Shown here: piece after piece, positions 1 to 64,000 of the stretch
Layout of the letters: each line of letters begins with the position of its first letter
How positions within the stretch are numbered: the stretch's first letter is position 1
DNA from: Clostridia bacterium
Lineage (GTDB): Bacteria; Bacillota; Clostridia; UMGS1883; UMGS1540
DNA length: 64,000 nucleotides
Direction: 5' to 3'
Assembly: GCA_045590195.1 (NCBI GenBank)
Contig: JAZNQN010000021.1
Span: forward strand, 1,352 to 65,351
The notes under the pieces: model-generated
The model's database searches: none
Seen by the model: only the letters and a program-made list of their open reading frames with translations
What the model was told of the DNA's origin: nothing
Translations under genes and position numbers: made by a program

Positions 1-923
1 ACCTTAATAATTTCAAGGTCATGGCGTTTTCCAACTTCAAAGTCGTTAGGGTCATGAGCAGGTGTAATTTTTACGCAGCCTGTTCCAAATTCTTTATCAA
101 CATATTCATCGGCAATAACAGGAATTTCTCTGTCTGTAAGTGGCAAGAGAAGTGTTTTACCAAGAATATCTTTGTAACGCTCATCTTCAGGATTTACCGC
201 AACAGCAGTATCGCCAAAAAGGGTTTCAGGTCTTGTTGTAGCAATTACAACAAAATCTTCTGTGCCCTTAATCTGATATTTAATATGCCAGAAATGGCCT
301 GCCTGCTCTGCGTGTTCAACCTCTTCGTTTGAAAGAGCTGTAATACAGTTAGGGCACCAGTTGATAATTCTTGGTCCTCTGTAAATTAAGCCTTTTTCAT
401 AAAGGTTAACAAAAACTTCTCTAACCGCTTTTGAGCAGCCTTCGTCCATAGTAAAGCGTTCGCGGCTCCAGTCGCAGGAAGTACCAAGCTTTTTAAGCTG
501 ACTTATAATTCTGCTTCCGTATTTATTCTTCCAGTCCCAAACTCTTTCTAAAAACTTTTCTCTTCCAAGGTCATAACGGGTTAAGCCCTCTTCTTTTCGG
601 TGCGCCTCCTCAACCTTAATCTGTGTTGCAATACCCGCGTGGTCAGTACCGGGAACCCACAAAGCCTCAAAGCCCTGCATTCTCTTAAAACGAATAAGAA
701 TATCCTGCAAGGTTTCGTCAAATGCGTGGCCCATATGAAGCTGACCTGTTACATTTGGTGGCGGAATAACTATAGAATATGGGGGTTTTTTGCTTTTTGC
801 ATCAGCCTTAAAATATTCCCCTTCAATCCATTTATTATAAAGCCTGTCCTCAACTTTTTGAGGATCGTAAGTTTTTTCAATAATTTTACTCAAATCAAAA
901 CACCTTCCACTTAGTTTAGTCAT
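1..923 (-). CDS. valS: Valyl-tRNA synthetase, N-terminal part (gene continues beyond the left window edge)
   Basis: Minus-strand translation from ATG at 921-923 gives [38 protein letters not shown]...[48 protein letters not shown], the class I HIGH-motif region typical of ValRS. Open to the window edge. Plus-strand ORFs 21-332 and 600-914 are antisense artefacts. Confidence 0.9.
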
Positions 924-1034
924 AAGTATACTATCTTAAATATAATATCATAAAAAACCGCTTGTGTCAATTATTAAAGAAATTTCCTATAACTTTATTT
1001 TCTGTGGAATAATTTTTTTGTTGAGATTACGCAT

Positions 1035-1075
1035 AAAAAATGACCCCAACTCGCAAAAGTTGAGGTCTTTATAAT
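1035..1075 (-). terminator. Rho-independent terminator for the 1080-1802 gene
   Basis: Hairpin gaccccaact-cgcaaa-agttgaggtc (1042-1067). On the minus strand it is followed by a T-run (plus-strand aaaaaa at 1035-1040). Confidence 0.6.
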
Positions 1076-1079
1076 TATA

Positions 1080-1802
1080 TCAATCTATTTCTACTGTCTT
1101 TTTTACAACACTGCCTTTGTTGAACAATTTAAAATCTTCAACAAGATAGGTTCCTTTGTTGTTATGGTCAAATATAATATATTTCACATTTTCTTCACTA
1201 TCAAAATAGGTAATCACTATATAGTGCTTTTTTAATTTAATATCCTTTGCTGTAGTTCTACCACCTATAGCCGCACCTACCACACCAAAAGCCATTGCAC
1301 CAGCCAAAGCACCGCCAGCACTTGATACGGCTTGTGTATGTTTGGTTATGTTTTTTTCAATAGTAATTGAACTTATTTTTTCTTTTTTTAGTTCAAAAGT
1401 GGTTCCTTGCCCGTCAATGATGATTTTATCAGAAGTAGAAACAACTTTACATACTGCCCCTTGCATAAGTGGTAATCCCGAAACAAATGTAAGTTTATAT
1501 TTAATTTTTCTATACATTTTTTCTTTATTTTTTAATGCTGTTTCTCTATTTTGTAAAACTTTTTCTTTATAAGTTAACTTTTTTTGAGGTGCAACATTAT
1601 CTTGTGTTTCATTTTTTGTTTCTGGAACATATTTTTTCCGTGTCTTTATTATATTTATTATGCTTATAGCAAATAAGCCCAAACCTATAAATATCATTAA
1701 AATTGATTTTTCCGCAATTCCACCGCCTAATAATATAGCACCTATTATCATTGAAAATGCAGATAAAATTGCACAACCTAAAATGCTTAACCCTTTTTTC
1801 AT
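1080..1802 (-). CDS. Hypothetical membrane protein (N-terminal TM helices, C-terminal Gly/Ala-rich segment)
   Basis: 240-aa ORF. RBS agggag 7 nt upstream of ATG. Two hydrophobic helices at the N-terminus. No family recognised. Confidence 0.6.
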   Translation of the reverse strand: MKKGLSILGCAILSAFSMIIGAILLGGGIAEKSILMIFIGLGLFAISIINIIKTRKKYVPETKNETQDNVAPQKKLTYKEKVLQNRETALKNKEKMYRKIKYKLTFVSGLPLMQGAVCKVVSTSDKIIIDGQGTTFELKKEKISSITIEKNITKHTQAVSSAGGALAGAMAFGVVGAAIGGRTTAKDIKLKKHYIVITYFDSEENVKYIIFDHNNKGTYLVEDFKLFNKGSVVKKTVEID

Positions 1803-1855
1803 TCTAAACTCCCTAAAACATTTAACTGCATAACTTTTATAATATTATAAGTATA

Positions 1856-1883
1856 TTTTACCATATTTTACACACGAAGTCAA
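1856..1883 (-). promoter_or_regulatory. Sigma-A-like promoter for the 1080-1802 gene
   Basis: Minus strand reads TTGACT - 17 nt - TAAAAT about 50 nt upstream of the start codon. Confidence 0.45.
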
Positions 1884-2104
1884 CAATTTTGCCAATTTTC
1901 GGCATAGTGCCCTGTTGTGGTTATCTCCTTCTTGTGGATATCCCCGAGGAAGTGAAATCTTCCGCTTTTTCCGACACAAAAAGCTTATAAAAAAGACTCC
2001 CTTGTGTAAAGAGAGCCTTTTTCTCGTAGATTATATTATCAATTCTAATTTTTTAGTCAAAATAATTATATCTCAATCTTATTTTTTAAATACAGAAAAC
2101 TGAG

Positions 2105-3439
2105 TTATAGAATAGATTTTCCTATGAGATTTATAAAATCATCATTGTTTTTTGTTGCCACAAGTTTATTAATAATTGTTTCGGTAACATCGGCAATATT
2201 TTGCGATGAAAAGGCTTTTCTTATATTCCACATTGCCTCAAGCTCTTCGGGGTTTAAAAGCAAATCTTCTTTTCTTGTTCCCGATTTATAAATATCAACT
2301 GCAGGGAAAATTCGCTTTTCGCTCATTTTTCTGTCAAGATGAATTTCCATATTGCCTGTGCCCTTAAATTCTTCAAAAATCATATCGTCCATTCGTGAGC
2401 CTGTTTCAATTAAGGCAGTTGCTAAAACTGTTAAAGAACCGCCGTTTTCAATATTTCGTGCTGCGCCGAAAAAGCGCTTTGGTTTATGAAGTGCTCCGGG
2501 GTCAAGTCCGCCTGAAAGCGTTCTTCCCGTTGGCGGAATTACAAGGTTATAAGCCCTTGCAAGCCTCGTAATGGAATCGAGTAAAATTACAACATCCCTT
2601 CCGTGTTCAACAAGGCGCTGTGCCCTCTCAAGTACAATTTCTGCAACTTTAATGTGGTGTTCCGGTGGCTCGTCGAAGGTTGAATAAATAACCTCTCCAT
2701 CAATTGAGCGCTGCATATCAGTTACCTCTTCAGGGCGCTCGTCAATAAGCAGCACAATCAGCTTTATGTTTTTATCAGAAGCTGTAATGCTTTTTGCAAT
2801 ATTTTTAAGTACAGTTGTTTTACCTGCCTTTGGCGGCGCAACAATAAGCCCTCTCTGGCCGTAGCCTATTGGGGCAATAAGGTCAATAAGTCTTGTAGAA
2901 AAATCCATTCTGCCTGATGCTAGCTTAATTCTCCTGTCAGGATAAATAGGCGTTAAAGTATCAAAAGGTTTTCGATTTATCGCCTTATCAAGCGAGTCGC
3001 CATTTACTGTGTCAACATAAATAAGGGCAGGAAAGCGCTCATCTTTTTTAAAGCGTGCCTTTCCCCAAACCTCGTCGCCGGTTTTTAAATTAAATCTTCT
3101 AATCTGAGTTGGTGATACGTAAATATCTTCGGCAGTACTTAAATAATTATCGCCACGCAAAAAGCCAAACCCGTCAGAAAGAACTTCGAGTATGCCTGAA
3201 ACCTGGCTAACGCCTTCTTTGCGAGGCGGCCCAATTTCGGGCATTTCCTTCTCCTGTTGCGACTCTTCCATTTTTGGCAAAAGCTTTTGTTTTTCCTCTT
3301 CTTCAAGGCGTTTTTTCTCGTCGTTTATTCTTTTAATTTCATCGGCAAGTTCGCTTTTTTTCATTTTGTACGCACTTTTAATATCAAGCTCCTTTGCAAT
3401 TTCACGAAGCTCAATAAGCGACATTTCGTTATAATTCAT
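2105..3439 (-). CDS. rho: Transcription termination factor Rho
   Basis: 444 aa. Rho N-terminal HeH domain ([33 protein letters not shown]) with an Asn/Glu/Lys-rich insertion, cold-shock-like RNA-binding region (FGFLR), Walker [17 protein letters not shown], and a C-terminal ATPase core. Confidence 0.95.
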
Positions 3440-3510
3440 TTAATCACTCCATATAAGAAAAATAAGATTTAAAAATCGGAAAATATCATTTGTAGAAAAT
3501 ATTGGGCGAC

Positions 3511-4155
3511 TTATAAAAAGTCGCCATCGAAATCAATTGAGCGCAAGATTTCTCTTGCAATAAGATGGGAAGCCACAGGGCCGGGATGAACACGGTCCCA
3601 AGCTAAAAACGAAGAATGTTTATATTTAAGATATTCATCAAAAGCGGCTTGCAAATCAACGAATTTAAGACTATATTTTTCGGCTAATTTTCGAACCACT
3701 TCGCCGTAGCGGTCCATTTCAGCGCGAACTGCATCAGCTTTATTAGGTTCCATATAATATGGCGAAATAAGGGTTAAAGATTTAAGTTTATCTTTTGAAG
3801 AAGTTATTAAATCTTCATAAACCTTTTCAAAAGTTTCAATATCGTGCCACTTTCTCTCCGGCGCGCCATACAGATGCCACACGTCGTTGATGCCAATACA
3901 TATAAAAAGATGGTCAGGCTCAAGTTCCATTATTTCGTTCCATCTGTCTTTTAAATTAAGAATATTATTTCCGCTTACACCCATATTGCAAACCCTGAAA
4001 GATTTATCGGGATAAGCTACTGACAAAATGGCATCGAAAGCGCTGACATATCCTGTTCCAAGCCCGCCAAAGCGTTGACCCTGAAAACCTTGCCTGCCGG
4101 CATCAGTAACAGAATCGCCGGCGAAAACAATGGTATCTTTATTTTCAAAAAGCAT
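3511..4155 (-). CDS. SGNH/GDSL-family hydrolase (lipase/acylhydrolase-like)
   Basis: 214 aa. N-terminal block IVFAGDSVTDAG (GDS catalytic Ser motif). RBS gagaggtg. Hairpin terminator downstream at 3513-3545. Confidence 0.75.
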   Translation of the reverse strand: MLFENKDTIVFAGDSVTDAGRQGFQGQRFGGLGTGYVSAFDAILSVAYPDKSFRVCNMGVSGNNILNLKDRWNEIMELEPDHLFICIGINDVWHLYGAPERKWHDIETFEKVYEDLITSSKDKLKSLTLISPYYMEPNKADAVRAEMDRYGEVVRKLAEKYSLKFVDLQAAFDEYLKYKHSSFLAWDRVHPGPVASHLIAREILRSIDFDGDFL

Positions 4156-4389
4156 AATATCACCTCTCTGTTAATATAGCTAGATTATATCAAAGCAAGC
4201 AGTATGTGTCAAGGAGAAAAAGCAATTTAAAAATAAAACAGACATAATTTGGGGGCTCTTGAAAAAAACAACCTCTCAGCCTTTTAAAAGCAAGTCAGCT
4301 CCTCTTATACAGTGGAGCCAAAAGCATATTTTACTACATAGTCAAATTTAAAAGCAACTTAACACTGCTACACAAAACTTTGCAAACGC

Positions 4390-4420
4390 AAAAAGAGCGA
4401 AGCTTTCGCTTCGCCCTTTT
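4390..4420 (-). terminator. Rho-independent terminator of the 4438-6765 gene
   Basis: Hairpin gcgaagc-tttc-gcttcgc (4397-4416) followed on the minus strand by UCUUUUU. Confidence 0.6.
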
Positions 4421-4437
4421 AATTTCCGAAAGGATTA

Positions 4438-6765
4438 TTATTTTGCTGTGATAGAAACAGTTCTTACTGAATTATGCCATTCAACGTTCATGTTGATAGC
4501 TTCAGCCATGTCTCTAAGACCGAGGAATGTTCTGTCGCTTGTGATAAATGGAGCGATGTTAAGTTCAACTTCCTGACCATCAATTTTAGCAATTTTGCTA
4601 TCAATTGAAAGTTCAACAATTCTGCCTTCGAAACGGAGAACAACTGAACGTGTAGCTTCGATCCATTCAACTTTTGCACCGAGGAGTTCGCAGATAGCTC
4701 TTACAGGAAGAACTGTACGATCTTCAACGATGTATGGAGCAACGTCAGCTTCGTAAGCTTCGCCATAAGCGTTGATTGTTTTATCATCAATTACGAGTGA
4801 AATACAATCTTTAGCTGCTGGAACAGGAGCTTCAACAGGAGTTGTAGGCTCTGGTGTTGTTGTAGGTTCAGTAGTTGGTTCTGTTGAAGGAGCAGGTGTA
4901 GTTGTTGGAGCAGATGAACCGCCGCCACCAAGCATAGGACCTGTGATTCCGCCGCCACCTGTTGAAGCTTTTGGTTTGTCACCAAGTGTAAGGTCGGCTG
5001 AATCAGCGCCAACGAGCTGTGCTACATATGTGTAACCTTCTGGGTTACCAGGTGTAACTTTTACATAAAGGGCTGTATCTACCAAGCTTGCATCTGTAAC
5101 TGTAACTTTGTTACCATTTACTGTGTAAGCAGCACCATCTACAGCGCTATCGTCTGCAGCTTTGTAAAGAGCGATTGTGCAGTTAGGAGCAAATCCGTTG
5201 ATATCAACATATTTGTAGTTAACTGTGAATTCTTTTTCAAGGTAGATAGCACCACCAAGAACAACAACTTCAGAAACTACAGGAGCTGTGTTAAGGTCAG
5301 GTTCAACTGTGAATGAGAGAACTTCAACCGCACCAGCTAAGAGTTCGTCTTCTTCGTAACCGAGGATTTCGTTAGGTGTGTTATCGTTTGACCAAGGAGC
5401 GAAGTAAACATCAACTGTTTCGCCGATCCATTTTTTGTCAATAACAAGGCTTGTGCCTTCAGCAATTTTTTCTTCGCCGATGTACCATTCAACAATAACG
5501 CCACCATCGAGGTCTTCAGGTGTGTTTGCAGCGTCAGCTACGTCTGTGAATGTGTAAGAAGCTTCAACTGTTGCACCAACAATAGCTTTATCGGCAGCAA
5601 CGTTTGAAAGAGCCATATTTGAAACTACAGGAGGCATGTTACCTGCAACGATTGCATTTGTGAATGTAATTGTTGCTGTATCTGTAAGTTCGTTACGGTC
5701 ATTTGTAACTGTAACGTCACATGTGAGCATTTCGTCACCATCAACATAGTCTTCTGTAGCGATTGTGTAAGAAGCAGCTGTGCCAACTTCTACGCCATCA
5801 ACTTTCCAGCTGTATGTGATTGTGTTTGTGCCACCAACTTTAGCATCAATTGTAGCTGATGCATTAGCAGCGATTGCTGTACCAACTGCAACTGTGTCGT
5901 CTCTTGTTTCAGCAACTGTAAGAACAGGAGCGATGTCAGGAACGTCTACAGCAGCTGTAGCAGCAGATGTAACTTCTTTTGTGTTTGTAGCATCATCATC
6001 AGAAGCAACTGTAGCTGTAACTTTAACAGAAATAGCTTTTTCAAAGTCATCAGCTTTTACTTCATATGTTTCGCCTGTAGCACCAGCAATAGCAGCGCCA
6101 TTAGCGAGCCACTGGTATGCATATTCAGGTGTGAGACCCCAGTTATCCTGGAAGTTTGAAACTGTAGCTGTGAGTGTATCACCGCTTACAGGAGCGTTGT
6201 TGTTGATAGCTACTTCAAATGTAGGAGCTGTGTGAGGTGGTACGATTTCAACAACTGCATCTGTAAATGACTGACTAGTTTCAGGAATTTCCATAAAGTC
6301 ATCAGCAGTAGTTGACTGATACAAATAAGCAAGATCAAGGTTTGCAGTTGCAGAATCACCATTAATTTCGCTTGCAACTGTAAAGTTGAATGTAAATATT
6401 ACACCATCAAATGTGCCAAACTGGTCGAATGCTGTAACATTCAAAGTGCCAGCTGCTGCATCATTAACAACATTAAATGAGTTCATAGGTCTTGTTGAAA
6501 GTTCTGCAGTATTTTCAAAATCAACATATGTGAGTAAATCTTTATCATATGTTATGATACAGCCAAATGCTGTAATATCTTCGTTAGAAGTTACCTTCCA
6601 AGGTACTGCAATTGAAGAACCAGTTTTTGCTGAAATTGTATTGTCAACAGCATCAATTGAGTAAGCAACTGTAGCACTAGCACTATCAGCGAAAGAAACA
6701 GTTGAAACCATTGTCAAAGCAACCATTACAGCAAGTAAAAGTGAAATAAGTTTTTTTGCTTTCAT
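4438..6765 (-). CDS. Secreted cell-surface protein: N-terminal cohesin-like domain, Ig-like repeats, Pro/Thr-rich linker, C-terminal copper-amine-oxidase-N-terminal-like domain
   Basis: 775 aa. Signal peptide MKAKKLISLLLAVMVALTMVSTVSFA. N-terminal domain GSSIAVPWKV...ITAFGCIITYDKDLLTYVD...GVIFTFNFTV follows the cohesin pattern. TTTPAPSTEPTTEPTTTPEPTTP linker. C-terminal VLPVRAICELLGAKVEWIEATRSVVL... resembles the Cu-amine-oxidase N-terminal-like wall-associated domain. Confidence 0.6.
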   Translation of the reverse strand: MKAKKLISLLLAVMVALTMVSTVSFADSASATVAYSIDAVDNTISAKTGSSIAVPWKVTSNEDITAFGCIITYDKDLLTYVDFENTAELSTRPMNSFNVVNDAAAGTLNVTAFDQFGTFDGVIFTFNFTVASEINGDSATANLDLAYLYQSTTADDFMEIPETSQSFTDAVVEIVPPHTAPTFEVAINNNAPVSGDTLTATVSNFQDNWGLTPEYAYQWLANGAAIAGATGETYEVKADDFEKAISVKVTATVASDDDATNTKEVTSAATAAVDVPDIAPVLTVAETRDDTVAVGTAIAANASATIDAKVGGTNTITYSWKVDGVEVGTAASYTIATEDYVDGDEMLTCDVTVTNDRNELTDTATITFTNAIVAGNMPPVVSNMALSNVAADKAIVGATVEASYTFTDVADAANTPEDLDGGVIVEWYIGEEKIAEGTSLVIDKKWIGETVDVYFAPWSNDNTPNEILGYEEDELLAGAVEVLSFTVEPDLNTAPVVSEVVVLGGAIYLEKEFTVNYKYVDINGFAPNCTIALYKAADDSAVDGAAYTVNGNKVTVTDASLVDTALYVKVTPGNPEGYTYVAQLVGADSADLTLGDKPKASTGGGGITGPMLGGGGSSAPTTTPAPSTEPTTEPTTTPEPTTPVEAPVPAAKDCISLVIDDKTINAYGEAYEADVAPYIVEDRTVLPVRAICELLGAKVEWIEATRSVVLRFEGRIVELSIDSKIAKIDGQEVELNIAPFITSDRTFLGLRDMAEAINMNVEWHNSVRTVSITAK

Positions 6766-6809
6766 GTTTTTTCTCCTTTAAATTTTTATTTATCTTAAAA
6801 CCAATAGTC

Positions 6810-8354
6810 TTATTCAGCGCTATTGATTGCAAGATTTGTATCGAGACCAGCAAGTACACGTTTAACTGCACCAAAGTCAACAGCATTAATTAAACCATCC
6901 ATTACGCCATTACCGATATCGGCAGCGAGGTAAAGTTTAATATTAGCTTCTGAATCAGGTTTATCAAGACCTGCAAGCATTCTCTTGATACCGCCGGCGT
7001 CAACCGCATTAAATGCAACAGCAGGATTTGAAGCAGCAGCAGCTTTACCATAGTACAATAACCCTGAACCTGTGCCAGGAACATATTCAATGTCATCTAC
7101 TGTAGTAGCAGCAGGTACAACACCAACGAAGTAATCGCGAGCAATTACATAGTATAATTTAGCTGTGCCAACAACGAGTGAATCAGCTGTATAGTCGATT
7201 TCAGCTGCATTATCAACAATAATAATCTTCGAGTCAGCTAAACCGTAAACATTGTTACCTACCAACTGAACATCTTCTTCTGCAATAGCTACGCCAGAAG
7301 AACTTACTGAAACTGATTTTTCTTCTTCGTATACAACTGCACCACCATAAGTGAGTGTTACTTTATAGTCGATTTTAATCGCATCCTGACCTTCTTCTGG
7401 TCTTGTTACAGTAACAACACCATCGCCATCAGGTGTATAACCTTCTGTTATAATAGTGTAAGAAATTGTAACGCCAGCTTCTTCAAAATCAGCAGGAACT
7501 GTAATTTTAGCTTTTGTTTCATCACCGTCTACATCCTCAGCTTTAAGGCCAACGATAGCAGCCTTAGCTTCTGCAACACGTGAAGCAACTGCAAATGTTA
7601 CTTTTGGAGAAGTAGCAGCATAGAATGTTGCGTTTTCTGTTTCAGCAATTGTGATAACAGCATCTGTATAAGAAGCAGCTGCAAAATCAGATGCAGGAAC
7701 CTTAAAGTGGTCAGCATTTGCAACCAATTCTGCACTTTCAAGAACTTCATCACCGATTTTAACTTCGAGAGTTTTAGCTTCCCAAAGAGCTTCAGCATCT
7801 GCATTTTCACCAAAATCGTAGGGAACTACAAGGAACTCATCCTCTATGTAGTATTTTTCTGCAACTGGTTCATTTGTAAAGTCAATTGCGGGAGCATCGA
7901 GTAATTCGATTGCATTTGCAACAACAGCTTCAGCGCCAGCGCCACCTAAAAATACGTTAATGTAGCAATCAGCAGCTGTCATAGCCAAATCGTCTTCTCT
8001 GTCTCTGAGTGGGAACTCGAACGAAATAGTATCACCATCAACAGTTGGCTGGTCGATATATTCAACCTGTTTTTCAAGTGGAGACATTGTAGCATCTGCT
8101 GCAACTTCATCAGAAGGAATATCTGAAAGTGCAGTATAAGCTTTATTGTCTCTTACAGCAATCAATGTATATTCGGTTAAACCGGAAACTGCTGCTGTTA
8201 CGGTAACAATTTTATCACCGTTTTCTGCTTTGTTGATTTCCACTTCTACATCACTGATAACAGCAGCATCAGCGGAAACAACAGCGGGCACCATTGACAA
8301 AAGCATTACAACTGCAACAACTGATGCAATGGATTTTAAGAACTTGCTTTTCAT
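6810..8354 (-). CDS. Secreted protein with C-terminal dockerin-like duplicated Ca-loop/helix segment
   Basis: The ORF track starts at 8423, but the RBS ggagaaaagg followed by ATG MKSKFLKS at 8352-8354 is the likely start. A signal peptide follows. C-terminus: NAVDAGGIKRMLAGL ... DIGNGVMDGLINAVDFGAVKRVLAGL, two similar segments resembling dockerin repeats. Confidence 0.5.
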   Translation of the reverse strand: MKSKFLKSIASVVAVVMLLSMVPAVVSADAAVISDVEVEINKAENGDKIVTVTAAVSGLTEYTLIAVRDNKAYTALSDIPSDEVAADATMSPLEKQVEYIDQPTVDGDTISFEFPLRDREDDLAMTAADCYINVFLGGAGAEAVVANAIELLDAPAIDFTNEPVAEKYYIEDEFLVVPYDFGENADAEALWEAKTLEVKIGDEVLESAELVANADHFKVPASDFAAASYTDAVITIAETENATFYAATSPKVTFAVASRVAEAKAAIVGLKAEDVDGDETKAKITVPADFEEAGVTISYTIITEGYTPDGDGVVTVTRPEEGQDAIKIDYKVTLTYGGAVVYEEEKSVSVSSSGVAIAEEDVQLVGNNVYGLADSKIIIVDNAAEIDYTADSLVVGTAKLYYVIARDYFVGVVPAATTVDDIEYVPGTGSGLLYYGKAAAASNPAVAFNAVDAGGIKRMLAGLDKPDSEANIKLYLAADIGNGVMDGLINAVDFGAVKRVLAGLDTNLAINSAE

Positions 8355-8574
8355 TTCCTTTTCTCCTTTCGAAAAATGAATGTTTATTATAGTTGTGACT
8401 TGCACAAATATAATCTTTACCATAGTAATTAAAATATTATCACTATGCTATTACATTATAAAACATTTTTTTGCTTTTTGCAATAGTTTTGTAACAAAAA
8501 AATAATTTTTTTTTTTGTAAATTTATTACAAAATAACGAAAATAACACAAAGCCTTTTATAGTGGGGTTTTCGC

Positions 8575-9354
8575 TTATTCGGCTTTTGGAATATCGCCAA
8601 CTCCGTCAAAAATATATGTGGGCCTATAAGGGGATTTATTAAGTGTATCTTTATCGGTAACACCGCTCATAACCAGCACTGTATCAAGGCCTGTTTCAAT
8701 TCCGGCGATTATATCGGTATCCATTCTGTCGCCAACCATTGCCGCCTCATCGCTATGGCAACCAAGCAGTTTAAGGCCTGTACGCATCATAAGGGGGTTT
8801 GGTTTTCCAACAAAATATGCATTTTTGCCCGTTGCAAGCTCAATTGGAGCAACCAGGGCACGGCAGGCGGGAATAATTCCGTTTTCAGAAGGGCCTGTCA
8901 TATCAGGGTTTGTTCCTATAAGTTTTGCACCGCGATTTACAAGCTCAACGGCTTTTAAAAGGCTTTCGTAATGATAGTTTGAGGTTTCGCCAACTATTAC
9001 ATAGTCGGGGTTTACATCGTTCATAGTAATTCCCGCATCATAAAGCGCATTTACAAGGCCCGGTGCGCCTATAACATAAGCGCTGCAGCCGGGCGCCTGG
9101 CTGGCTATAAACTTTGCAGTTGCCAGAGCGCTTGTATAAAAATGGTCCTCCGAAACATCAAGCCCCATTCGCTGAAGCTTTTGATGGAGCTCACGGGGAG
9201 AAAGCGAGCTTGAGTTTGTTAAAAACAAAAACTTTTTATTATTGGTATTGAGCCAGTTTAAAAATTCTGCTACGCCCGGAAGAAGTTTATTTCCGTGATA
9301 TATAACTCCGTCCATATCACATATAAAGCCTTTTTTTGAATGTAGTTTATTCAT
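8575..9354 (-). CDS. HAD-superfamily hydrolase, subfamily IIA (NagD-like sugar phosphatase)
   Basis: 259 aa. FICDMDGVIY (DxDG motif I), FLTNSS (motif II), GKPNP...VGDRMDTD (motifs III/IV). Confidence 0.8.
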   Translation of the reverse strand: MNKLHSKKGFICDMDGVIYHGNKLLPGVAEFLNWLNTNNKKFLFLTNSSSLSPRELHQKLQRMGLDVSEDHFYTSALATAKFIASQAPGCSAYVIGAPGLVNALYDAGITMNDVNPDYVIVGETSNYHYESLLKAVELVNRGAKLIGTNPDMTGPSENGIIPACRALVAPIELATGKNAYFVGKPNPLMMRTGLKLLGCHSDEAAMVGDRMDTDIIAGIETGLDTVLVMSGVTDKDTLNKSPYRPTYIFDGVGDIPKAE

Positions 9355-9431
9355 TTTATTTTCCTTTCATTATATATTACAATTCCTCAGTCACTTCGTG
9401 ACAGCTCCCTTTACACAAGGGAGCCTTGGGA

Positions 9432-11132
9432 TTAGCCTATTATTTTTTCGGTGTCAGCTTTTATTTTTTCGGCTTTGGCAGCCAAATCATCAGCAAAGAA
9501 GCCTGAATAAATTTTAAATTTAGGCTCTGTTCCCGATGGACGGAAAGCTACGAAGCTACCGTCCTCAGTAGTAAAGCGCAAAACGTTTGATGAGGGAAGG
9601 TTTGCCGACATTTCCTGCCCTGTTATCATATTTATCTTCTTATTATTAAGTATATCGGTAAATGTTACAACACGACTGCCGCCTATTTCTTTCGGCACGT
9701 TATTTCTTATTTTTTCCATAACTGCCTGCATTTTTGCCATTCCGTCGGCTCCTTCGAAATAAATATTATTTACCCATTCGCCGAAGTTACCATATTTTTT
9801 ATTGAGGGCACAAAGTGCATCATAAAGGCTCATACCGGAAAGTTTATAATCAGACGCCATTTCAGCAATCAAAAGTGCGGCGGAAACAGCATCTTTATCT
9901 CTTACATAGTCGCCGCAGAGATAGCCATAGCTTTCTTCAAAGCCGAAAATAAATTCTTTTTCGCCACTTTCTTCATATTCTTTTATTTTATCGGCAATAA
10001 ATTTAAAGCCTGTTAAAACATCGAAGCACTCAACGCCGTAGTAAGATGTTATTTTATTTATAATTTCGTTTGTTACAACTGTTTTTACAACAAAGCCGTT
10101 TTTTGGAAGAGTTCCCATCTGCTGGCGTTTTGAAAGAATATATTCTGTTAAAAGTGCGCCAACCTGATTACCTGTAAGGTTTATAAATTCGCCATCATCT
10201 TTTAAAACGGCAACGCCTACACGGTCGGAATCGGGGTCGGTTGCAATTATAAGGTCGGCCCCTTTTTCTTTGGCAAGTTTTATGGAGTATTCAAAGCCTT
10301 CGTAGTTTTCGGGGTTAGGGCTTTTAAGGGTTGTAAAATTGCCATCGGGCATTTCCTGTTCGGGCACAACGTAAACGTTTTTAAGGCCTGCCGCTTTCAA
10401 AACAGCACGCACAGGAATATTACCCGCTCCGTTAAATGGCGAATAGACAATTTTCATCTGCGCTTTTTTAATAACTTCGGGGTTAATTGAAAGCGAGAGA
10501 GCGCCTTTTTGGAATTCTTTATCAATTTCTTCGCCAACAAAGTTTATAAGGCCTTTTTCGACTGCCTCTTCCTCATCCATAACAGAAACGCCTGTGAAAA
10601 TATGTGTGGCAGACATATTATTTTTAATTTCATCGGCAACTTCGAAAACAACCTGTGCCCCATCGCTACCGTAAACTTTATAGCCATTATATTCTTTCGG
10701 GTTATGGCTGGCAGTTACAACTATACCTGCGCTACACTTAAGATAACGAACTGTAAAGCTAAGCTGCGGAGTTGGGCGAAGGGTATCGTAAATATAAACC
10801 TTTATCCCCTCTGCCGCAAGCACCTTTGCGCTTTCAAGAGCAAAAAGGCGAGAATTATTTCGGCTGTCAAAAGCTATTGCAACGCCGCCTTTCAAGCCAT
10901 TTTTATTAAGGTAATCGGCAAGACCTTTTGTTGCACGGCGAACTGTGAAAATATTCATATTATTAGTTCCTGCGCCCATAATGCCACGAAGGCCGCCTGT
11001 GCCGAATTCGAGATCATTTTCAAAGCGCATTTTTATATCATCGTCGCTTTTAAGGGAGAGCAAATCTGCACTTAAATCATCTGTAAGACCTTCGAAATTT
11101 TTCCACTGGTTGTATTTTTCAAGATAAGTCAT
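9432..11132 (-). CDS. pgcA: Phosphoglucomutase/phosphomannomutase family protein (alpha-phosphoglucomutase-like)
   Basis: GTGGLRG loop and active-site GIVVTASHNPKEYNGYK. About 566 aa, like PgcA. Start moved to ATG 11130-11132 (MTYLEKY), which has a GGAG RBS. The ORF-track start at 11165 lacks one. Confidence 0.85.
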   Translation of the reverse strand: MTYLEKYNQWKNFEGLTDDLSADLLSLKSDDDIKMRFENDLEFGTGGLRGIMGAGTNNMNIFTVRRATKGLADYLNKNGLKGGVAIAFDSRNNSRLFALESAKVLAAEGIKVYIYDTLRPTPQLSFTVRYLKCSAGIVVTASHNPKEYNGYKVYGSDGAQVVFEVADEIKNNMSATHIFTGVSVMDEEEAVEKGLINFVGEEIDKEFQKGALSLSINPEVIKKAQMKIVYSPFNGAGNIPVRAVLKAAGLKNVYVVPEQEMPDGNFTTLKSPNPENYEGFEYSIKLAKEKGADLIIATDPDSDRVGVAVLKDDGEFINLTGNQVGALLTEYILSKRQQMGTLPKNGFVVKTVVTNEIINKITSYYGVECFDVLTGFKFIADKIKEYEESGEKEFIFGFEESYGYLCGDYVRDKDAVSAALLIAEMASDYKLSGMSLYDALCALNKKYGNFGEWVNNIYFEGADGMAKMQAVMEKIRNNVPKEIGGSRVVTFTDILNNKKINMITGQEMSANLPSSNVLRFTTEDGSFVAFRPSGTEPKFKIYSGFFADDLAAKAEKIKADTEKIIG

Positions 11133-11305
11133 ATTAATCTCCATTCCGCCGCTCCGCATCGGCACAATATAATAATTTAAATTTCTCTTTCAAGCGGAGC
11201 AAGGGATGAAAGAGATTAAATGCGCATGTGCGTTTCGGCGTAAGCCGAAAATTTCGCACGCGCGATAAAATCCGCCAGAGGCTATCAACGTGAATTTTTT
11301 TCACG

Positions 11306-13033
11306 TTATACCTCCTTAAGTGGCGCAACATACGCCGTTTTATATTTATCATAAATAACCTTTCCGGGCATTGCTCCCGATGGTTTTTTTACATTTTTAA
11401 TTATGGTGTAATCAATTTCTACCATAGCGCTTTCACGGGCGCTGCTGTAATATGCCGCAAGGCGTGCCGCATATTCAATAACTTTATCGGGGATTTCTAC
11501 TCCCTGATTTTTTATGAGCACGTGTGAGCCGGGGGCATCTTTTATATGAAGCCACATATCATAGCTTTTTCCTATGCGGCAGGTAACGGTGTCGTTTTGC
11601 CTGTTATTTCTGCCAACCAAAATTTCGTAGCCTTCATAGGTAAACATCATAGGTTCAGAAGGCTTTTCTTTAACTTTTCCTTTTTTGCCGCCATCTGTTT
11701 TTATATATTTAAGCGATTGCAGCTCTTTTCTGATTTCGGTTAAATCGTTTTCTGTTTCAGCAATATCGATACTTGTTAAAACTGCTTCGAGATACTCGAT
11801 TTCGGCAAGGTTTTTCTCCATTTGCTCTTTTGTTATCTCTTTGGCGGTTTTAAGCTTTCTATATTTTGTATAATAAATTGCCGCATTTTTCTGAGGCGAT
11901 TTTGATTTATCAAGAGGAATTTTTATTATTTTGTTATCGTCGTAAAAATTTTCAACCTCTGCCTCTTCCTCGCCGCCTGACAGTTTATAAAGGTTTGCAG
12001 TTAAAAGGTCGCCATAAATTCTGAAAATATCGGCATTTTCGCACTCGGCAAGTTTTTCCTCGTGAAGCTGAAGTTTTTTTCGGCAACGCTCAAGAGCATT
12101 TGTAACCGTTTTTCTGACTGCGTGGCTTTTTGACCTCATTCTCTCCCACAAATCGCGGCGGAGGAAAAATGTATCCATAGCTTCGCTTATGCTTTCAAAA
12201 GCGCCAACTTTCGCCAGAGAGCCATAAAGGCTTATGTTATATGCCGCAAAGTCAATCATTTTTTCGGTTTCAGCATGGGAAATTATGCAGGGGGAAAATT
12301 CGCCTTTTTGAATTTTATCAAGGTTTTTCCAGAGCATTTTTGATGCGGCCAAAATACTTGCCCCTTCAAGCATTGACGAAACCTCGCCCGTTGCAAGAAA
12401 TGAAATTTCGCGGCCGAAAAGCGGGCTTGTTCCCGAAAAGGTTTTAACAATTGCTTTTTCAATTGGCTGAGGGGAGCATTTTAAAAGTATTTCGAAAATT
12501 TCGTCCTCTTTTACGGTTTGGGAATTTATTTTATCCTGCCGTGGCGGCAGAGAATAAGTTATTCCCGGCAGAATATGGCGCACGGTGGAAACACTTAAAT
12601 CTACTCTTTTAACACTGTCGATAACCTTGTCACCTACAGTTAAAATTATATTACTGTGTCTTCCCATTATTTCTGCATAAATGTGGCAAGAGATAACATC
12701 GCCAAGCTCATTGCGGCTTTCAATTTCTATATCCACAACCCTTTCAAAATCGGGCTGGGTTATTGTTTTTATTCTGCCGCTTCCTATATGCTTTCGCATA
12801 AGCATACAAAACATCGGCGCCGCAGAAGGGTTTTGTTTCGGGTGCCCGGTAAGATGAATTCTGGGGTTTCCGCTATCGGCACTTATAAGCAGAGTATATG
12901 TTTTTTTATCAGCTTTTACAAAAAGGCGGATTTCGTCTTTTTCAGGCTGATGTATTTTTTCTATTCTTCCGCCGACAAGTTTTTCGTTTAATTCTTTTAC
13001 TACCGCCGACACTGCTATTGCATCAAATGGCAT
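11306..13033 (-). CDS. rqcH: RqcH (NFACT / FbpA-family ribosome quality-control protein)
   Basis: 575 aa. N-terminus MPFDAIAVSAVVKELNEKLVGGRIEKIHQPEKDEI and PMFCMLMRKHI closely match the B. subtilis RqcH/YloA family. Coiled-coil middle region. C-terminal DUF814-like block. Confidence 0.85.
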   Translation of the reverse strand: MPFDAIAVSAVVKELNEKLVGGRIEKIHQPEKDEIRLFVKADKKTYTLLISADSGNPRIHLTGHPKQNPSAAPMFCMLMRKHIGSGRIKTITQPDFERVVDIEIESRNELGDVISCHIYAEIMGRHSNIILTVGDKVIDSVKRVDLSVSTVRHILPGITYSLPPRQDKINSQTVKEDEIFEILLKCSPQPIEKAIVKTFSGTSPLFGREISFLATGEVSSMLEGASILAASKMLWKNLDKIQKGEFSPCIISHAETEKMIDFAAYNISLYGSLAKVGAFESISEAMDTFFLRRDLWERMRSKSHAVRKTVTNALERCRKKLQLHEEKLAECENADIFRIYGDLLTANLYKLSGGEEEAEVENFYDDNKIIKIPLDKSKSPQKNAAIYYTKYRKLKTAKEITKEQMEKNLAEIEYLEAVLTSIDIAETENDLTEIRKELQSLKYIKTDGGKKGKVKEKPSEPMMFTYEGYEILVGRNNRQNDTVTCRIGKSYDMWLHIKDAPGSHVLIKNQGVEIPDKVIEYAARLAAYYSSARESAMVEIDYTIIKNVKKPSGAMPGKVIYDKYKTAYVAPLKEV

Positions 13034-13095
13034 AATATTTCTCCATTATAAATTTATTCATAATACATTATAGCATAAGTATACAGAAAATAAAA

Positions 13096-13126
13096 GTAAA
13101 AAATAAAAAATCCCGAAGGATTTTTA
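13096..13126. terminator. Bidirectional A/T-flanked hairpin terminator
   Basis: aaaaaatcccgaaggatttttt immediately after the stop of the 13124-14653 ORF. Confidence 0.45.
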
Positions 13127-14653
13127 TTTTATAATAAGTATTACCGGTTTTAAAGTTATTGCCTGTAAATTCAGTATCAAATTTTCGCCGTTTTGTGAAA
13201 AGGTTACTTCTTCCCACTCTCCCGAAGGCGAAAGGGCCTTTACCTCTTTTACCGCTCTTTCTGTGCAGAGAGTTATTTTTTCAATTTCATCAAAACCTGT
13301 ATTTACAATAGCACAGAAAATATCCCCTTCTTCTGTGTATGCGGCTTTCATATAAACCTCGTCGTCACCTTGAAAATATATGGGCAAGTTGCCGCTTTCT
13401 TTTAATATTTCAACAAGCTGATGTTTTCTTGACTGATTGAGGAAGGAATACGCCTCGGTATATGTAAAGTTTGCTTTTGGTGTTCCTGCAAAAACTGTTA
13501 TATTGCCCCCAAGGCTGTTTTTAAATCTCACGCTGCCGGGGAAAAGTGGAACTTCTTCTTTTCCTCCTTTAAGATGACATACCTGTGACAGCGCCTGGCA
13601 TTTATCTGAAAGAGGAACAATTTCGCAAATTTCTCTCTGTGCATTGGTTTTCTTTCCGATGTCAAGAATAACTTCGTAGCTTGTATTAGGCCCTGTCCAT
13701 TCTCTTATATCTACCCCAAGATATTCAGAAAAACCTCTTTCGATAAATATTTTTGCACTTTTACTTGACAACACAGCCGCTCCCGACAAAATTTTTAAAC
13801 ACTCTTCATTTGTAAAGTTTCTGGCGTCATCACCATCTAAAAATACTGCATTTGAAATTTTGTCGGAAAAATATAGTGGTATTCCCATTCTTTCTAAAAC
13901 GCAAGTTGCCCAGTAGCAGGTTTTATCATATTCGTTACCCAGCCCATAAGAAGGCACAGCCGAAAGAAAATTATTAGCACCAATAAAGGAAAGCGATGTT
14001 ATGATACCCGAAAGAGTTTCATAAAATCCACTGTATTTTGACAAAGTAGTACGATAGCGTTTTCCGCTTTCTATCTCAAAGTCACGAAGTCTTGTTATCC
14101 AGTGTTTAGCACCTGCCGCACCTTCTAAAATTGAAATTACAAAATGAGTGTGAAGCGAATTGGCACTTGTGCTGTATCTGTTCTGAGGGCAGGTATCGGT
14201 TTCGGCTAAAATAGTATCAACCTTATCCCCCATATGAATTTTCTGAACAGCAGCACGGTAAGCTTTGTAGCTTTGACCTCTTGCACCGGCAGGAGTATAG
14301 TTGCCGTTATTTATACGAACAGTTACTTCGTTTCCTTCTCCTGCTAAAATCTGGGCTATTTCGCCTGCAAATTCAGCCCCATTTCCACAGCAACAGAAAA
14401 TTCCGGGAAGGGCAGGGTTTACTTCGTCAATTCCCTCTCTTATTGCTTTTGCACTTTCTAAAAGAGACTCGCCCTGAGTTTCTATAAAAGCTTTTGTAAT
14501 AGCAAGGCTTTTTTCATCGGTTTTATTTGTAAATTCAAAAAGCTCTTCTCGGCTTATGGAAAAACCAATTTTTTCAGAAAGCTTTTCAAGATGAATGGGA
14601 CAGGCACAACCGCCACCTCTCCAGGCCATAAGGCGAAAGTCGTCATCAACCAT
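13124..14653 (-). CDS. Glycoside-hydrolase-like protein, C-terminal 509-aa part of an apparently split gene
   Basis: Long ORF with no recognisable catalytic motif. Its 5' end overlaps the upstream 164-aa ORF (14554-15048) by 100 nt in another frame. See the findings. Confidence 0.5.
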   Translation of the reverse strand: MVDDDFRLMAWRGGGCACPIHLEKLSEKIGFSISREELFEFTNKTDEKSLAITKAFIETQGESLLESAKAIREGIDEVNPALPGIFCCCGNGAEFAGEIAQILAGEGNEVTVRINNGNYTPAGARGQSYKAYRAAVQKIHMGDKVDTILAETDTCPQNRYSTSANSLHTHFVISILEGAAGAKHWITRLRDFEIESGKRYRTTLSKYSGFYETLSGIITSLSFIGANNFLSAVPSYGLGNEYDKTCYWATCVLERMGIPLYFSDKISNAVFLDGDDARNFTNEECLKILSGAAVLSSKSAKIFIERGFSEYLGVDIREWTGPNTSYEVILDIGKKTNAQREICEIVPLSDKCQALSQVCHLKGGKEEVPLFPGSVRFKNSLGGNITVFAGTPKANFTYTEAYSFLNQSRKHQLVEILKESGNLPIYFQGDDEVYMKAAYTEEGDIFCAIVNTGFDEIEKITLCTERAVKEVKALSPSGEWEEVTFSQNGENLILNLQAITLKPVILIIK

Positions 14654-15048
14654 AATAACTTTAGGATGGTGGGATCAACAGTTTTCATTGCGTTTTTTAT
14701 ATATTCCTTAAAACCCTCGTCATAAGGGCAGCAGGTATGTCTTTCACTGCCATCTTTTAAGCTTACATACTTTTGAAAAGCAAATTCTTCGTTAAGCTTA
14801 TATCCGTGGCCAATGGTTGCCTGAACCAAGATTCCGCACTCAAAGCCCATTTCAGCAAGGCGGTCGCGGAATTTATCGTACTTTTCACAGGCAATTGCAG
14901 CTTTATCTATAGCAGGGTCACCCTCAGGGGTAAGCTGAATACTGAAAAGCGCACAAGTGGCAATATTATTTTCATATTGCATTTTAATATCTTCGCATAT
15001 TTCATCAATATGATCTATATCAAGTGGCATTATACTGTAGTTTTGCAT
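14554..15048 (-). CDS. Glycoside-hydrolase-like protein, N-terminal 164-aa part (GH42-like Cys motif HTCCPYDEGFKEY)
   Basis: RBS aaaaaggagag before the ATG. CCPYDEGFKEYI resembles the Cys-cluster/FREWL region of GH42-fold enzymes seen in the three paralogs in this window. Ends in the overlap with the downstream frame. Confidence 0.5.
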   Translation of the reverse strand: MQNYSIMPLDIDHIDEICEDIKMQYENNIATCALFSIQLTPEGDPAIDKAAIACEKYDKFRDRLAEMGFECGILVQATIGHGYKLNEEFAFQKYVSLKDGSERHTCCPYDEGFKEYIKNAMKTVDPTILKLLWLMTTFALWPGEVAVVPVPFILKSFLKKLVFP

Positions 15049-15112
15049 ACCGCTCTCTCCTTTTTATTTTATGGGTTTAGTATAGCATATCACTTTTTAA
15101 AAAGCAATAGTT

Positions 15113-15852
15113 TTAAAATTCTCTTTCCGCTCTTATTTGTCTTGGAGTTTTACCCGTATGATTTTTAAGAATTTTACGAAAATACGAGGCGGAACTAAGG
15201 TTTAATATTTCGGCTATTTCGTCGAGCTTTTTGTCGGTAGTTAAAAGAAGGTTTATCCCCTTTTGCACTATTGCCCTTTGCCTGATAAGATTCGGTGTTT
15301 CCCCATCTTTTTTAAAAAGCATATATAAATACGGTGTGCTTATTCCGCTCATACTCGCAATATGCGGCATTGAAAGGGTTGGGTTTTCAAAAATTATATT
15401 TTTAATTTTTTCTGTCATGCTTTCGTTTTTTTCCAACATAAGAGGAGCAATTTCTGCAGCTGCCGCATAAAAGGAAGCCAGGGCTTCGCAGGTGATGTTT
15501 TTTCCGGTTGTCGGAATTTTTAAAAGAATATCTTTTATGTTATCATCACAATTTACAATTTGAAGCTCGTATTTTTTTCGTTTGCAATTCCCATTTCTTT
15601 ATACCCAAGTGACAAAAACTTAATTTCTTCCCCTTCCCAGTACGACTGATACGCAAGTCCAATAGGAATATGAAATACATCGCCCTGATTTATGTAAATT
15701 GTTTTATCTTTTGAAACTATTTTGGCGCTGCCCGAAAGCATAAATGCTATATAATTATAAGGGCAGCCGTTTCTTTGGTCGGTATAGTGTTTTTCGTATA
15801 AAACAAACTTATTAAAATTAAATTTATCATACAATAATATATTATTTCCCAT
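15113..15852 (-). pseudogene. AraC-family transcriptional regulator (N-terminal cupin + C-terminal HTH) interrupted by a frameshift in a T7/A7 homopolymer
   Basis: ORF 15553-15852 carries the cupin sensor domain (HIPIGLAYQSYWEGEE). ORF 15113-15439 carries the AraC HTH (LSSASYFRKILKNHTGKTPRQIR). Adding one A to the A7 run (plus strand T7 at 15572-15578) fuses them into a ~245-aa regulator reading ...GIANEKKYELQIVNCDD...LMLEKNESMTEKI. Confidence 0.7.
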
Positions 15853-15946
15853 TAAAAACCACCTTTTAACTATACAATATTACCCTTTTGTTATATTATA
15901 TTATGTTTTATTTTATCTGTCAATGTGTTATATTGTTATCGAGGTG

Positions 15947-16969
15947 ATGAAATTGAACAAACAAATAGTTTTTTCTAAAAAAGATACTGCCGAGCTTTGG
16001 GATATTGAATACAAAAAGCCTGGCATAAACCAGGCAAGTGTTGAAACACATTTCAGTGCAATAAGTTCAGGAACAGAAAAGGCAAATATTACAGGCAACC
16101 CTAATATTTCTTCTGTGCCGAACGCACCAGTTGTTTTTCCAAGATATTTAGGATACAGCAGTGCAGGTGTTGTAAAAGAAGTTGGAGAAAATGTTACTCA
16201 TATTGCCCCCGGCGACAGAGTAATTGTTTTTCAAGGTCAACACAAAAAATATAACACATTGTCAGCTGACAATGTTGTTAAAATTCCTTATGATGATATT
16301 CCTCTCGAAGAAGCGGCACTTATTTTTATTACAACATTCCCCCTTGCGGCAATTCGTAAAACAAGACTTGAAATTTCGGAAAGTGCTCTTGTTATGGGAC
16401 TGGGAATTTTAGGTCAGTTTGCAATTAAGTTTTTAAAAGCCGCCGGTGCAGCTCCCATTATTGCCGCCGACCTTTTGGAAGAACGCAGACAATCGGCTCT
16501 CTCTCTTGGTGCAGATTACGCCTTTGACCCTGCCGATCCCGATTTTGCCGAAAAAGTTAAAAATGTAAGCGGGGGCGGAGTTAATGTTTGTATCGAAGTT
16601 ACAGGCGTTGGCGCAGGACTTGACAGCACACTTGACTGTATGGCACGCTTTGGAAGAGTTGCACTGCTGGGCTGTACAAGAGATAAAAACTTTACCATAG
16701 ATTACTACAAAAAAATCCATTGGCCGGGTATTACACTTATTGGCGCTCACACTCAGGCGCGTCCCGATCAGGAATCGCACCAGGGTTACTATACTCATCG
16801 CGATGATATTTTAGCTACACTTAAGCTTTTGAATATGAAAAGAATTACTCTTTCTGATATGATAAAAGAAATTCACTCACCAAAAGAATGCGGCGAAGTT
16901 TACGAGAGGCTTATAAACGAGAAAAACTTCCCATGTGCAGTTTTGTTTGACTGGAGGGATATAAAATGA
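15947..16969 (+). CDS. Zinc-binding medium-chain alcohol dehydrogenase/reductase (MDR family)
   Basis: RBS gaggtg followed by ATG at 15947 (MKLNKQIVF). GroES-like N-terminus, Rossmann GLGILGQFAIKFLKAAGA. Stop overlaps the next gene (ATGA). Confidence 0.8.
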   Translation: MKLNKQIVFSKKDTAELWDIEYKKPGINQASVETHFSAISSGTEKANITGNPNISSVPNAPVVFPRYLGYSSAGVVKEVGENVTHIAPGDRVIVFQGQHKKYNTLSADNVVKIPYDDIPLEEAALIFITTFPLAAIRKTRLEISESALVMGLGILGQFAIKFLKAAGAAPIIAADLLEERRQSALSLGADYAFDPADPDFAEKVKNVSGGGVNVCIEVTGVGAGLDSTLDCMARFGRVALLGCTRDKNFTIDYYKKIHWPGITLIGAHTQARPDQESHQGYYTHRDDILATLKLLNMKRITLSDMIKEIHSPKECGEVYERLINEKNFPCAVLFDWRDIK

Positions 16970-17970
16970 GAAAAATAAAAATTGCAATTATAGGAGCTAA
17001 CGAAAACAGCCACGCCTCCCCCATAACCGACACACTTAGAAATTTAACCGATGTTTTTGAAGTTGTGGGTTACGCTTTACCCGAAAACGAAGAAGAAAAA
17101 TTTCCGGACATTATTGAAAGAAGCTATTTGGGGTTAAAAAAACTTACTTTAAACGAAATTTTAGAAGATAAAGAAATAGAAGCTGTTGCCGTTGAAACAG
17201 AGGAAATATATCTTACAAAATACACTACTCTTTGTGCAAAATATGGCAAGCACATACATATGGAAAAGCCGGGCGGCACTTCGCTTTCGGAATTTGAAGA
17301 AATGATTTCGGAAGTTAAGAAAAGCGGAAAGGTTTTTCACACCGGATATATGTACCGCTACAACCCCGTAATTTCTGATGTTTTAAAAAGAGCAAAGGCA
17401 GGTGAGTTTGGCGAGATTATAAGCATAGAAGCGCAAATGAACTGTCCGCACAAAAAAGAAATTCGCCAGTGGCTCGAAGTTTTCCCCGGTGGAATGATGT
17501 TTTTTCTCGGCTGTCACCTTATTGATTTTATATATAACATACAAGGCGAGCCTGAAAATATTATTCCACTAAACAGAAGCACAGGACACGAAGGTGTTAC
17601 AGCCGACGATTTTGGAATGGTGGTACTTGAATACAAACGAGGTGTTTCTTTTGCCAAAACAACTTCTGCCGAAAAGGGTGGTTTTTGGAGAAGGCAAATT
17701 GTAATTTGCGGTACAGAGAAAACCATTGAAATAAAACCCCTTGAAATGTATGCCGAAGGCGAAGGCGTTGCACCGCTTACTACATCTGCAAAGGAATATT
17801 CCACAAACGATTGGGGCGATGAAGGCAAGCGCTATAAAAGCGAAGCTTTTGACAGATATGCACCCATGATGCTTGGCTTTGCCGAAATGGTTCGCGACGA
17901 AAAGGTAAACCCCTATACCCCGGATTATGAACTTAAGCTTTATAAACTAATAACAAAGTGTTGTAAATAA
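16966..17970 (+). CDS. Gfo/Idh/MocA-family NAD(P)-dependent oxidoreductase
   Basis: MRKIKIAIIGANENSHA N-terminal Rossmann fold. 334 aa. Translationally coupled to the upstream dehydrogenase. Confidence 0.75.
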   Translation: MRKIKIAIIGANENSHASPITDTLRNLTDVFEVVGYALPENEEEKFPDIIERSYLGLKKLTLNEILEDKEIEAVAVETEEIYLTKYTTLCAKYGKHIHMEKPGGTSLSEFEEMISEVKKSGKVFHTGYMYRYNPVISDVLKRAKAGEFGEIISIEAQMNCPHKKEIRQWLEVFPGGMMFFLGCHLIDFIYNIQGEPENIIPLNRSTGHEGVTADDFGMVVLEYKRGVSFAKTTSAEKGGFWRRQIVICGTEKTIEIKPLEMYAEGEGVAPLTTSAKEYSTNDWGDEGKRYKSEAFDRYAPMMLGFAEMVRDEKVNPYTPDYELKLYKLITKCCK

Positions 17971-17997
17971 GAGCCTTACATTGTTATACAAAATAAA

Positions 17998-18025
17998 AAA
18001 ACCGCAGATTTAAAAATCTGCGGTT
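17998..18025. terminator. Bidirectional rho-independent terminator
   Basis: aaaccgcagattt-aaaa-atctgcggttt, flanked by A-run and T-run, between convergent genes. Confidence 0.75.
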
Positions 18026-18031
18026 TAATTA

Positions 18032-19438
18032 TTAGGATAAATCTTCTACATAAAGAGTTCTTACTGCATCGTCGCCTTTCGAGAGGGCATCGCTATCTCT
18101 TTTTTCAAAGAATTTAAGTGCAACCTGTGGAAAAAGTGCGTAGCTGAGAACGTCTTCAGGTTTCTGATAGTGGCCTTTTTCTTTAAGCTCTTTTTCATAG
18201 CCTTCAAGTTCAGGCTGAAGTAAATCGGCAGGGCGGCAAGTAATTAAAGGCTCGTCGCCAATTGCTTTTTTTCTTACTTCTTCGTTAACAGGTGCAGGAA
18301 GCTGACCGTATTCGCCACGAAGAACGCCTTTTGATTCTTTTGGAATCATTTTGTATCTCTCGCCTGAGAGAACGTTCATAACAGCCTGAGTACCAACAAT
18401 CTGGCTTGTAGGTGTTACAAGTGGAAGATAACCAAAGTCTTTACGAACTCTTGGAATTTCTGCAAGTACATCGTAATATTTATCTTCGGCACCTGCCTGC
18501 TGAAGCTGTGAAATAAGGTTTGAAAGCATTCCGCCCGGAACCTGATAAAGTAGTGTATTTGTATCAACTTTCAAAACTTTAGGATTAAGTGTTCCCTCTG
18601 CCTGAAGTTTTTCAGCAACGCCTCTGAAATGTTTTGCAATTTCAGAAAGTTTTGTAAGGTCGATACCTGTATCTCTGCCTGTATCTTTAAGTGTTGCAAC
18701 AAGTGCTTCTGTTGAAGGCTGTGCAGTACCGTTAGCAAGCGGAGAAAGCGCACAGTCGACAATATCAACATCGGCCTGAATAGCCATAAGGTTTACCATA
18801 TCGCCTGTACCTGTTGTGTTGTGGGTATGAAGGTGAATTGGTATCTGGATATCGCGTTTTAATGCTTTAACAAGTTCGTAAGCATCGAAAGGCAGTAAAA
18901 GGTTTGCCATATCTTTAATACAAATTGAATCGGCACCCATACTTTCAAGCTTTTTAGCAAGCTTTACAAAGTATTCAATGTTGTGAACAGGGCTTGTTGT
19001 ATAAGAAAGCGCCGCTTCACACCAGCCTTTGTATTTCTTTGTATATTTAATAGCTGCTTCAAGGTTTCTTACGTCATTTAAAGCATCAAATATACGAATA
19101 ACGTCGATACCATTTTCAATCGATTTTTTAACAAATTCCTCAACAACATCGTCTGCATAGTGTTTATAGCCGAGGATATTCTGACCACGGAAAAGCATCT
19201 GCAGTTTTGTGTTAGGCATATGTTTTTTGAATGTTCTGAGTCTTTCCCATGGGTCTTCATCGAGAAAACGCATACAAGCATCGAAGGTTGCGCCACCCCA
19301 GCACTCAAGTGACCAGTAGCCAACTTCATCGAGCATCTCAAGAGCGGGAATCATATCTTCGATACGCATACGTGTTGCCGCCTGACTCTGGTGAGCATCA
19401 CGCAAAATTGTATCTGTAATATATAATTTTTTAGCCAT
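18032..19438 (-). CDS. oadA: Oxaloacetate/methylmalonyl-CoA-type decarboxylase alpha subunit, carboxyltransferase (5S/HMGL-like) domain without a biotinyl domain
   Basis: 468 aa. MAKKLYITDTILRDAHQSQAATRMRIEDM...WSLECWGGATFD is the pyruvate-carboxyltransferase TIM-barrel. No C-terminal biotin attachment motif. Confidence 0.85.
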   Translation of the reverse strand: MAKKLYITDTILRDAHQSQAATRMRIEDMIPALEMLDEVGYWSLECWGGATFDACMRFLDEDPWERLRTFKKHMPNTKLQMLFRGQNILGYKHYADDVVEEFVKKSIENGIDVIRIFDALNDVRNLEAAIKYTKKYKGWCEAALSYTTSPVHNIEYFVKLAKKLESMGADSICIKDMANLLLPFDAYELVKALKRDIQIPIHLHTHNTTGTGDMVNLMAIQADVDIVDCALSPLANGTAQPSTEALVATLKDTGRDTGIDLTKLSEIAKHFRGVAEKLQAEGTLNPKVLKVDTNTLLYQVPGGMLSNLISQLQQAGAEDKYYDVLAEIPRVRKDFGYLPLVTPTSQIVGTQAVMNVLSGERYKMIPKESKGVLRGEYGQLPAPVNEEVRKKAIGDEPLITCRPADLLQPELEGYEKELKEKGHYQKPEDVLSYALFPQVALKFFEKRDSDALSKGDDAVRTLYVEDLS

Positions 19439-19458
19439 ATTTTTCTCCCTTCTTTAAA

Positions 19459-20655
19459 TTACATAAACAAGGTTAAGAACGCACCTGCAGCAATTGCAGA
19501 GCCTATAACACCCGCAACGTTGGGGCCCATAGCGTGCATAAGAAGGAAGTTTGAAGGGTCTTCTTTCTGGCCGACTACCTGGGACACACGTGCCGCCATT
19601 GGAACTGCCGAAACGCCGGCTGAGCCAATAAGTGGGTTTATCTTGTTCTTTCTTGTGAAAAGGTTCATAATTTTTGCAAGAATTACGCCGCCTGCTGTAC
19701 CGCCTGCAAAAGCAACAACGCCCATTACAACGATTTTAATTGTTCCCCATGTAAGGAACACATCAGCAGTTGCAGTTGCGCCAACAGAAATGCCGAGGAA
19801 TATTGTAACAATATTCATAAGCTCGTTCTGAACTGTTTTTGAAAGGCGCTCAACAACGCCACATTCGCGCATGAGGTTACCAAGCATAAGGCAACCAACA
19901 AGTGGGGCAGCCGATGGAAGCAGAAGTGCAACAAAAATTGTTACAACGATTGGGAAAATAATTTTCTCTGTTCTGCTTACTGAGCGAAGCTGTTTCATTT
20001 TTATCTGGCGTTCTTTTTTAGTTGTTAAAAGCTTCATAATAGGTGGCTGAATTACAGGAACCAGCGCCATATATGAATATGCCGCAACAGCAATAGGACC
20101 GAGAAGTTCCGGTTTAAGCTTACTTGTTACGAAAATAGCTGTAGGACCATCAGCACCGCCGATAATACCGATTGATGCCGCTCCGTTATAGTCAAATCCG
20201 AGAGCCATAGCACCAAAGAATGCAACAAACACACCAAGCTGAGCTGCGGCGCCTAAAAGAAGGCTCTTAGGGTTAGCAATTAGTGGGCCAAAGTCTGTCA
20301 TAGCGCCAACGCCGATGAATATAAGGCATGGGTAAATACCAAGTTTTACGCCAAGGTACAAAACATCGATAAGGCCAACTGCTTCGGTTGTGCCATCTGG
20401 AAGCGGCACGCCGTTTGCAAACATTTCCCAGTGAACATGTCCGCCCTCGAAAAGAGCTGTGTGATACATACCTGCACCGGGCAAATTAGTTAAAAGCATA
20501 CCAAAAGCTATTGGAAGGAGCAAAAGAGGCTCGAACTGTTTAACAATAGCAAGGTACAAAAGCACACAGGAAACAGCAAGCATTATAAGAACTTTCCAGT
20601 TTGCCGCTATCATAGCAAAGCCTGTTTGCCCTAAAAAATCTAAAATTACGTCCAT
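19459..20655 (-). CDS. oadB: Na+-translocating decarboxylase beta subunit (membrane pump)
   Basis: 398-aa polytopic membrane protein of the OadB/MmdB/GcdB family. Confidence 0.85.
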
Positions 20656-20680
20656 TTGTATACTCTCCTTTTCTTAAGGA

Positions 20681-21058
20681 TTAAGCAATTGTGCAAAGTG
20701 CGCTGCCGCTTTCAACAGAAGAACCTTTTGAAACTGCAACAGATGTAACTTTGCCATCAGCAGGAGCCATAATTTCGTTTTCCATTTTCATAGCTTCGAG
20801 TATCATAAGTACCTGACCTGCTTTAACAGTATCGCCTACTGCAACTTTAACATCTAAAATTGTGCCAGGCATTGGAGCTGAAACTGCTGCGCCTGCGCCT
20901 GTTGCTGCAGGAGCCGGTGCTGCTGCGGGAGCAGGAGCTGCTGCAGGAGCTGCTGCAGGAGCTGCTGCTTTAGGAGCAGGAGCTTTGCCATCATCTTCCA
21001 TAAGTTCAAGAGCGATTTCGTATTCTGTACCATTTACATTTACTTTATATTTTTTCAT
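20681..21058 (-). CDS. Biotin carboxyl carrier subunit of the decarboxylase complex
   Basis: 125 aa. Ala/Pro linker. Biotinylation motif LMILEAMKMENEIMAP (AMKM). Confidence 0.85.
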   Translation of the reverse strand: MKKYKVNVNGTEYEIALELMEDDGKAPAPKAAAPAAAPAAAPAPAAAPAPAATGAGAAVSAPMPGTILDVKVAVGDTVKAGQVLMILEAMKMENEIMAPADGKVTSVAVSKGSSVESGSALCTIA

Positions 21059-21081
21059 AATAAATCTTTCCTTTCTGGTAA

Positions 21082-21477
21082 TTAAAGTTTTTTAATACTT
21101 AAAATTCTGATAGCGCTGACATCTTTGCCCATTTCTTCGGCAAGTGCCGCTGAAACTGCTGCAACAAATTCGCCTTTATTGGGAATTTCGAATTTTGCAG
21201 GAGCTTCCTGTTTTGAAGCTTTAACCTTCTTCTCTTTTGGAGCTTTGTCCTCTTTAATAAAGAGCTGACAAATAGCACCCATAATTTTGCAAATAATAAT
21301 AATTGAAATAAGGCCGATAAATACAAGGCCAAAACCAAATCCAAAAACTGTAAGCGGAGTAATTTCTGCCACTGCTGTTTCAGCTACCTGCTGTGCTGTT
21401 TCCAAAGCTTCGGCAGTTTCTGTTACTGCTTCTGTTGTTGCCGGATTTGAAAAAATTGATAATAATTTTTCGAACAT
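21082..21477 (-). CDS. oadG: Decarboxylase gamma subunit (OadG-like membrane anchor)
   Basis: 131 aa. Single TM helix. C-terminal AAVSAALAEEMG...IRILSIKK typical of OAD_gamma. Confidence 0.7.
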   Translation of the reverse strand: MFEKLLSIFSNPATTEAVTETAEALETAQQVAETAVAEITPLTVFGFGFGLVFIGLISIIIICKIMGAICQLFIKEDKAPKEKKVKASKQEAPAKFEIPNKGEFVAAVSAALAEEMGKDVSAIRILSIKKL

Positions 21478-21558
21478 ACCTATTTCCTCCTTTCATATGT
21501 CAATAGATATCCGCTAAGATGGCGTGCAAAGAAAATTTGCACGCCACTTATGTGCTTA

Positions 21559-22551
21559 TTATAACTGTGAAAGTGCAACTGCAACTGCAACAGTCATACC
21601 AACCATTGGGTTGTTACCTGCACCGATAAGGCCCATCATTTCAACGTGAGCAGGAACTGATGAAGAACCTGCAAACTGTGCATCAGAGTGCATTCTTCCC
21701 ATAGTATCTGTCATACCATAAGAAGCAGGACCTGCAGCCATGTTATCAGGGTGAAGTGTTCTGCCTGTACCGCCACCGGATGCAACGGAGAAGTATTTTT
21801 TACCCTGTTCAATACATTCTTTTTTATATGTTCCTGCAACAGGATGCTGGAAACGAGTTGGGTTAGTTGAGTTACCTGTAATAGAAACGTCAACCTTTTC
21901 GTGATGCATAATAGCAACGCCTTCACGAACATCGTCACAGCCAAAGCAACGAACAGCAGCTCTTTCGCCTTTTGAATAAGCTGTTTCAGAAACAATTTTA
22001 AGCTCGCCTGTGTAGTAATCAAATTCAGTTTCTACAAAAGTAAAGCCATTTATACGTGAAATAATCTGAGCAGCATCTTTTCCAAGACCATTTAAGATTA
22101 CCTGAAGTGGCTCTTTTCTAACTTTGTTAGCTGATTTTGCAATACCGATTGCACCTTCAGCAGCTGCAAATGATTCGTGACCTGCCAAAAATGCAAAACA
22201 TTTTGTATCTTCGCTTAAAAGCATAGCGCCAAGGTTACCGTGACCGATACCAACTTTTCTGTCATCAGCAACAGAGCCGGGGATACAGAAAGCCTGAAGG
22301 CCTTCGCCCAGAATTTCAGCAGCTTCACTGGCGTTTTTGTAGCCTTTTTTAATTGCAATTGCAGCACCTACAATGTAAGCCCAGCAAGCATTTTCAAAGC
22401 AGATAGGCTGAATGCCTTTTACCATATTGTAAACGTCAAGCCCTTTGTCGTCACAAATTTTCTTTGCTTCTTCGATTGAAGCAATGCCGTATTTAGCGAG
22501 TACTGCATCAATCTGTTTTATTCTTCTTTCGTAGCTTTCAAACAATGCCAT
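21559..22551 (-). CDS. Uncharacterised GGGtGRT-family protein
   Basis: 330 aa containing VASGGGTGRTLHPDN. From memory, I take this to be the uncharacterised family named for the GGGtGRT motif. Strong RBS taaggaggg. Confidence 0.6.
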   Translation of the reverse strand: MALFESYERRIKQIDAVLAKYGIASIEEAKKICDDKGLDVYNMVKGIQPICFENACWAYIVGAAIAIKKGYKNASEAAEILGEGLQAFCIPGSVADDRKVGIGHGNLGAMLLSEDTKCFAFLAGHESFAAAEGAIGIAKSANKVRKEPLQVILNGLGKDAAQIISRINGFTFVETEFDYYTGELKIVSETAYSKGERAAVRCFGCDDVREGVAIMHHEKVDVSITGNSTNPTRFQHPVAGTYKKECIEQGKKYFSVASGGGTGRTLHPDNMAAGPASYGMTDTMGRMHSDAQFAGSSSVPAHVEMMGLIGAGNNPMVGMTVAVAVALSQL

Positions 22552-22565
22552 TATAAGTACCCTCC

Positions 22566-23270
22566 TTACTGCTGACGTGGATTGATAACGCGAGCTGCAT
22601 CATCAAATCTGCCGTACTGGCCGGATGCTTTCTGCATAGCTTCGTTTGCATCCATGCCTTTGCCTATCATTTCCATCATTTTACCAAGGTGAACAAATTT
22701 GTAACCGATAATGTGATCTTCATCATCAATTGCCATTTCTGTTATGTAACCTTCAGCAAGTTCGAGGTAACGAGCACCTTTTTCTTTTGTTGAGAATACA
22801 GTACCAACCTGGCTGCGGAGACCTTTACCAAGATCTTCAAGACCGGCACCGATTGGAAGACCGCCTTCTGAGAAAGCTGTTTGAGTTCTTCCGTAAACTA
22901 TCTGAAGGAAGAGTTCTCTCATTGCTGTGTTAATAGCATCACAAACAAGGTCAGTATTAAGAGCTTCAAGCAAGGTTTTACCAACGAGGATTTCACCAGC
23001 CATAGCAGCCGAGTGAGTCATACCGGAGCAACCACATGTTTCAACGAGAGCTTCTTCGATAATACCTTCTTTAACATTGAGTGTTAATTTACATGTTCCC
23101 TGCTGGGGAGCACACCAGCCGATACCGTGTGTAAGACCGGAGATATCGCTGATCTGTTTTGCTTTTACCCATTTACCCTCTTCAGGAATGGGAGCATTTT
23201 CGTGACGTACGCCTTTTGCAACGCAAGTCATCTGTTCAACTTCGTGCGAGTAATTCATCTTATGCTTCAT
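22566..23270 (-). CDS. NifU/IscU-like Fe-S scaffold-domain protein with C-terminal extension
   Basis: GWCAPQQGTCKLTLNVKEGIIEEALVETCGCSGMTHSAAMAGEILVGKTLLEALN aligns with the IscU core (GAPACGDVMKL...FKTFGCGSAIASSS). 14-nt gap to the GGGtGRT gene. Confidence 0.6.
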   Translation of the reverse strand: MKHKMNYSHEVEQMTCVAKGVRHENAPIPEEGKWVKAKQISDISGLTHGIGWCAPQQGTCKLTLNVKEGIIEEALVETCGCSGMTHSAAMAGEILVGKTLLEALNTDLVCDAINTAMRELFLQIVYGRTQTAFSEGGLPIGAGLEDLGKGLRSQVGTVFSTKEKGARYLELAEGYITEMAIDDEDHIIGYKFVHLGKMMEMIGKGMDANEAMQKASGQYGRFDDAARVINPRQQ

Positions 23271-23398
23271 ACCTTTCTGCCCACAAAATATTTAATTAGC
23301 AACGCCTCCGTGGGGGGATAACGCGCTTTCGGGGCGCCTTTCGGCACCCGTAAATCCAAAGATAATTAAATTATATCATTTATGGAAAAATTTTTCAA
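23271..23398 (-). promoter_or_regulatory. Promoter (TTGAAA - 17 nt - TGaTATAAT) and ~100-nt structured 5' leader of the IscU-like/GGGtGRT operon
   Basis: Minus strand: -35 at 23393-23398, extended -10 at 23370-23378. The leader holds a hairpin GGGUGCC-GAAA-GGCGCCC plus further GC-rich segments (CGAAAGCGCG, CCCCCCACGGAGGCG). Confidence 0.45.
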
Positions 23399-23412
23399 TA
23401 GTTTTTTTACAA

Positions 23413-25068
23413 TTATTTGTAAAATTTAATCATTTCTTCTGCGGCTTTTTTAGCACTTTCGCTTATATTATCGCCGCTTATAATTCTTGCAACCTCCAAA
23501 ACCCTTTCATGGTGGTCAAGAATATGTACATTTGTACTAAAGCTTTCATTTTCAAAGCTTTTTTCGATAAGGTAATGATTTTCGGCCAGAGAGGCAATTT
23601 GCGGAAGATGGGTTATACAAATAACCTGTTTCTTTTTGCCAAGGGAGCAAAGCTTTTCGCCTATTCTTCCCGCCGCTTTTCCGCTTACACCCGTATCAAT
23701 TTCGTCAAACACCAAAGTGCCAACGCCATCAGCATCGGACAAAACTGTTTTTATTGCAAGGCATATTCTTGACATTTCGCCGCCCGATGCAATATTTACG
23801 AGAGGTTTTAAATTTTCCTGAGGATTTGTTGAAACCATAAATTCTATTTTATCCTGCCCGTTTGATGCAAAATTATCTTTTTCCACCAAAACCCCAAAGC
23901 GTACTTTTTCCATATCGAGAAATTTAAGTTCTTCGTTTACGCCTTTTTCTATTTTTTCTGCCGCAGCTTTTCTTTTTGAAGAAAGTTTATCGGCGCAAAG
24001 CGAAAGTTTTTCACGAAGGGCTGTAAGCTCTTTTGAAAGCTCCGCCTCCCTTTCGCCCGAAAACTCAATGTTTTTAACTTCTTCGCGCAAAGTGTCGGCA
24101 TAAGAAAGAATTTCGGAAATCGAAGAGCCGTATTTTGTTTTAAGTTTGCTTATAAGATAAAGCCTTTCCTCTATCTGCGAAAGCTCCCCTTCATCAAAAT
24201 CAAGATTTGATCCATAAGAAGAAATTTCTCTTGCAACATCTTCTGCCCTGTACAAAATTTCGGAAAGTTCATCTATTTTCTTTGCCATTTCGCCATCGCA
24301 GGAAGCGGCATCAGAAAGAGTATTTACTGCGCCCGAAAGGCAGGCACAGGCATTTATATCGCCACCGTAAAGAGCCTCGTATGCACCAATTACGCTCATT
24401 TTTATTTTTTCGCTGTTTTTAATTATTTTAAGCTTTTCGGAAAGCTCTTCTTCCTCGCCTTCGATTAAATCGGCACTATCAATTTCCGAAAGCCAGAAAC
24501 GAAGTGAATCGAGTTTTCTCAGCTTTTCGCTTTCATCGCACTTAAGACTTTCAATTTCTTTTTCTGTTTCTTTTATTTTTGAATATATTTCTTTATACTC
24601 TGCCAAAAGGTTGCCGCTTAAAGCATAGTGGTCAACAAAGTCTATATGATTTGCTTTTGAAAGAAGCTTTTGGCCATCGTTCTGACCGTGAATATTTACG
24701 AGCAGGTGACCAATTTTTTTAAGCCCAGCAACAGATGACATTTCGCCGTTTACTTTGCAGACATTTCGCCCGTCATCAAATATTTCGCGGCTTATGGGAA
24801 TTTCGTTGCCTTCAAAAGGGCCGATTTCTTCTTCCAGAGCACTTTTTTCTGCATCTGAAAGCAGAAACATAGCCTCAACCTTTGCCCTTTTTTCGCCATG
24901 GCGGATTATGTCGCGGCTGCTCCTCTCCCCAAGCACCATATTAAGCGAATCAATTATAAGGGACTTACCTGCCCCCGTTTCGCCCGTTAAAACATTAAAG
25001 CCACCAAAAAGCGTTATTTCGCTTTTTTCAATAACGGCTACATTTGAAATAATAAGCTGACTTAGCAT
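23413..25068 (-). CDS. recN: DNA repair protein RecN
   Basis: 551 aa. Walker A GETGAGKS at the N-terminus. Long coiled-coil middle. C-terminal SMC-like signature region. Confidence 0.9.
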   Translation of the reverse strand: MLSQLIISNVAVIEKSEITLFGGFNVLTGETGAGKSLIIDSLNMVLGERSSRDIIRHGEKRAKVEAMFLLSDAEKSALEEEIGPFEGNEIPISREIFDDGRNVCKVNGEMSSVAGLKKIGHLLVNIHGQNDGQKLLSKANHIDFVDHYALSGNLLAEYKEIYSKIKETEKEIESLKCDESEKLRKLDSLRFWLSEIDSADLIEGEEEELSEKLKIIKNSEKIKMSVIGAYEALYGGDINACACLSGAVNTLSDAASCDGEMAKKIDELSEILYRAEDVAREISSYGSNLDFDEGELSQIEERLYLISKLKTKYGSSISEILSYADTLREEVKNIEFSGEREAELSKELTALREKLSLCADKLSSKRKAAAEKIEKGVNEELKFLDMEKVRFGVLVEKDNFASNGQDKIEFMVSTNPQENLKPLVNIASGGEMSRICLAIKTVLSDADGVGTLVFDEIDTGVSGKAAGRIGEKLCSLGKKKQVICITHLPQIASLAENHYLIEKSFENESFSTNVHILDHHERVLEVARIISGDNISESAKKAAEEMIKFYK

Positions 25069-25083
25069 ATCTTTTCTCCAAAA

Positions 25084-25542
25084 TTAATTATCTATCATAG
25101 AAGTGAGTGTTTTTGTAAGGGACGCGGCATCTTTTTCACTTTTTACCACAACCAAAACAGTATCGTCCCCTGCGATTGTGCCCAAAATTTCGCTATATCC
25201 CATTCCCTCAATTGTAATTGCCGCCGCCTGAGCCATTCCCGAAAGGGTTTTAATAACTATCTGATTCATAGCATAATCGGCGCTTACTACTGAATTTGAA
25301 AAAATTGTTTTAATTCTGCTTCCACTGCCTGCAATATTACTGCTTGAGCCCTGCTGAGCATAGCGATATCTACCGTCGCCCGTTTGCAGTTTCATAATAT
25401 TAAGGTCTTTGATATCACGGGAAACAGTTGCCTGTGTTACGTTGAAGCCCATTTTTTCAAGCTCACGTGTAAGCTCGTCCTGAGTTTCAATAACTTTTGA
25501 GTTTATAAGCGATAAAATTGTGTTATGTCTTTTTTGTTTCAT
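25084..25542 (-). CDS. argR: Arginine repressor
   Basis: 152 aa. N-terminal winged helix (QDELTRELEKMGFNVTQATVSRDIKDL). C-terminal oligomerisation/arginine-binding domain (GDDT). Confidence 0.9.
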   Translation of the reverse strand: MKQKRHNTILSLINSKVIETQDELTRELEKMGFNVTQATVSRDIKDLNIMKLQTGDGRYRYAQQGSSSNIAGSGSRIKTIFSNSVVSADYAMNQIVIKTLSGMAQAAAITIEGMGYSEILGTIAGDDTVLVVVKSEKDAASLTKTLTSMIDN

Positions 25543-25554
25543 AGCATAAAACCT

Positions 25555-26400
25555 CTATTTCAGTTTTTCGGAAAGCAAATTATAAAATCCGTTTCCATTT
25601 ATTTTTACAAGCCTTGTTTTATAATTTGATTTTTTAATATACACTCTGTCGCCGCCTGATATAACGCATCTTTCTTTTCCGTCGGCCGTAACGGCGCTTA
25701 CATCGGTTGCGTTTTGCGGTTTTGAAATTTTAATAATTTTTGTTGACGGAACAACTATTGGCCTCGCCCTCAAAAGATGCGGACATACTGGCGTTATAAC
25801 CATAGCATCAAGGGCGGGGTCGGCTATAGGGCCGCCTGCAGAAAGCGAATAAGCCGTAGTCCCCGTAGGAGTTGCAACAATTACACCATCGGCCAGGTAG
25901 TTTCCAAGCAATTCATCATCGATATAAATATCAATGTTTTCCATTCTTGCAAAGTCCATTCGTTTTATAACTATATCGTTAAGTGCGGCAACGGTTTCTT
26001 TTTTACCGTCGCGATGAAGAATTTTAGCCTCAATCATCATTCGCTCTTCAATTTCAAAACCTGTTTCAAGCTTTTTATATTCTTCTTCACAAAAGCTTTT
26101 GCTTTCACTTCCCGTAAGAAAGCCAAGTCTTCCTAAATTCACGCCCAAAACTGCTTTTTCGTAAGGGGCGGCATTATGTGCAACCTCAAGAAGTGTTCCA
26201 TCTCCTCCAAGGGCAATAATTATATCGCACTCTTCGTAAATGTTTTCACAAAAATTACCGCAAAGCTTATCAGAAAGCTTTTGTTGAAAATAAACTTCGG
26301 AAAAGGTTGAAAGCTTTTTTGCAATTTTTCTTGTATATTCAAAATTTTTATCTTTAATTTCGTTGGGAACTAATCCTATTTTCAAGTCATTCCACCCCAC
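25555..26400 (-). CDS. nadK: NAD kinase
   Basis: 281 aa. GGDGTLL motif and the DGxxxxTxxGSTAYSxSAGGP block. Confidence 0.9.
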   Translation of the reverse strand: MGWNDLKIGLVPNEIKDKNFEYTRKIAKKLSTFSEVYFQQKLSDKLCGNFCENIYEECDIIIALGGDGTLLEVAHNAAPYEKAVLGVNLGRLGFLTGSESKSFCEEEYKKLETGFEIEERMMIEAKILHRDGKKETVAALNDIVIKRMDFARMENIDIYIDDELLGNYLADGVIVATPTGTTAYSLSAGGPIADPALDAMVITPVCPHLLRARPIVVPSTKIIKISKPQNATDVSAVTADGKERCVISGGDRVYIKKSNYKTRLVKINGNGFYNLLSEKLK

Positions 26401-26450
26401 TTTAATATTATTATATCTATTTTTCTCTTAACAGTCAATAAAAATTTAAC

Positions 26451-26480
26451 AAAAAAACGAGGTGTTTAAACACCTCGTTT
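26451..26480 (-). terminator. Rho-independent terminator of the 26485-27744 gene
   Basis: Hairpin acgaggtgtttaaacacctcgt, followed on the minus strand by UUUUUUU. Confidence 0.7.
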
Positions 26481-26484
26481 CAAA

Positions 26485-27744
26485 CTAATTTAAAATATAA
26501 ACTTTTGCCTGACGTCTGCCAAAAGAAAGAGCTTCTGCACGGCTGTTATAGAAAAGGTCAACCCTGTTTCCGCGGATACCGCTTCCTGTATCGCCTGCTA
26601 CGCAGTAGCCATAGGTCCACGAGCCGTCAACCGCTTCGATATAAAGCTTTGTTCCAAGAGGAATAACTCTCGGGTCAACCGCAACAACACCATACTGCGC
26701 CTTCATACCGCTGGCAGTAATGCCATAATGCGGGTCGCCGGGATATTTTCCGCAGCTTTCATATGAAAGGTCGTAAGCAGATGCACTGCAGGTTATAACG
26801 CGTGAATAGCTGAATCCTTTTGATGAAATAACAGAATTTGTTTTACTGGTTGCAGATGATGGCGCGGGTTTTGTTGAAGCATAGGCAATTTTTGTGCCAA
26901 CTTCAACTATTTTCTTAACGGCATCTTTTTCAACAACAGTATTTACAACATTTCTTTCAATTTCAACGCCATCTTTGTATTTGACCTCATAGGTAACGGT
27001 TTTAAGCCCGTTTTTACCTGCCTGAGAAACCTTTGTTGTTCCTTTTGCCAAAGATGAATTGTTTCTTTTTTCAGTAGTGTACGGAATTACCTCAGAAACA
27101 TCCTCGTACTTAACCTTGACAGCAGAAATTTTAATTTTCATTCCCGCTTTAAGTTTTACCGAATCGTCAAGATTTACGTGAATTTCACTCTTTTCTTCGA
27201 TTCCAAGCTCGCTTATAAGCTCGCCAACTGAATAAGCAGACGAATTTACAGTTCTTTCACCATTTGCATCAATGATTACAAAATCTTTTGCACGCCTGAT
27301 TTCAATAAGCATATTTTCGCCTACTTTGCTTTGTGCATCCGGAACAACTCTGTCGTTTTCACCCAAAGTATAACCGGCCTGATCAAGAATATCCTGAACA
27401 GTTTTGCCGCTGCTGAGATATTCAGTAACTGTGCCTTCATCGGAAACAGAAACCTTAACCGCCCTGTAAACTGTAATAGCCATATCGTTTACAACAACTT
27501 CGTCTTTACCGGGTTCAACCCTGTCGAAATTGCCCAGTGTTATTCCTGCTTCTTCCAAAACGCCCGAAACAGTTGCCTCTCTTGTTTTTAAATTCAATGT
27601 CTTTTCTCCGTCGTGTATCACAACTGCATTGTTAGACCATGCAGCCATAAGCAAAATGAAGCTCAAAATAAGAAGTACTGAAACAGATGTCAAAATTGCA
27701 TATTTTTTTATCTCGTGTTTGGTGAGTTTTTTCATTTCAAACAT
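26485..27744 (-). CDS. Membrane-anchored DUF348-G5-3D domain protein (YabE-like cell-wall protein)
   Basis: N-terminal TM helix. Repeated DUF348-like units (GVLEEAGITLGNFDRVEP / DILDQAGYTLGENDRVVP). G5-like region. C-terminal 3D domain (VAVDPRVIPLGTKLYIE...GYCVAGDTGSGIRGNRVDLFY). Confidence 0.8.
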   Translation of the reverse strand: MFEMKKLTKHEIKKYAILTSVSVLLILSFILLMAAWSNNAVVIHDGEKTLNLKTREATVSGVLEEAGITLGNFDRVEPGKDEVVVNDMAITVYRAVKVSVSDEGTVTEYLSSGKTVQDILDQAGYTLGENDRVVPDAQSKVGENMLIEIRRAKDFVIIDANGERTVNSSAYSVGELISELGIEEKSEIHVNLDDSVKLKAGMKIKISAVKVKYEDVSEVIPYTTEKRNNSSLAKGTTKVSQAGKNGLKTVTYEVKYKDGVEIERNVVNTVVEKDAVKKIVEVGTKIAYASTKPAPSSATSKTNSVISSKGFSYSRVITCSASAYDLSYESCGKYPGDPHYGITASGMKAQYGVVAVDPRVIPLGTKLYIEAVDGSWTYGYCVAGDTGSGIRGNRVDLFYNSRAEALSFGRRQAKVYILN

Positions 27745-28296
27745 CCAATCACTCCTTTGCCACGTATTTTACAATAACTTTTGCCTTTTGTCAAATATTT
27801 TTTAACGAGTTTTTGAAAAGTTTTTAAAAAATTGTTACAAAAACCATTGCCGAAATCCTTGTTTTTTAAGGGTTTTGCCGATTTTGGAGCTTTTTTAAAA
27901 AAATGTTAAAAAAATTTCTGGAAATTGAATATTTTTACTATATTTTTACATTTTATTACATTTTTTTCCATTTTTAAAAAGGTGTATTTTTTCCTTATTT
28001 TTTCAGAAAAAGCCCATAAAAACGCGGTTTTCACCAAAATTGCACCCCTAAATGTATTGCTGTGTTTTTTTTAAAACCCCAATATGTAGTTGTTGATTTT
28101 TTGGAATTTTAAGGAAATTTATATGTAAAATCCTTCCAAAATCAAGCTTTTAAGGCACTGCTTTTGAGCCTTTAAAATTATTAAAATTTATTACAAAACT
28201 AATCCGCCAAAATCATTTAAATTCTGACGGATTACTGCAATTATTTTTTCAAAATATTATGAGTTTCTTCCTATTATTATATAATAATATATAAAA

Positions 28297-28893
28297 CTAC
28301 TGGCTGCAGGTATATGGGGCAAGCTCAAGTTTTACAAAATATCCCTTTTCGTGACTGCAAACAGGGCAATGCTCGGGAACATCTTTTCCGCTATGAATAT
28401 GGCCGCAATTAAGACACATCCATTTTGTTTCATTTTCGCAGGAGTAAAGTTTATTTTGTTCCATCATTTCCTGAAACATTTTAAAGCGGTCGCCATGAGT
28501 TTTTTCAATTTTGGCAATCATTTTAAAAGATGCGGCAATGCTTTGAAAACCTTCTTCTCTTGCCTTTTGTTCAAAGGCAGGGTAAGCGTCGCCGCTTTCT
28601 TCAAACTCGTTATGGGCGGCGCATTTTAAAATTTCTGCCATTGACTCGTTTATATCAACTGGATACGAGCCATCAATTTTAATATTCTCGCCTGCACATT
28701 CTTTTAAATGGTTATAAAAAATTTCGGCGTGTTCCTTTTCCTGACCTGCGGTAAATTTAAAAACTTCTTCAAGGGCATAATGCTTTTGTGCTCTTGCCTG
28801 AGAAGCGGCAAAGGTATAGCGGTTTCTTGCCTGGCTTTCGCCTGCAAAGGCACGCATTAAATTAAGCCTTGTTTCGCTTTGTTTAAAATCCAT
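28297..28893 (-). CDS. Rubrerythrin (diiron ferritin-like domain + C-terminal rubredoxin-like CxxC...CxxC)
   Basis: Start set to ATG 28891-28893 (MDFKQSE) with RBS aaggagg. The ORF-track start at 28953 has no RBS. ExxH diiron motifs. C-terminal CLNCGH...CPVCSH. Confidence 0.85.
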   Translation of the reverse strand: MDFKQSETRLNLMRAFAGESQARNRYTFAASQARAQKHYALEEVFKFTAGQEKEHAEIFYNHLKECAGENIKIDGSYPVDINESMAEILKCAAHNEFEESGDAYPAFEQKAREEGFQSIAASFKMIAKIEKTHGDRFKMFQEMMEQNKLYSCENETKWMCLNCGHIHSGKDVPEHCPVCSHEKGYFVKLELAPYTCSQ

Positions 28894-29042
28894 AGTAAAA
28901 TCCTCCTTATATATAATAAGGATATTTTTACCTTTTTTTATTTTTTTATTCAAAGTTTAAGAGAGCGGCAAAGCCGCTCCCCTAAAAAATGTTATAAAGG
29001 AAATTGCAATTTTCGTTTTTTGGAAAATCAAGATTTTCCTCT

Positions 29043-29867
29043 TTATAGCATAAACTCATAAAGGTCGCGTGTTACAACCATTTCGCTATTCTCGTGTGAC
29101 TGCAAAAACGATACAGGCATAAAGCGGGACTCATCCTGAAGGGAAATTTTGCGGGCTATACCCCACTGCCAGTCGCAGTAAAGATAAACTTTTAAAACTT
29201 TTGCTTTAAGAAGCTGTTTCATACCGAGAGTTACGCATCTTCTCGGGAAAATTTCAAGAGCACCACGCATTTTGTGAAGGCCGTTATTTACAATTGTTTC
29301 TTTTGAAATATCAAGCTTTCTTGTGCCGATATTTTTGTATTCTTCATCGGTAATATTTTCGTCCTGTGCAGGAGGCTCGTTAAATGCAATATGGCCGTTT
29401 ATGCCTACGCCTGTAAGGCAGATGTCAACTTTACCCAAGGTTTCAAAAAGTGCGTCAATTTCAGCTTCTTTTCCTGGTTCAGGGAAAAGGCGCTGGCTTT
29501 CAGGCATAATAAGGTCTTTATCAATTTTTGAATAGAGAAGATTATCCATAATCTGATGGAAGCTTAAAATACTTTCGTATTCAATGGTTTCATCATTATC
29601 TGTAAGATATTCATCCATATTGATAAACCAGCAATTTTTAAGGTTTATTCTTTCTTTATTGATAATTTCTGCAAATGGCGGATACTGCATAATTGGGCCA
29701 ACAGGGCAGATAATTACAGTTTTTTCGCCTTTTTTGTTGTTTTCGATAATGGTATCAGCCATAAGACGAGCCATTTCGTCATACATTTCGGCCTCTTTTT
29801 CCATAACACGCATTGGAATTTTTGCGTTTTCAAGCCATTTTTCAGGTGCGCAGGTATAAGTGTTCAT
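29043..29867 (-). CDS. Glucosamine/galactosamine-6-phosphate isomerase family protein (NagB/AgaI-like)
   Basis: 274 aa. FINMDEYL and GVGINGHIAFNEP blocks of the sugar-phosphate isomerase/deaminase family. Confidence 0.7.
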   Translation of the reverse strand: MNTYTCAPEKWLENAKIPMRVMEKEAEMYDEMARLMADTIIENNKKGEKTVIICPVGPIMQYPPFAEIINKERINLKNCWFINMDEYLTDNDETIEYESILSFHQIMDNLLYSKIDKDLIMPESQRLFPEPGKEAEIDALFETLGKVDICLTGVGINGHIAFNEPPAQDENITDEEYKNIGTRKLDISKETIVNNGLHKMRGALEIFPRRCVTLGMKQLLKAKVLKVYLYCDWQWGIARKISLQDESRFMPVSFLQSHENSEMVVTRDLYEFML

Positions 29868-29879
29868 TTTAAATTCTCC

Positions 29880-31043
29880 TTATTTTATAAATTTTCCGCC
29901 AATCATTACTTTGGCAGGATATAAATTTTCATCAGCAATATAAATATCAGCAAGCTTGCCCTTTTCAAGAGAGCCGATTTCTTTCTCCATTCCTATAACT
30001 TTGGCAGGAGTAAGGCTTGCCATTTTAGTAGCATCTACAAGCGGTATTCCGTTTTCAACTATGTTTCTGAGCATCTGTGAAAGCGGCTGAATACTGCCTG
30101 CAAAACGAGTTCCATCGGTAAGGCGGGCAACCCCATCGGAAACGATAAACTTTGTTGCCTCCTCATCGTCTTTCATACCGAGGGTATAAACTCTGCCATC
30201 GCGTGGCATTCCGCCTGCACGAAGACAATCGGAAACAATACAGAGCTTATCTGCCCCTTTGCATTTATAAGCAACCTTTAAAAGTTCGGGGATAATATGA
30301 TGATTATCTGCTAAAAGCTCAAGGGTAAGCCTTTCGTCGGTAAGGCCTATTTCCATAAGGCCTGCATATCTTTTGCCTTCTTCAACCCTTGCGGTTGACA
30401 TTGCGCAGTACCAGTGAGTACAGTTTGAAAGGCCTGCTTCAATACAGGGGTAAATTGTATCGCTTCTGCCATCATCGTGTCCGCCGGAAACTACAATTCC
30501 CTTTTCTTTTAGTGCTTTTGTCATTTCTACTGCTCCGGGAAGCTCGGTAGAAATAGTAACATTTTTAATAACATCGCTGTTATCTAAAATAAAATCGTAG
30601 CTGTCTTTACTTGGCACACGCAAAAATTCTGCTTTTTGTGCGCCCTTATTTTTATAAGAGATATAAGGCCCTTCAATATGTGCGCCCAAAACGCGGCATA
30701 TATCGGTTTTTTTCATATATTCTCTTGTTCTTTTAACCATAAACTCAATACTTTTTACAGGGGCGGTTACAGAAGATGTTAAAAGCGATGTTGTACCGCT
30801 GCTGCTATGAAATTTAAGGGCGTTTTCATAGTCTTCAATATCTTCATCCATAAAGTCGCCGCCAAAGCCGCCATGAGTATGAATGTCGACAAGGCCGGGG
30901 AGAACATATTTTCCCGTAGCATCATATTCTTCTCCCCCTGAAAGGGCGTAGCCTATTTCTACTATTTTATCGCCTTCAATTTTAATATCGGCGCCTTCTA
31001 AAATTTCGTCCTTTAAAACAAGATTACCGTTTTTAATTATCAT
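29880..31043 (-). CDS. nagA: N-acetylglucosamine-6-phosphate deacetylase
   Basis: 387 aa. GLVDIHTHGGFGGDFMD metal-binding motif. Amidohydrolase fold. Confidence 0.85.
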   Translation of the reverse strand: MIIKNGNLVLKDEILEGADIKIEGDKIVEIGYALSGGEEYDATGKYVLPGLVDIHTHGGFGGDFMDEDIEDYENALKFHSSSGTTSLLTSSVTAPVKSIEFMVKRTREYMKKTDICRVLGAHIEGPYISYKNKGAQKAEFLRVPSKDSYDFILDNSDVIKNVTISTELPGAVEMTKALKEKGIVVSGGHDDGRSDTIYPCIEAGLSNCTHWYCAMSTARVEEGKRYAGLMEIGLTDERLTLELLADNHHIIPELLKVAYKCKGADKLCIVSDCLRAGGMPRDGRVYTLGMKDDEEATKFIVSDGVARLTDGTRFAGSIQPLSQMLRNIVENGIPLVDATKMASLTPAKVIGMEKEIGSLEKGKLADIYIADENLYPAKVMIGGKFIK

Positions 31044-32410
31044 TTTATCACATCCTCAATTTTTGAAACAATGCCATAATCGGCATATTCGAAAATTCTT
31101 GCATCTTTATCGGGATTTATGGCAATTACGGTTTTTGCGCTTTCAATAGCACAGGTATGCTGAACAGCGCCCGAAATTCCAATTGCAATATAAATGGCAG
31201 GCGAAACGTTTTTGCCCGTAAGCCCAACCTGACATTCGTAAGGCAAAACCCCTTTATCAACCGCAGAGCGTGATGCCGCAACAGTGCCGCCTATTTCTTT
31301 AGCAAAGGCTTTTATTCTATCAAGAGCGTCTACCGCCCCCGCTCCTGTCGAAACCAAAATATTACTGCTTTCAGAAACAACTCTCGCCGTTGCCATTTGC
31401 GGAAGAGTAAGAGATTTTATTTTCGCAATAATGCTGCCGCTTCCTGCAGGGCGATACATATAAAGGGTTTCGCCGCTGCATTCAAAATGGGTACAGTCAG
31501 CACAAAGGCCGAGCGATAATTTTGCCGCCACTATGGGAGCCGTTCTTCTGCCCCAGATATCTGCATTCCACAAAACTGCCACAGGCTTTTTTAAAAGTAT
31601 CATATCGGCAATTTTTTGCGGATCTTTTTCCAAAATCAGCTCTACTTTTTCGGCTATTTCTTTTGTTTTTTCAAAAACCTCTTCCCCTATTGCAAAAGCA
31701 AAAGAAACTTTTTCGCCGCTTTTTTTCTCGAAAATTGCCTCCTCTTTCTCGGAAAGGCTTTTTTCGATTACTTCCATCAGCTCTCCCTTTGAAATAAACT
31801 TACATTTTCTCTGCCCCATACTGCTTTCAAAGGTTTTTAAAACCCTTGTAGGAGAGCCAGAAAGGCCGCATTTTTCAGTATCGGCGCCAACAAAATCGTT
31901 TGACAGCACTTCCACCTCGCCAACCTTTGAGCGAAGAGAAGGAAAACGCAGTTTGTTTATTCTTTCAACGGTTATAAGGGCTGGAAGGGGTGCCTTTTCA
32001 CATTCTGAAAGCCTTGTTCTGCAGGAAATTTCATTTTCGCTGCAATTAAGCTCCAAAACATTTGTAATTACGGGAACAGAAAGCATTTCGGACAAAAGCG
32101 GACCTGTTTGAGCAGTATCGCCATCAATACTCTGGCGGCCGCAGATAATAAGGTCATATTCCATTTTTTTAATGGCACAGGACAAAATGTAAGCCGTTGC
32201 AAGAGTATCGCTGCCTGCAAAGGCGCTATCGCAAAGCATTTTTACTTTTGCCCCAAGCCTTGTTAAGGGCAAAAGGGCATCTTTTGCCGATGGCGGCGCC
32301 ATACTTAAAACAGTTACATCGCCCGAAAGAGTTAGTGCCGCCTCTATGGCACACTGGTCGAAGGGGTTTATCTCCCCTTTTATAACTTTAACCAAAACTA
32401 AAATTTTCAT
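31040..32410 (-). CDS. Single-polypeptide electron-transfer flavoprotein (EtfB-like N-terminal half fused to EtfA-like FAD-binding C-terminal half)
   Basis: N-terminus MKILVLVKVIKGEINPFDQCAIEAALTL is an EtfB start. C-terminus GISGAVQHTCAIESAKTVIAINPDKDARIFEYADYGIV is the EtfA FAD domain. Total 456 aa. Confidence 0.7.
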   Translation of the reverse strand: MKILVLVKVIKGEINPFDQCAIEAALTLSGDVTVLSMAPPSAKDALLPLTRLGAKVKMLCDSAFAGSDTLATAYILSCAIKKMEYDLIICGRQSIDGDTAQTGPLLSEMLSVPVITNVLELNCSENEISCRTRLSECEKAPLPALITVERINKLRFPSLRSKVGEVEVLSNDFVGADTEKCGLSGSPTRVLKTFESSMGQRKCKFISKGELMEVIEKSLSEKEEAIFEKKSGEKVSFAFAIGEEVFEKTKEIAEKVELILEKDPQKIADMILLKKPVAVLWNADIWGRRTAPIVAAKLSLGLCADCTHFECSGETLYMYRPAGSGSIIAKIKSLTLPQMATARVVSESSNILVSTGAGAVDALDRIKAFAKEIGGTVAASRSAVDKGVLPYECQVGLTGKNVSPAIYIAIGISGAVQHTCAIESAKTVIAINPDKDARIFEYADYGIVSKIEDVIK

Positions 32411-33879
32411 ATTTCTTCACTGTAAATCGGCGCAAGAGCATCGTGCACCGCTTTATACTTTTCAAATAATTTAAGATATTTTTCGTGGTTTTCCATATTT
32501 GGCACAGTTTCGCTTATAATCTCGTTACATTTTTCCTGAGCATCGGCAAAAGAAGTAAAAAAGCCACAGGAAACACCTGCCATAATGGCACTTCCAAGGG
32601 AAGAATCGGAGCTTTTTTTCTCGATTAAGCCAATTCCAAGCACATCGGCAACAATCTGCCTCCAGAGAGGGCTTTTTGCGCCGCCGCCTATAATAAACGC
32701 CTTTTCTTTATGGTTTATATTTTTACTGTCAAGATATTTTTTACAATCAAGCAGCGAAAATGCAACGCCTTCAAGCACTGCACGGGTAAAATGTGCCTTT
32801 GTATGATGAGCCCTGACGCCTATAAAGCTGCCGCAAAGGTTAGGGTCAGCATAAGGGGTAAGCTCGCCGTTTAAATATGGATGAAACATAAGCCCTTCGC
32901 ATCCGGGCTCAATTTTCTCTGCGCCCTTATCAAGCTCTTTATAGTCGCCACCGAAGGTATCACGATACCACCTGAGAGATGCGGCGCAGCTTTTTGTAGC
33001 AGTTCCAGGGTACCAAAGGCCCTCTGTAACGTGGCTGTAGTTTACAAAATCGCGGTCGGGATAAGGCTTATCAGTTATAGTACAAATTCTGCCTGCAGTT
33101 GCAAGCTTAATTGTTATATCTCCCTTTTCGGTAGCGCCTGCTGCCAAAACCTCGAGGGCAGTATCGGTTGTGCCGCACAAAACTGCAGTGCCCTCGCAAA
33201 GGCCGCACTTTTTCGCCGCCTCAGCCGTAACTGTACCAACAATTTCCGAAGGTGCTTTAACAGTTGGGAGCATATCAGGAGTGATATGTGCCATAGCGCA
33301 AAGGCTTTCATCCCACGCCTTTTTGTTAAAATCAAAAAACATACTGCCCTGCGCCTCTATGTAATCGGTAACAAAATCGCCCGTTAAACAGTGGCGCACA
33401 TAGTCTTTTGAAAACATAATTTTACGAATCTTTTTAAAGGTTTCGCCCTCGTTTTCATAAAGCCAAAGCATTTGGGGAAGTGTCCAGATAGTTGAAGGCT
33501 TATGAAAGGTTTTCTTCATAATTTCTTCGCCGAAATTTTCTGAAAGAAATTTGCTCTGAGCCGTACTTCTTGTATCGGTCCAGTAAATTGAAGGGCGCAA
33601 TATATTAAAGTTTTCGTCACACAAAACGGCGGTGTGAGTTGCCGCATCAATGGAAATTGCGGCAATATCGTTTGCCGAAATGCCGCTGTTTTCCAAAATA
33701 TTCTTAACGTTCTCACGAAGAGCCTGATACCAGTCCTCTCCCTTTTGTTCTACAAAACCGTTTTGTGGGTAATATGTTTTATATTCGGTTGTGGAAACCG
33801 CTTTTATTTCTCCGCTTTCAGAAAGCAGTGTGGCTTTGGAAGCTCCGCCGCCAAAATCAATTCCCAGTACGTATTTCAT
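32407..33879 (-). CDS. FGGY-family carbohydrate kinase
   Basis: 490 aa. N-terminal YVLGIDFGGGASKATL. Two actin-like ATPase domains. Confidence 0.8.
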   Translation of the reverse strand: MKYVLGIDFGGGASKATLLSESGEIKAVSTTEYKTYYPQNGFVEQKGEDWYQALRENVKNILENSGISANDIAAISIDAATHTAVLCDENFNILRPSIYWTDTRSTAQSKFLSENFGEEIMKKTFHKPSTIWTLPQMLWLYENEGETFKKIRKIMFSKDYVRHCLTGDFVTDYIEAQGSMFFDFNKKAWDESLCAMAHITPDMLPTVKAPSEIVGTVTAEAAKKCGLCEGTAVLCGTTDTALEVLAAGATEKGDITIKLATAGRICTITDKPYPDRDFVNYSHVTEGLWYPGTATKSCAASLRWYRDTFGGDYKELDKGAEKIEPGCEGLMFHPYLNGELTPYADPNLCGSFIGVRAHHTKAHFTRAVLEGVAFSLLDCKKYLDSKNINHKEKAFIIGGGAKSPLWRQIVADVLGIGLIEKKSSDSSLGSAIMAGVSCGFFTSFADAQEKCNEIISETVPNMENHEKYLKLFEKYKAVHDALAPIYSEEI

Positions 33880-33891
33880 AGCAATAATCCT

Positions 33892-34689
33892 TTACTTATT
33901 AAGGTATGCGTAGTCTTCATCAGTTGTCATAAAGAAGCCACGGTTTTTGCCGGCCATAATCCAGAGATAGTAGTTTTTGCCCGCAGGAGCACACGCAAAT
34001 GGATGGTATCCTCTGTGAATTTCAACAGCATCGCCGCTTTTAACTTTAATAGTTTCGTCAATATCGCCTTCTTTTGTGTAAACCAGCTGAATGCCCATTC
34101 CGGCAGGCTCTTCAAACTCGTAGTAGTAAACTTCTTCTGTGTTGGCTTCAACCGGCATATTATCATCATCGTGTTTATGTGGTGGGAATGATGACCACTG
34201 GCCGCCTTCAACATAAGCTTCGCCAATATAAATAATATCAGCATCAACTCTTTCATCTAAAATAAAGTGAGCCTGACGCTGCCATCCCGGTTTGCCAAGG
34301 TCTTTAATAATTACATCTTCAGCATTTATGAGCTTTGGCTCGAAATCGCGGTCTGCAGGGCATTTTGCAACTGCAATTGTAACCTCGCCTACTGCTGTAA
34401 TTGTAAATTCAGTATTTCTAGGAACATAAACGCATGTTGCCGCACCATCGAACACATTTTTTCTTTTACCAATATTTTCAAAAGTGAAATTTTCGCCTGC
34501 AACTGTACATTTACCACCCAAAATTGTAAGGCCGTATTCTTTATCGGTTTCGCTGTATTTTTTGGTTTCGCCATCGCGAAGTTTAACCATATCAAGCTCG
34601 ATTAAATCAACGCTGCTGTTAGCTTTTGTAATAATTTCGCTTTTACCGTATTTACCATTCCAGCTTTTCTTTAAATTCATCAAATCCAC
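33892..34689 (-). CDS. iolB: 5-deoxy-glucuronate isomerase (IolB-type, KduI/IolB cupin family)
   Basis: QWSSFPPHKHDDDNMPVE...EEVYYYEF, DIDETIKVKSGDAVEIHRGYHPF and YYLWIMAG match B. subtilis IolB blocks (NWSSYPPHKHDQDNLPEE, SIDETMTV...PAGYHPV, YYLNVMAG). Confidence 0.75.
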   Translation of the reverse strand: MDLMNLKKSWNGKYGKSEIITKANSSVDLIELDMVKLRDGETKKYSETDKEYGLTILGGKCTVAGENFTFENIGKRKNVFDGAATCVYVPRNTEFTITAVGEVTIAVAKCPADRDFEPKLINAEDVIIKDLGKPGWQRQAHFILDERVDADIIYIGEAYVEGGQWSSFPPHKHDDDNMPVEANTEEVYYYEFEEPAGMGIQLVYTKEGDIDETIKVKSGDAVEIHRGYHPFACAPAGKNYYLWIMAGKNRGFFMTTDEDYAYLNK

Positions 34690-35584
34690 GCTCCTTTAAA
34701 AATTTAACTGTTTCCTCATAGGTTGGAACTGCATCTCTCGCACCAACTTTTGTGCATTTAATTGCAGAAACCGCGCTGGAGAAAACGCACGAGTTGTAGT
34801 AAGAAAATCCTTTTTCTGCCGCAAAAGCAAAGGCTCCGTGAAAAACATCGCCTGCGCCGTTTGAATCTACGGCGTCAACCTTAAACGACGGATATTCTCT
34901 TATTTCGCCGCCTTCGAGGATAATACCTCCTTTTTTGCCCTGAGTAATTACAATTACTTCAGGCGAAAAAAGCTCATAAAGTTTTTTGGCAGCATTTTTT
35001 GCGTTGCTCTCGCCCGTAAAGGAGAGGGCAAATTCCTCGGAAGGGATTAAAATATCTGCAAAGGGCAGCAATTTTTCTACCCCTTCATACATTCCGCCCG
35101 CATCATACAAAACCTTTGTTCCGCTTTTTTTGGCAAGGACAGCACCTTTTATGGCGTTTTCCATTTCGTTGCCGTCAACAAGCAAGATTTTTGCATTTTT
35201 AATCGCTTCCTGCTTTTTATTATCCAGCTCAAATTTTGGCAGGTTTTGTTTATTGAAAACGCAGGTTCTGCTGGCATTTTCAAGGCTTAAAAGAATATAT
35301 GATGCAAAAGATGATGCTCCTTCTACCCTGTCAACACACTCGGTTGATACGCCGAATTTTTCCAAATCGGCATACAAAAATTTTCCCGATGCATCGCAGG
35401 CGAGCGCACCTATATATGCACACTCAGCTCCCAGAGTTGCAGCGGTAGTAAGGGCGGTGGCGCAAGGGCCACCTCCACATTCTTTAACGCTTTGGCAGGG
35501 GAACTTTTTATCTTCCTCAGGATAAGTATTTATGGTAATAAGCGTATCGTGCACATTGGCACCAATACCAACTATTTTACTCAT
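34652..35584 (-). CDS. PfkB/ribokinase-family sugar kinase
   Basis: 310 aa. C-terminal DAVDSNGAGDVFHGAFA (anion hole/ATP motif). 3' end overlaps the iolB-like start by 38 nt. Confidence 0.75.
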   Translation of the reverse strand: MSKIVGIGANVHDTLITINTYPEEDKKFPCQSVKECGGGPCATALTTAATLGAECAYIGALACDASGKFLYADLEKFGVSTECVDRVEGASSFASYILLSLENASRTCVFNKQNLPKFELDNKKQEAIKNAKILLVDGNEMENAIKGAVLAKKSGTKVLYDAGGMYEGVEKLLPFADILIPSEEFALSFTGESNAKNAAKKLYELFSPEVIVITQGKKGGIILEGGEIREYPSFKVDAVDSNGAGDVFHGAFAFAAEKGFSYYNSCVFSSAVSAIKCTKVGARDAVPTYEETVKFLKERGFDEFKEKLEW

Positions 35585-36408
35585 GCTCTTCCCTCAGCCC
35601 CTAAAAGTTTAATTTTGCCCATAGCAAATTCTTTTACATTTTGTACTGCATCTTTCATAAACATATCAATTGCAACTTTATCTCTTGGAGTTTCAAAAAC
35701 TTTGTCAAGGAATGAGTAGCATACATCTGTTCCGAAGTTAACTTTTTTGATACCACGTTTAATAGATTCTATAATCTGCTCATCAGGAATACCGCTTCCG
35801 CCGTGAAGCACGAGAGGAATATTTGCCGCATCACGGATATCGCTTATTCTCTGCATATCAAGCTTTGGCTCTTTTTTGTATCTGCCGTGAGCAGTACCTA
35901 CCATAACGGCAAGGGAGCAAACGCCTGTTTTGTCCACAAATTCTGCCGCTTCTTCAGGCTTTGTAAATTCGCCCATATGGTCATCGTTAACAGTTCCAAC
36001 GTGGCCAAGCTCGCCTTCAACGGGAACGCCAATGCTCGCGCACAAATCCACAATTTTTTTGGTAAGGGCAACGTTTTCGTCAAAGCTATAAGCAGAGCCA
36101 TCTATCATAATGCCTGTAGCGCCGCCGCGAAGTGCTTTCATAACCTCTTTTTCAGAAGCGCCGTGGTCAAGATGAAAACAAATCGGAACCTTTGCCGCTT
36201 TAGCCGCCGCAACTGCAAGAGGCGCAACGTAGTAACCCTCGCCGTTTGTAAAAAGGCGTGAGTAACACTGAATTACAATCGGAGCCGAAAGCTCATCTGC
36301 AGCCGCAACAATACCCATTGCAGTTTCCATATTGTAAACGTTAAATGCAGGAAGTGCAAATTCTGCATTTTCTGTATATTTTAAAAGGTCTTTAAGATTT
36401 ACAAGCAT
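35581..36408 (-). CDS. Class II fructose-/tagatose-bisphosphate aldolase family protein (KbaY/IolJ-like)
   Basis: 275 aa. FHLDHGAS zinc-binding block. LHGGSG. Translationally coupled on both sides. Confidence 0.8.
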   Translation of the reverse strand: MLVNLKDLLKYTENAEFALPAFNVYNMETAMGIVAAADELSAPIVIQCYSRLFTNGEGYYVAPLAVAAAKAAKVPICFHLDHGASEKEVMKALRGGATGIMIDGSAYSFDENVALTKKIVDLCASIGVPVEGELGHVGTVNDDHMGEFTKPEEAAEFVDKTGVCSLAVMVGTAHGRYKKEPKLDMQRISDIRDAANIPLVLHGGSGIPDEQIIESIKRGIKKVNFGTDVCYSFLDKVFETPRDKVAIDMFMKDAVQNVKEFAMGKIKLLGAEGRA

Positions 36409-37493
36409 TCTGCCACAGCCTCCTCAATTGTTAAAATATCTACGTTTTCAGGTTTATACATATTCAAGAGATAGTATTCAGCCGCAGAAGTTGTAACCAA
36501 AGTGGTAGCGCCCATACGAATGGCATCTTCCCATCTTCTTTCTGCAACCTGTTTCATAACTGATGGCATATATTCGTTCATAATAAGGTTACCTGCAAAA
36601 ACTGTGTCTTTTTTAGTTAAAAGCATTTCGCAAAGTGAGCCGCATTTTGAAAGAATTTCACGGGTTTTATCAGTTTCGTCAACATCGCGCATCAAAAGTG
36701 CGTTATCCTGCGGAGTATAAGCTTTTCCGCTGTTTTTGGGGCTTATTGCACCTGAAGCAATTTTTTCTGCAATATAAGAAGTAAATGTTACAACCTCGGC
36801 AGAAAGAGCTATTCCCCATTCTTTGTATTCACGAAGGAAAACTTTTGCATCAGCCGCATCGTAGGCTACTATTTTCTTGTAGCCGTTTAATGCTTTCGCA
36901 GTATCTTCCATAACTTTTTTAGTTTCATCAGCTGCTCCGAATAAAAAGTCGAGAGCGTAGCCGCTGTCAGGCTCATCAGCGAGCACTGTAAAGCCTTCGC
37001 CCATTTTTTCCATAAGCTCAATAGCTTTTATTGCTTTATCAGGAGTTTTGTAAATTGCATCTTTACCAAGGAAGAAAAGTGTATCAGCATCTTTTGGAAG
37101 TGAATTTATTTTTGCAAGAAGGTCACTGCAGAAGCTGTCTTTTCCGAAAACATTACCTTTTTCTTCAATATTTGCAAGAAGAGTTTCAATGTGAGCAGGA
37201 ATTTTTCCCTCAAGTGCTGCTGCAAGGCGGGCCTCTTTAGTAAACTGAACAGGATCCCAGCCTGTCACGCAGTCGTTTGAGCAGGCGCCGCAAAGGGCAC
37301 ATTCGTAAAGGTTATCAATAATATCCTGCGAGAAAGGAACGCCTTCTCTTGCAACCATTGCAAGGGAAAGAGCTCTTGCCCTTGGAGTATTTCTTTCGTG
37401 GCCGGTAGCATTTCCTATCGGGCATATATGGCGGCACATCCAGCAAAAGCGGCATGCGTCAAATGTAGTTTTACTTTTTTCTGAAATCTGCAT
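36399..37493 (-). CDS. Fe-S oxidoreductase partner protein (2x[4Fe-4S] ferredoxin motifs plus a C-terminal domain of unknown function)
   Basis: CRFCWMCRHICP and CALCGACSNDC motifs. 364 aa. No CCG motifs. Overlaps the upstream FAD oxidase by 10 nt. Confidence 0.65.
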   Translation of the reverse strand: MQISEKSKTTFDACRFCWMCRHICPIGNATGHERNTPRARALSLAMVAREGVPFSQDIIDNLYECALCGACSNDCVTGWDPVQFTKEARLAAALEGKIPAHIETLLANIEEKGNVFGKDSFCSDLLAKINSLPKDADTLFFLGKDAIYKTPDKAIKAIELMEKMGEGFTVLADEPDSGYALDFLFGAADETKKVMEDTAKALNGYKKIVAYDAADAKVFLREYKEWGIALSAEVVTFTSYIAEKIASGAISPKNSGKAYTPQDNALLMRDVDETDKTREILSKCGSLCEMLLTKKDTVFAGNLIMNEYMPSVMKQVAERRWEDAIRMGATTLVTTSAAEYYLLNMYKPENVDILTIEEAVAECL

Positions 37494-37505
37494 TATAACC
37501 CCTCC

Positions 37506-38930
37506 TTAAAGTCCAAGTTTAAACGGATTCATAATTCCGTTTGGATCGAGCTGTTTTTTAATTCCTTCAAGAACCTGCATTGCAGGGCCGTACTGTTCTT
37601 TCATAAGGCGGCCAAGCTTTAAGCCAACGCCGTGATGGTCGTTAACAACGCCACCGTTTGCGAGCGCTGTTCTGACGCCAAGGTTCCAGATATCGTTATG
37701 AAGTCTTAACGCTTCATGTGGGTCCTGTGGAGGATTATCAACAATAAATCTGTCGTAAATCATACAGCCCCATTCATACCAGTGTGAGAAGTGAGCAATG
37801 TATCTTGCCATCGGGAAGTTGGTTTCAATAGCTTCTTTCATTGCCCAGTAAATTTTTTCAATGTTATCGTAAGTAGCAATTGTATCAATTGTACCAAACA
37901 TCTGAGGAAGGTCCATCATATGTCCCGGATAGAAGAATGTAATTTTTTCTTTCCACCATTTTTCGCCGTATTCGCTGCCCAAATCTTCTGCGCCGTATTT
38001 GCCGAAAATTTCCATAAGAATTTTATGTTCAACGGCTACAAGCTCTGCAGGGCCTTCGATAGCAATATTCATAAATGCACCTTTTTTCTCAACGCCTACA
38101 ATCTTTTTAATTAAGGTTGCAGTTTCAGCCTCGTCGTAAAGGCGCATTACAGAAGGTTTGAATTTCTGCAAAAGCTCACGGCTTGCGTTAAAGGCATCTG
38201 TCATATTCTGGAACAAAAATCCACGGAACTTTCTTTCCTCAGGCTGATCGTAAATTCTCATCTGAGCTTTTGTAATAACACCAAGTGTACCCTCTGAGCC
38301 TATGAAAATCTGATTGAGGTCTGGGCCTGCGGCGTGTTTTGGAACGGGAGATGTTTCAATAATATCACCGTTTGGCAAAACAACCTCCATCTGGAGCACC
38401 ATATCGTCAATTTTACCATATTTAGTAGAAGAAACGCCTATTCCACGGTGAGCCAAAAAGCCGCCAACTGTTGAACAGGTAAGTGAGCTTGGGTAATGCA
38501 TTGTTGCATAGCCTTTTTCGTTTGCCGCCCATTCAATATGTTTGTAAACGGAGCCTGTTCCACATTCTATGTACATGCTCTTTGTGTTAATATCGTAAAT
38601 TTTGTTCATTCTCTTTGTATCGAGAAGTATTCCGCCCGCTACAGGCAAAGCGCCGCCCTGTGAGCCGGCACCGCCGCCCCATGTTGTAACAGGAATTTTA
38701 TAGTAGTTTGCAATTTTTAAAACCTTTGAGGTTTCCTGCGCGTCTTTAGGCGATACAATAATATCGGCCTCAGGCATTCTGCCGCCGCGGTCTGTCCACA
38801 TTCTTGAAAGCCAGAAGTAGTCAACCCCGTGAGAAATTTTATCAATTTCTCTTGTTGAGCAGTTTTCTCTGCCAACGGCATCTTCCAGCTCGGACAAAAT
38901 CATATCCATCATAAAATCGTTAAGCTGCAT
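37506..38930 (-). CDS. FAD-linked oxidase / 2-hydroxy-acid dehydrogenase (GlcD/D-lactate dehydrogenase-like)
   Basis: FAD_binding_4-type N-terminal domain (VTTWGGGAGSQGGALP), C-terminal FAD-oxidase_C. Start placed at ATG 38928-38930 (MQLNDF), 9 nt after GGAGG. The ORF-track start at 38966 lacks an RBS. Confidence 0.75.
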   Translation of the reverse strand: MQLNDFMMDMILSELEDAVGRENCSTREIDKISHGVDYFWLSRMWTDRGGRMPEADIIVSPKDAQETSKVLKIANYYKIPVTTWGGGAGSQGGALPVAGGILLDTKRMNKIYDINTKSMYIECGTGSVYKHIEWAANEKGYATMHYPSSLTCSTVGGFLAHRGIGVSSTKYGKIDDMVLQMEVVLPNGDIIETSPVPKHAAGPDLNQIFIGSEGTLGVITKAQMRIYDQPEERKFRGFLFQNMTDAFNASRELLQKFKPSVMRLYDEAETATLIKKIVGVEKKGAFMNIAIEGPAELVAVEHKILMEIFGKYGAEDLGSEYGEKWWKEKITFFYPGHMMDLPQMFGTIDTIATYDNIEKIYWAMKEAIETNFPMARYIAHFSHWYEWGCMIYDRFIVDNPPQDPHEALRLHNDIWNLGVRTALANGGVVNDHHGVGLKLGRLMKEQYGPAMQVLEGIKKQLDPNGIMNPFKLGL

Positions 38931-39037
38931 TTTTTCCATCCTCCATTTTTTGAAAATTATTTTCATTTTTTGAAAAAATATTTACAATTACATTATACAC
39001 GAATAAAAATTTTTTTCAATAGTTTTTTAAAATTTTT

Positions 39038-39066
39038 TTGACAAATTCGGCAAAATATGATAAAAT
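39038..39066 (+). promoter_or_regulatory. Sigma-A promoter of the rpiR-family gene
   Basis: TTGACA (39038-39043) - 17 nt - TAAAAT (39061-39066). Confidence 0.55.
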
Positions 39067-39092
39067 TTTAAAAAAATGATACCGAGGTATGT

Positions 39093-39926
39093 ATGAACAG
39101 AACAATTTTACAGATAAAAGTTTTATATGATAAGATGGGCGGAGCCGAAAAAAAGATTGCCGACTGGCTTTTCGAAAACCCTTCGGCTATTATTCCCCTC
39201 TCAATTACAGAGCTTGCCGAGGCGTGTGGCTGCGGCGAAGCAACTATTGTAAGATTTGCAAAAAGGTTGGGGTTTCCCGGTTATCAGGCGCTTAAAATTG
39301 CCATTGCCCAAAATGACAGAGGCGAAAATGTCAGTAGTGCAGTTGACAAAAATGCCACCTGCACCGAAATTTTTTCAAAAATTTCAAACGATATTTACTG
39401 TTCCCTTGAAAAAACAAAACAGATTATTGACGAAGCCGCTTTTAAAAAAGCCGCCGAAATTATAATTTCTTCCAAAAACATTTATATTTTCGGGCTTGGA
39501 AATTCTTCGTCAATTGCAATTGATGCGGCACATAAATTTATGCGCGCAGGGCTAAACGCTTTTTCATACTGCGACAACCATATGCAGGCAATTGCCGCTT
39601 CTCACCTTTCAAAAGGCGATCTGGCAATCGGCATTTCCCATTCCGGTTCTTCCAAAGATATTGTTGAAGCTTTGGAAATTGCCGCAGAGCGTGGCGCAGA
39701 AACAATTTCGATTACAAACCGCGGAAAGTCGCCTATTGTTAAAAAAAGCTCCGTTGCTCTTTTTACTTCTTCAGACGAAACAGAACATTCTATTCTGGGG
39801 CTTAATTCCCGTATAGCAGCTCTCACAATTATTGATACGCTTTATGCATTTATTGTCAATAATACCCCCGCTGCACCGGAGGCAATCAGCAGAGTTGAAG
39901 TTGCTTTGAAGGATAAGAAATATTAG
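39093..39926 (+). CDS. RpiR/MurR-family transcriptional regulator (HTH_6 + SIS domain)
   Basis: 277 aa. N-terminal HTH ITELAEACGCGEATIVRFAKRLGFPGYQALK. C-terminal SIS phosphosugar-binding domain. Divergent from the catabolic cluster. Confidence 0.85.
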   Translation: MNRTILQIKVLYDKMGGAEKKIADWLFENPSAIIPLSITELAEACGCGEATIVRFAKRLGFPGYQALKIAIAQNDRGENVSSAVDKNATCTEIFSKISNDIYCSLEKTKQIIDEAAFKKAAEIIISSKNIYIFGLGNSSSIAIDAAHKFMRAGLNAFSYCDNHMQAIAASHLSKGDLAIGISHSGSSKDIVEALEIAAERGAETISITNRGKSPIVKKSSVALFTSSDETEHSILGLNSRIAALTIIDTLYAFIVNNTPAAPEAISRVEVALKDKKY

Positions 39927-39940
39927 AAGATATATACGCA

Positions 39941-39967
39941 AAAAAGCACCCGATCGGGTGCTTTTTT
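39941..39967 (+). terminator. Rho-independent terminator of the rpiR-family gene
   Basis: aaaaagcaccc-gatc-gggtgctttttt. Confidence 0.8.
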
Positions 39968-39989
39968 ATGGCTTTCAAGTACGAAATAG

Positions 39990-40175
39990 ATGCAAGATAT
40001 TTTAGCTAAATTTTGCACATTCGTGCAAAGCGAAATTATTGCTCCGCAATAGCTAAATTGTTTCTTGCGAAACAGCTAAATTAAATTCGCCTTTAGCGTG
40101 TGTAGCACATTTAGCTGCCGCAGGCAATTTAGCTGAACTTGTTCAATTTAGCTCGCCGCCAGGCGAATTTAGCTG
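39990..40175. repeat. Array of 7 copies of the palindromic half-site AATTTAGCT (3 as AGCTAAATT, then 4 as AATTTAGCT), each followed by a short GC-rich palindromic spacer
   Basis: Copies at about 40003, 40051, 40074 (AGCTAAATT) and 40108, 40127, 40145, 40166 (AATTTAGCT). Reverse copies are spaced 18-21 bp apart. Spacers are gccgcaggc / gaacttgttc / cgccgccaggcg. Joined, the half-sites give the perfect palindrome AATTTAGCTAAATT. Confidence 0.6.
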
Positions 40176-40217
40176 AAAAAAAAGACAGATTTCTTTGTCG
40201 AAATCTGTCTTTTTTTC
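40176..40217. terminator. Bidirectional hairpin terminator (tRNA-Arg 3' side); part of a ~33-nt repeat also found at 61748
   Basis: aaaaaaaagacagatttc-tttgtc-gaaatctgtcttttttt, an 11-bp stem flanked by A8 and T7. Confidence 0.75.
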
Positions 40218-40294
40218 TGGCGTGCCTGAAGGGATTCGAACCCCTGACCTACTGGTCCGTAGCCAGTCACTCTATCCAGCTGAGCTACAGGCAC
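40218..40294 (-). tRNA. tRNA-Arg (anticodon ACG), CCA encoded
   Basis: The reverse complement GTGCCTGTAGCTCAGCTGGATAGAGTGACTGGCTACGGACCAGTAGGTCAGGGGTTCGAATCCCTTCAGGCACGCCA folds as a cloverleaf: acceptor GTGCCTG/CAGGCAC, anticodon loop CTACGGA, T-loop TTCGAAT. Confidence 0.9.
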
Positions 40295-40480
40295 AATTAT
40301 TCACAACGACAATAATTATAGCACATCTAAAATTAAAATGCAACCTTTTTTTCAAAAAAAAATCAAAAAAATTAATTTTGGGTTTTTTAATGGTTATCAC
40401 CGGTATTTATTTGCCAAAAAAATTATTGTTACCTATTTATTTAAAAACCAGTCTACCACTTCACTGTTCCTCATCTCCAC

Positions 40481-40527
40481 CAAATAAAAAGATAAGCACA
40501 AACTATCGTTTGCGCTTATCTTTTTAT
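40481..40527 (-). terminator. Rho-independent terminator of the GH42-like gene
   Basis: Hairpin gataagcacaaac-tatc-gtttgcgcttatc (one mismatch) followed on the minus strand by UUUUAUUUGG. Confidence 0.6.
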
Positions 40528-40533
40528 TATCAA

Positions 40534-42666
40534 TTATTTTTCAACATATATTGCAAAAGACTGAAGTGCGTCAAGTTTGTAACTAATTACACATTTACCG
40601 TCAATATGCGAAATTTTAATATTTTCGTTTTCTTCAACGAGGTTGTAGTTTCCATCGTCAATAATCATTGTATCAGAAATTGGATAATAGTCACTGTTTG
40701 TAACGGTTACAACTTTAATGTTACCGTTTGAATCATATTTTGCAGATGTAATCAACGCTGAGTTATCCTTTTTGTCTTCGGTCTCAAACGATGCATAAGG
40801 CGCAACGCCGCTTTTTGAAAGAATTGAAGCAATACGCTCTCTTGTAGCAACGCTTGGATTGGAAGAATATTTTGCAAAATACTGAGTAGCAATATATGTA
40901 GCTGTTCCTTTGCCATAGCTGTTTTCCAAAACCATCGGATATCCGCTCATATACTCTCCGTCGATAGATTTTGCGCCCATAAGATTTACCTGCTCAATAA
41001 AAGTATTAAGAGTAATACCAAAAGTATTTTCTTTTACCATTGTAGGATGCGCCATAAAAAGAACATCTTCGCGCTCAATACCGAAAACTTTGTCAAGTCC
41101 TGCTCCGGGAAGCTCGGTATAGCAAAGACCACCGGGTCTTTTTTCTGCAAGAATATAATCTGCAATAACATGACCACCACCGGCAACAAATTCAGCAATT
41201 TTTTCTGCACACTCTTCAGATATAATATAAGTGCACGGCAAAATAAGAACCTTATACTTACTGAGAGAGCCTTTAAGAACTTCTTTTTCGCAGATAAAGT
41301 CAGAATTTATGTGTAAGTCTGTCATCATATAATTGGCACCGATGAGCGAGTTGAGGTAGTTATCCGTCATATGCTCCCCTGCCATAATATGATTTATCTG
41401 CTGCGACATATATACCGCTACATCCGATTTTCTCGTTGACTCGTTATAAACCTCAGAAAGGTCGTACATACGTTTTGCAAGTTCTCCCACCTCTCGGGTA
41501 CGCTTTAAAGGTTTTCCGTTTGGCTTACACATACCAAAATCGTTACCTTCGGTATCGCTAAGACGCGGACGCCAGCACCAGTACATAAGCCCCTTAATTC
41601 CATATCCTGCTCTCATAAGAAGTGTGGTTTTAAGCTCGTCGGCAGATGGTGTAAACGCAGAAACAACCGTATCAATAGGATTATCAAACTTAATAGAGCC
41701 ACCGCCTGCTTCAACAACAAATGTACTTTTACCAAGAGCCTTTGCAACGCTATCGGAAACAGTCATATAAAGCGATCTCATTTTTGTAGGCTTTCCGAAA
41801 AGGCTGATACCTATAATATCTGTACATTCCGAAAGTTTCCACGGGTCAATTCCGTTGTTAATTCCCGGAAGCATTTCTGTAATAGTTGGCTGAAGCGCTC
41901 CGTTTTCTTTAAAAATACGGTCGGCATCTTTAATGTGACCGGCAAGGTTTTGCTCCATAAATTCGCGCCAGTCTTCCCATGAGTTAAATCCGCCAAGCTG
42001 ACGGCAATATCCAGCAGGAGGATTTACCTGACTAAAATCAACATAGTACGACGGACCTTCGTTCCCCCATGTTTCGTTAAGTTTTTCAATATCTTTATAT
42101 CTTTCTTTAAGCCAGGTGCGAAATTTTGCCTTTGTGTGGCTGCAGTAACAAATAACTGCATCTCCCGGACGAGGACTATGTAAATTTGGTTCTCCCCACA
42201 AAACATATCCGCCAACTCGCGCATCACCTGCAAAATGACGCGCAACCTCTTTAAGATATCTGTGAGCATAAGATTGATATAGCGGATCGTCAAGACACGG
42301 AACGATATATTCTCCATGGGTAAGGCTCTGACCGAGAGAATCCACATAACCTTCGCTCACTCCGCGAAACTCTTCCATAAGCCAACGGGGTGAATAAAAT
42401 CCAACGCTGTTTGATGTGGCAATATTTATTATTGGAACCAGTCCATTTTTAACTGCACACTCAACAAAATAGTCAACTTTAGAAAAATCAAAACGACCTT
42501 TTTCATATTCAACATCGTGCCATTCAGCAAAGCCGTGTAAACAAGTATAGCCAAGCTCTGCCATAGTTTTCATATCGTTGTCCCATTCTTCCATTGGTGC
42601 GTGTTTTGTTCGGCAAAATGGCGCATACATAGCACCTGTCATAAACTTATCATTTATAGTAATCAT
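40534..42666 (-). CDS. Glycoside hydrolase family 42-like protein (beta-galactosidase-type TIM barrel + trimerisation-like domain)
   Basis: 710 aa. ICYCSHTKAKFRTWLKERY matches the GH42 Cys-cluster/FREWLKxRY block. FDFSKVDYFVECAVKNGLVPII is typical of GH42 barrel strand 2-3. No signal peptide. Confidence 0.75.
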   Translation of the reverse strand: MITINDKFMTGAMYAPFCRTKHAPMEEWDNDMKTMAELGYTCLHGFAEWHDVEYEKGRFDFSKVDYFVECAVKNGLVPIINIATSNSVGFYSPRWLMEEFRGVSEGYVDSLGQSLTHGEYIVPCLDDPLYQSYAHRYLKEVARHFAGDARVGGYVLWGEPNLHSPRPGDAVICYCSHTKAKFRTWLKERYKDIEKLNETWGNEGPSYYVDFSQVNPPAGYCRQLGGFNSWEDWREFMEQNLAGHIKDADRIFKENGALQPTITEMLPGINNGIDPWKLSECTDIIGISLFGKPTKMRSLYMTVSDSVAKALGKSTFVVEAGGGSIKFDNPIDTVVSAFTPSADELKTTLLMRAGYGIKGLMYWCWRPRLSDTEGNDFGMCKPNGKPLKRTREVGELAKRMYDLSEVYNESTRKSDVAVYMSQQINHIMAGEHMTDNYLNSLIGANYMMTDLHINSDFICEKEVLKGSLSKYKVLILPCTYIISEECAEKIAEFVAGGGHVIADYILAEKRPGGLCYTELPGAGLDKVFGIEREDVLFMAHPTMVKENTFGITLNTFIEQVNLMGAKSIDGEYMSGYPMVLENSYGKGTATYIATQYFAKYSSNPSVATRERIASILSKSGVAPYASFETEDKKDNSALITSAKYDSNGNIKVVTVTNSDYYPISDTMIIDDGNYNLVEENENIKISHIDGKCVISYKLDALQSFAIYVEK

Positions 42667-42858
42667 AAACTTCCTCCTTTTAGCAAAAAATTTTGCTTTA
42701 ATCCTGACAAATTTACATAATTCCTTTTATTTTCGTAGATTGTACCATAGGGATTATTTAAAGTCAAGCATATATAATTTATTTACACGAAAAATTAATT
42801 CAAAGTATTGATTTAAAAATATTGCTATGATATACTTCCTTATATATTATGCTAAAAA

Positions 42859-44859
42859 TTGGAGGCAGCAAATGAAAATTATAACAACAGTGAATATGCC
42901 GCTCAGGAGCTTAAAAAATACATTACTTGGCTCTCACGCGTAAAAATTATTCCCGAAATTTTTATAGGAGTTGCCGCTCCCGAAAAAATTGAAAACGACA
43001 CAATTGTTTTGGCTTTACTTGAAGATTTAAACCTTGATATAAGTGACCTTTCAGACCCATTTATGGAAGATATTTTAGATATAGATGTTAAAAATCTTAC
43101 AGGTTACATTGCAGGCAGCAACCGCCGAAGCGTTCTTCAGGCGGTTTACCGCTATTGTACTTCTGCAGGTTGCCGTTTTATCCGCCCGGGCGAAGGCGGC
43201 GACTATGTTCCCGAGGCTGACCTTTACAATCATTCATTCAAATTCAGAAAGAAAGCCGACTATCCTTTCAGGGGCGAATGTGTTGAAGGGGCAGTAAGCT
43301 ACGAGCATATGCGCGACACAGTTTACTGGATGCCAAAGGTTGGCATGAATATGTACATGATAGAGTGCCCTGTGCCCTATGCTTATATGAACCGTTGGTA
43401 CAGCCACAGCGGAAACAGCCGTTTACGCTCAGAAAGCCAGAAATGCAGCTACAAAATGCTCCAGAAATATACCGACCTTTTTGAAAAAGATGTTGACAAA
43501 GTTGGCGTTCAGCTTCACACCCTCGGCCACGGCTGGATGTTTGACCCACTTGGCCTTCACACGGGTGACCCCGAAAGCGAAGAAATTGCAAAAAATTCTC
43601 TCACAGAAGAACAAACCCGCCATCTTGCTATGGTAAACGGCAAAAGAGGCGTTATGCACGGACACACTTTCTACACTCATTTTTGCTATTCAAACCCTGA
43701 AACCCGCAAACTTTTGGTTGACCATATGTTTAACTACTGCAAAGAGAAAAAGCACGTTGACTATGTTCATATGTGGCTTGCAGATGCTACAAAAAACCAG
43801 TGTGAATGTGAAGAGTGTCAGAAAAAAGAGCCTTCCGACTGGTATGTTATGATGCTAAACGAGCTTGACGAAAAGCTTACAGCCGAAGGGCTTCAGACAA
43901 GAGTTGTATTTATTATGTATGTTGACACTGTCAGACCTCCTGTCACAGAACGCCTTAAAAATCCACAGCGTTTTGTTTTATTATCGGCAATTGGTATGCA
44001 CTACGAAACAGGCTACATAAACGAAGAATATAAGGGCGAAATTCCGCCTTATGTAAGAAATCAGGGCACAACTCCTTCAAATGCGCTCCGCCTTAAATGG
44101 CACCGCGACTGGAAGGCGTTATCGGGCAATATTCCAAGCATTATTTTTGAATACCGTTTTTATACTGATATGTACTGCGATTTAGGCCATATGCAGATTG
44201 CAAGAGAAACCTACCGCGATATGAAAGGCCTTGAAAATGTTTCCTTTAACGGCTGTATGAGCGACCAGACTCACAGAATGTACATGCCAACAGGGCTGCC
44301 CCTTGTTATGATGGGCGAAACACTTTTTGACAAAAATTTAGACTACGAAAAGCTTGTAGACGAGTATTTTGAAGGTGCATTCGGTAAAGACGGCACAGCT
44401 TGCCGCGAATATCTTGAACAGCTTTCAAAGCTTTTATGCCCTTCAAACTTCAGAATTGGTGGCGGAAACGGCGTTGAAGAGCTTGGCCTTGGCAACATTG
44501 AAGCCAACAAAGCCTGCTGGCTGAATAATGGCTATGTTGCAGAATGTGCTGGAAAAATTCCTGCGCTTGTTGATAAGTTTTATGAAACAATTCACAAAAA
44601 TATGGCAACTGCAGAAGACGAATGCCGTCGTCTTTCATGGTATTACCTTACATATCACGCCGAAATTGTAAAACGTTTTTCCTCTGTTTTGCTTGCCGGC
44701 GCACAAAATGGCAAGGAAAAGGCTTTGGAAGAATTTAAAAAGCTTAAAAAGTATCTTGAAGAGCACGAAATGGAATACCATAACGTTTTCGACTTTTTCC
44801 TTTTCTGCCGTGCTATAGGCTTAAAGGTTGACTTTAAATTCCCCGGTTATTACGAATAA
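42859..44859 (+). CDS. Glycoside-hydrolase-like protein with CxCxxC Cys cluster (DUF4838/GH42-like fold). Start uncertain.
   Basis: 666-aa ORF opening at TTG 42859 just after an in-frame TAA. NQCECEECQKK zinc-site-like motif. A strong RBS GGAGG at 42849-42853 is followed by an ATG (42872) in a different frame that terminates after 27 codons. Confidence 0.55.
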   Translation: MEAANENYNNSEYAAQELKKYITWLSRVKIIPEIFIGVAAPEKIENDTIVLALLEDLNLDISDLSDPFMEDILDIDVKNLTGYIAGSNRRSVLQAVYRYCTSAGCRFIRPGEGGDYVPEADLYNHSFKFRKKADYPFRGECVEGAVSYEHMRDTVYWMPKVGMNMYMIECPVPYAYMNRWYSHSGNSRLRSESQKCSYKMLQKYTDLFEKDVDKVGVQLHTLGHGWMFDPLGLHTGDPESEEIAKNSLTEEQTRHLAMVNGKRGVMHGHTFYTHFCYSNPETRKLLVDHMFNYCKEKKHVDYVHMWLADATKNQCECEECQKKEPSDWYVMMLNELDEKLTAEGLQTRVVFIMYVDTVRPPVTERLKNPQRFVLLSAIGMHYETGYINEEYKGEIPPYVRNQGTTPSNALRLKWHRDWKALSGNIPSIIFEYRFYTDMYCDLGHMQIARETYRDMKGLENVSFNGCMSDQTHRMYMPTGLPLVMMGETLFDKNLDYEKLVDEYFEGAFGKDGTACREYLEQLSKLLCPSNFRIGGGNGVEELGLGNIEANKACWLNNGYVAECAGKIPALVDKFYETIHKNMATAEDECRRLSWYYLTYHAEIVKRFSSVLLAGAQNGKEKALEEFKKLKKYLEEHEMEYHNVFDFFLFCRAIGLKVDFKFPGYYE

Positions 44860-44891
44860 ACTATTGCCAAAAAAATTAAAATATGTTATAC

Positions 44892-44921
44892 TAAACTCGG
44901 GTTTCTTTGAACCCGAGTTTT
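44892..44921 (+). terminator. Rho-independent terminator
   Basis: aaactcgggtt-tctttg-aacccgagttttt. Confidence 0.8.
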
Positions 44922-44941
44922 TATATTAAAGGTGGTTACTT

Positions 44942-46348
44942 ATGATTAAGAAAATTTTAGCTTTATCAGTACTTATTTGTATGCTGTTTTCAGTATGCGT
45001 TTTTGCTACCCCATCAGGCTGGGCTATGGCAGAGGTTGAATCGGCCAAGCGCGCAGGCCTTGTTCCAGAGGCGCTTTTAGAAAATTATCAAAGCGCTATA
45101 ACAAGAGAAGAATTCTCCGCTATGGCTATATTACTTTACGAAAAACTTTCAAAAAAAGAAGCTCCCGCCGGAGAAGCCGTTTTCAGCGACACTCAGAACG
45201 CTGACGTAAACAAAGCTTATGCTCTGGGAATTGTAAACGGTATGGGCGATGGTATTTTTGCCCCAACCGCTCTTATTACAAGAGAAGAAATTTCGGCAAT
45301 GTTTCTCCGCTGTATCAAAGCGGCTTTGCCCGAAATTTCTATAAGTGATTCACTTCCAAATACTTATCCCGATGCTGATGCGGTTTCTGCATGGGCTAAA
45401 GATGCCGTTAGGTTTGTTAATATGTGCGAAATTATGATTGGCGACGAAAACGGCAACATCAACCCCAAAAACAACACAACACGCGAGCAGGCAATGTTGA
45501 TGGTTTTAAGAATTTACAACGCATTTAAAGCTTCGGGTAATTTCTTCCTCGATATGTACGGTTTTGCAACTTCGGGTAACTCGGCTACAAATACGGCAAA
45601 CGGCTCTTTTGCAATTAAATCGCTTGACGGAAAGCTTTTTATCTCTGACAATAGTGGTATTACAGATGTCACATCAGGCATCAACTACACCAAAAACAAA
45701 GCAAGCGGAATGTATGTTGGTACAAGCAACATCTACTATATAAATACAGCCGACAGTGCACTTTATAAACTTACACTTGCCGACAAAACAGAAACAAAAA
45801 TTTATGAAGATGTTGTGGCATTTTCAATTGCAGGCGAATATATTTATATTAAAAATTCTAAAAATGATTTAATTGCCTTAAATCTTTCTAAAAACAATGC
45901 TGTTCCGTTAGTTTTGGGAATCACATCTATTCCGATGGGTGCAGCAAAAAATGTTTATTTTTCTCTCAGTGACGGAATTTATTCTTATGCTCCGTCTGAA
46001 GGAAAACTCAACGAAATTTATAAAGGTGCAGCCAAAAATACAGTTAACGTTAACACTACTTTCTACTTCCAAAACGAGGAAGGCTTTGTTTGCAGTTTCG
46101 ACGGTGAAAAAGTTAAAACAATTATTTCTGTCCCTGTAAGCAGTTTTTGCCTGTATTCCGGCGCCATTGCTTATACCACGGCTGACGGGCTTTACAAATA
46201 CGACCTTTCCGGAAGATTTAACATAAAAATACTTGATGATGCAAATGTTTCGGTAAACAGCCACGAAAAAACTCTTTTCATTAAATCAGCTGACGGAAAA
46301 ATAAGCTCACTTAACATTTACACAGGAGAAAAAACAGTTTTAAATTAG
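44942..46348 (+). CDS. S-layer-homology (SLH) domain cell-surface protein with C-terminal beta-propeller-like (DUF5050-like) region
   Basis: Signal peptide MIKKILALSVLICMLFSVCVFA. Three SLH-like segments (SGWAMAEVESAKRAGLVP, NKAYALGIVNGMGDGIFAPTALITREE, SAWAKDAVRFVNMCEIMIGDENGNINP). Repetitive Y/G/S-rich C-terminal half. Confidence 0.75.
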   Translation: MIKKILALSVLICMLFSVCVFATPSGWAMAEVESAKRAGLVPEALLENYQSAITREEFSAMAILLYEKLSKKEAPAGEAVFSDTQNADVNKAYALGIVNGMGDGIFAPTALITREEISAMFLRCIKAALPEISISDSLPNTYPDADAVSAWAKDAVRFVNMCEIMIGDENGNINPKNNTTREQAMLMVLRIYNAFKASGNFFLDMYGFATSGNSATNTANGSFAIKSLDGKLFISDNSGITDVTSGINYTKNKASGMYVGTSNIYYINTADSALYKLTLADKTETKIYEDVVAFSIAGEYIYIKNSKNDLIALNLSKNNAVPLVLGITSIPMGAAKNVYFSLSDGIYSYAPSEGKLNEIYKGAAKNTVNVNTTFYFQNEEGFVCSFDGEKVKTIISVPVSSFCLYSGAIAYTTADGLYKYDLSGRFNIKILDDANVSVNSHEKTLFIKSADGKISSLNIYTGEKTVLN

Positions 46349-46357
46349 CAAAAAACA

Positions 46358-46386
46358 TTGACAAAATGTGCAATTAATGCTAAAAT
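46358..46386 (+). promoter_or_regulatory. Sigma-A promoter upstream of asd
   Basis: TTGACA (46358-46363) - 17 nt - TAAAAT (46381-46386). Confidence 0.55.
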
Positions 46387-46429
46387 TAATAGTTAATTAA
46401 AGATATGTTTCAGTTTGGAGGAAATATTT

Positions 46430-47425
46430 ATGAAAAACTATAAAATTGCCGTTGTAGGCGCAACCGGTATGGTTGGCAGAACTTTCCTTAAAGTTTTAGA
46501 AGAATACAAACTTCCTGCAGAAAGCTACACTCTTTTTGCATCAGCAAGATCTGCAGGCAGCACTGTTAAATTTATGGGCAAAGATTACACCGTAAAAGAA
46601 CTTAACGAAAATTCCTTCGACGAAGGTTTTGACATTGCCCTTTTCTCAGCAGGTGGCTCAACAAGCGAAAAATTCGCTCCTATTGCCGCTTCAAAAGGCT
46701 GTGTTGTAATTGACAACTCAAGCGCATGGAGAATGAACCCAGAAGTTCCTTTGGTTGTACCTGAAGTTAACCCCGAAGAAATTAAAAACCACAAAGGCAT
46801 TATTGCTAACCCTAACTGCTCAACAATTCAGGCAGTTGTTGCAATTAAACCTTTACACGATAAATACAAAATTAAAAGAATTGTTTATTCTACATACCAG
46901 GCTGTTTCCGGCGCAGGCAGAGCAGGCTGGGAAGATCTTGAAAACGGTATGAAAGGCGAAGCTCCTAAAAAGTTCCCTTATCCTATCGCAGGTAACTGTA
47001 TTCCTCACATTGATGTGTTCCTTGAAAATGGTTATACAAAAGAAGAAATGAAAATGATACTTGAAACCCAGAAAATTTTGGGCGACAACAGCCTTAAAAT
47101 TACTGCTACAACCGTTCGTGTTCCTGTATTTAACGGCCACAGCGAATCAATTAACATTGAATTTGAAAAACAGTTTGACCTTGATGAACTTAAAAATGTT
47201 CTTAAAAATGCACCCGGCGTTGTAGTTGAAGATGACGTGGCAAACAACGTATATCCTATGGCTATAAACGCAACCGGACACGACGAAACTTTTGTTGGCC
47301 GTATCCGCCGCGACGAAAGCGTTGAATCAGGCGTTAACCTTTGGGTTGTTGCCGACAATATCAGAAAAGGTGCTGCTTCAAACGCAGTTCAGATTGCTAA
47401 AAAGTTTATGGAATATGGATTATAA
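46430..47425 (+). CDS. asd: Aspartate-semialdehyde dehydrogenase
   Basis: Start moved to ATG 46430 (MKNYKIAVVGATGMVGR) after RBS ggagg. Active-site NPNCSTIQ. 332 aa. Confidence 0.9.
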   Translation: MKNYKIAVVGATGMVGRTFLKVLEEYKLPAESYTLFASARSAGSTVKFMGKDYTVKELNENSFDEGFDIALFSAGGSTSEKFAPIAASKGCVVIDNSSAWRMNPEVPLVVPEVNPEEIKNHKGIIANPNCSTIQAVVAIKPLHDKYKIKRIVYSTYQAVSGAGRAGWEDLENGMKGEAPKKFPYPIAGNCIPHIDVFLENGYTKEEMKMILETQKILGDNSLKITATTVRVPVFNGHSESINIEFEKQFDLDELKNVLKNAPGVVVEDDVANNVYPMAINATGHDETFVGRIRRDESVESGVNLWVVADNIRKGAASNAVQIAKKFMEYGL

Positions 47426-47443
47426 TAGAAAGAAGGTATTTTA

Positions 47444-48331
47444 ATGAAAAAGCTTCCTTTCACCGGCTCGGGCGTTGCGCTTGTAACACCTTTCCGTGAT
47501 AACAAAGTTGATTTTGACAAACTTGGCGAGCTTATTGAGTTTCACATTGAAAATAAAACCGATGCCATTATCGTTTGCGGCACAACAGGCGAAGCTGCAA
47601 CAATGCCCGATGCAGAGCATTTAAGCGTTGTTGAATATGCAGTTAAAAAGGCTGCAGGCCGTATTCCGATTATTGCAGGCACAGGCTCAAACGATACACA
47701 TCACGGCATTAACCTTTCAGTTAACGCTGAAAAGCTTGGTGCAGATGCGCTGCTTCTTGTAACTCCTTACTACAACAAAGCTACTCAGAAAGGCCTTATT
47801 GAACACTACACAGCTATTGCAAATGCTGTTACAATTCCGATTATTTTATACTGTGTTCCCGGCAGAACAGGCGTTAACATTTTGCCTGAAACTCTTTTAA
47901 AGCTTTCTGAAATTCCTAACATTGTAGCCGTTAAAGAAGCAAGCGGTAACATCAGCCAGGTTGCAAAAATTGCGGCCCTCTGCGGCGACAAAATGGCAAT
48001 TTACTCAGGCGACGATAATATGACTGTTCCTATTATGTCACTTGGCGGCGTTGGCGTAATTTCTGTTATTGCGAACATTTTGCCTAAAGAAACTCACGAT
48101 ATGACTGAGCTTTACGCAAAAGGCGACCACGAAGGTGCACTTAAACTTCAGCTTAAAATGCTCGAAGTTATGGAATCGATGTTCTATGAAGTTAACCCAA
48201 TTCCTGTAAAAACTGCTATGAATATTTTGGGATACGATGTTGGGCATCTCCGCCTTCCTATGTGCGAAATGGAAGAAGGCAACAAAGAAAAACTTAAAGC
48301 CGCTTTAAAAAATTACGGTTTAAAATTTTAA
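47444..48331 (+). CDS. dapA: 4-hydroxy-tetrahydrodipicolinate synthase
   Basis: 295 aa. GVALVTPF, GTTGEAATM. Schiff-base Lys region IVAVKEASGN. Confidence 0.9.
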   Translation: MKKLPFTGSGVALVTPFRDNKVDFDKLGELIEFHIENKTDAIIVCGTTGEAATMPDAEHLSVVEYAVKKAAGRIPIIAGTGSNDTHHGINLSVNAEKLGADALLLVTPYYNKATQKGLIEHYTAIANAVTIPIILYCVPGRTGVNILPETLLKLSEIPNIVAVKEASGNISQVAKIAALCGDKMAIYSGDDNMTVPIMSLGGVGVISVIANILPKETHDMTELYAKGDHEGALKLQLKMLEVMESMFYEVNPIPVKTAMNILGYDVGHLRLPMCEMEEGNKEKLKAALKNYGLKF

Positions 48332-48337
48332 TATAAT

Positions 48338-48368
48338 GGGGTATGTTCTGCATACCCCCCAATTTTTA
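48338..48368 (+). terminator. Rho-independent terminator after dapA
   Basis: ggggtatg-ttctg-catacccc followed by ccaattttt. Confidence 0.7.
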
Positions 48369-48613
48369 AGGGAATTGAAAAAAGATTCAGAACGGACAAA
48401 CTGAACCCGCAAGGGGGTACCCGAAGGCGTATGTTATACGTCGAGAGGTGAAGTTTGTTCGTAGCAAAAAGACTTATATTCAAGAAAAATCGTAAAGATT
48501 TTTCCTCAATACAAGCTTTATACAATTTTTGTACAAATCGTACCCCTATATATTAACTTGTCTTTTTGCGATGTGAACTTTTTTACATTCCCGATAATAA
48601 AGTGAGGTAGCAA

Positions 48614-49366
48614 ATGATAAATATTATGCTTAGCGGTGCCAACGGCAAAATGGGCAAAGTTATTACTCGCCTTGCGGCAGATATGAAAGATATAAATATT
48701 TGTGCAGGTGTTGATATAAACACTGAAAGCGACTCTTTCCCGATTTTTGCATCGCCCTATGAATATAGCGGCACCCCCGATGTAATTATTGATTTTTCAC
48801 ACCCCAGCGTTTTCGATACTCTTATGGACTACGCCGTGGAAAAAGGCGTTGCAATTATTATGGCAACAACAGGCCTTTCCGATGAAAACCGCCAACGTCT
48901 TATAGATGAATCGGCTAAAATTCCTGTTTTCTTCTCAGCAAATATGTCGCTCGGGGTAAATTTACTTATTGACCTTGCCAAAAAAGCAACAGCTATTTTG
49001 GAAGAAAACTTTGATATTGAAATTATTGAGCGCCACCACAACCAGAAAATTGATGCTCCAAGCGGCACAGCCCTTGCTATTGCCGATGCTATTGCCGACA
49101 CTGCTATCGGCAACAAAAACTATGTTTACGACCGCCACAGCGTTCGCAAAAAACGCTCCAAGGACGAAATTGGTATTCACGCAGTTCGCGGCGGCACAAT
49201 TGTTGGCCAGCACGATGTTATTTTTGCAGGTGTTGACGAGATAATTGAAATTAAACATACCGCAACCAGCAAAGAGGTTTTTGCAGTTGGCGCACTTAAA
49301 GCCGCAAAGTTTATGAAAGATAAACCTGCAGGCTACTATAGCATGAACGATTTGTTTAAAGATTAA
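48614..49366 (+). CDS. dapB: 4-hydroxy-tetrahydrodipicolinate reductase
   Basis: 250 aa. N-terminal Rossmann MLSGANGKMGK. ERHHNQKIDAPSGTA catalytic block. Confidence 0.9.
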   Translation: MINIMLSGANGKMGKVITRLAADMKDINICAGVDINTESDSFPIFASPYEYSGTPDVIIDFSHPSVFDTLMDYAVEKGVAIIMATTGLSDENRQRLIDESAKIPVFFSANMSLGVNLLIDLAKKATAILEENFDIEIIERHHNQKIDAPSGTALAIADAIADTAIGNKNYVYDRHSVRKKRSKDEIGIHAVRGGTIVGQHDVIFAGVDEIIEIKHTATSKEVFAVGALKAAKFMKDKPAGYYSMNDLFKD

Positions 49367-49393
49367 AAAAATCCCCTGACGGGGATTTTTTAT
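49365..49393. terminator. Bidirectional rho-independent terminator
   Basis: aaaaaaatcccc-tgac-ggggatttttt between convergent dapB and the 49399 gene. Confidence 0.8.
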
Positions 49394-49398
49394 TTGTT

Positions 49399-51405
49399 CT
49401 AATTTTCTTTTTCAGCAACAAGTGCCACAAAGTGTTCAAAAATTGGAAGCTCTTTTCCGTTTTCAAAGTCAAACTTTTCGCCATCGCAATAAGCGGCGGT
49501 AAGTTTATATCCTTTTGGCACATCCCATGAAAGGGAGCTTTTATGATGCTCAACGCCGAAATTGAGGCCAAGCAACAATTTTCTCTCATCATTTCCGAAA
49601 ATATCAAAGCTTGTAAACTGATGGCGGTCGGCGCAGTGGGAGTATTCGTTATGAAACTCAACGCCCGATGCAAGGCCTTCGCCGCCAAAATATTCTTTCC
49701 ACCATGATGCAAGACGGTGGTCGCGGTAGAATGGAAAACGGTCGATTTCGTCAGAAAAACCAATGAAAAGAACATTTCCGCTCTTTGTAACGGCAGGAGT
49801 ATCATCATCGTATCTCATAATTACTTCGCCGCATTTTTCTGTATAATGCTTTGTATCATCAGGCATACGGATAAAGCAGCCTTTATAGTCCTTCGAATTT
49901 TCGTGTTTTACAAATTTTGCATCAGAAAGCGCTGTGCTGATGCCTGCAATTTTTTCAATTTTCTCGCTGCATTTGCCTATTACAATAAGCTTTCCGCCTG
50001 AAGCGAGATACTTTTCAAGCCTTTTACACTCATCGTCTTCAATTTCACGAAGTGAGCTTATAACAACCAGCTTTTGTTCGTCGGCACTTTCAGGAATTTG
50101 CGAAACAACCTTTGAAGGAATTGAAACCGCTCCGAAAAGCTCGTAAACACCAAACAAATGCTCAAATGGATAGCAGTAGTAATGGTTTATTTTGTCAGCA
50201 TTTTCAGGGTAGTAAACAGCGCAATCGGCCTCTTTTTCAGTATTTTCCATTATAGGCCTTAAAAGATGAACGTATTCCATTGCCTCTTTTGCCATTTTTC
50301 TTCTTGCGGCAACTGTGTTTTCTTCGTCATACGCTCTGTAAACAGGTGCGCCTGGATTTAACTCTTTTTTCCAGGGCGGAAGCTCTTCTGCCATAAAGCC
50401 GTAGCAGAAGAAAGAAATTCCGTAAGGAGTAAGGGTTGACAAAATGCTGTCCATTATGCGCTTTGGAGTTGTATCAGGCAGTCTGCCTGCCGCACCTTCG
50501 TGGTAAAAATGTGTATCCGCCATACAGGGTTTTCCTTTGGCCTGAGCCATAAGAAAATCTGTTTCAAACTTGTGAAAATATGGGTTTGGATTAAGTGGCG
50601 GATGAAGCTGCAGATTAAGCATATCAAGCTCATCAACACGGCACATAAGCGACAAGTTGTTGCTCATAAATACTGATGTTGGCTGATGATATGCCATATG
50701 GCTGATTTTGCTCAGCGGATACTGCATAAGCGGCAAGCCGTATTTTTCCTTAAGATGAGCTGAAAGCTTCTGATAAAGATTTACAAAGTTATCTTCAAAA
50801 AATGCGATAACTTTTCTTTCAAGCTCTGTATCTTCACGAAGCTCATCGGGCGACGGAAGCTCTGTTCCGTAGCGTTTTTTCCACGCTTCTTTTGAATACT
50901 TGTCATATGAAATACTTCCGCTGTTTTCACTTGGAAGGCAAAAGCCCTGAAAACTTTTGTGATGACCAAATTTTTCGTAAAGAGCATCGTATTTATCGGT
51001 AAGATATTTCAGAATCTGCGGGCAGGCAGGTGAAAGGCCAATTCTGCCGTATTTTGATTTTTCGCCTGTGTATGAAGTAAACATTGCATCTTCGTTTTCG
51101 AGAATATATGCTTTGTGTGTCATACCTGCTTCAGGCAAAAATGCAATGTCGTATTTGTCGGCCGCAGCAAAACACTCTTCCATAGGGTCTCGCTCGTCCC
51201 CTTCCCAATAGCTGCTTCTTGGGTATTTGTCGCTTTTCCACAAAACGCCGTCGTTACAGTTCCAGGTTTCAAGATGTGCCACAAAGTCAAAATGCATATC
51301 CTTCATATCTTTCATGCATTTATCTGCATATCCGTCATACCAAACTTCGGGAGTTCTTACCAAAAACAATGTTCCAACATTGAATTTTTTAAAATCAAGG
51401 CTCAT
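49399..51405 (-). CDS. Glycoside-hydrolase-like protein (divergent GH42-fold paralog: TIM barrel + trimerisation-like domain)
   Basis: 668 aa. LSPACPQILKYLTDKYDALYEKFG occupies the position of the GH42 Cys-cluster/FREWL block. The C-terminal KLVVISSLREIEDDECKRLEKYLASGGKLIVIG resembles the GH42 domain-B Rossmann-like fold. No signal peptide. Confidence 0.5.
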   Translation of the reverse strand: MSLDFKKFNVGTLFLVRTPEVWYDGYADKCMKDMKDMHFDFVAHLETWNCNDGVLWKSDKYPRSSYWEGDERDPMEECFAAADKYDIAFLPEAGMTHKAYILENEDAMFTSYTGEKSKYGRIGLSPACPQILKYLTDKYDALYEKFGHHKSFQGFCLPSENSGSISYDKYSKEAWKKRYGTELPSPDELREDTELERKVIAFFEDNFVNLYQKLSAHLKEKYGLPLMQYPLSKISHMAYHQPTSVFMSNNLSLMCRVDELDMLNLQLHPPLNPNPYFHKFETDFLMAQAKGKPCMADTHFYHEGAAGRLPDTTPKRIMDSILSTLTPYGISFFCYGFMAEELPPWKKELNPGAPVYRAYDEENTVAARRKMAKEAMEYVHLLRPIMENTEKEADCAVYYPENADKINHYYCYPFEHLFGVYELFGAVSIPSKVVSQIPESADEQKLVVISSLREIEDDECKRLEKYLASGGKLIVIGKCSEKIEKIAGISTALSDAKFVKHENSKDYKGCFIRMPDDTKHYTEKCGEVIMRYDDDTPAVTKSGNVLFIGFSDEIDRFPFYRDHRLASWWKEYFGGEGLASGVEFHNEYSHCADRHQFTSFDIFGNDERKLLLGLNFGVEHHKSSLSWDVPKGYKLTAAYCDGEKFDFENGKELPIFEHFVALVAEKEN

Positions 51406-51407
51406 AA

Positions 51408-52097
51408 TTATTCTCCTTTTAAACCGGCTTCTTTAATAAATCTGTCGGTATTAAACTGTACGTTTGTAATAGATTTTCCTATAACAACTGCGTGTGCACC
51501 TGCATCGATACCTGCTCTGAGGCGCTCAGGGGAAGTATATCTGCCCTCTGCAATAATAGGAGTATCAATAGCAGCTTTAAGCTTTCTTACAAGTTCCAAA
51601 TCAGGCTCGTCAACAAATGGCGAATAGGTTGTGTAACCGCTGAGTGTTGTAGCAACAATATCAGCGCCGGCTTTTGCGGCATTTACGCCTTCTTCAAAGG
51701 TTGCAATATCAGCCATAACCAAAACGCCAAGCTCGTTTTTAATTCTTGCAATAAGCTCGTTTATGTCAACTCCGTTGGGGCGTGGCCTTAAAGTTGCGTC
51801 AACCGCAATAATTTCAACGCCTAATTTTGCAATAGCCTCAGCGTGTTCAAAATCGGGTGTTATGTAAGGAATAGTGTCAGATGGTTCTGTTTTGTAAATA
51901 CCAATAATAGGAACACTTACTCTTTCTTTAATTGCCGCAATATCGGTAGGGCCGTCAGCTCTTATTGCAACAGCGCCGCCCATTTCAGCCGCAAGCGCCA
52001 TAGCCGCCATATGTTCAGGTGCTCTCAAAGGATTTCCCGGTTTAGCCTGGCAGGAAACTACAAGGCCGTTTTTCATACTTTTCAATAAATCGTTCAT
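51408..52097 (-). CDS. nanE: N-acetylmannosamine-6-phosphate 2-epimerase
   Basis: 229 aa. LVVSCQA...DGPTDIAAIKERVSVPIIG and KAGADIVATTLSGYT blocks of NanE. Confidence 0.85.
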   Translation of the reverse strand: MNDLLKSMKNGLVVSCQAKPGNPLRAPEHMAAMALAAEMGGAVAIRADGPTDIAAIKERVSVPIIGIYKTEPSDTIPYITPDFEHAEAIAKLGVEIIAVDATLRPRPNGVDINELIARIKNELGVLVMADIATFEEGVNAAKAGADIVATTLSGYTTYSPFVDEPDLELVRKLKAAIDTPIIAEGRYTSPERLRAGIDAGAHAVVIGKSITNVQFNTDRFIKEAGLKGE

Positions 52098-52099
52098 TT

Positions 52100-53065
52100 T
52101 TATTCTCCTTTTCCGTTTATAAATTTATAAAACATTTCATCAGTAACTTCTATGTTGTTTTCTTTTAAAACTGCAACCAAAGCCGCAAGCGACGGGGTGA
52201 AATTCTCATCGTATACAAGCTTTGCCTTGCTGATTTTTGCCATTTCTTCTTCACACATTTTTAAAAGCAGTGGCTTGTTTTTCAAAAATCCGCCACAAAT
52301 TAAAACTTTTTCGCCTTCTTTATTATCAATAACACCATTTGCCAGAAGGGCAATTTCTCTCGCCTCGCTTCTATAAAGCTTCAAAGCAAACTTATCGCCT
52401 TTTTCGGCCAGAGCATATATTTTCGGAGCAAGAGAAGCAATTTCCTTGCGAGTAAGATTTAAGGCTCTTCTTTTAAGCTCCATTCTGTCAAAATATTCTT
52501 TTATATTAAGGCCTTCTTCAAGATGAGAAAAAAGTGTTTTAACCTCGCCTATTTCCTCCATACCGTCAACTGACCTTAAGTAGCTTTTAAGGGCACTGCT
52601 TCCAAGGCCGCCGCCACTGCCGCCGTCGCCATAAATGGGGCCCCAGCCGCCGCTATAAGCAGCAGCTCCATTCTTATAGCCCATTGCCGTACTGCCCGTT
52701 CCGAGTAGACACACCGCCCTGCAGCCATAGTAAGATGCGCAGTATAAAATTGCATCGCCTTTAGATTCTCTTATAACTTTAACAGGTGTATCGTCAAAAC
52801 TTTTTTTAAGGCCACTATATACTTCATCAGTATTAGGGCCGCCAAGTGAAAGATATACGCTTACGATTTCTCCCTGTTTTTTTAAAATTTCGCTTGCCTC
52901 TTTTATGGTTTTATCAATGGGCAAAATCCCTTCTTTAACCGCCCCGAGGCCGTCAGTTTCAAGAGAAAAAACAATCTCGCCATTTCCGTTTAGCAAATCC
53001 CATTTTGTTTTGCTTCCGCCGGAATCAGCCGCAAGATAAAGTTTTTCCATATTCTTCACCTCCAA
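52100..53065 (-). CDS. BadF/BadG/BcrA/BcrD-type ATPase-fold sugar kinase (N-acetylglucosamine/N-acetylmannosamine kinase-like)
   Basis: 321 aa. LYLAADSGGSKTKW phosphate-1 motif. CLLGTGSTAMG. RBS ggaggtg before the ATG at 53065. 2-nt gap to nanE. Confidence 0.7.
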   Translation of the reverse strand: MEVKNMEKLYLAADSGGSKTKWDLLNGNGEIVFSLETDGLGAVKEGILPIDKTIKEASEILKKQGEIVSVYLSLGGPNTDEVYSGLKKSFDDTPVKVIRESKGDAILYCASYYGCRAVCLLGTGSTAMGYKNGAAAYSGGWGPIYGDGGSGGGLGSSALKSYLRSVDGMEEIGEVKTLFSHLEEGLNIKEYFDRMELKRRALNLTRKEIASLAPKIYALAEKGDKFALKLYRSEAREIALLANGVIDNKEGEKVLICGGFLKNKPLLLKMCEEEMAKISKAKLVYDENFTPSLAALVAVLKENNIEVTDEMFYKFINGKGE

Positions 53066-53137
53066 GTTTTATTATACTGCATATCAAAATATATACAAGA
53101 AATAAAATATACCAAAAATATAAAAATATATACTTTT

Positions 53138-53167
53138 TGTTGACCAAAACCCCAAAATAAAGTATAA
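53138..53167 (+). promoter_or_regulatory. Sigma-A promoter of the AraC-family gene
   Basis: TTGACC (53138-53143) - 18 nt - TATAAT (53162-53167). Confidence 0.5.
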
Positions 53168-53199
53168 TAAATATAAATTTATAAGCAGAGGTGATTATT

Positions 53200-54024
53200 T
53201 TGTATACTACACCCGACGTTTTGGAATGTATATATTTTAAACAGAAAGGCTCATATAAGGGTTTACGCCATGTTCACGATTATGAGCTTGATTTTTACAT
53301 AAACGGAAACCGCGATATGTATATTGATGAAAAGTATTATCGTATTTCAAAGGGTACTCTTGTTTTCAGAAAGCCGGGGCAAGTTGTTGAAAGCTGTGGC
53401 GACTATGATGTTTATACCCTCACTCTCGATTTCAGCCACGCCGTAAACATTCCCCCGGAAAAATATTTAAGGCACGAAAATCCCCATATTCAAAGCCTTT
53501 GTCATAACGAAATTTTCGATATAATTCCCTCTGTTTTTCTGCCTTATCATCAAAGCGAAATTCAAAATTTAATGCAAAAACTAACAGAATGTTCCTACCC
53601 CAACCCCATAAATAAAAACCAGCAACAAAGCCTTATTTCTGAACTTTTATTGCTGATTTTATCCGATGCCTGCCGCCATAACCGTGAATTTTCAAAAAAA
53701 CATAAAGAAAGCTATGTAGAAAAGGCTTGCAACTATATAAATAATAATTATGATAAAAACCTTTCAATTGATGATATTGCCTCTCATCTTTCACTTAACA
53801 AACACTATCTTATCCGTCTTTTTAAAAAGGAGCTTTCTCAAACGCCAAACAGCTATATTTTGGAAACCCGCCTTTTTTATGCAAGGCGAATGCTTATTCA
53901 AACCGAATTTTCCGTAAAGGAAATCTCGTTTGCCTGTGGATTTAATACCCCTTCTTATTTTATAAAATGCTTCCGCGAAAAACTCCAAAAAAGCCCCAGT
54001 GCTTACAGAAAAGAATATATGTAA
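53200..54024 (+). CDS. AraC-family transcriptional regulator (cupin + HTH)
   Basis: ORF opens at GTG 53191, but RBS GAGGTG (53188-53193) favours TTG 53200 (MYTTPDV...). Cupin-type N-terminal domain. C-terminal HTH FACGFNTPSYFIKCFREKLQKSPSAYRK. Confidence 0.8.
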   Translation: MYTTPDVLECIYFKQKGSYKGLRHVHDYELDFYINGNRDMYIDEKYYRISKGTLVFRKPGQVVESCGDYDVYTLTLDFSHAVNIPPEKYLRHENPHIQSLCHNEIFDIIPSVFLPYHQSEIQNLMQKLTECSYPNPINKNQQQSLISELLLLILSDACRHNREFSKKHKESYVEKACNYINNNYDKNLSIDDIASHLSLNKHYLIRLFKKELSQTPNSYILETRLFYARRMLIQTEFSVKEISFACGFNTPSYFIKCFREKLQKSPSAYRKEYM

Positions 54025-54257
54025 AACAAAAGACTGCCCTATGCGGAGTGTTCATAAGGACATTAATTTTAAAAGGCTGAACGAAGTAGTTGGTTTACCA
54101 ATACCGCTTCTTTATGACTTGATTTAATTTCTCTGCATAAGAAAACAATACCTTTGGTTTTAGTGGTATTTTATCCGCCTGCAAACTGCCGAAGGCAATA
54201 CCACTGCTAAGCAATATCACTTGTTAAAAACAAATACCACTCGCCGCAAGGCGAATA

Positions 54258-54292
54258 AAACTGCCGAGTGTCACAAAGAACACTCGGCATAA
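54258..54292 (-). terminator. Hairpin terminator downstream of the giant surface-protein gene
   Basis: gccgagtg-tcacaaagaa-cactcggc. The minus strand continues aguuuuauu. Confidence 0.5.
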
Positions 54293-54315
54293 GCTTGATT
54301 CTTTTTATTTTGTTT

Positions 54316-57300
54316 TTATAAATCAAATTCTTCAGATAATGTAACGCTTCTCATATTTCTTTCCCATACAAAAACCTTGGCATACGATGCGTTGAGAATG
54401 TTTGATTTCGGCAAACAAAGGGTTGTTCCTTCTGCACTTAATGTTTTTGAAGTAAATAACAGCATTTGTCTGTATTTGTCATAAACTGCCACATATACAG
54501 CTGCATCTGAAACATAATCTTCAACAGATACATCAAAATACCAATTTAAACCATCTTCATTAAAATCAACGCTCATTGATTTTAATTCATTACCCTCTGT
54601 CAAGGTGTATGTTGCTGCAAAAATGTCACTATCATCTATTCCATCTTTTACGGCAATTGCCTTAATGGTGGTTAAACCTGTAATTTCAATCGGGCCGCTG
54701 TAAATGGCAGATGCTCTGCTTGGAACAGTGTTGTCTGTGGTATAGTGTATAACTGCACCGTCAGTTTCTGTTGTAAGCTCTACATATGTACCAACCGGAA
54801 CCGCTCCTGCAGTAGGCGATGCTTTCGGCTTAGCTGCCTTTTCAATGCTGTAAACAAATCCAGCCGTAGCACTGTCATTCATACCGGCTTTTACCGCATA
54901 TGCAATTATAAAAGTATCTTCTTCAACCGTAATTTCTCCGGTGTATCTGATTCTCGAGCTGCTTTCAACGATACACGGACATGTACCGTCAAGTGTATAA
55001 TAAATTTCTGCCCCGTCAGTTTCTGTTGATAAAGTTATTGTAGTTCCCCTCTTAACAGCACTGCCACTTGCAATATTTGCTTTAACTTTTGCACATGCGT
55101 TTGAAGTATCTGTTACATTTCCTACATTTGCTCTTGTTGATGATTTTATATCTGTTCCGTCAAGAGAAATTTCTATCGAGCCCTCACCCGGCAGCTTACC
55201 ACTCAGCATTACCAGCGCTTTTCCGTTTTCGTCAGTTGTAATGGTGTCGTTTACCACACCAACTATGCTCGGCGACATTGATTTTACAGAAAGTGTCTTG
55301 TTTGCTCCGGCCGATTTCGGCGAAACTGAAATTTCAAGCAATGTGCCCGAATTGTACAAAATATCAACGCTTGAAGCTACTACTATACTTTCAGGTCTTG
55401 CTCCAACAGTCTGTGACAGTTCCGATTTTCCTGACATGGTTTTACCTGCGTAATTCTTCACATTACTTATCTGTACTGCCACATCTTCTGCCAAAGTACT
55501 ATCCGGAATAAATTTAAATACAGATGCATACTTATTTACTTTTTTATAATCATATTCTGCATTAACCGGCTCGATTGTTCCTGCCACCATAGCACCACCG
55601 GCTGTAACTTTCACATTATCGACATTGACAGAATTTATATTCATATACTGACTAAAAATAATCTGAATTTCATCGTCATATATATTTACCGTTTCAACCG
55701 TCGGTGCCGATTTTGAAACAATTTCCGTATTTACTTCTGTTTGCGGAGGTGGAACAGGCAAATACCCATTTTCATCCGCCGCAACATCTTTTTTGGTATT
55801 AGTGTTATAATATCCTTCTTTAGAGAATTTAACCAGCCATTGACCTGCAGGCACATCCCAGTGGAACATACCGTTGACATCAGTGTACAAGGGATTTACC
55901 TGGTCATATTCATCAGCATTCCAGAAAATTTCTTCTTTAGCATCACCTGCTACTCCGAACTCATCCAGAGGATAATCATAGTAGTAACATTCTGCTTTTA
56001 CACCTTCAATTCTGTTTGAAGGAACTGCCTCATAAACATATCCTGATGGATCAAGAATATTTGGTGTCTTGAAGTTAGGTGTCGGCATTTTGTCTCCATT
56101 GCCTCCTCCGCCACCGCCATTCGGGCCGCAATTTTCACCCGGCTGACAAGGCTTACATTCAGGAGAACTATGGCCTGCCCATGTTGCTCTGTATATCTGA
56201 TGGTCAAATTTGAAAAGCCATAAATTAATATTCAGTAAATATGCAGCTTTAACTGACGCTACAATCTGCATGGCTCTGCCTAATAACTTCTGTAACGACT
56301 CCTCCCCGCATTTGCTCAGATTATCCAGAAGTTTTTCTGCTTCTTCGTTACCGGAGTTGCAAATTTCCATAATGTTGTCATAACAGGATTGTGCTGTTTG
56401 TAGAATGTTTTCCTGATTGTTTGAATATGGCCAGCATTCATTATTGGCTATGGCATCATTGAATTCCTGCATTTTTTGCTCTGCCTGTTCTTTGGCATTA
56501 TCGTACAAAAGCCCCAAAGGATCAAGTAAATCTATTATATCATCAAGCTCATAGAAAAGTTGAAAATCGCTATACAAATCCATCGACACCGCACTCTCAT
56601 AACGAACAGTTGAGAGTGTCTTTGTTTCAGAATCGTAAACTGTCTTGATAGTGTACCCCGGCATCGACTCTGTTTTCAAATAGATTTTTTCGCCGTTTAC
56701 AACCAAAATTTCTTCGTAGCTTCCGTCATTTTCAAAATTTTCAATAATCTCTGATGATACTGTAATGTATCTGTCTTCCAGCGAATTTTCTTTTGCAGAA
56801 ATTTTTATAGTTGCGCTTCCAATACCGTCTTCCGTGATACTGCTTTCTATCACATCGGCACTGAAATAATGCTCAATTACATCAATTGATTCTTGTGAAG
56901 GATTTTTTGCAACCTCTGCTTTTAAATCTGTAATCATCTGTTCATCTGCAATAAAAGGTCGCTCATCTTCGTAAACCATTTTATAATCAACAGCTATTTT
57001 TTGCGGAATTTCGTGCGATGTAAATCGGGCGTGCCCCAGCCACGAAAGCGTAACTTCATCATATATCATAGGAATTTTGCGTATTTCCCCGTCATTACCC
57101 TGCGTTACTACATATACGTCAGATAACACGGTATCATCGCCACCGGTAAATTCGACTCTAAAAGTAAAATCGGGATAATTAGGCCAATAAAGATACGCAT
57201 CTAAAGGTTTTGGATTTTTATAATCAATTTCAGTTACATATTCCGCAAGAGTCATTGTAGATGGCAAATGTGCCTGGTTTATCATCGTCAGCTTTGAAAC

Positions 57301-60300
57301 CTCAAAATATGAAGCATCGTAAATCAGCGGCATCTCATCGGTTTCAATTCTTTCTGTTCTATCTACTCCTGTTTTTTCGATTATTGCATAAATTTTATGC
57401 TGGGAATATGAATACGGTTTATCAAGCTCAATTTGCAGTGCCCATGTTCCTACCTTGTTGGCTTTTGTAGTTCCTACTTCAACGCCATTATCATAAACAG
57501 TAACCATACCTTCAGGCATCGTAAAGCCACTTATATAAACCCGCGTACTTCCTGTTTTTTCAGGAACAATAATCTTACTTGCACTTACCTCAATACTTGC
57601 TGTACCTATAGGCTGAATAGCGTTGCCCCCGTCATTATCAAGGCTTAAATATGCATCTATATTATAAGTATTCTTCTCAGTAGCATAAATATAAAATCTT
57701 ACAACTGCTTTATTGAGATCAGTTCTGATTTTTAACTGCCCATTTCCAAGACTATATGCAGTGCCTTTGCCGTTTATAGTAACAGAACCCGGCACGAAAG
57801 CAATACCATCCGGTATATCAATTGTTACCTCACGGGCAGAAAGTGTATATTTGGGATCAATTTCATATTCTGCACGCAGAACTATATACTTTCCGGTTGC
57901 CGCTGATGGAGTGTTGGCAGTAAATCCGGTGTTTTCAGGAAGAGTATAATAAAGCTTACTTTCATCAAAATCAGGAACAACAACACCGGATAATTCTGAA
58001 ATTTCGCCATTTTTAACCACTGCATTTTTTGTTACATAGTCAACATTTAAAACCAGTCCGAGTTCATCCATTTTACCAAGATTTGAAACTTTACGCAAAA
58101 CATTGTTTTTCTTTATGAATAAAAGCGTATAATCTCCGTTTTCAACTTCGTCAGTTTTTCCTGCGTCTTCCACCGTGTATGTTTTGATAAATTCACCACG
58201 AGAATCAAATATCATCATATAATTGATGTTGTTTCCGCTTATTTCCGATACTTCAATATGTCCGTTTTCAACAAATAAGATTTCACCGCTTCCCATCTTA
58301 TCAGAATTAAGAACTACCTCAACAGGATTTGCTGTCATCTTTTGATTTTCATCAGTTGCAGTAATCTCTACAAGATCACCTGCACTCACTTCATCTTCAC
58401 CAATGATAAGCTCATAATTTTGCACTTCAAAATTGGTAATTTCTTTATTTTTCGTTTTATTTTTAACTACAAAACTTATATCATCTATATCTGAAAAAGA
58501 AACTATATCTGCTGTTTCGCCGGCTTTTTTCGCCGCTTTTTTCTTAAATGTCAAAGAAATTTTATTTGACGGAAGTTTTGTAAGAGATATCTCACCCATG
58601 TTAATATTTTCCTGTTTTGTCTTTCCGTCAATTACAGTTACCGTTTTGCTACAATATCCCAAAGCAGACAGTTTTGCACTACTTGAAACATTTGAAACGT
58701 TGGCTGAATACTCGCCATTGATGTCAGTTGAAGTATTTACTGTCTTAGTATATTCATCATTATATTTCTGCGTAAATGTAATATCAGCATCTACAATAGG
58801 TTCTCCATCACGATTTTGAACTTTTCCTGTTACACAAACCGTATCTATTTTCTCAAGCTTACACTTAATGTCATAGTTGTTATCTTCTATAACAAGCTCC
58901 TCACGCAAATGCGGATAATATACGTATGACAATTCTTCGCCCAAAATAATCTCATATTCATACGTTTTATCATCTTCACCTGCAAATGATCTACCTGTTG
59001 CTATAGCAGTATCCGAGCCTTTTTCATACCAATTAACGGTATAATCTCCGGCTATTTCTTCGCCATTTTCATCAATCGGTGTTATAAATGCCATTCCCTG
59101 ACCTATATACCGGTACTTGATATTTCTTTCCTTTGCAAAGTTCTCTGCATAAGAGTCGGCATCAACAATCCATATTATATCGTCACATTTTTCAAATGCG
59201 CTTTCTTCTATCATTGTTACAGTTTCCGGTATATAAATGGTTTTAAGATTTGTACATCTTTCAAAAATTCCGTATTGGAGATATGTTATGTTATACGAAA
59301 GATTTACCTGGCTGAGTTTTTCGCAACCATAAAATGCAAGCGCACCCAATTCTTTAACACTGTCCGGAAAAGTTATTTCTTCAAGGCTCGTGCAACTATA
59401 AAACGCATTGCCTCCGATAGTTTCAGTATTTTCGCCAAATGTAACAGTCTTTAAATTTTTACACTCGTAAAATGCTGCATACCCAATCGACCCCACATTA
59501 TCAGAAACAGTCATACCGGTAATACCGCTAAAACCTGCAAATGCATAATCTTTGACTTCGCTCATACTGCCAGGAATAACGATATTATTTGTTAACACGC
59601 CGTTTATATATAATTCCTCAGCCTGAGAAAGCGGATTTGCTTCCGAACCTTCAAATGTGATTTTAAGCCATGATTCCAGGTCGTCTATATATACCTTTGA
59701 CAGTGAATTACAACTGCCAAAATTGTAATTATTTATTGAGGTTACACTTGAGGGGATATGTATCTCGGTGAGACTGCTGCATCCTTGGAAAACCGAATAT
59801 GGAATCGCTTTTAAACCGTTTTTAATAACCACCTTTTCAAGTCCACGGCATTTTCCAAAAGCACCTTCACCCAAGGCTGTACCCCCGTCAACTCCTTCTT
59901 TACCGCTATCATCATTTCCGGTAGTGCCCAAACTTCCGGGCAATGTAATTTCTTTAATGGAAGAACAACCGTAAAAAGCATTTCCACCTATGCTTTTTAA
60001 CCCCTCCGGCAGAATTATTTCATTAAGTTTTGAACATCCGTAAAATGCCGTATGGCCTATGCTTTCAATTTTATTTCCTATATCAGCATTTTCTAAATTG
60101 CTGCACTCCCAAAAAGCACTGTTACCTATACTTTTCACACTGTCAGGAATTGTTATATCAGTAAGATATTTGTATCCGTAAAAAGTATTTTTTTTAATTT
60201 CGGTAACAGTGTCCGGAACAGTTATATCAGTTACAAGCTCGTTTTCAATATAAAGCTTACATGCAACATCATTGCCTTCATCCAAAAGTGCAATTTCATC

Positions 60301-61545
60301 ATAGTTATAATGTTTTGCATTTAGCAAACAACAGTCAAATTCTATGCCGCACCACGCTTCAATGCTGGTTATATACACACTCTCAAGCTTATGATTCATT
60401 GGAAATGCATTATATCCAATCCTATTTACACTTTCAGGTATATGAACACTCTTCATCCCCGAAAAATTGCAAAATGCATTATTTTTAATCTCATCAGTTC
60501 CTTCCGGAATAACAATGTTTTCAGTAAGTACACCACCTATATATAACTCATCTGCCACATTCAATGGGTTTGAGTTTTCGCTTTCAAAATAAATACTGCA
60601 CCATGAAGCTACATTATCTATGTATACTTTTTCCAAAGAATAACACTGATAAAAAGCATAGTTTTCTGCTGATGTTACACTGGCAGGTATTGTTATTTCC
60701 TTTAAGTTATCACAACTTGAGAAGGCAGAAAAAGGTATTGCAGTTACACCGTTTAATATAACTGCTTTTCCCAAACCGGTACATTCTGTAAAAGAATTAC
60801 TGCCCCACACTTCAACACTACCCGGTATAGTAATTTCGCTAATACCTGTACATCCCTTAAATGCATTGCTTCCGATAGATTTAAGCGAATCGCCAAGGTC
60901 TAAACTCTTTAAGGAAGTACAATCGTAAAACGCATCGCCTCCGATAACTTCGAGATTATCACCAAAATTTATTGACTCTAACTCGGTATGTTCCCTGAAT
61001 GCTCTATCTGCTATTTCGGTCACAGTTTCTGGCAATGAATAACTGATAAGTTTTTTTGCATACGGAACCACCATGAGCTTTGTTATATTCTTATCAAACA
61101 AAATTCCGTCAATACTTTTTAAATACTGGCTATTTTCGTCAACGAGTATTTCTGTAAGATTCTCTGTTCCGTAAGAATCAAAACCGAATGTAGATCTTAC
61201 ATTTTCAGAAATTGTAATCGAGGTTACATTTGGAGCATAGAAAGAGCTGATTTCCACAACAGGATATCCAGCATATTCCGAAGGCAATATAATTGCTCCT
61301 GACAAAGTATCTGAAGATACAGATATCCCTTTACCTATCAGTTGCCAATTATCATCGTACACATCATAAAAAGAATATGCCGGATTCATTGGTTCTTCAG
61401 GCGTTGGTTCTTCCGGCATTGGCTCATCTGTTGTTATATCTCTACCTGTTTCTATATCATCATAAGTTTCTGCGAGGGAGCTAATCGGTATCATCGATAT
61501 TATTATAGATAAAATCAAAGCCATACTGATTATTCTTTTTTTCAA
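54316..61545 (-). CDS. Giant (~2410 aa) secreted surface protein with two blocks of BspA-type leucine-rich repeats (LRR_5), Ig-like/BIG2 domains and two chitobiase/hexosaminidase-C-like domains
   Basis: Start assigned to TTG 61543-61545 (MKKRIISMALILSIIISMIPISSLA signal peptide), 7 nt after AGGAGGTG. The ORF-track ATG at 61587 precedes the RBS. Repeats have the form IPxSVxxIGxxAFxxCxxLxxIxIP. GGGGGGNG linker. TDGAEIYYTLDGTCP and TDGAVIHYTTDNTVP domains. Confidence 0.8.
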   Translation of the reverse strand: MKKRIISMALILSIIISMIPISSLAETYDDIETGRDITTDEPMPEEPTPEEPMNPAYSFYDVYDDNWQLIGKGISVSSDTLSGAIILPSEYAGYPVVEISSFYAPNVTSITISENVRSTFGFDSYGTENLTEILVDENSQYLKSIDGILFDKNITKLMVVPYAKKLISYSLPETVTEIADRAFREHTELESINFGDNLEVIGGDAFYDCTSLKSLDLGDSLKSIGSNAFKGCTGISEITIPGSVEVWGSNSFTECTGLGKAVILNGVTAIPFSAFSSCDNLKEITIPASVTSAENYAFYQCYSLEKVYIDNVASWCSIYFESENSNPLNVADELYIGGVLTENIVIPEGTDEIKNNAFCNFSGMKSVHIPESVNRIGYNAFPMNHKLESVYITSIEAWCGIEFDCCLLNAKHYNYDEIALLDEGNDVACKLYIENELVTDITVPDTVTEIKKNTFYGYKYLTDITIPDSVKSIGNSAFWECSNLENADIGNKIESIGHTAFYGCSKLNEIILPEGLKSIGGNAFYGCSSIKEITLPGSLGTTGNDDSGKEGVDGGTALGEGAFGKCRGLEKVVIKNGLKAIPYSVFQGCSSLTEIHIPSSVTSINNYNFGSCNSLSKVYIDDLESWLKITFEGSEANPLSQAEELYINGVLTNNIVIPGSMSEVKDYAFAGFSGITGMTVSDNVGSIGYAAFYECKNLKTVTFGENTETIGGNAFYSCTSLEEITFPDSVKELGALAFYGCEKLSQVNLSYNITYLQYGIFERCTNLKTIYIPETVTMIEESAFEKCDDIIWIVDADSYAENFAKERNIKYRYIGQGMAFITPIDENGEEIAGDYTVNWYEKGSDTAIATGRSFAGEDDKTYEYEIILGEELSYVYYPHLREELVIEDNNYDIKCKLEKIDTVCVTGKVQNRDGEPIVDADITFTQKYNDEYTKTVNTSTDINGEYSANVSNVSSSAKLSALGYCSKTVTVIDGKTKQENINMGEISLTKLPSNKISLTFKKKAAKKAGETADIVSFSDIDDISFVVKNKTKNKEITNFEVQNYELIIGEDEVSAGDLVEITATDENQKMTANPVEVVLNSDKMGSGEILFVENGHIEVSEISGNNINYMMIFDSRGEFIKTYTVEDAGKTDEVENGDYTLLFIKKNNVLRKVSNLGKMDELGLVLNVDYVTKNAVVKNGEISELSGVVVPDFDESKLYYTLPENTGFTANTPSAATGKYIVLRAEYEIDPKYTLSAREVTIDIPDGIAFVPGSVTINGKGTAYSLGNGQLKIRTDLNKAVVRFYIYATEKNTYNIDAYLSLDNDGGNAIQPIGTASIEVSASKIIVPEKTGSTRVYISGFTMPEGMVTVYDNGVEVGTTKANKVGTWALQIELDKPYSYSQHKIYAIIEKTGVDRTERIETDEMPLIYDASYFEVSKLTMINQAHLPSTMTLAEYVTEIDYKNPKPLDAYLYWPNYPDFTFRVEFTGGDDTVLSDVYVVTQGNDGEIRKIPMIYDEVTLSWLGHARFTSHEIPQKIAVDYKMVYEDERPFIADEQMITDLKAEVAKNPSQESIDVIEHYFSADVIESSITEDGIGSATIKISAKENSLEDRYITVSSEIIENFENDGSYEEILVVNGEKIYLKTESMPGYTIKTVYDSETKTLSTVRYESAVSMDLYSDFQLFYELDDIIDLLDPLGLLYDNAKEQAEQKMQEFNDAIANNECWPYSNNQENILQTAQSCYDNIMEICNSGNEEAEKLLDNLSKCGEESLQKLLGRAMQIVASVKAAYLLNINLWLFKFDHQIYRATWAGHSSPECKPCQPGENCGPNGGGGGGNGDKMPTPNFKTPNILDPSGYVYEAVPSNRIEGVKAECYYYDYPLDEFGVAGDAKEEIFWNADEYDQVNPLYTDVNGMFHWDVPAGQWLVKFSKEGYYNTNTKKDVAADENGYLPVPPPQTEVNTEIVSKSAPTVETVNIYDDEIQIIFSQYMNINSVNVDNVKVTAGGAMVAGTIEPVNAEYDYKKVNKYASVFKFIPDSTLAEDVAVQISNVKNYAGKTMSGKSELSQTVGARPESIVVASSVDILYNSGTLLEISVSPKSAGANKTLSVKSMSPSIVGVVNDTITTDENGKALVMLSGKLPGEGSIEISLDGTDIKSSTRANVGNVTDTSNACAKVKANIASGSAVKRGTTITLSTETDGAEIYYTLDGTCPCIVESSSRIRYTGEITVEEDTFIIAYAVKAGMNDSATAGFVYSIEKAAKPKASPTAGAVPVGTYVELTTETDGAVIHYTTDNTVPSRASAIYSGPIEITGLTTIKAIAVKDGIDDSDIFAATYTLTEGNELKSMSVDFNEDGLNWYFDVSVEDYVSDAAVYVAVYDKYRQMLLFTSKTLSAEGTTLCLPKSNILNASYAKVFVWERNMRSVTLSEEFDL

Positions 61546-61667
61546 ATTAAGCACCTCCTGAAAATAAAAAATTATTTCATTGTGCAACCATAGAGGTTTA
61601 CTACTATTTTCCTAATCTTTGCCCCATTGGCTCTGTTCTATAGTATTCGCATATTATCCACAACCTT

Positions 61668-61696
61668 ATTATAATCCATAAATCTTTATATTGCAA
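61668..61696 (-). promoter_or_regulatory. Consensus sigma-A promoter of the giant gene (TTGCAA - 17 nt - TATAAT)
   Basis: Minus strand: -35 at 61691-61696, -10 at 61668-61673, about 120-nt leader. Confidence 0.55.
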
Positions 61697-61752
61697 TCAT
61701 AATTTGTAAATTTTTTATTTAATGCTTTAACCTGCGTTAGCGAATTCAGCTA

Positions 61753-61786
61753 AAAAAAGACAGATTTCAATAAAATCTGTCTTTTT
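61753..61786 (-). terminator. Hairpin terminator of the 61825-63363 gene; second copy of the ~33-nt repeat seen at 40166
   Basis: aaaaagacagatttc-aataa-aatctgtcttttt. The 5' flank gcgaattcagctaaaaaaagacagatttc matches gcgaatttagctgaaaaaaaagacagatttc at 40163-40193. Confidence 0.7.
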
Positions 61787-61824
61787 CACGAAATAGCCAA
61801 ATGGTTTAGATGCCACTTCTACTC

Positions 61825-63363
61825 TTATAAATTTAACAGTTTTATATCAAATCTTCCGTTTTGCTTGAAATATCCTAAATTAAATATTTCTCCAGGATGT
61901 TTCTTTGCCCAGATTTTTGCTACTGTCTTTAATTCTTCAGCGGTAATCAATAGAATTTGTGTATCATTATTCAAAGAAAAATCAACACATTCTTGTATGC
62001 TTTGAGGTGTGAAATCAGGTGCAATTACCATAAACACGGTTACATCTTTATCTGATGTTTTTATGTATCTTTCAAACTGTTGAATGTGATCTTTTAAATT
62101 AACTGCTGTTTCCTTTGATTTATTATCCCACATAATATACTTATCTTTAAAGGATAATTTACCATCTGGATGTTCAGAACCGGTCAAAGTCAATGGCTTA
62201 TTTAATAACATTTTTTCAAACAAATAATTCGTTGCATCTTCAAATAAGTGTTCACATTGTAAATCTTTTTCAATGATATTATTTGCTCTCAGATTTTTCA
62301 AATCTCTATTTGCAAGTTGATTATAAAACGCAATAAGTTTTTCTCTTTCATCTTCCGTTTTAATTTCTATTCTTCTCATTGAATCATAGTATTCGAGAAT
62401 CCTATCAATTAACGCAACCTTATTCCCTGATACATTTAACCCAATATCACTACACCAAGCTGACAGCATTGTAACATCCAGTCCATCTCGTGGCGAAAAT
62501 CCACCGATTAAATTAGACGGTTGTATGGATTTCAAAATAATGTCTTTCAATTCGTTTACAGTAGGATTATTTGATATTTCAATTTTAGCTTTTGAAAAAT
62601 ATTGACTTGCTTTATTTACTATATCAATAAGATACTGTTTCTTTGTTTTCTTAACCACATAATCAACAAGTTTCTCATATCCATATGCTCGTATTTCAAT
62701 ATTATAATATTTTCTAATACATTGAGCTATATCGTCAGGAATCATATCACACATAACGCCATCAGAATTCTTTATCGCCACAATTAATCCTTTTGCTTGT
62801 AATACTTTTCTTGTATCTTCTATATCATCATAGGTGTGTAAAACATTTTCAGGAGTTGGAAATCTTCCTGATTTAGCTTCAAGCATATGAAACTCTTTAA
62901 TGGAAATCGACAAATACTTTCTTAGTGTTTCCAAAAGATTCTTCTCGTCAACTGAAATATCATCATTGTGCGCCCAAGCAGCATCTATCATATGCTTAAA
63001 CAGTGCAAAATCTTTAGATATTTTGCTTTCGTCAAAATTATTCGATTCATCAACAATAGATTTTTCATAGTTTAAAACCGCAGAATCAGTATCTTTGGTT
63101 GATGAAATAAAATCATCTTGATTTAACAAATAATCACGCAACAATATTGGTGCAATAATCCTAACTGCACGATTTGAATCAAGTTTAATTTCTTCTAATC
63201 TATTGCTAATATTATCGAAAGAAGTATATTGATTTGCTGTTTTCTTTAAAAAATCTTTGATCTCATCAAACTCTAATCGTCTATAATCGGCAACATAAGC
63301 AGAAGCAACTCTCTTTGCTATTGTAATATTAGGAATTTGTTCAACAAATTTAATAAAATCCAT
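61825..63363 (-). CDS. Orphan SAP/HeH-motif protein with C-terminal PD-(D/E)xK nuclease-like signature (candidate defence/restriction-like nuclease)
   Basis: Start set to ATG 63361-63363 (MDFIKFVEQ), 8 nt after GAGGTGG. 513 aa. SAP-like DGLDVTMLSAWCSDIGLNVSGNKVALIDRILEYY. C-terminal CEHLFED ... EHPDGKLSF ... IMWDNKSKE (E / PD / DxK spacing). Markedly AT-rich compared with neighbours. Confidence 0.55.
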   Translation of the reverse strand: MDFIKFVEQIPNITIAKRVASAYVADYRRLEFDEIKDFLKKTANQYTSFDNISNRLEEIKLDSNRAVRIIAPILLRDYLLNQDDFISSTKDTDSAVLNYEKSIVDESNNFDESKISKDFALFKHMIDAAWAHNDDISVDEKNLLETLRKYLSISIKEFHMLEAKSGRFPTPENVLHTYDDIEDTRKVLQAKGLIVAIKNSDGVMCDMIPDDIAQCIRKYYNIEIRAYGYEKLVDYVVKKTKKQYLIDIVNKASQYFSKAKIEISNNPTVNELKDIILKSIQPSNLIGGFSPRDGLDVTMLSAWCSDIGLNVSGNKVALIDRILEYYDSMRRIEIKTEDEREKLIAFYNQLANRDLKNLRANNIIEKDLQCEHLFEDATNYLFEKMLLNKPLTLTGSEHPDGKLSFKDKYIMWDNKSKETAVNLKDHIQQFERYIKTSDKDVTVFMVIAPDFTPQSIQECVDFSLNNDTQILLITAEELKTVAKIWAKKHPGEIFNLGYFKQNGRFDIKLLNL

Positions 63364-63589
63364 ATTATACCACCTCGAAGATATTATATCATAATAAGCA
63401 TAAATTGTCAAAAGAAAAACCGAATGATAAAGACATGGCATCTAAATCATTCGGTTTCTATGGCTTCCCTCGCTCCTTATTTTCTCCGAATTCGCCCTCG
63501 TTTCATCTGCCACCGGCAGCACTCGGCCTCATTCCAGTTAACAGCCGCTGCGGCTGTTTTGCGAAAGCTTTGATTAAAGTTCAAATTAA

Positions 63590-63625
63590 AAAGCCAAACA
63601 AAAAACACACCATACGGTGTGTTCT
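63590..63625 (-). terminator. Rho-independent terminator of the 63682-63960 gene
   Basis: aacacacc-atac-ggtgtgtt, with a minus-strand U-run (plus-strand aaacaaaaaa). Confidence 0.6.
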
Positions 63626-63681
63626 TTGCTTGGCATTGGACTCAATGATTGATACAATGCACCTTATTTCAAATACAAGGT

Positions 63682-63960
63682 TCAATCTTTTTCTTCACCC
63701 GATAATGTTTCAATTGCAAACCTTCCACCGAGCCGGAAGGCATATATAAATATTTCCCTCTCCAAAAGGCTGTTCATTTCAGAAACCGCATCATCGTATT
63801 TTTGTAAGATTTCATTCTGTGCCTCGGTTAATGTTTCTGTAAGACTTGTTCGATTTTTATCCATAAGCCGTAACAGGGGTTTTATCTCCGGGTGTTGAGC
63901 AGCATATTGCTCTTGCGGAAATATATTTCCATACCAAAATTCCTCAAGTAACTTTCTCAT
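63682..63960 (-). CDS. Hypothetical small protein (92 aa)
   Basis: RBS gaggaggg 5 nt before the ATG. MRKLLEEFWYGNIFPQEQ... has no recognisable motifs. A vaguely familiar Clostridial small-protein family that I cannot name. Confidence 0.5.
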   Translation of the reverse strand: MRKLLEEFWYGNIFPQEQYAAQHPEIKPLLRLMDKNRTSLTETLTEAQNEILQKYDDAVSEMNSLLEREIFIYAFRLGGRFAIETLSGEEKD

Positions 63961-64000
63961 TGTATCCCTCCTCGCATAAAGAAAACGACCGCATCACCGA

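What the first reader, a model, noticed from the sequence alone, without database searches (positions are those of the whole stretch)
21559..23400. Two-gene module of an IscU-like scaffold-domain protein and a GGGtGRT-family protein, with a structured leader, directly upstream of the Na+ pump decarboxylase operon
A NifU/IscU-like domain protein (conserved Cys positions CAPQQGTC ... ETCGCSGM, plus a ~100-aa C-terminal extension) is followed after 14 nt by a 330-aa GGGtGRT-motif protein of unknown function. The pair has its own strong promoter (TTGAAA - 17 nt - TGaTATAAT) and a ~100-nt GC-rich 5' leader with a GAAA-tetraloop hairpin, which is unusual in this AT-rich genome. Only an 81-nt gap with a 10-bp hairpin (ggcgtgcaaa/tttgcacgcc, no U-run) separates it from oadG-BCCP-oadB-oadA, so co-transcription or attenuation is possible. 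The function of GGGtGRT proteins is, as far as I know, unknown. Pairing with an Fe-S scaffold-like partner and an energy-conserving decarboxylase hints at a cofactor-maturation or redox accessory role.
Basis: partly seen in the sequence, partly recalled or inferred. Interest (0 to 1): 0.62.

Follow-up and report, generated by a model that had tools for sequence, protein, structure and literature searches.

The report
Conserved GGGtGRT / IscU-like protein pair
This is a real two-gene unit encoding a protein pair of unknown function that is about 80% identical across at least eight bacterial phyla, always occurs as this same pair, and sits next to the sodium-pump decarboxylase genes only in this genome.

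Summary
All features lie on the minus strand. In order: a strong promoter, a GC-rich leader, a 230/234-aa IscU-like ORF, a 14-nt spacer, a 330-aa GGGtGRT ORF, then an 81-nt gap with a hairpin lacking a U-run, followed by oadG-BCCP-oadB-oadA.

- **Pairing is universal.** In 75 of 75 species-level loci with upstream DNA, the IscU-like gene directly precedes GGGtGRT.
- **The decarboxylase link is local.** None of 88 related loci has oad genes within 8 kb.
- **The leader is local.** It has no Rfam match and no significant stability. It is absent from 88–95%-identical relatives. One conspecific contig has a variant about 290 nt longer.
- **The small subunit is not a canonical scaffold.** It keeps one of IscU's three Cys, lacks Asp39 and LPPVK/His105/Cys106, and has four invariant Cys of its own. 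It is not linked to cysteine desulfurases.
- **GGGtGRT has no solved relative.** Foldseek found nothing with E below 0.01 or TM above 0.3.
- **The pair evolves more slowly than Pgk, TpiA or GpmI** in the same genomes.
- **Function is unassigned in the literature.**

Best lead: an iron-dependent two-subunit enzyme tied to redox state and the phosphoglycerate node. A divergent paralog clade always sits with phosphoglycerate-mutase-type genes. This is an ordinary member of a remarkable uncharacterised family.

The parts
23370..23398 (-). Sigma-70-type promoter TTGAAA-17-TG-n-TATAAT of the pair
   Evidence: 11 of 12 matches plus an extended -10, the best site in 17.5-25.5 kb; this class of site is 6-fold (50-fold with TG) over Markov expectation in the window. 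The -10 and flanking bases are shared with conspecific contig L099.
23259..23363 (-). 5' leader (about 105 nt to the conserved ATG) with a 70%-GC core. It is species-specific.
   Evidence: No Rfam hit at E<=10. Folding z is -0.93. Not alignable with leaders of relatives 88-95% identical. The L099 variant has about 290 nt extra between conserved ends.
23332..23349 (-). GGGUGCC-GAAA-GGCGCCC tetraloop hairpin in the leader
   Evidence: unique in the window. L099 has a hairpin of different sequence at the equivalent place.
22566..23258 (-). Small subunit, 230 aa (an alternative in-frame ATG at 23270 gives 234 aa). It has an IscU-fold domain with a rewired four-Cys site and a C-terminal domain of about 110 aa with no known relatives.
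22552..22565 (-). 14-nt spacer with AAGGAGGG, the ribosome-binding site for GGGtGRT
   Evidence: sequence. The short spacer is conserved across loci, and the genes overlap in the divergent clade.
21559..22551 (-). Large subunit, GGGtGRT family (PF14057), 330 aa. SGGGTGRT lies at residues 258-265.
21516..21550 (-). Strong hairpin without a U-run in the 81-nt gap. Probably a leaky terminator or 3'-stabiliser.
   Evidence: dG -28.6, z -3.6; not called as a terminator on the minus strand, and no promoter-like site between it and oadG.
18032..21477 (-). oadG (21477..21082), biotin carrier (21058..20681), oadB (20655..19459) and oadA-type carboxyltransferase (19438..18032). These are neighbours, probably co-transcribed here. 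They are not part of the conserved module.
   Evidence: Absent near the pair in 88 related loci.
17999..18026 (-). Intrinsic-terminator-like hairpin with a T-run that ends the transcription unit
   Evidence: 12-bp stem, then TTTTATTTTG.

Best explanation
**Shown.** The two ORFs are an autonomous, obligately paired bicistronic unit. It is found mainly in anaerobes and in MAGs from anoxic habitats.

**Inferred.**
- The products form a stoichiometric complex.
- The small subunit has an IscU fold whose metal site has been rebuilt into four invariant Cys plus an invariant His. This suggests a permanently bound Fe-S cluster or metal centre, not a transient scaffold.
- The large GGGtGRT subunit has a helical N-domain and a Rossmann-like core. 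Its C-terminal edge carries invariant loops (AGHES, TGNSTNP, SGGGTGRT-HPDN, MTDTMGRMHSD, PAHVEMMG), and many Arg/Lys elsewhere in the protein are invariant. This is the likely site for an anionic, probably phosphorylated, substrate.
- The most likely function is an abundant, iron-dependent enzyme of fermentative central metabolism, linked to redox state and to the triose/phosphoglycerate node.
- It is not an accessory factor of the Na+-pump decarboxylase.

**In this genome (inferred).** The unit was placed between recN and the oad operon. Its strong promoter probably also drives the oad genes through a leaky hairpin that lacks a U-run.
For: **Pairing**
- The partner lies directly upstream in 75 of 75 loci spanning 8 or more phyla.
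- The two genes overlap in the divergent clade.

**Autonomy**
- No other family recurs among 258 flanking genes.

**Constraint rather than recent transfer**
- Mean identity is 81% within phyla and 80% between phyla.
- GC3 ranges from 19% to 90% and tracks the host genome.
- In the same genome pairs, GGGtGRT is 77-79% and the partner 75-77% identical, against Pgk 59-60%, TpiA 50-52% and GpmI 57%.
- 99 of 330 columns are invariant across both clades.

**Metal site**
- C49, C56, C77, C106 and H44 are invariant in both clades.
- The fold is IscU-like.

**Iron and abundance**
- B. thetaiotaomicron BT0173-74 falls 11- to 13-fold on iron depletion (PMC10434189).
- The C. pasteurianum homolog changes with iron availability (PMC5395762).
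- The protein is highly expressed in gut and rumen metaproteomes (PMC11204068, PMC7035244).

**Carbon-metabolism link**
- Seven of seven divergent-clade operons carry His_Phos_1. Six carry an archaeal-type phosphoglycerate mutase gene (apgM; NF003104, 517 bits against a cut-off of 489). One also has iPGM and one a HAD phosphatase.
- The main-clade pair directly follows gap-pgk-tpiA-gpmI in L077 and pgk-tpiA-gpmI in L048.
- Transposon insertions in BT0173-4 were found in the same glucose-sensing screen as pfkA (bioRxiv 10.64898/2026.04.10.717545).

**Redox link**
- A Rex/CRP-type palindrome with 3 or fewer mismatches lies upstream in 18 of 75 loci, against about 3 expected. All 18 are Bacillota.

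**Read-through to oad**
- No promoter-like site lies in the gap and the hairpin has no U-run.
Against: - No biochemical datum exists for any family member.
- The glycolysis link in the main clade rests on about 3 independent synteny events in 80 loci and a modest 2-fold transposon phenotype.
- The divergent clade could have a different substrate.
- No Cys is strictly invariant in GGGtGRT. The cluster, if any, is inferred only from Cys conservation in the partner; the site could bind Zn, as in SufU.
- Complex formation is inferred from gene order, not tested.
- The partner model is poor (pLDDT 58).
- The Rex-like site is absent from this window (best match has 5 mismatches). It cannot be told apart from a CRP/FNR-type site.
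- Co-transcription with oad is untested.
Confidence: 0.5

Rival explanations
1. The pair is a specialised Fe-S cluster or iron assembly, carrier or repair system. The IscU-like protein would build or hold a cluster, and GGGtGRT would be its partner or ATP-dependent helper.
For: - IscU-like fold and sequence.
- Databases name the partner 'NifU' or 'Fe-S cluster assembly scaffold'.
- Strong iron-dependent expression.
- Glycine-rich loops could bind a nucleotide.
Against: - Only one of IscU's three Cys is kept.
- Asp39 is absent, and a 16-residue deletion removes LPPVK, His105 and Cys106.
- TIGR scaffold models score 18-25 bits against cut-offs of 92-192.
- Cysteine desulfurases lie within 8 kb in only 2 of 83 loci. 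No IscA, HscB, SufB, SufD or SufE lies nearby, and no IscS or Suf-type assembly gene (apart from the IscU-like ORF itself) anywhere in the 64-kb window.
- Four fully invariant Cys suggest a permanent site.
- Very high abundance and conservation greater than that of glycolytic enzymes would be unusual for a dedicated maturase.
Confidence: 0.2
2. The pair is an accessory, maturation or regulatory component of the Na+-translocating biotin decarboxylase encoded directly downstream.
For: - The pair is adjacent to and on the same strand as oadG-BCCP-oadB-oadA.
- The gap is only 81 nt, with no promoter-like site and a hairpin lacking a U-run.
Against: - Zero of 88 related loci have any oad gene within 8 kb. 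This includes relatives 88-95% identical in other Oscillospiraceae-like genomes.
- The pair occurs in taxa and contexts unrelated to decarboxylases.
Confidence: 0.03
3. The pair is a non-enzymatic, abundant iron-binding, iron-storage or oxidative-stress protein of anaerobes, with a role comparable to rubrerythrin or ferritin.
For: - It is repressed under iron limitation.
- It is reported alongside rubrerythrins among the commonly and highly expressed proteins of gut anaerobes.
- It is dispensable for B. thetaiotaomicron growth in vitro.
- A rubrerythrin gene lies about 5 kb away in this window.
Against: - About 30% of GGGtGRT columns are invariant. They are concentrated in loops at the edge of a Rossmann-like sheet, which looks like an active site.
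- The conserved operon with phosphomutases and phosphatases in the paralog clade points to small-molecule chemistry.
- There is no similarity to ferritin-like or rubrerythrin folds.
Confidence: 0.12

Closest known systems
IscU / NifU N-terminal domain Fe-S scaffold (PF01592, TIGR01999, TIGR03419)
   Same: - The fold of residues about 44-122 of the small subunit. Foldseek top hits are all IscU, with probability 0.99-1.0 and rmsd about 3 A over about 95 residues.
- Profile E=5e-5 to 4eb5_C.
- The 'GC' cysteine equivalent to E. coli Cys63 is kept.
   Different: - Cys37 is replaced by Gln and Asp39 is absent.
- The LPPVK-His105-Cys106 segment is deleted.
- Three new invariant Cys (C49, C56, C106) and an invariant His44 are present.
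- There is an extra C-terminal domain of about 110 aa with no Pfam or PDB relative.
- There is no linkage to a cysteine desulfurase or chaperones.
- Scores fall below all curated cut-offs.
SufU (Zn-dependent sulfurtransferase, TIGR01994)
   Same: It is an IscU-fold protein that binds a structural or functional metal through Cys ligands rather than assembling a transient cluster. It shows weak sequence and fold similarity to the partner.
   Different: - It scores 18 bits against a cut-off of 92.5.
- The ligand positions differ.
- There is no sufS or sufBCD nearby.
- The GGGtGRT partner is obligatory.
Two-subunit Fe-S hydro-lyases of anaerobes, such as L-serine dehydratase alpha/beta and class I fumarate/tartrate hydratases (analogy from my own knowledge, not tested)
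   Same: - Bicistronic small and large subunits of similar sizes.
- Oxygen-sensitive and iron-dependent.
- Abundant in fermenters and act on small C3/C4 acids.
- Typically repressed under iron limitation.
   Different: - There is no sequence or fold similarity.
- In those enzymes the cluster is held by three Cys so that one Fe stays free for catalysis. Here four Cys are invariant, which favours electron transfer or a structural site.
DhaK dihydroxyacetone kinase subunit (Dak1, 'SGGGSGHEP' loop)
   Same: There is a local resemblance: a beta-strand followed by SGGG(S/T)G...H-P. hhalign aligned exactly this stretch. DhaK binds a C3 triose.
   Different: - The hhalign probability is only 1.7%.
- Pfam Dak1 gives no hit even at E<=10.
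- Foldseek returned no DhaK.
- This should be treated as a lead only.

Membership tests
GGGtGRT protein family (Pfam PF14057) | Full-length match to the family HMM above the gathering score | tested here: met
   652.6 bits against a cut-off of 27. Residues 4-329 match profile positions 1-326 of 327.
GGGtGRT protein family (Pfam PF14057) | GGGtGRT sequence motif and a length of about 329-335 aa | tested here: met
   ...SVASGGGTGRTLHPDN..., 330 aa. The motif is invariant in 40 sequences from both clades.
GGGtGRT protein family (Pfam PF14057) | Immediately preceded by the 220-230-aa IscU-like partner (a feature established here, not part of the Pfam definition) | tested here: met
   75 of 75 loci with upstream DNA; also true in the divergent clade.
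IscU/NifU Fe-S scaffold (PF01592, TIGR01999, TIGR03419) | Score at or above the curated cut-off | tested here: not met
   21.7 against 22.0 bits; 24.9 against 187.9 and 20.0 against 192.4 bits.
IscU/NifU Fe-S scaffold (PF01592, TIGR01999, TIGR03419) | Three cluster-ligand cysteines (E. coli Cys37, Cys63, Cys106) plus Asp39 and His105 | tested here: not met
   only the Cys63 equivalent is kept. Cys37 is Gln, Asp39 is absent, and His105/Cys106 lie in a 16-residue deletion.
IscU/NifU Fe-S scaffold (PF01592, TIGR01999, TIGR03419) | LPPVK motif for HscA chaperone binding | tested here: not met
   alignment to human ISCU: the segment is deleted.
IscU/NifU Fe-S scaffold (PF01592, TIGR01999, TIGR03419) | Genomic linkage to a cysteine desulfurase or other ISC/SUF genes | tested here: not met
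   IscS/SufS-like genes within 8 kb in 2 of 83 loci. No IscA, HscB, SufB, SufD or SufE. No IscS or Suf-type assembly gene in the window.
IscU/NifU Fe-S scaffold (PF01592, TIGR01999, TIGR03419) | IscU-type alpha+beta fold | tested here: met
   all top Foldseek hits are IscU/SufU (probability up to 1.0, TM to target about 0.5). The model is of low confidence (pLDDT 58), so this is supportive only.
IscU/NifU Fe-S scaffold (PF01592, TIGR01999, TIGR03419) | Transient assembly and transfer of [2Fe-2S]/[4Fe-4S] clusters | not testable with these tools
   This needs anaerobic purification, spectroscopy and transfer assays.
Accessory gene of Na+-translocating biotin decarboxylase operons (oad/mmd/gcd) | Conserved co-localisation with oadG, oadB, oadA or BCCP genes | tested here: not met
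   0 of 88 loci have a hit (E<1e-5) to any of the four window proteins within 8 kb.
Known cis-regulatory RNA (riboswitch, leader or attenuator in Rfam 15) | Match to a covariance model | tested here: not met
   no hit in 23259-23400 at E<=10; none in the long L099 variant.
Known cis-regulatory RNA (riboswitch, leader or attenuator in Rfam 15) | Conservation and covariation across relatives | tested here: not met
   relatives 88-95% identical have short, unrelated AT-rich leaders. Only one other sequence (L099) shares the leader ends, so covariation cannot be assessed.
Intrinsic (Rho-independent) terminator for the hairpin in the 81-nt gap | GC-rich stem followed by a U-run | tested here: not met
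   the stem is strong, but the tail is AUCUUAGCGG; the hairpin is not called on the minus strand.
Rex (NADH/NAD+-sensing repressor) regulon | TTGTTAA-N4-TTAACAA operator in the promoter region | tested here: not met
   the best site in this window has 5 mismatches. In relatives, 18 of 75 loci have 3 or fewer mismatches against about 3 expected, all of them Bacillota.

The most novel reading that the evidence does not exclude
The GGGtGRT/IscU-like pair is a previously unrecognised core Fe-S enzyme of anaerobic central carbon metabolism. It would act on a phosphorylated C3 intermediate at or near the 3-phosphoglycerate/2-phosphoglycerate node, for example a ferredoxin-linked or iron-dependent alternative to a classical glycolytic step. 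That role would explain why it is as abundant as glycolytic enzymes and more conserved than they are.
Probability: 0.22. Interest if true: 0.88.

Novelty: new member of a known kind. Interest (0 to 1): 0.58.

Why it matters
GGGtGRT and its partner are highly expressed in gut and rumen anaerobes and change more slowly than Pgk, TpiA or GpmI. Even so, no paper in the searchable literature assigns them a function. Three things shown here turn a vague 'NifU plus hypothetical' annotation into testable hypotheses:

- The pairing is obligatory.
- The small subunit is not a canonical scaffold.
- A paralogous clade is embedded among phosphoglycerate-mutase-type genes, and many Bacillota copies carry Rex-like operators.

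B. thetaiotaomicron BT0173-74 would be a tractable system for these tests.

For this window specifically, the result is deflationary. The decarboxylase adjacency and the GC-rich leader are local accidents, not part of the system.

Tried and rejected
- **Profile against PDB sequences for GGGtGRT:** noise only.
A third protein search was used to add the divergent clade instead.
- **Partner model:** low confidence. Its C-terminal domain stays unclassified, with no Pfam hit at E<=10.
- **DhaK-like 'SGGGxG..HP' motif:** hhalign probability 1.7%, rejected as evidence.
- **PADLOC defence models:** no meaningful hit for the pair or the divergent-clade operon; the only match was one weak PtuB hit (E=0.0056) to an unknown 304-aa ORF in L093.
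- **Operators upstream of the pair.** Fur and Fur19 showed no enrichment. PerR (12 against 9.6) and cre (2 against 0.7) were at most marginal.
- **Upstream ORF in the leader.** An 11-codon TTG-initiated frame ends in an ATGA overlap with ATG 23270. It is rejected because GGAGG lies only 2 nt from the TTG, and because L099 does not conserve it.
- **'Long' GGGtGRT proteins (P0001, P0005, P0241)** are internal-duplication assembly artefacts, not natural fusions.
- **Exact leader search in metagenome contigs:** no match.
- **Search anchored on the divergent-clade 320-aa ORF:** returned only a locus already known.
- **Exact look-ups of the window's GGGtGRT and OadB:** not on record. The oad junction could therefore not be checked in a conspecific strain.
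Full report
**1. What is in the sequence**

Everything lies on the minus strand. Downstream of recN (25068..23413) the features come in this order:

- **Promoter.** TTGAAA-17-TGaTATAAT lies at 23398..23370. It matches 11 of 12 positions, has an extended -10, and is the best site in the 8-kb region scanned. Sites this good occur 12 times in the 64-kb window against 2.0 expected. Those with TG occur 6 times against 0.12 expected.
- **Leader.** It is about 93-105 nt long. A 46-nt core is 70% GC, in a 39% GC window. It contains the hairpin GGGUGCC-GAAA-GGCGCCC at 23349-23332.
- **IscU-like ORF.** It runs 23270..22566 (234 aa). Homologs are almost all 230 aa and start at MNYSHE. A conspecific contig has TTG and different residues at the upstream position. 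The real start is therefore most likely ATG 23258.
- **Spacer and GGGtGRT.** A 14-nt spacer carrying AAGGAGGG precedes the 330-aa GGGtGRT ORF at 22551..21559 (PF14057, E=1.3e-196).
- **Gap and hairpin.** The 81-nt gap holds a very stable hairpin (z = -3.6) with no U-run.
- **Decarboxylase genes.** These are oadG, a biotin carrier, oadB and an OadA-type carboxyltransferase. A canonical terminator-like site lies at 18026..17999.

**2. The pair is obligatory; the decarboxylase neighbourhood is not**

- **Genome scan.** A scan of one genome per species returned at least 598 loci. The 80 kept are 78-95% identical to the window protein. They come from Bacillota, Bacteroidota, Myxococcota, Desulfobacterota, Spirochaetota, Lentisphaeria, Acidobacteriota and Actinomycetota. 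A Methanobacteriaceae homolog also exists.
- **Partner position.** In all 75 loci that include upstream DNA, the 230-aa partner lies directly upstream on the same strand, usually 10-20 nt away. The other five loci start within about 130 nt of a contig end.
- **No oad genes.** None of the 88 loci has oadG, BCCP, oadB or oadA within 8 kb. This count includes metagenomic relatives 88-93% identical, which have entirely different flanks.
- **No other conserved neighbour.** Clustering of all flanking ORFs and Pfam scans of the two nearest genes on each side (258 genes) found no other recurrent family.
- **No Fe-S assembly genes.** Cysteine desulfurase-like genes occur near the pair in only 2 of 83 loci. 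No IscA, HscB, SufB, SufD or SufE lies nearby, and no IscS or Suf-type assembly gene (apart from the IscU-like ORF itself) occurs anywhere in this window.

**3. The leader and the gap**

- **Rfam and stability.** The leader has no Rfam match at E<=10. Its overall folding energy is not unusual (z = -0.93).
- **Close relatives.** Relatives 88-95% identical have short AT-rich leaders that do not align with it.
- **Conspecific variant.** One conspecific contig, L099, has a 100% identical partner and the same nadK-argR-recN synteny. It shares the -10 element and the 3' part of the leader, but carries about 290 extra nucleotides in between. It also has a hairpin of different sequence at the equivalent position. 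That variant has no Rfam match either.
- **Reading of the leader.** The leader is real but confined to this species and variable within it. With two sequences, covariation cannot be tested.
- **Gap to oadG.** No promoter-like site lies between GGGtGRT and oadG, and the hairpin lacks a U-run. The oad genes are therefore probably transcribed by read-through from the pair's promoter, with the hairpin acting as a leaky terminator or 3' stabiliser. This is inference only.

**4. The small subunit is IscU-like in fold but not an IscU**

- **Similarity.** Pfam NifU_N scores just under threshold (21.7 against 22). NCBIfam scaffold models score 18-25 bits against cut-offs of 92-192. A family profile reaches A. 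fulgidus IscU at E=5e-5. The low-confidence model (pLDDT 58) retrieves only IscU and SufU structures.
- **Missing IscU residues.** Alignments show that only the Cys63 equivalent is kept. Cys37 is Gln and Asp39 is missing. A 16-residue deletion removes LPPVK, His105 and Cys106.
- **New site.** C49, C56, C77, C106 and H44 (230-aa numbering) are invariant in 76 sequences and in the divergent clade.
- **C-terminal domain.** The C-terminal part, about 110 residues, has no Pfam or PDB relative.
- **Interpretation.** A fully ligated four-Cys site argues for a permanent cluster or metal centre.

**5. GGGtGRT**

- **Family size.** At 50% identity clustering the whole family collapses to essentially two real full-length clusters.
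- **Invariance.** With a 40-sequence alignment covering both clades, 99 columns are invariant.
- **Model.** AlphaFold2 gives a confident model (pLDDT 82, pTM 0.84). It shows a helical N-domain, a Rossmann-like alpha/beta core, and a C-terminal region that is almost wholly invariant. Parts of that region, including much of the GGGTGRT loop, are modelled with low confidence.
- **No structural relative.** Foldseek against the PDB finds nothing with E<0.01 or TM>0.3. Profile searches of PDB sequences find only noise.
- **DhaK motif.** A local resemblance to the DhaK 'SGGGSGHEP' loop is not statistically supported.

**6. Conservation**

- Mean identity is 81.3% within phyla and 79.7% between phyla.
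- GC3 of the gene runs from 19% to 90% and tracks the host genome. The uniformity therefore reflects constraint, not recent transfer.
- For the same genome pairs (Oscillospiraceae against Lachnospiraceae), GGGtGRT is 77-79% and the partner 75-77% identical. Pgk is 59-60%, TpiA 50-52% and GpmI 57%.

**7. Functional leads**

- **Literature.**
  - No paper assigns a function. Two recent papers state that it is unknown.
  - B. thetaiotaomicron BT0173-74 falls 11- to 13-fold on iron depletion.
  - The C. pasteurianum homolog responds to iron.
  - Transposon insertions in BT0173-4 emerged, alongside pfkA, from a screen for loss of glucose-dependent silencing of Roc. The effect was a modest 2-fold.
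- **Divergent clade.**
  - It is 51-58% identical to the window protein and has its own partner, whose gene overlaps GGGtGRT.
  - In 7 of 7 members with flanking DNA it sits in one conserved operon. The order is HTH regulator, an archaeal-type phosphoglycerate mutase gene (apgM), a HAD phosphatase or unknown ORF, partner, GGGtGRT, a 320-aa ORF with two predicted membrane helices, then His_Phos_1.
  - The apgM product scores above the NCBIfam equivalog cut-off.
  - One locus adds iPGM.
- **Main-clade synteny.** The pair directly follows gap-pgk-tpiA-gpmI in L077 and pgk-tpiA-gpmI in L048. Weaker cases are L036 and L060.
- **Redox operator.**
  - A Rex/CRP-type palindrome (TTGTTAA-N4-TTAACAA, 3 or fewer mismatches) lies upstream of the pair in 18 of 75 loci, against about 3 expected.
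  - All 18 are Bacillota. In several Lachnospiraceae it sits at a fixed position near -60.
  - This window has none.

**8. Verdict**

The module is real and is an ordinary member of a known but uncharacterised family. Its adjacency to the Na+-pump decarboxylase operon and its GC-rich leader are local features. They are not conserved, so the cofactor-maturation-for-decarboxylase idea is not supported.

The best-supported mechanistic picture is a stoichiometric two-subunit, iron-dependent enzyme. Its small subunit carries a permanent four-Cys centre on an IscU fold. Its large subunit binds an anionic, probably phosphorylated, substrate. The enzyme appears connected to redox state and to the triose/phosphoglycerate part of fermentative metabolism. 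Only the pairing, the rewiring of the IscU site, the conservation and the synteny are shown here. Complex formation, the nature of the metal centre and the substrate are inferred.

Noticed in passing
L089 5997-10603; L093 2572-8580; L095 391-6859; L097 301-5405; L102 842-6141; L104 291-6364; L105 118-3526: A divergent GGGtGRT clade (51-58% identical to the window protein) sits in a conserved operon. The order is HTH regulator, an archaeal-type phosphoglycerate mutase gene, a HAD phosphatase or unknown ORF, its own IscU-like partner (genes overlapping), GGGtGRT, a conserved 320-aa ORF with two N-terminal membrane helices and no family match, then a His_Phos_1 protein. L095 also has iPGM.
   Followed up: partly
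upstream 300 nt of the partner gene in L013, L021, L022, L025, L050, L062, L063, L071, L082, L084, L088 and others: Rex/CRP-type palindromes (TTGTTAA-N4-TTAACAA, 3 or fewer mismatches) occur in 18 of 75 loci against about 3 expected. All are Bacillota. In Lachnospiraceae they sit at a fixed position near -60. This window has no such site.
   Followed up: partly
L099 3690-4100 compared with window 23259-23400: A conspecific metagenome contig has the same -10 element and the same 3' leader end. It carries about 290 extra nucleotides in the leader and a hairpin of different sequence at the position of the window's GAAA-tetraloop hairpin. Which state is the insertion and which the deletion is unknown. 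There is no Rfam match.
   Followed up: partly
L077 2544-9011; L048 3578-8999: In a Lachnospiraceae MAG and a Limivicinus MAG the pair directly follows the glycolytic genes gap-pgk-tpiA-gpmI on the same strand. From my own knowledge, many Clostridia have eno at that position.
   Followed up: partly
window 23270 and 23258 (minus strand): There are two in-frame ATGs 12 nt apart. Homologs and the conspecific contig support the downstream one (230 aa). The AGAAAGG Shine-Dalgarno-like element lies 1 nt from the first ATG and 13 nt from the second, so neither spacing is ideal.
   Followed up: partly
window 20860-20990: The Ala/Pro-rich linker of the biotin carrier protein (a GCAGC/CTGCT repeat-like sequence) produces several spurious miRNA- and sRNA-like Rfam hits. 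All are far below their gathering scores.
   Followed up: yes
proteins P0001, P0005, P0241 (metagenome assemblies): GGGtGRT 'proteins' of 430-494 aa score higher than the self-match. They contain internal tandem duplications of 40-150 residues. These are most likely strain-collapse assembly artefacts, not fusions.
   Followed up: yes
window 25084-31043 (minus strand): Upstream of recN lie argR, an NAD kinase, a 3D/G5-domain cell-wall protein, a rubrerythrin (28953..28297), and nagB/nagA-like genes. I named these from their translations only; they were not scanned. The nadK-argR-recN part is shared with L099.
   Followed up: no

Follow-up and report, generated by a model that had tools for sequence, protein, structure and literature searches.

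Organization of the locus

The window analysed here, a 64,000-nt stretch of a Clostridia bacterium contig, contains a nine-gene operon of ~10 kb on the minus strand (29043-38966) and, divergent from it, an rpiR gene. In order of transcription, the operon encodes a flavoenzyme, an FeS protein, a class II aldolase, a PfkB kinase, an IolB-type isomerase, an FGGY kinase, a single-chain electron transfer flavoprotein (Etf), a NagA-family deacetylase and a NagB-like protein. All ten open reading frames were confirmed at the coordinates given by an earlier first-pass annotation, and the gene order and domain calls agreed with Pfam and NCBIfam. Adjacent genes overlap by 10, 4, 38, 4 and 4 nt, the remaining junctions being gaps of 12 nt. 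As the first-pass annotation had observed, iolG, iolE, iolD and iolA are found neither in nor beside the operon. No transporter and no sugar-specific glycosidase are encoded within it; a GH42 beta-galactosidase gene adjoins it.

A promoter scan of the region indicated a single strong promoter serving the nine genes (38992..39019, minus strand; -35 TTGAAA, 16-nt spacer, -10 TATAAT, 11/12 matches), the top minus-strand match within 28000-40500. Neither promoter-like matches (33, versus a shuffled expectation of 26.7 +/- 4.9) nor terminator-like matches (9, versus 15.1 +/- 4.1) were in excess inside the operon region, and separate transcription units are thus not indicated. Downstream of the last gene, a hairpin with a weak T tail (GGAGCGGC-TTT-GCCGCTCTC, 28961..28981, minus strand) may represent the operon end, or else transcription may read through into the rubrerythrin gene beyond it (28297-28953), with a strong terminator predicted at 28200-28234.

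The divergent gene (39093..39926, plus strand) encodes an RpiR/MurR-family regulator with HTH_6 and SIS domains (Pfam, NCBIfam), and in 17 related loci a homologue with 53-65% identity stands divergently beside this operon. Its predicted promoter lies at 39038..39066 on the plus strand (TTGACA, 17-nt spacer, TAAAAT with TG extension, 11/12 matches). Two candidate operators follow the palindromic consensus TGAAAA-N3-TTTTCA. O1 (TGAAAATTATTTTCA, 38951..38965), the sole exact palindrome in the window, is located in the 5' UTR directly upstream of the ribosome-binding site, while O2 (TAAAAATTTTTTTCA, 39004..39018) carries one mismatch and overlaps the -35 box of the operon promoter. Sixteen loci keep the position of O2 (CTATTGAAA...TTTTCA...TATAAT) in their intergenic regions. 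About 20 other genomes also have the consensus in front of this operon, and in 1.16 Mb of related loci 22 of 28 palindrome matches are intergenic, just upstream of the first gene of the operon or beside rpiR. Direct repeats had been noted at 38944-38978; two copies of a 13-nt repeat, CATTTTTTGAAAA, were indeed present (38944-38956 and 38964-38976). O1 sits inside this region, and the repeats fall within the putative operator. RpiR would act as a repressor at O2 over the -35 box and at O1 in the 5' UTR, and a sugar phosphate occupying its SIS domain would release it from these sites. With one strong promoter, tight junctions and a conserved operator palindrome, every sequence sign agrees that the nine genes are one transcription unit, as originally proposed.

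Proteins encoded by the operon

The first gene (37506..38930, minus strand) encodes a YgcU/AGPS-like FAD enzyme of the VAO/PCMH superfamily (FAD_binding_4 and FAD-oxidase_C domains). Its start is most likely ATG 38930 and not the listed ORF end at 38966, since GGAGG lies 9 nt upstream and the resulting 474 aa equal the length of its homologues. It is the most conserved protein of the set (family identity 80-87%), alkyl-DHAP synthase is its top match in the PDB, and it aligns over its full length with YgcU of E. coli (31% identity, 206 bits). The AGPS/YgcU-type motifs RLYD, SHWY and DHHGVG do not vary among 36 family members; the roles that we ascribe to these signature residues are carried over from AGPS. 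The protein had been annotated as a lactate/glycolate-type dehydrogenase, and it does match mouse LDHD, LctD and the glcD model (189 bits, cut-off 568). D-2-hydroxyacid dehydrogenases, however, possess three metal ligands, two of which are missing here (His405 and Glu442 of mLDHD are replaced by Gly and His). With these ligands lost and the AGPS/YgcU-type motifs in place, the active site is not that of a lactate/glycolate-type enzyme.

The FeS protein (36399..37493, minus strand) is soluble and EtfD-like, combining an N-terminal 2x[4Fe-4S] region, whose eight cysteines are invariant, with a C-terminal CCG-type fold. The CCG-domain cysteine motifs, known from the Cys-rich cluster-binding domains of GlcF, GlpC and HdrB, are absent from it. 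Its best NCBIfam match is GlpC, and its top fold match is EtfD of M. smegmatis, an Etf partner (E 2e-13, TM-score 0.69 when normalised to query length). The Etf itself (31040..32410, minus strand) consists of an EtfB core, a shortened EtfA domain I and the EtfA FAD domain II; its nearest relatives are LctB and LctC of the Ldh-Etf complex. Judged by an AF2 model (pLDDT 88) that matches both EtfB and EtfA chains, it is a genuine EtfB-EtfA fusion, as had been suggested.

The class II ketose-phosphate aldolase (35581..36408, minus strand; Pfam, NCBIfam) is nearest to YdjI (39%, 200 bits), described in its RefSeq record as a keto-uronate-1-phosphate aldolase, followed among solved relatives by AgaY and then by the sulfofructose-1-phosphate (SFP) aldolases SqiA. 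It shares 36% identity with KbaY, and its top NCBIfam matches are GatY and tagatose-bisphosphate aldolase (255 bits), all scores being under equivalog cut-offs. The PfkB protein (34652..35584, minus strand) belongs to the ribokinase branch: the ribokinase model covers it from end to end (136 bits) and the phosphosugar-kinase models only in part (33 and 28 bits). Its nearest solved relative is sulfofructose 1-kinase YihV (138 bits, versus 87 for the next), and YdjH is far more distant (55 bits, versus 137 for YihV). The kinase is not IolC-like: it reaches 95 with TIGR04382, whose cut-off is 300, and YihV is its best solved relative. Within the sulfonate-binding triad of YihV, K27-R138-N109 (PMC8006165), Lys27 is kept, an Asn that never varies takes the place of Arg138, and the position of Asn109 varies across the family.

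The call of an IolB-type 5-deoxyglucuronate isomerase was upheld by the equivalog model TIGR04378 (236, cut-off 205) for the KduI/IolB cupin aldose-ketose isomerase at 33892..34680 (minus strand). Its start is probably ATG 34680, preceded 10 nt earlier by AAGGAG, and not the listed GTG 34689. Related loci contain two IolB subtypes, both passing the model (219 for the second). The XylB-like FGGY kinase (32407..33879, minus strand; Pfam, NCBIfam) passes the xylulokinase equivalog model (400, cut-off 380). In loci where its gene and that of the Etf were both detected, the Etf gene follows it immediately, with few exceptions.

The NagA-family deacetylase (29880..31043, minus strand), whose gene shares its first 4 nt with the end of the Etf gene, passes TIGR00221 (238, cut-off 226) and conserves the HxH motif, Glu131, His195, His216 and Asp273. 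The last protein (29043..29867, minus strand) is a divergent member of the NagB deaminase/isomerase superfamily, with no match in the Pfam search and 70 bits to the nagB model (cut-off 237) and 54 bits to that of galactosamine-6-phosphate isomerase. It retains the catalytic Asp72, His143 and Glu148, while Arg172 is replaced by Leu, Tyr or Phe, Lys208 by Gln or Asn, and the TGGT loop is shorter; this applies to every aligned member, one row being gapped at the loop. As the 6-phosphate ligands are missing, a standard amino-sugar-6-phosphate route is unlikely.

Conservation and variation in other genomes

The genome-context search advised by the first-pass annotation recovered the same core of seven genes (flavoenzyme, FeS protein, class II aldolase, PfkB, IolB, FGGY and single-chain Etf), with its order unchanged, from at least 30 independent genomes of uncultured gut and rumen Clostridia; the arrangement is not due to chance. 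Among 77 non-redundant loci, 30 were complete with the order flavoenzyme-FeS-aldolase-PfkB-IolB-[variable]-FGGY-Etf, although the loci are phylogenetically related and such counts overstate their independence. One locus (L157) contains the same gene set in another order. Our searches found no cultured organism carrying the cluster. Genes of the GFO/IDH/MocA and AP_endonuc_2 families (IolG; IolE/IolI) follow the operon in two loci (L022 and L041).

While IolB is invariant in the core, the isomerases of the front end vary. In the 30 complete loci we observed FucI/SftI-like isomerases (21/30), DUF4867 (11/30), mutarotase (6/30), NagB-like protein (6/30) and NagA (3/30); PMI-like, AGE-like and GlmM genes also occur, and some related operons include GH38 and GH36 genes. 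NagA and the NagB-like protein are thus one of several interchangeable front ends outside the conserved core and not, as previously assumed, an integral part of the combination. The NagB-like gene accompanied IolB subtype 1 only (14/38 loci, versus 0/22 for subtype 2; the loci being related, a Fisher test overstates their independence).

Proposed pathway and alternatives

The operon encodes a sugar catabolic route for which our literature searches found no published account, in line with the initial impression that the combination fits no named pathway. We view the locus as two conserved modules with a replaceable front end, and we infer as follows the order of the reactions, what each acts on, which way electrons flow and where they end. 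The NagA-type deacetylase and NagB-type deaminase/isomerase would convert an N-acetyl-amino sugar into a free ketose with no prior 6-phosphorylation, a role played elsewhere by FucI/SftI-like, PMI-like and AGE-like isomerases, mutarotase, DUF4867 and glycosidases. In module 1, the PfkB kinase would form a ketose-1-phosphate, which the aldolase would cleave to give DHAP plus a hydroxy-aldehyde of three or more carbons. In module 2, the IolB-type isomerase would turn this aldehyde into a ketol, the FGGY kinase would phosphorylate it, and the flavoenzyme would carry out a two-electron redox adjustment of the DHAP-like phospho-compound. Electrons would pass to the Etf and the FeS protein and, by analogy with Ldh-EtfAB, probably on to NAD+, with ferredoxin assisting. 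This scheme of ketose-1-phosphate cleavage and Etf-linked salvage of the C3 fragment under RpiR control is the one we favour, tentatively and at somewhat less than an even chance. Counting against it, IolB is by its model score an equivalog of 5-deoxy-glucuronate isomerase, which favours a C6 uronate over a C3 aldehyde, and FGGY by its score one of xylulokinase, not of a triose or ketol kinase; that the operon has neither a transporter nor a sugar-specific glycosidase counts against it too. Moreover, an ordinary hexulose would make the route redox-neutral and leave the flavoenzyme jobless, so that either the substrate must be more reduced than a hexose or the flavoenzyme must serve some other purpose.

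Module 2 might instead act first, on a polyol: FGGY would phosphorylate a polyol or ketose, the flavoenzyme, Etf and FeS protein would, as a complex, oxidise the phosphorylated polyol, giving an aldose or ketose phosphate, and isomerisation by IolB, a second phosphorylation by PfkB and cleavage would yield two triose phosphates. Such a route uses each of the seven core proteins once and requires an oxidation; an AGPS-like pocket suits a DHAP-like ketose-phosphate product, the retained Lys27 of PfkB suits an anionic phosphorylated ketose, and the GlpC match of the FeS protein points the same way. We nevertheless regard it as rather unlikely, for both the glycosidases and the front ends (mutarotase, FucI-like, PMI-like, NagA and NagB-like) indicate aldoses, a polyol-making reductase is not conserved in the Clostridial loci, PfkB falls into the free-sugar (ribokinase) branch and not with FruK/LacC/Pfk2, and known pathways manage with NAD-dependent polyol-phosphate dehydrogenases, making the need for Etf not obvious. 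The reading first put forward, less likely still, joined an iolB-iolC-iolJ-type lower arm acting on 5-deoxy-glucuronate or a related uronate to Etf-linked oxidation of a 2-hydroxy-acid product by a separate FAD/FeS dehydrogenase of the lactate/glycolate type and classical NagA/NagB action on amino-sugar 6-phosphates. It draws on the TIGR04378 scores of both subtypes, a weak IolC domain match, an IolJ-like class II aldolase, the glcD, LDHD and LctD matches of the flavoenzyme, the LctB/LctC kinship of the Etf and the GFO/IDH/MocA and AP_endonuc_2 genes in two loci. Yet the flavoenzyme lacks two of the LDHD ligands, keeps the AGPS/YgcU motifs and scores far under the glcD cut-off, the FeS protein lacks the CCG cysteines, the kinase is not IolC and is far nearer YihV than YdjH, and NagA and the NagB-like protein, the latter without phosphate ligands, are accessory; 2-hydroxy-acid oxidation is therefore not favoured. 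In addition, the known product is malonate semialdehyde, not a 2-hydroxy acid, and no IolD-type gene occurred among ~77 loci, as judged from query-derived and clustered families.

Two further routes appear very improbable to us. A sulfo-EMP variant would degrade sulfoquinovose from plant sulfolipid through an isomerase, a sulfofructose kinase and a class II SFP aldolase to DHAP and sulfolactaldehyde, the latter being oxidised by the flavoenzyme. The kinship with YihV and with SqiA (8q57, 8q58), hosts from herbivore guts, and related loci with mutarotase, an SftI-like isomerase (NF048012) and DUF4867, which is SftX/SqvB (PMC11968277), are in its favour. The YihV triad is not kept, however, the SftI-like isomerase reaches 100 bits with the SftI model, whose cut-off is 700, FGGY and IolB would have no role, and the named neighbours included no GH31 sulfoquinovosidase (a single weak GH31 match fell on a GH36-like protein), sulfolactaldehyde reductase/dehydrogenase or sulfonate exporter. 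An ordinary GalNAc/galactosamine route, with AgaA-like deacetylase, AgaI-like deaminase, tagatose-6-phosphate kinase and KbaY/GatY-type aldolase merely sharing a transcript with unrelated genes, has about as little to commend it: the NagA and galactosamine-6-phosphate isomerase matches, the GatY/KbaY resemblance of the aldolase and the neighbouring GH42 gene agree with it, but the 6-phosphate ligands are missing, PfkB lies outside the LacC/FruK/Pfk2 subfamily, every aldolase score is under its equivalog cut-off, and the aldolase and PfkB are always tied to IolB, FGGY, flavoenzyme and Etf, while NagA and the NagB-like protein occur in few loci.

Comparison with known systems

Both our preferred scheme of ketose-1-phosphate cleavage with C3 salvage and the polyol-type alternative involve an FGGY kinase, a YgcU-like flavoenzyme and Etf, and this set recurs outside the Clostridial operon. 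Five metagenome loci with 44-65% GC (L131, L132, L135, L136 and L137) show the order SDR-FGGY-YgcU-EtfB-EtfA, with Etf placed first in L132; a sixth with 30% GC (L148) keeps this order with a transporter gene inserted, and in L130 the SDR is missing. For kinase and oxidation acting in succession on a polyol, GlpK with GlpD/GlpABC and EryA with EryB provide the model. The ygc-type order would fit such a polyol-type route, as would the GlpP-like antiterminator YgcP encoded beside the FGGY, flavoenzyme and Etf genes of E. coli. There the genes run ygcW-ygcU-ygcS-ygcR-ygcQ, with yqcE-ygcE on the opposite strand adjoining ygcW and ygcN-ygcO-ygcP past ygcQ, and it is this uncharacterised ygc cluster that has FGGY, YgcU-like flavoenzyme and Etf in common with the Clostridial operon.

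Gene content of the operon and its surroundings

ORF calling placed nine genes on the minus strand between positions 29043 and 38966, opposite a plus-strand ORF at 39093-39926, and Pfam and NCBIfam searches bore out the gene order and domain assignments of the first-pass annotation throughout. The first gene (37506-38966) encodes a flavoenzyme with the Pfam domains FAD_binding_4 and FAD-oxidase_C, the second an FeS protein with a 2x[4Fe-4S] ferredoxin-type N-terminus, the third a class II aldolase (F_bP_aldolase) and the fourth a PfkB kinase (Pfam/NCBIfam). These are followed by a KduI/IolB protein (TIGR04378, 236 bits against a cut-off of 205), an FGGY kinase (TIGR01312, 400 bits, cut-off 380), an Etf with the domain succession ETF, ETF and ETF_alpha (Pfam), NagA (TIGR00221, 238 bits, cut-off 226) and finally a NagB-like protein, which had no Pfam match and reached 70 bits with the nagB model (cut-off 237). 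The plus-strand ORF encodes a regulator of RpiR/MurR type with HTH_6 and SIS domains (Pfam, NCBIfam). The absence of iolG, iolE, iolD and iolA, noted at first pass, was confirmed among the operon genes and the scanned neighbours. A sequence scan detected no hydrophobic segment of membrane-helix length in any of the ten proteins, and no transporter adjoining the operon was found among the named neighbours in the window.

The flavoenzyme most likely starts at the ATG at 38930, because GGAGG lies 9 nt upstream, the resulting 474 aa agree with the length of homologues and the N-terminus (MQLNDFMMDMI) aligns. For IolB, the most likely start is the ATG at 34680, which follows AAGGAG.

Beyond the regulator gene, a tRNA-Arg(ACG) gene (40218-40294) separates rpiR from three further genes, which encode a GH42 beta-galactosidase (40534-42666), a DUF4838 protein (42859-44859) and an SLH-domain protein (44942-46348); the stretch from 40218 to 46348 is a glycan-foraging neighbourhood. 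A second amino-sugar locus (49399-54024) comprises genes for a 668-aa protein with a weak GH42M match (49399-51405), NanE (51408-52097), a BadF/BadG-type sugar kinase (52100-53065) and a divergent AraC regulator (53191-54024). It is followed at 54316-61587 by the gene of a 2423-aa protein, probably a surface protein that binds or degrades glycans, in which seven BspA-type LRR blocks are combined with C-terminal domains of chitobiase/hexosaminidase. The plus strand also carries, some 20 kb away from the operon, a gene pair (15923-17970) for a Zn-type alcohol dehydrogenase and an oxidoreductase of the GFO/IDH/MocA family (16966-17970); GFO/IDH/MocA and AP_endonuc_2 genes come directly after the operon in two of the fetched related loci (L022 and L041). 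The alpha and beta subunits of oxaloacetate decarboxylase are encoded at 18032-20655, and the gene of a GGGtGRT-family protein (21559-22551) adjoins that of a NifU-like protein (22566-23270).

Transcription and a conserved candidate operator

Junctions between the operon genes consist of gaps of 12 nt or overlaps of 4-38 nt. Neither promoter-like matches (33, against 26.7 +/- 4.9 in shuffled sequence) nor terminator-like ones (9, against 15.1 +/- 4.1) were in excess inside the operon. On the minus strand, the best promoter match is at 39019-38992 (TTGAAA, 16 nt, TATAAT), back-to-back with the rpiR promoter (TTGACA-17-TAAAAT). The direct repeat that had been reported at 38944-38978 is indeed there, CATTTTTTGAAAA being present twice. 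Inside the repeats, just 5' of the ribosome-binding site, we found the exact palindrome TGAAAATTATTTTCA (38951-38965), the sole exact site in the window; a copy with one mismatch (39004-39018) overlaps the -35 box.

In each of 16 related loci, the intergenic region between rpiR and the operon has both palindromes at the matching two positions. The consensus TGAAA[AT]-N3-4-[AT]TTTCA was matched 28 times in 1.16 Mb of related loci, and 22 of these matches were intergenic, either immediately 5' of the operon's first gene or next to rpiR. The conserved palindromes are a phylogenetic footprint of a putative operator, which the RpiR protein may bind. HTH_6 and SIS domains as well as a nearby conserved palindrome, as in the RpiR/MurR family, are all present. 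When the window was searched for further operator sites that would extend the regulon or include a transporter, only matches compatible with chance were obtained. One related locus (L005, 8359-11344) combines RpiR and the operator palindrome with FGGY and the fused Etf alone, the genes for flavoenzyme, FeS protein, aldolase, PfkB kinase and IolB being absent within 10 kb.

The last operon gene is followed by a hairpin with a poor T tail. A rubrerythrin gene (28297-28953) lies 3' of the operon on the same strand, with this weak hairpin between and a strong terminator beyond it (28200-28234), and may be co-transcribed with the operon. No ORF of rubrerythrin size was found at the matching position in sister loci, where neighbours are only partly named.

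Conservation in uncultured Clostridia

A search with the fused Etf returned 4986 proteins at E <= 0.001; the 240 best-scoring of these were all single chains of 449-471 aa, and every relative with a named source came from a MAG of Clostridia, Oscillospiraceae or Ruminococcaceae. Eighty loci were taken from species-representative genomes of Clostridia from gut and rumen, among them Oscillospiraceae, Acutalibacteraceae and Monoglobaceae. All of them carry titles of uncultured-organism assemblies, nearly all being explicitly MAGs, and two homologue searches and a GTDB scan likewise gave MAGs only, with no cultured carrier. Among uncultured Clostridia from the guts of humans and animals, the core operon is widely distributed.

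Genes of the sister loci were identified by ORF calling and BLAST against the proteins of the window. The order flavoenzyme, FeS protein, aldolase, PfkB kinase, IolB, a variable slot, FGGY and Etf was kept wherever the contig was long enough, and all seven core genes were present in 30 non-redundant loci; one locus (L157) contained the same seven in a different order. Flavoenzyme and FeS genes were adjacent in every case. In nearly all loci with detected FGGY and Etf genes, FGGY immediately precedes Etf; this is not so in L023 and L037, where a NagB-like gene separates the two, and in L079, where NagA and other ORFs do. The flavoenzyme stands out by its median identity of 85% to the window protein, compared with 56-67% for the other six core proteins (across genomes, 80-87% against only 48-73%), which might reflect strong constraint, for example by several protein interfaces.

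Accessory genes varied considerably. NagA was found in three and the NagB-like protein in six of the 30 complete loci, so neither belongs to the core. More common was a FucI-like protein of ~470 aa (21 of 30), for which no match was obtained among PDB sequences or in Pfam and which is only weakly related to the sulfoquinovose isomerase SftI, its sole match. DUF4867 proteins (11 of 30) and aldose 1-epimerases (six of 30) were also recorded, as were an AGE-like epimerase, GlmM and a GKRP/MurQ-like SIS protein. A PMI-like cupin gene sometimes adjoins one for a GH38/MngB-like mannosidase within the operon, and a GH36-like gene lies inside one operon. In four loci (L016, L019, L044 and L054), genes for a family VIII esterase-like protein of beta-lactamase fold and an EamA transporter adjoin the FucI-like gene. 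The operator precedes the EamA gene in L044 and, in L054, the first gene of the pair, which clusters with the esterase-like family; this pair hints at an esterified or lactone substrate. Apart from NagA and the NagB-like protein, none of these accessories is encoded in the window.

The flavoenzyme, Etf and FeS protein

The flavoenzyme has the FAD_binding_4 and FAD-oxidase_C architecture of the GlcD/LDHD/D2HGDH type, and the first-pass annotation had taken it for a dehydrogenase of lactate/glycolate type. This assignment did not hold. Its best solved relative is alkyl-DHAP synthase (AGPS, 150 bits), ahead of mouse LDHD (124 bits) and LctD (108 bits), and it scores 189 with the glcD equivalog model, for which the cut-off is 568. 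The Mn2+/substrate site of mouse LDHD consists of His398, His405, Glu442, Arg347 and His443 (PMC10589216); in the alignment, the metal-ligand positions His398, His405 and Glu442 are occupied by His, Gly and His in the window protein, so that two of the three metal ligands are missing. AGPS motifs were found instead: SVMRLYD aligns with ASIRLMD of AGPS, AHFSHWYEWG with AHISHTYTNG, and NDHHGVG with SHHHGVG, the first His of the HHH loop being replaced by Asp. All three are invariant in 36 members of the flavoenzyme family. We take the aligned residues to be the catalytic Arg, Tyr and His-His loop of AGPS, which handle the DHAP moiety. The presence of Etf, FeS protein and sugar enzymes in the operon argues against a redox-neutral acyl/alkyl exchange on acyl-DHAP in a lipid context, as in AGPS.

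A second relative is E. coli YgcU (31% identity over the full length, 206 bits), with the motifs RLYD, SHSY and HHHGIG. The E. coli gene ygcU is an AGPS-like orphan beside Etf genes, and to our knowledge no bacterial function has been assigned to flavoenzymes of AGPS/YgcU type. In RefSeq, the E. coli K-12 cluster (2892657-2903374) comprises ygcN (FixC-like), ygcO (FixX-like), ygcP (GlpP-like antiterminator), ygcQ and ygcR (Etf), ygcS, ygcU, ygcW (KduD-like SDR), yqcE and ygcE (FGGY), MFS transporters included. A metagenome scan with an alignment of YgcU and the window flavoenzyme as the query yielded further loci of this type (L124, L130-L137 and L148), with GC contents of 30-65% and, apart from minor variations, the tight order SDR-FGGY-YgcU-EtfB-EtfA. 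FGGY, a YgcU-type flavoenzyme and Etf therefore form a recurrent unit in unrelated lineages. A literature search found no paper on the function of ygcU/ygcE or of such a unit.

The Etf of the window is a single chain of 456 aa and not an alpha + beta heterodimer. Its AF2 model (pLDDT 88) gave target-normalised TM-scores of 0.70-0.75 to EtfB chains and of 0.55 to the EtfA chain 4kpu_A, and the Etf motif GISGAVQH is present. Bifurcating (group 2) Etfs are its top sequence matches and SIDGDTAQTGP occurs in the chain, but ~20 N-terminal residues of EtfB are missing.

The FeS protein has two CxxCxxCxxxC motifs with eight invariant Cys, and no Cys motif in its remaining 250 residues, the C-terminal domain having a LutA/HdrB-like fold. 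With its AF2 model (pLDDT 83), the best match was M. smegmatis EtfD (E 2e-13, 349 aligned columns), followed by LutA and HdrB. An FeS subunit of GlcF/GlpC/HdrD type was rejected on account of the absent Cys motifs of the CCG domain. The protein seems to be related to an Etf-oxidising protein, though soluble and poor in clusters, and not to be a GlcF or GlpC subunit.

Sugar-processing enzymes

The PfkB kinase belongs to the ribokinase branch: the ribokinase model matched over the full length with 136 bits, compared with partial matches to FruK/LacC/Pfk2 models (TIGR03168, 33 bits; TIGR03828, 28 bits). Its best solved relative is the sulfofructose 1-kinase YihV (33% identity, 138 bits against 87 for the next). 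The sulfonate triad of YihV is K27-R138-N109 (PMC8006165). In the PfkB family of the operon, the Lys is conserved, Arg138 is replaced by an invariant Asn and position 109 varies; according to the phmmer alignment, Asn109 is kept in the window kinase. The closest solved relatives of the aldolase are YdjI (39%), KbaY/AgaY (36%) and class II sulfofructose-1-phosphate aldolases. RefSeq names YdjH a keto-uronate kinase and YdjI a keto-uronate-1-phosphate aldolase.

At first pass, IolB, a kinase and the aldolase had been likened to the lower arm of inositol catabolism. The IolB assignment stood (TIGR04378, above its cut-off) and an IolC-type kinase did not, since the PfkB protein scored only 95.5 bits with TIGR04382 against a cut-off of 300. 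Two subtypes of IolB, ~67% and ~37% identical to that of the window, both pass TIGR04378 (the second with 219). The NagB-like protein was found only with subtype 1 (14 of 38 loci, compared with none of 22; Fisher p = 0.001, with independence inflated by related loci). In NagB, Arg172, Lys208 and the TGGT loop hold the 6-phosphate. The NagB-like protein retains the catalytic Asp72, His143 and Glu148 in all 17 members, while Arg172 is replaced by Leu, Tyr or Phe and Lys208 by Gln or Asn in all aligned members, and the TGGT loop is two residues shorter. NagA kept its metal and catalytic residues (HxH, Glu131, His195, His216 and Asp273), with the position of the phosphate-binding Arg227 ambiguous in the alignment.

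Proposed route and alternatives

The genes very probably constitute one conserved, RpiR-controlled operon, in which an aldolase module (PfkB kinase and aldolase) is joined to a YgcU-Etf-FGGY module (IolB, FGGY and flavoenzyme, with Etf and FeS protein). We class it as an operon of sugar catabolism that centres on a flavoenzyme reaction yet to be assigned, and the cluster is undescribed in the literature found. No relevant paper was retrieved for the gene combination or for a fused Etf with FGGY, and a description under other names remains conceivable.

As a tentative reading, we propose that a replaceable front end (isomerases, mutarotase, phosphate-independent deaminase, glycosidases) delivers a free ketose, from which kinase and aldolase, in view of their similarity to enzymes with such activities, would make and then split a ketose-1-phosphate with a non-phosphate tail, giving DHAP and a hydroxy-aldehyde. 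IolB, the only isomerase always present, would turn the hydroxy-aldehyde into a ketol, which FGGY would phosphorylate. The redox step would then fall to the YgcU/AGPS-like flavoenzyme, whose pocket is apparently built for a DHAP-like phospho-ketone, and its electrons would pass to Etf and the FeS protein.

Several known pathways were considered and rejected. The iol operon failed at the IolC kinase test and its upper arm is absent, and a standard oxidase of GlcDF/GlpABC type failed both at the flavoenzyme metal site and at the CCG motifs of the FeS protein. For the standard GalNAc/Aga route, the kinase is of the wrong subfamily and the NagB-like protein has lost the 6-phosphate ligands. Sulfoglycolysis was dismissed because the sulfonate triad is not retained and no sulfoquinovosidase was found; neither the latter nor a sulfolactaldehyde reductase/dehydrogenase or sulfonate exporter was detected in the window or, in sister loci, among those neighbours that were named. 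Breakdown of five other compounds was weighed but not adopted, namely MurNAc, Neu5Gc, teichoic acid, galactosylglycerol and mannosylglycerate, from which lactate, glycolate, glycerate or glycerol would be set free as the substrate of the flavoenzyme. Each would explain some of the accessory genes (MurQ/GKRP-like, GH38/MngB-like, GH36/GH2/GH42 and family VIII esterase-like), but none the invariant core. The main weakness of the proposed ketose route is that no oxidation is required for an ordinary hexulose, so that either its substrate would have to be more reduced than a hexose or the YgcU-Etf-FGGY module acts first. The latter order, with a polyol-like compound as the substrate of that module, we regard as unlikely. 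Still less probable is a variant of the ketose route for sugars without a 6-hydroxyl, namely 2-acetamido-2,6-dideoxyhexoses (QuiNAc, FucNAc) in the window and 6-deoxyhexoses (fucose, rhamnose, quinovose) elsewhere. Here, deacetylase and phosphate-independent deaminase (FucI-like isomerases elsewhere) would supply a 6-deoxy-ketohexose, which the YihV-like kinase and the class II aldolase would convert into DHAP and D- or L-lactaldehyde. From either enantiomer, IolB would make achiral acetol, FGGY would yield acetol phosphate (i.e. 1-deoxy-DHAP), and the flavoenzyme would hydroxylate it to DHAP by covalent N5 chemistry of AGPS type, with water replacing the fatty alcohol and the two electrons passing to Etf. 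Such a pathway would account for the phosphate-free NagB-like protein, the resemblance to enzymes of 6-deoxy-6-sulfo-sugars, the AGPS motifs and the need for an electron acceptor, and the sugar would yield two DHAP rather than excreted propanediol. The main objection is thermodynamic, as the couple is estimated at ~0 V and the host would be a quinone-free fermenter without an obvious acceptor. We consider the reverse reaction, an Etf-bifurcating reductive dehydroxylation of DHAP serving as an energy-conserving electron sink, just as probable as the forward one.

The operon ties a flavoenzyme of AGPS/YgcU type to sugar catabolism and Etf-based electron transfer, and the long-orphaned E. coli ygc cluster gains a comparative partner. 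Identification of the substrate, for which the conserved operator and its regulator provide a handle in the search for an inducer, would supply a missing piece in models of how carbohydrates are fermented in the gut. It could also expose a dehydrogenase reaction on a sugar phosphate that is new, dependent on Etf and possibly confurcating.

Comparison with known systems

The aldolase module has counterparts in three systems. The lower arm of myo-inositol catabolism in Bacillus subtilis (IolB-IolC-IolJ) follows the scheme proposed for the window operon, in which an isomerase, a 1-kinase and a class II aldolase give DHAP and a C3 aldehyde; however, the window kinase is not of IolC type, IolG, IolE, IolD and IolA are missing, and flavoenzyme, Etf, FeS protein and FGGY are extra. 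E. coli YdjH/YdjI pairs a PfkB kinase with a class II aldolase on a ketose with a non-phosphate tail, but YdjH is only 23% identical to the window kinase, and the ydj cluster has Zn-dehydrogenases and lacks flavoenzyme and Etf. Similarity to the sulfo-EMP pathway lies in YihV as the closest solved kinase and in an aldolase resembling SqiA; in sister loci, the accessory isomerase, DUF4867 protein and mutarotase additionally resemble those of the sulfo-EMP pathway, where the isomerase is SftI/SqvD and the DUF4867 protein SftX/SqvB.

For the flavoenzyme, AGPS/ADPS (PDB 2uuu, 4bby) is the closest solved relative, with alignment of the Arg of 'RLxD', the Tyr of 'SHxY' and the His-His of the 'HHHGVG' loop. 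AGPS is redox-neutral, does not need Etf, has an extra N-terminal domain and binds lipid, whereas the window flavoenzyme has DHH in place of HHH, measures 474 aa and adjoins Etf and sugar enzymes. The Ldh-EtfAB complex (LctBCD) of the strict anaerobe Acetobacterium woodii (PDB 7qh2) couples a flavoenzyme of GlcD fold to an Etf of bifurcating type, and LctB is the best match to the N-terminal half of the fused Etf. LctD is, however, a metal-dependent 2-hydroxy-acid dehydrogenase, and the A. woodii Etf is composed of two subunits, of which EtfA bears a ferredoxin domain. The Etf of the window is instead a shortened fusion, and its operon encodes a separate EtfD-like protein on which the FeS clusters reside. 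Over its whole length, the FeS protein is matched best in structure by mycobacterial EtfD (PDB 9ojn), with 2x[4Fe-4S] and a CCG-type domain. In mycobacteria, EtfD oxidises Etf, is membrane-bound and reduces menaquinone. EtfD measures 742 aa, compared with 364 aa for the window protein, which has no hydrophobic segment and no Cys in its CCG-type domain.

The nearest system to the window operon is the E. coli ygc cluster, itself uncharacterised. The ygc Etf has two subunits, its re-oxidising partner is FixC/FixX-like and not EtfD-like as in the window, and its FGGY is only 25% identical to that of the window. In addition, ygc includes a KduD-like SDR, MFS transporters and a GlpP-like antiterminator, and lacks IolB, PfkB kinase and aldolase. 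What both clusters share is a YgcU-type FAD enzyme (RLYD / SH-x-Y / HHG), Etf, a small FeS partner and an FGGY kinase, brought together in one sugar-type locus.

Follow-up and report, generated by a model that had tools for sequence, protein, structure and literature searches.

A stretch of 245 bp (39973-40217) in the window, the whole 64-kb stretch of DNA that was analysed, is a non-coding sequence inserted precisely behind the CCA end of a tRNA-Arg gene. It represents a large element family of gut and rumen Clostridia (Oscillospirales-like), whose members combine a left-end segment termed X, two inverted arms and a bidirectional terminator of their own. In each arm, a 9-nt linker (AATTTAGCT) recurs identically 4-5 times, and between its copies lie small hairpins that vary in sequence and covary in their stems. 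The Rfam motif Gut-1 belongs to the same element family with another linker, and the copy in the window is a new sequence variant of it. The explanation towards which we lean, without holding it firmly, is that of a mobile two-armed element whose hairpin arms would form a single-strand binding platform for a cognate pentameric four-helix-bundle (4HB) protein, with the window copy being an orphan.

A discrete insertion at the tRNA-Arg CCA end

The insertion target is a tRNA-Arg (ACG) gene on the minus strand at 40218-40294, called by ARAGORN and by the Rfam tRNA model (64.5 bits), and the element begins 1 nt past its CCA end. On the opposite side lies the bidirectional intrinsic terminator of rpiR (39940-39967), a perfect 14+14 inverted repeat between A6 and T6 that pre-existed and stands outside the element. 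TGGC, the reverse complement of GCCA, forms a 4-bp direct repeat around the element, at 39969-39972 on the left and at 40218-40221 on the right, where it equals the encoded 3'-terminal GCCA of tRNA-Arg. We read 39973-40217 as a discrete insertion because a near-identical strain does not carry it. Specifically, in this strain (L218, RpiR 98% identical), the order is rpiR terminator, A, TGGC and tRNA body with nothing between, compared with which the window has 249 extra bp between the TGGC repeats. TGGC is thus found at both junctions of the filled site and once in the empty site, and other loci show TGG(C/T/A) at each end; the repeat could stem from duplication of a 4-bp target, or it could be an end sequence that the element itself brings to a fixed GCCA target. 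The empty site stands for a single pair of strains, in which precise loss instead of gain could also have occurred, and other RpiR relatives (67% identity) have a different gene order that is not informative for the site comparison. Looking for conservation at the same tRNA locus in relatives, as had been suggested, returned a near-identical strain without the array, and related arrays at other loci.

The element's own bidirectional intrinsic terminator (40175-40217) is composed of G, A8, a 17-bp stem, a 6-nt loop, T7 and C, and its inverted repeat (40177-40216) starts straight after the last linker. It is without counterpart in the empty site, where the rpiR terminator directly adjoins the tRNA 3' end and also serves tRNA-Arg, and it is kept with the array in other species. 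In the window, the element terminator now terminates tRNA-Arg and could also end a plus-strand array transcript. At the other end, segment X (39973-40003, plus strand, TTTCAAGTACGAAATAGATGCAAGATATTTT) is missing from the empty site and therefore arrived with the element. Its conserved core TAGATGC (39987-39993) lies 10 nt before the first linker, and the X motif is kept at the same distance from the array in ~15 other elements. A decayed tRNA-Arg 3' end was considered as the origin of X and rejected, given an identity of only ~50% (14/28) in a manual alignment and the lack of X in the empty site. The element ends, TTTCAAGTACG... and ...GTCTTTTTTTC, are not complementary, so terminal inverted repeats are absent, and the internal arms are inverted in their linkers only. 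Additionally, a promoter-like arrangement is kept at the X end across elements, namely TTTAGA or AATAGA, 15-17 nt, and then TAAATT of the first linker. In the window, a promoter may read into the array from X through AATAGA, 16 nt and TAAATT (40007-40012); a consensus scan of the array called no sigma-70 promoter, this X-end candidate included, and none is detectable in the centre.

A truncated second copy lies at 61734-61814 on the plus strand, in the same orientation as the array copy and downstream of a minus-strand ORF (61825-63441). It consists of a hairpin remnant with AATTCAGCT (61734-61751), a near-identical terminator (61752-61786) and the X motif GGTTTAGATGCC (61803-61814). An island of 21.5 kb between the two terminator copies was ruled out by gene content and geometry. 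As in MITE-like elements, there is a presence/absence polymorphism with precise boundaries (the window versus L218, one strain pair), and similar copies occur at unrelated sites together with a longer, gene-bearing version, the window holding one full copy and one fragment. The landmarks of the preliminary description are all in place, that is, the rho-independent terminator of rpiR (39940-39967), the adjacent tRNA-Arg, the last motif copy running into the tRNA terminator hairpin, and the second repeat copy 21.5 kb away, which retains the hairpin remnant, AATTCAGCT and the terminator at 61734-61786.

Eight 9-nt linkers (6 exact and 2 degenerate) occupy 40004-40174, four in the AGCTAAATT orientation followed by four in the AATTTAGCT orientation. 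The left arm (40004-40082), whose sense or AATTTAGCT-reading strand is the minus strand, contains AGCTAAATT at 40004, 40051 and 40074 and the degenerate AGCGAAATT at 40029-40037, with three hairpins between these linkers (40013-28, 40038-50 and 40060-73). The centre (40083-40108) comprises AAATTCGCC TTTAGCG, a degenerate fifth sense copy, and then the central hairpin GTGTGTAGCAC (40098-40108) with a GTA triloop. The right, tRNA-proximal arm (40108-40174), whose sense strand is the plus strand, carries CATTTAGCT at 40108, with one mismatch, and AATTTAGCT at 40126, 40145 and 40166, together with the hairpins GCCGCAGGC, GAACTTGTTC and CGCCGCCAGGCG. Exact linkers therefore read on the minus strand at the three left-arm positions and on the plus strand at 40126, 40145 and 40166. 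Seven half-sites arranged as 3+4 had been described before; six of them are exact, the fourth plus-strand copy at 40108 is degenerate, and an eighth copy at 40029-40037 had been missed, which makes the layout 4+4. The linker start-to-start distances are 25, 22, 23, 34, 18, 19 and 21 bp. As previously noted, the spacers are self-complementary, each being a different small palindrome (TTGCACATTCGTGCAA, ATTGCTCCGCAAT and GTTTCTTGCGAAAC in addition to the four hairpins named above), whereas the 14-bp palindrome that arises when a half-site is joined to another has no evident role. In the 64-kb window, AATTTAGCT or its complement has 7 exact copies versus 2.3 expected, a number reached in 0/100 shuffles, and 6 of the 7 fall inside 40004-40174. 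Moreover, both strands of the array have much more stable predicted folds than their shuffled counterparts (z-scores of -6.5 and -8.1). Because of these motif statistics and the hairpin covariation set out below, the linker array is neither a product of chance nor a plain tandem repeat.

A family of two-armed arrays with covarying hairpins

The genome-wide search for motif arrays that had been proposed yields ~100 loci of gut and rumen Clostridia that carry a two-armed array with strong hairpin covariation, one of them (L065) in the isolate Ruminococcus sp. JL13D9 (NZ_CP162392). Among 119 genome loci with a triple motif, 100 are hairpin arrays, all of them from Clostridia, while the genome-scan matches outside Clostridia (16/16) and most viral matches (15/18) are plain tandem repeats without hairpins; three arrays reside on contigs classed as viral. 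The common centre, AGCTAAATTAAATTCGC...AGCG/T plus a hairpin, is found in 70 two-armed elements, and over its full 245 bp the unit matches copies at unrelated loci of other species with 80-88% identity. Array loci are intergenic and beside terminators, several of them occur per MAG in some genomes, and some adjoin the 3' end of tmRNA rather than of a tRNA. The number of units per arm peaks at 4-5; it varies from 1 to 5 in the left arm and is constant at 4-5 in the right arm, and arrays of one orientation reach 13 units. Spacer length ranges from ~7 to 22 nt across the family. A literature search for the 9-mer linker returned only primers and unrelated sequences, and in phage records the tRNA alone was matched.

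The spacers are under selection as hairpins. At least three end-to-end Watson-Crick pairs are present in 201 of the 334 distinct spacers, versus ~7 in shuffles. Per slot, 90-100% of the distinct sequences pair, via 3-4 pair types, which is above all 500 partner shuffles; this covariation covers slots L1-L3 and R1-R3, with compensatory changes seen in right-arm hairpins. On the AATTTAGCT-reading strand, the loops belong to the classes GNA (57), GNRA (18) and other GNNA (~26), and the reverse classes are almost absent; right-arm hairpin loops include GNA, GNRA and CTTG classes. In line with this strand preference, G·T pairs number 23 versus ~5 A·C pairs over both arms with the loop position of slot R1 excluded (10 A·C before exclusion). 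There are 96 triloops and 61 tetraloops, with few wobble pairs. The hairpins of every arm are thus optimised on the AATTTAGCT-reading strand, so that reading runs outwards from the centre, on one strand for the left arm and on the other for the right. A ladder of four-way junctions, in which AGCUAAAUU would pair with AAUUUAGCU, is predicted by folding and was set aside, as the linkers are invariant, left-arm units vary in number and arrays of one orientation exist.

Gut-1 (Rfam RF01706; PMC2864571) is a candidate sRNA with covariation, found in metagenomes only and with no assigned function since 2010, and its original description reported neither mobility nor a protein partner (PMC2864571). 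The best matches of the Gut-1 covariance model in the window are at 40104-40175 on the minus strand (19.3 bits) and at 40050-40144 on the plus strand (17.4 bits), compared with a gathering threshold of 50 bits; the score is low because the linker AGCUAAAUU differs from AGUGAUAUU / GUGAAAU. At gathering, Rfam reports nothing but tRNA, and the Gut-1 model finds neither the window array nor any of 18 AATTTAGCT loci, so that no known RNA family accounts for the array and Gut-1 is the sole meaningful sub-threshold match. Nevertheless, the likeness is extensive. Both have at least three short covarying hairpins with a constant A/U-rich linker, and both come from the gut Clostridia habitat. In particular, the Gut-1 seeds are laid out as tRNA, terminator, C, four units of AGUGAUAUU plus hairpin, centre, and then AAUAUCAC plus hairpin, and they share with the window array the setting at a tRNA 3' end and terminator, the centre (…AAAGCGAAUAUAAUAUCAC), the inverted second arm and the hairpin GCCUGCGGC. 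Above-gathering Gut-1 matches lie between a tRNA and a 4HB gene in five loci (L145, L144, L182, L143 and L201), a setting like that of AATTTAGCT arrays. A further difference is that the Rfam model covers a single arm and is oriented against the strand that loops and wobble pairs favour.

The adjacent 4HB protein and the possible readings of the arrays

Gene-bearing copies of the element carry a 4HB gene of the 23S rRNA IVS protein family (TIGR02436/PF05635), which starts 20-45 nt beyond one arm in the sense direction of that arm; in gene-bearing relatives, the equivalent of the left arm directly precedes the gene. A co-directional tRNA lies 150-330 nt upstream in at least 33 of 60 4HB protein loci. 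All MxESIML-class genes (12/12) have a AATTTAGCT array upstream, and other 4HB subfamilies have the linkers AATATCACT, AATTTCACT, AATATAACT, ACTTCACT, GCTTCAT, GATTTCAT and TATATCGCA. At one locus (L104), two 4HB protein classes stand each beside its own linker class. Identity between 4HB proteins is 79% in same-linker pairs and 57% in different-linker pairs, a difference reached in 0/2000 permutations, with overlap between linker classes in that the linkers can differ between proteins of up to 79% identity. The linker sequence thus changes together with the 4HB protein subfamily, an association that could stem from co-inheritance of gene and array rather than from recognition. One subfamily has contiguous heptads without hairpin spacers, which could equally suggest binding of double-stranded DNA. 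On the other hand, a 4HB gene adjoins only ~14% of AATTTAGCT arrays, and none is encoded within the 64-kb window. An X' segment was tried as a constant end past the 4HB gene and dropped, being present in some loci only. Within 1.2-kb flanks, no partner gene recurs beside the 4HB gene (46 downstream ORFs match 54 unrelated Pfam families, none more than 2 times), nor does any reverse transcriptase, integrase, recombinase or transposase recur beside the modules. Literature searches on the 4HB protein family returned nothing on arrays. To our knowledge, the 4HB protein has no known catalytic activity, and we know of no role assigned to the very large 23S rRNA IVS protein family outside its structural relative Avd in diversity-generating retroelements (DGRs).

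Judging from sequence and gene neighbourhood, a single-strand-binding 4HB protein is the likely binder of the linkers. The two closest solved 4HB homologues, 2RLD and 2GSC, have five chains each; 4HB proteins of this family form pentamers, and the arms number 4-5 units. In the mechanism that we propose, an arm would become single-stranded, whereupon its hairpins would fold out and expose 4-5 single-stranded linkers. The single-stranded state may be transiently unwound DNA, or else RNA, in the form of the 5' leader of the 4HB mRNA or of a short transcript that the flanking bidirectional terminator brings to an end. The cognate pentameric 4HB protein would bind the linkers, one in each protomer crevice, as Avd binds its RNA. 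Such binding might serve autoregulation, a decoy function or mobilisation. The window copy would then be an orphan and non-autonomous element, without an adjacent protein gene and with its cis sites kept, and would be bound in trans by a 4HB protein encoded elsewhere in the genome. Going further, and as a tentative idea to which we give less credence, IVS-family 4HB proteins in general may be sequence-specific single-strand binders that form, together with their arrays (Gut-1 being one arm), an unrecognised class of small mobile elements. Homing to the encoded CCA ends of tRNA and tmRNA genes, these would carry a terminator along with them, leave orphan copies such as the window copy and move by a non-canonical route, possibly via ssDNA or cDNA.

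Among the other readings, a free-standing sRNA of Gut-1 type is possible but unlikely. Here, a one-strand transcript would run through both arms to the element terminator and act alone or as a sponge for an RNA-binding protein unrelated to 4HB. In agreement with it, Rfam lists the covarying sister motif Gut-1 among candidate sRNAs, bidirectional terminators bracket the array, a promoter-like arrangement is conserved at the X end and both strands fold well relative to shuffles; the earlier suggestion of a small structured RNA gene fits the annotation of this sister family. The strand signal speaks against that suggestion: a single transcript would hold one arm in its disfavoured orientation, as the G..A loops and G·T pairs of the two arms lie on opposite strands. 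A preponderance of triloops over tetraloops with rare wobble pairs is also unusual for RNA families, the consensus scan does not call the X-end promoter, and the adjacency of array and 4HB gene and the covariation of linker and protein are left unexplained. The latter covariation is equally unexplained by a REP/BIME- or PATE-like ssDNA element mobilised by an HUH transposase (IS200/IS605 TnpA or RAYT-type) encoded elsewhere, with the 4HB gene as frequent cargo, a reading that we hold to be improbable. GNA triloops of the GCGAAGC type form unusually stable DNA mini-hairpins, and such triloops dominate here; IS200/IS605 elements use tetranucleotide target and cleavage sites, and the insertion lies directly 3' of a fixed GCCA with the same tetranucleotide at its other end. 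The element is also found at intergenic sites by terminators and is multi-copy in some genomes. However, REP/IS200 ends keep a recognised hairpin sequence, whereas these arrays keep an invariant linker and let their hairpins vary freely; the ends of IS200/IS605 elements work on a single strand, whereas the array arms have opposite functional strands; and no HUH-type transposase is seen beside the modules within 1.2-kb flanks.

Double-stranded sites on one helix face have little probability in our judgement, whether the protein that binds them acts in transcription or, as also offered by the preliminary description, as a nucleoid, partition or replication factor. The motif would suit such sites in being short and invariant and in recurring in either orientation about every two turns, and the contiguous heptads of one related subfamily resemble arrays bound by ribbon-helix-helix proteins. 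The spacing of 18-34 bp in the window and spacers of ~7-22 nt across the family are too variable for this reading, a duplex-binding array would have no need of covarying hairpin spacers whose stable loops are strand-specific, and the neighbourhood of the arrays has no recurring rep, par or regulator gene. Least probable of all, and by our estimate very nearly discounted, is an att site of a phage or island at tRNA-Arg, in which the 9-mers would be arm-type sites of an integrase or excisionase and the 61.7-kb copy the other att. It draws on the position of the array at a tRNA 3' end (a tmRNA 3' end elsewhere), on the direct repeat of terminator and motif 21.5 kb away and on the three arrays on viral-classed contigs. 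The empty site largely refutes it, since a mere 245 bp of non-coding sequence is inserted; in addition, the 21.5 kb between the repeats contain housekeeping genes (asd, dapA, dapB, GH42 and SLH proteins) and are on the side of the tRNA where an island would not be expected, no integrase was found nearby, and no more than 4 bp are shared with the tRNA.

Comparison with known systems

Under the mobile-element explanation that we prefer, the locus ties the Gut-1 motif to the large 4HB "23S rRNA IVS protein" family. Gut-1-type arrays can be assigned to Oscillospirales-like Clostridia as discrete insertions at tRNA CCA ends, which accounts in annotation for the recurrent "repeat region" and extra terminator beside tRNA genes in MAGs from gut and rumen. 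Recognition of the repeated linker by the pentamer is a testable hypothesis, as matched protein/linker classes exist for swaps.

The arrays differ from several known repeat systems. CRISPR arrays have repeats of ~21 nt or more and unique, non-palindromic spacers of similar length, and this assignment was rejected for a 9-nt repeat whose spacers are palindromes of 9-16 nt in two inverted blocks. Plasmid iterons and a partition centromere were likewise rejected in view of the spacing of 18-34 bp and of the neighbours rpiR, tRNA-Arg and GH42, with no rep or par gene among them. REP/BIME, BOX, RUP and Correia elements are similar in being dispersed, non-coding, palindromic and modular, with units in both orientations beside terminators and with presence/absence polymorphism between strains. 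The earlier idea of a dispersed, REP-like, terminator-associated repeat family holds insofar as there are ~100 loci, a terminator within the unit and a strain without the unit, and it does not hold in its REP-like detail. In REP, it is the hairpin that is conserved, and RAYT binds its GTAG head, whereas arrays of the window type vary their hairpins (334 distinct spacers) and keep a 9-nt linker across families of bacteria. Moreover, the array element is inserted at one precise position past the tRNA CCA end, and its gene-bearing versions encode a 4HB protein and not a transposase.

Closer parallels come from RNA-binding and IVS systems. The sponge RNAs CsrB and RsmZ present many short single-stranded motifs between or on small hairpins, and the oligomeric protein that they bind also binds its own and other mRNA leaders. 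The arrays have no sequence or protein kinship with them, and differ in belonging to a mobile element, in having their arms on opposite strands and in that their binding is a prediction. In 23S rRNA intervening sequences, a small 4HB gene (PF05635) likewise sits within a structured inverted-repeat insertion at a stable-RNA gene; the array insertion lies downstream of tRNA or tmRNA whereas an IVS lies inside rRNA helices, and we know of no linker-hairpin array described for IVS elements. Avd forms a pentameric barrel described as similar to S23 ribosomal (23S rRNA IVS) proteins, and binds an RNA stem-loop via equivalent inter-protomer crevices, with flipped-out bases between protomers (bioRxiv 10.1101/2023.10.23.563531). 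Additionally, DGR targets require a GC-rich hairpin with a free stem sequence and a 5'-GRNA loop on one strand (PMC3240598). Unlike DGRs, the modules have no reverse transcriptase beside them in 1.2-kb flanks, and the arrays are composed of tandem linker-hairpin units in two inverted arms, whereas DGR/Avd involves one stem-loop. Yet the IVS family (PF05635/TIGR02436) found beside the arrays resembles Avd, and the G..A loops of the arrays echo the GRNA loop of DGRs.

The array beside tRNA-Arg and its empty site

The array in the window is real and non-random. Exact copies of AATTTAGCT or its complement occur seven times in the 64-kb window, where 2.3 would be expected, a count reached in none of 100 shuffles, and six of the seven fall in 40004-40174. 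The preliminary description had reported seven half-sites (three plus four) between an rpiR terminator and tRNA-Arg. The rpiR terminator (39940-39967), tRNA-Arg(ACG) (40218-40294, minus strand) and the long terminator hairpin on the tRNA side (40177-40216) were all found, and the array was present as described, save that its fourth plus-strand copy at 40108 is inexact (reading CATTTAGCT) and a degenerate eighth copy at 40029 (reading AGCGAAATT) had been overlooked. With these two copies corrected, the layout becomes four linkers of AGCTAAATT type and, beyond a 26-nt centre, four of AATTTAGCT type, the linker being the constant motif between hairpins and an arm a row of linker-hairpin units in one orientation. 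The spacers are small palindromes, no two alike, and a promoter scan of the array called none.

The preliminary description had proposed to check conservation at the same tRNA locus in relatives; the array is missing from a near-identical strain (contig L218), which encodes the closest RpiR homologue (98% identity). L218 reads …rpiR stop…AAAAAAGCACCCTGTTGGGTGCTTTTTT-A-TGGC-GTGCCTGAAGGGATTCGAACC, its tRNA-Arg 3' end directly adjoining the rpiR terminator, whereas the window carries 249 extra bases, TGGC-TTTCAAGTACGAAATAGATGC…array…GTCTTTTTTTC-TGGC-GTGCC. The filled and empty sites thus delimit an element of 245 bp, 39973-40217, which comprises a left-end segment X, the paired arms and a bidirectional terminator of its own, and which lies exactly after the encoded tRNA CCA with TGGC, the reverse complement of GCCA, on both sides. 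Other species have copies at loci unrelated to this one, and the whole unit, including X and terminator, is 80-88% identical to them. The X motif (…TAGATGC), ~10 nt ahead of the first linker, keeps the same distance in ~15 elements and is also found after element terminators where elements are tandem or nested. Taken together, the site comparison shows a discrete element, apparently inserted at the tRNA CCA end; precise loss in L218 fits equally, and either way the unit is discrete and movable.

In a relative with an 84% identical RpiR (L219:1160-1510), tRNA-Arg follows rpiR in opposite orientation, and a ~180-bp segment past it lies between direct copies of the tRNA 3' end and terminator (…CCCTTCAGGCACGCCA + AAGAAACACCCAxTGGGTGTTTTTTT, twice). 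It resembles a separate small insertion or duplication at this tRNA.

The distant terminator-bearing repeat of the preliminary description was borne out at 61734-61786 as a real second copy of terminator and motif; it is a truncated copy of the element, with the last hairpin remnant, one linker, terminator and X. We rejected it as an att partner, the intervening 21.5 kb encoding asd, dapA, dapB, GH42 and SLH proteins. A 2423-aa ORF (54316-61587, minus strand) lies directly downstream of the truncated copy. At 63400-63460, also on the minus strand, a terminator-like hairpin (AAACCGAATGA…TCATTCGGTTTTT) has the X motif TTTAGATGCC as part of its loop and is immediately followed by a perfect TTGACA-17-TATAAT promoter; as the predicted ATG of ORF 61825-63441 falls inside this hairpin, its real start is probably further downstream.

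A clostridial family of strand-specific hairpin arrays

The window array belongs to a large family. With three ATTTAGCT copies spaced 8-15 nt apart as query against one genome per prokaryotic species, at least 119 loci were returned. Among the matches listed, 100 of 119 are of hairpin type, every one from a clostridial MAG or isolate (Ruminococcus, Oscillospiraceae, Acutalibacteraceae, Faecousia and others), chiefly of rumen or gut origin, and all 16 non-Clostridia loci are ordinary tandem repeats. A composite design is common to at least 70 loci, window included: three to four units of AGCTAAATT + hairpin, a centre AGCTAAATTAAATTCGC…AGCG/T + hairpin, three to four units of AATTTAGCT + hairpin, and a larger hairpin that is often a bidirectional terminator. 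Genomic surroundings are diverse; at least 13 arrays adjoin the 3' end of a tRNA (Leu, Val, Met, Pro, Arg, Thr) or tmRNA, and three of 18 viral-contig matches are true arrays.

The spacers are selected hairpins with one reading strand per arm. Specifically, in arrays among the matches listed, 201 of 334 distinct spacers form at least three perfect end-to-end pairs (~7 after shuffling), and in each spacer slot (R1-R3, L1-L3) pairing at positions 1-3 is seen in 90-100% of distinct sequences, uses three or four pair types and exceeds all 500 partner shuffles; RNAalifold likewise finds many compensatory changes. Loops on the AATTTAGCT-reading strand are GNA (57), GNRA (18), other GNNA (~26) and CTTG, with the reverse-complement classes nearly missing, and G·T pairs number 23 against ~5 A·C pairs without one slot-R1 loop position (10 with it). 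Because this strand rule is identical in both arms, the reading strand in the window is plus for the right arm and minus for the left, the two arms pointing away from the centre. Triloops exceed tetraloops (96 to 61) and wobble pairs are rare, a pattern no less like that of stable DNA mini-hairpins than like that of typical RNA. The number of units per arm has a sharp peak at four to five.

Other arrangements also occur. Short arrays with linkers AGTTATATT, AGTTATGAATT and AATATAACT adjoin AATTTAGCT arrays at L051:1262-1335, L054:1950-2000 and L015 (~2420-2480), which indicates that several linker classes share one genome. Long one-orientation arrays are seen in L038 (13 units), L014 and L022, and a near-consensus parS-like palindrome, TGTTTCACGTGAAAT, lies just past the 10-unit array of L014 (6245-6270).

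A probable four-helix-bundle protein partner

Among the matches listed, nine have an ORF with the N-terminus MAESIML…, which starts 18-45 nt past the left arm and runs in the sense direction of this arm. It belongs to TIGR02436/PF05635, "four helix bundle protein", i.e., the 23S rRNA intervening-sequence protein, whose closest solved homologues, 2RLD and 2GSC, have five chains each. L104 carries two such genes: the MAESIML-type gene adjoins a AATTTAGCT array, and its 48% identical paralogue adjoins an array of the same design with linker TATATCGCA. An alignment of these proteins, used to scan metagenomes, gave 80 loci, upstream of which the two-armed design recurs with a linker that tracks the protein subfamily: AATTTAGCT with MxESIML (12 of 12), AATATCACT with SxLRDKSKEFAKQIV, AATTTCACT with MESRLLNNAKDLAV, AATATAACT with SIIREKAKEFAKNIV, ACTTCACT with SKLRxQSxDFAV, GCTTCAT with NDKLAEQSM, GATTTCAT with AENKLADLST, and contiguous TTCACT-type heptads, hairpin spacers absent, with xSPLLxKSKAFALEIIKVCN. 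Protein identity is 79% in same-linker pairs versus 57% in different-linker pairs, a difference matched in none of 2000 permutations, with overlapping identity classes; the association may come from co-inheritance of gene and array. A co-directional tRNA ends 150-330 nt upstream at at least 33 of 60 protein loci, with the junction CCA-(G)-A-run. No second gene recurs downstream: 46 ORFs matched 54 Pfam families, each at most twice, and none was a reverse transcriptase, integrase or transposase. Among the matches listed, only ~14% of AATTTAGCT arrays have an adjacent four-helix-bundle gene; the 64-kb window encodes none, and its copy is an orphan in this respect.

The xSPLLxKSKAFALEIIKVCN subfamily is the largest (L152-L165, L187, L192 and others); its arrays, ~150-250 nt upstream of the gene and directly after the tRNA CCA, set contiguous heptads (…CTTCACT ATTCACT…) in two inverted arms around a terminator-like hairpin. 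At L141:1555-1800, the gene is directly followed by nine AGCTAAATT-hairpin units in one orientation and a terminator. In L036 (4330-4730) and L104 (5290-5685), it precedes a homologous, membrane-protein-like ORF of ~130 aa (MKK…IIAIVWLVTIILSFYIGM…), after which an X'-like motif, GCCATCTAAATCGTTCAC, stands; the ORF may be cargo of a longer element. In L144 (1109-1300), a tandem pair of c-di-GMP-I riboswitch aptamers, scoring 48 and 50 bits, is found ~440 nt downstream of the gene.

Proposed working and relation to known systems

Most likely, as a working hypothesis, the pentamer binds single-stranded linkers. When an arm becomes single-stranded, as RNA or DNA, its hairpins would fold out and offer four to five identical AT-rich linkers to the cognate four-helix-bundle pentamer. 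Avd, a protein of diversity-generating retroelements (DGR), forms a positively charged pentamer that has been likened to S23 ribosomal (23S rRNA IVS) proteins, and its ligand is an RNA stem-loop, of which flipped-out bases sit between protomers (bioRxiv 10.1101/2023.10.23.563531); DGR target sites require a hairpin with a free stem sequence and a 5'-GRNA loop on one strand (PMC3240598). Since the gene-proximal arm of gene-bearing elements is in mRNA sense and ends 20-45 nt ahead of the start codon, the protein may plausibly regulate its own synthesis through the 5' leader. For the other arm of these elements, a transcript of the same sense would run towards the tRNA and stop at the element's bidirectional terminator. 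Both arms of the window copy lead into bidirectional terminators, the right into 40177-40216 and the left into 39940-39967. Orphan copies might act as extra binding sites or merely keep the cis sites needed for propagation.

An sRNA gene transcribed on a single strand from the X end, where TTTAGA or AATAGA, 15-17 nt and then TAAATT are conserved, would agree with the Rfam annotation of Gut-1, but the strand signals of the two arms are opposite, and we regard such a gene as unlikely. DNA-type loops and insertion 3' of a fixed GCCA suit a REP- or PATE-like single-stranded-DNA element mobilised by an HUH transposase; however, here the hairpins vary and the linker is invariant, which makes this origin quite improbable. 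That the hairpins covary and are strand-specific leaves a double-stranded binding-site array very doubtful, and a phage or island att site is scarcely credible with an empty-site difference of just 245 bp.

Its relatives connect the element to a protein family of unknown function. Rfam assigned the array no family at threshold, the sole meaningful weak match being Gut-1 (RF01706; 19.3 and 17.4 bits against 50), whose consensus has GUGAAAU between three hairpins. Above-threshold Gut-1 matches lie between a tRNA and a four-helix-bundle gene at five loci (L145, L144, L182, L143, L201). In 2010, Gut-1 was presented as a candidate non-coding RNA from human-gut metagenomes only, with no function given (PMC2864571). 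Its seed alignment (PMC2864571, supplementary Gut-1.sto) has the same layout as the window element: tRNA 3' end, terminator, C, four units of AGUGAUAUU + hairpin, centre AAAGCGAAUAUAAUAUCAC, then AAUAUCAC + hairpin; the alignment also contains the identical hairpin GCCUGCGGC. Given this common layout and hairpin, the array is a version of Gut-1 with a new linker, and Gut-1 itself is a motif class that is known but unexplained.
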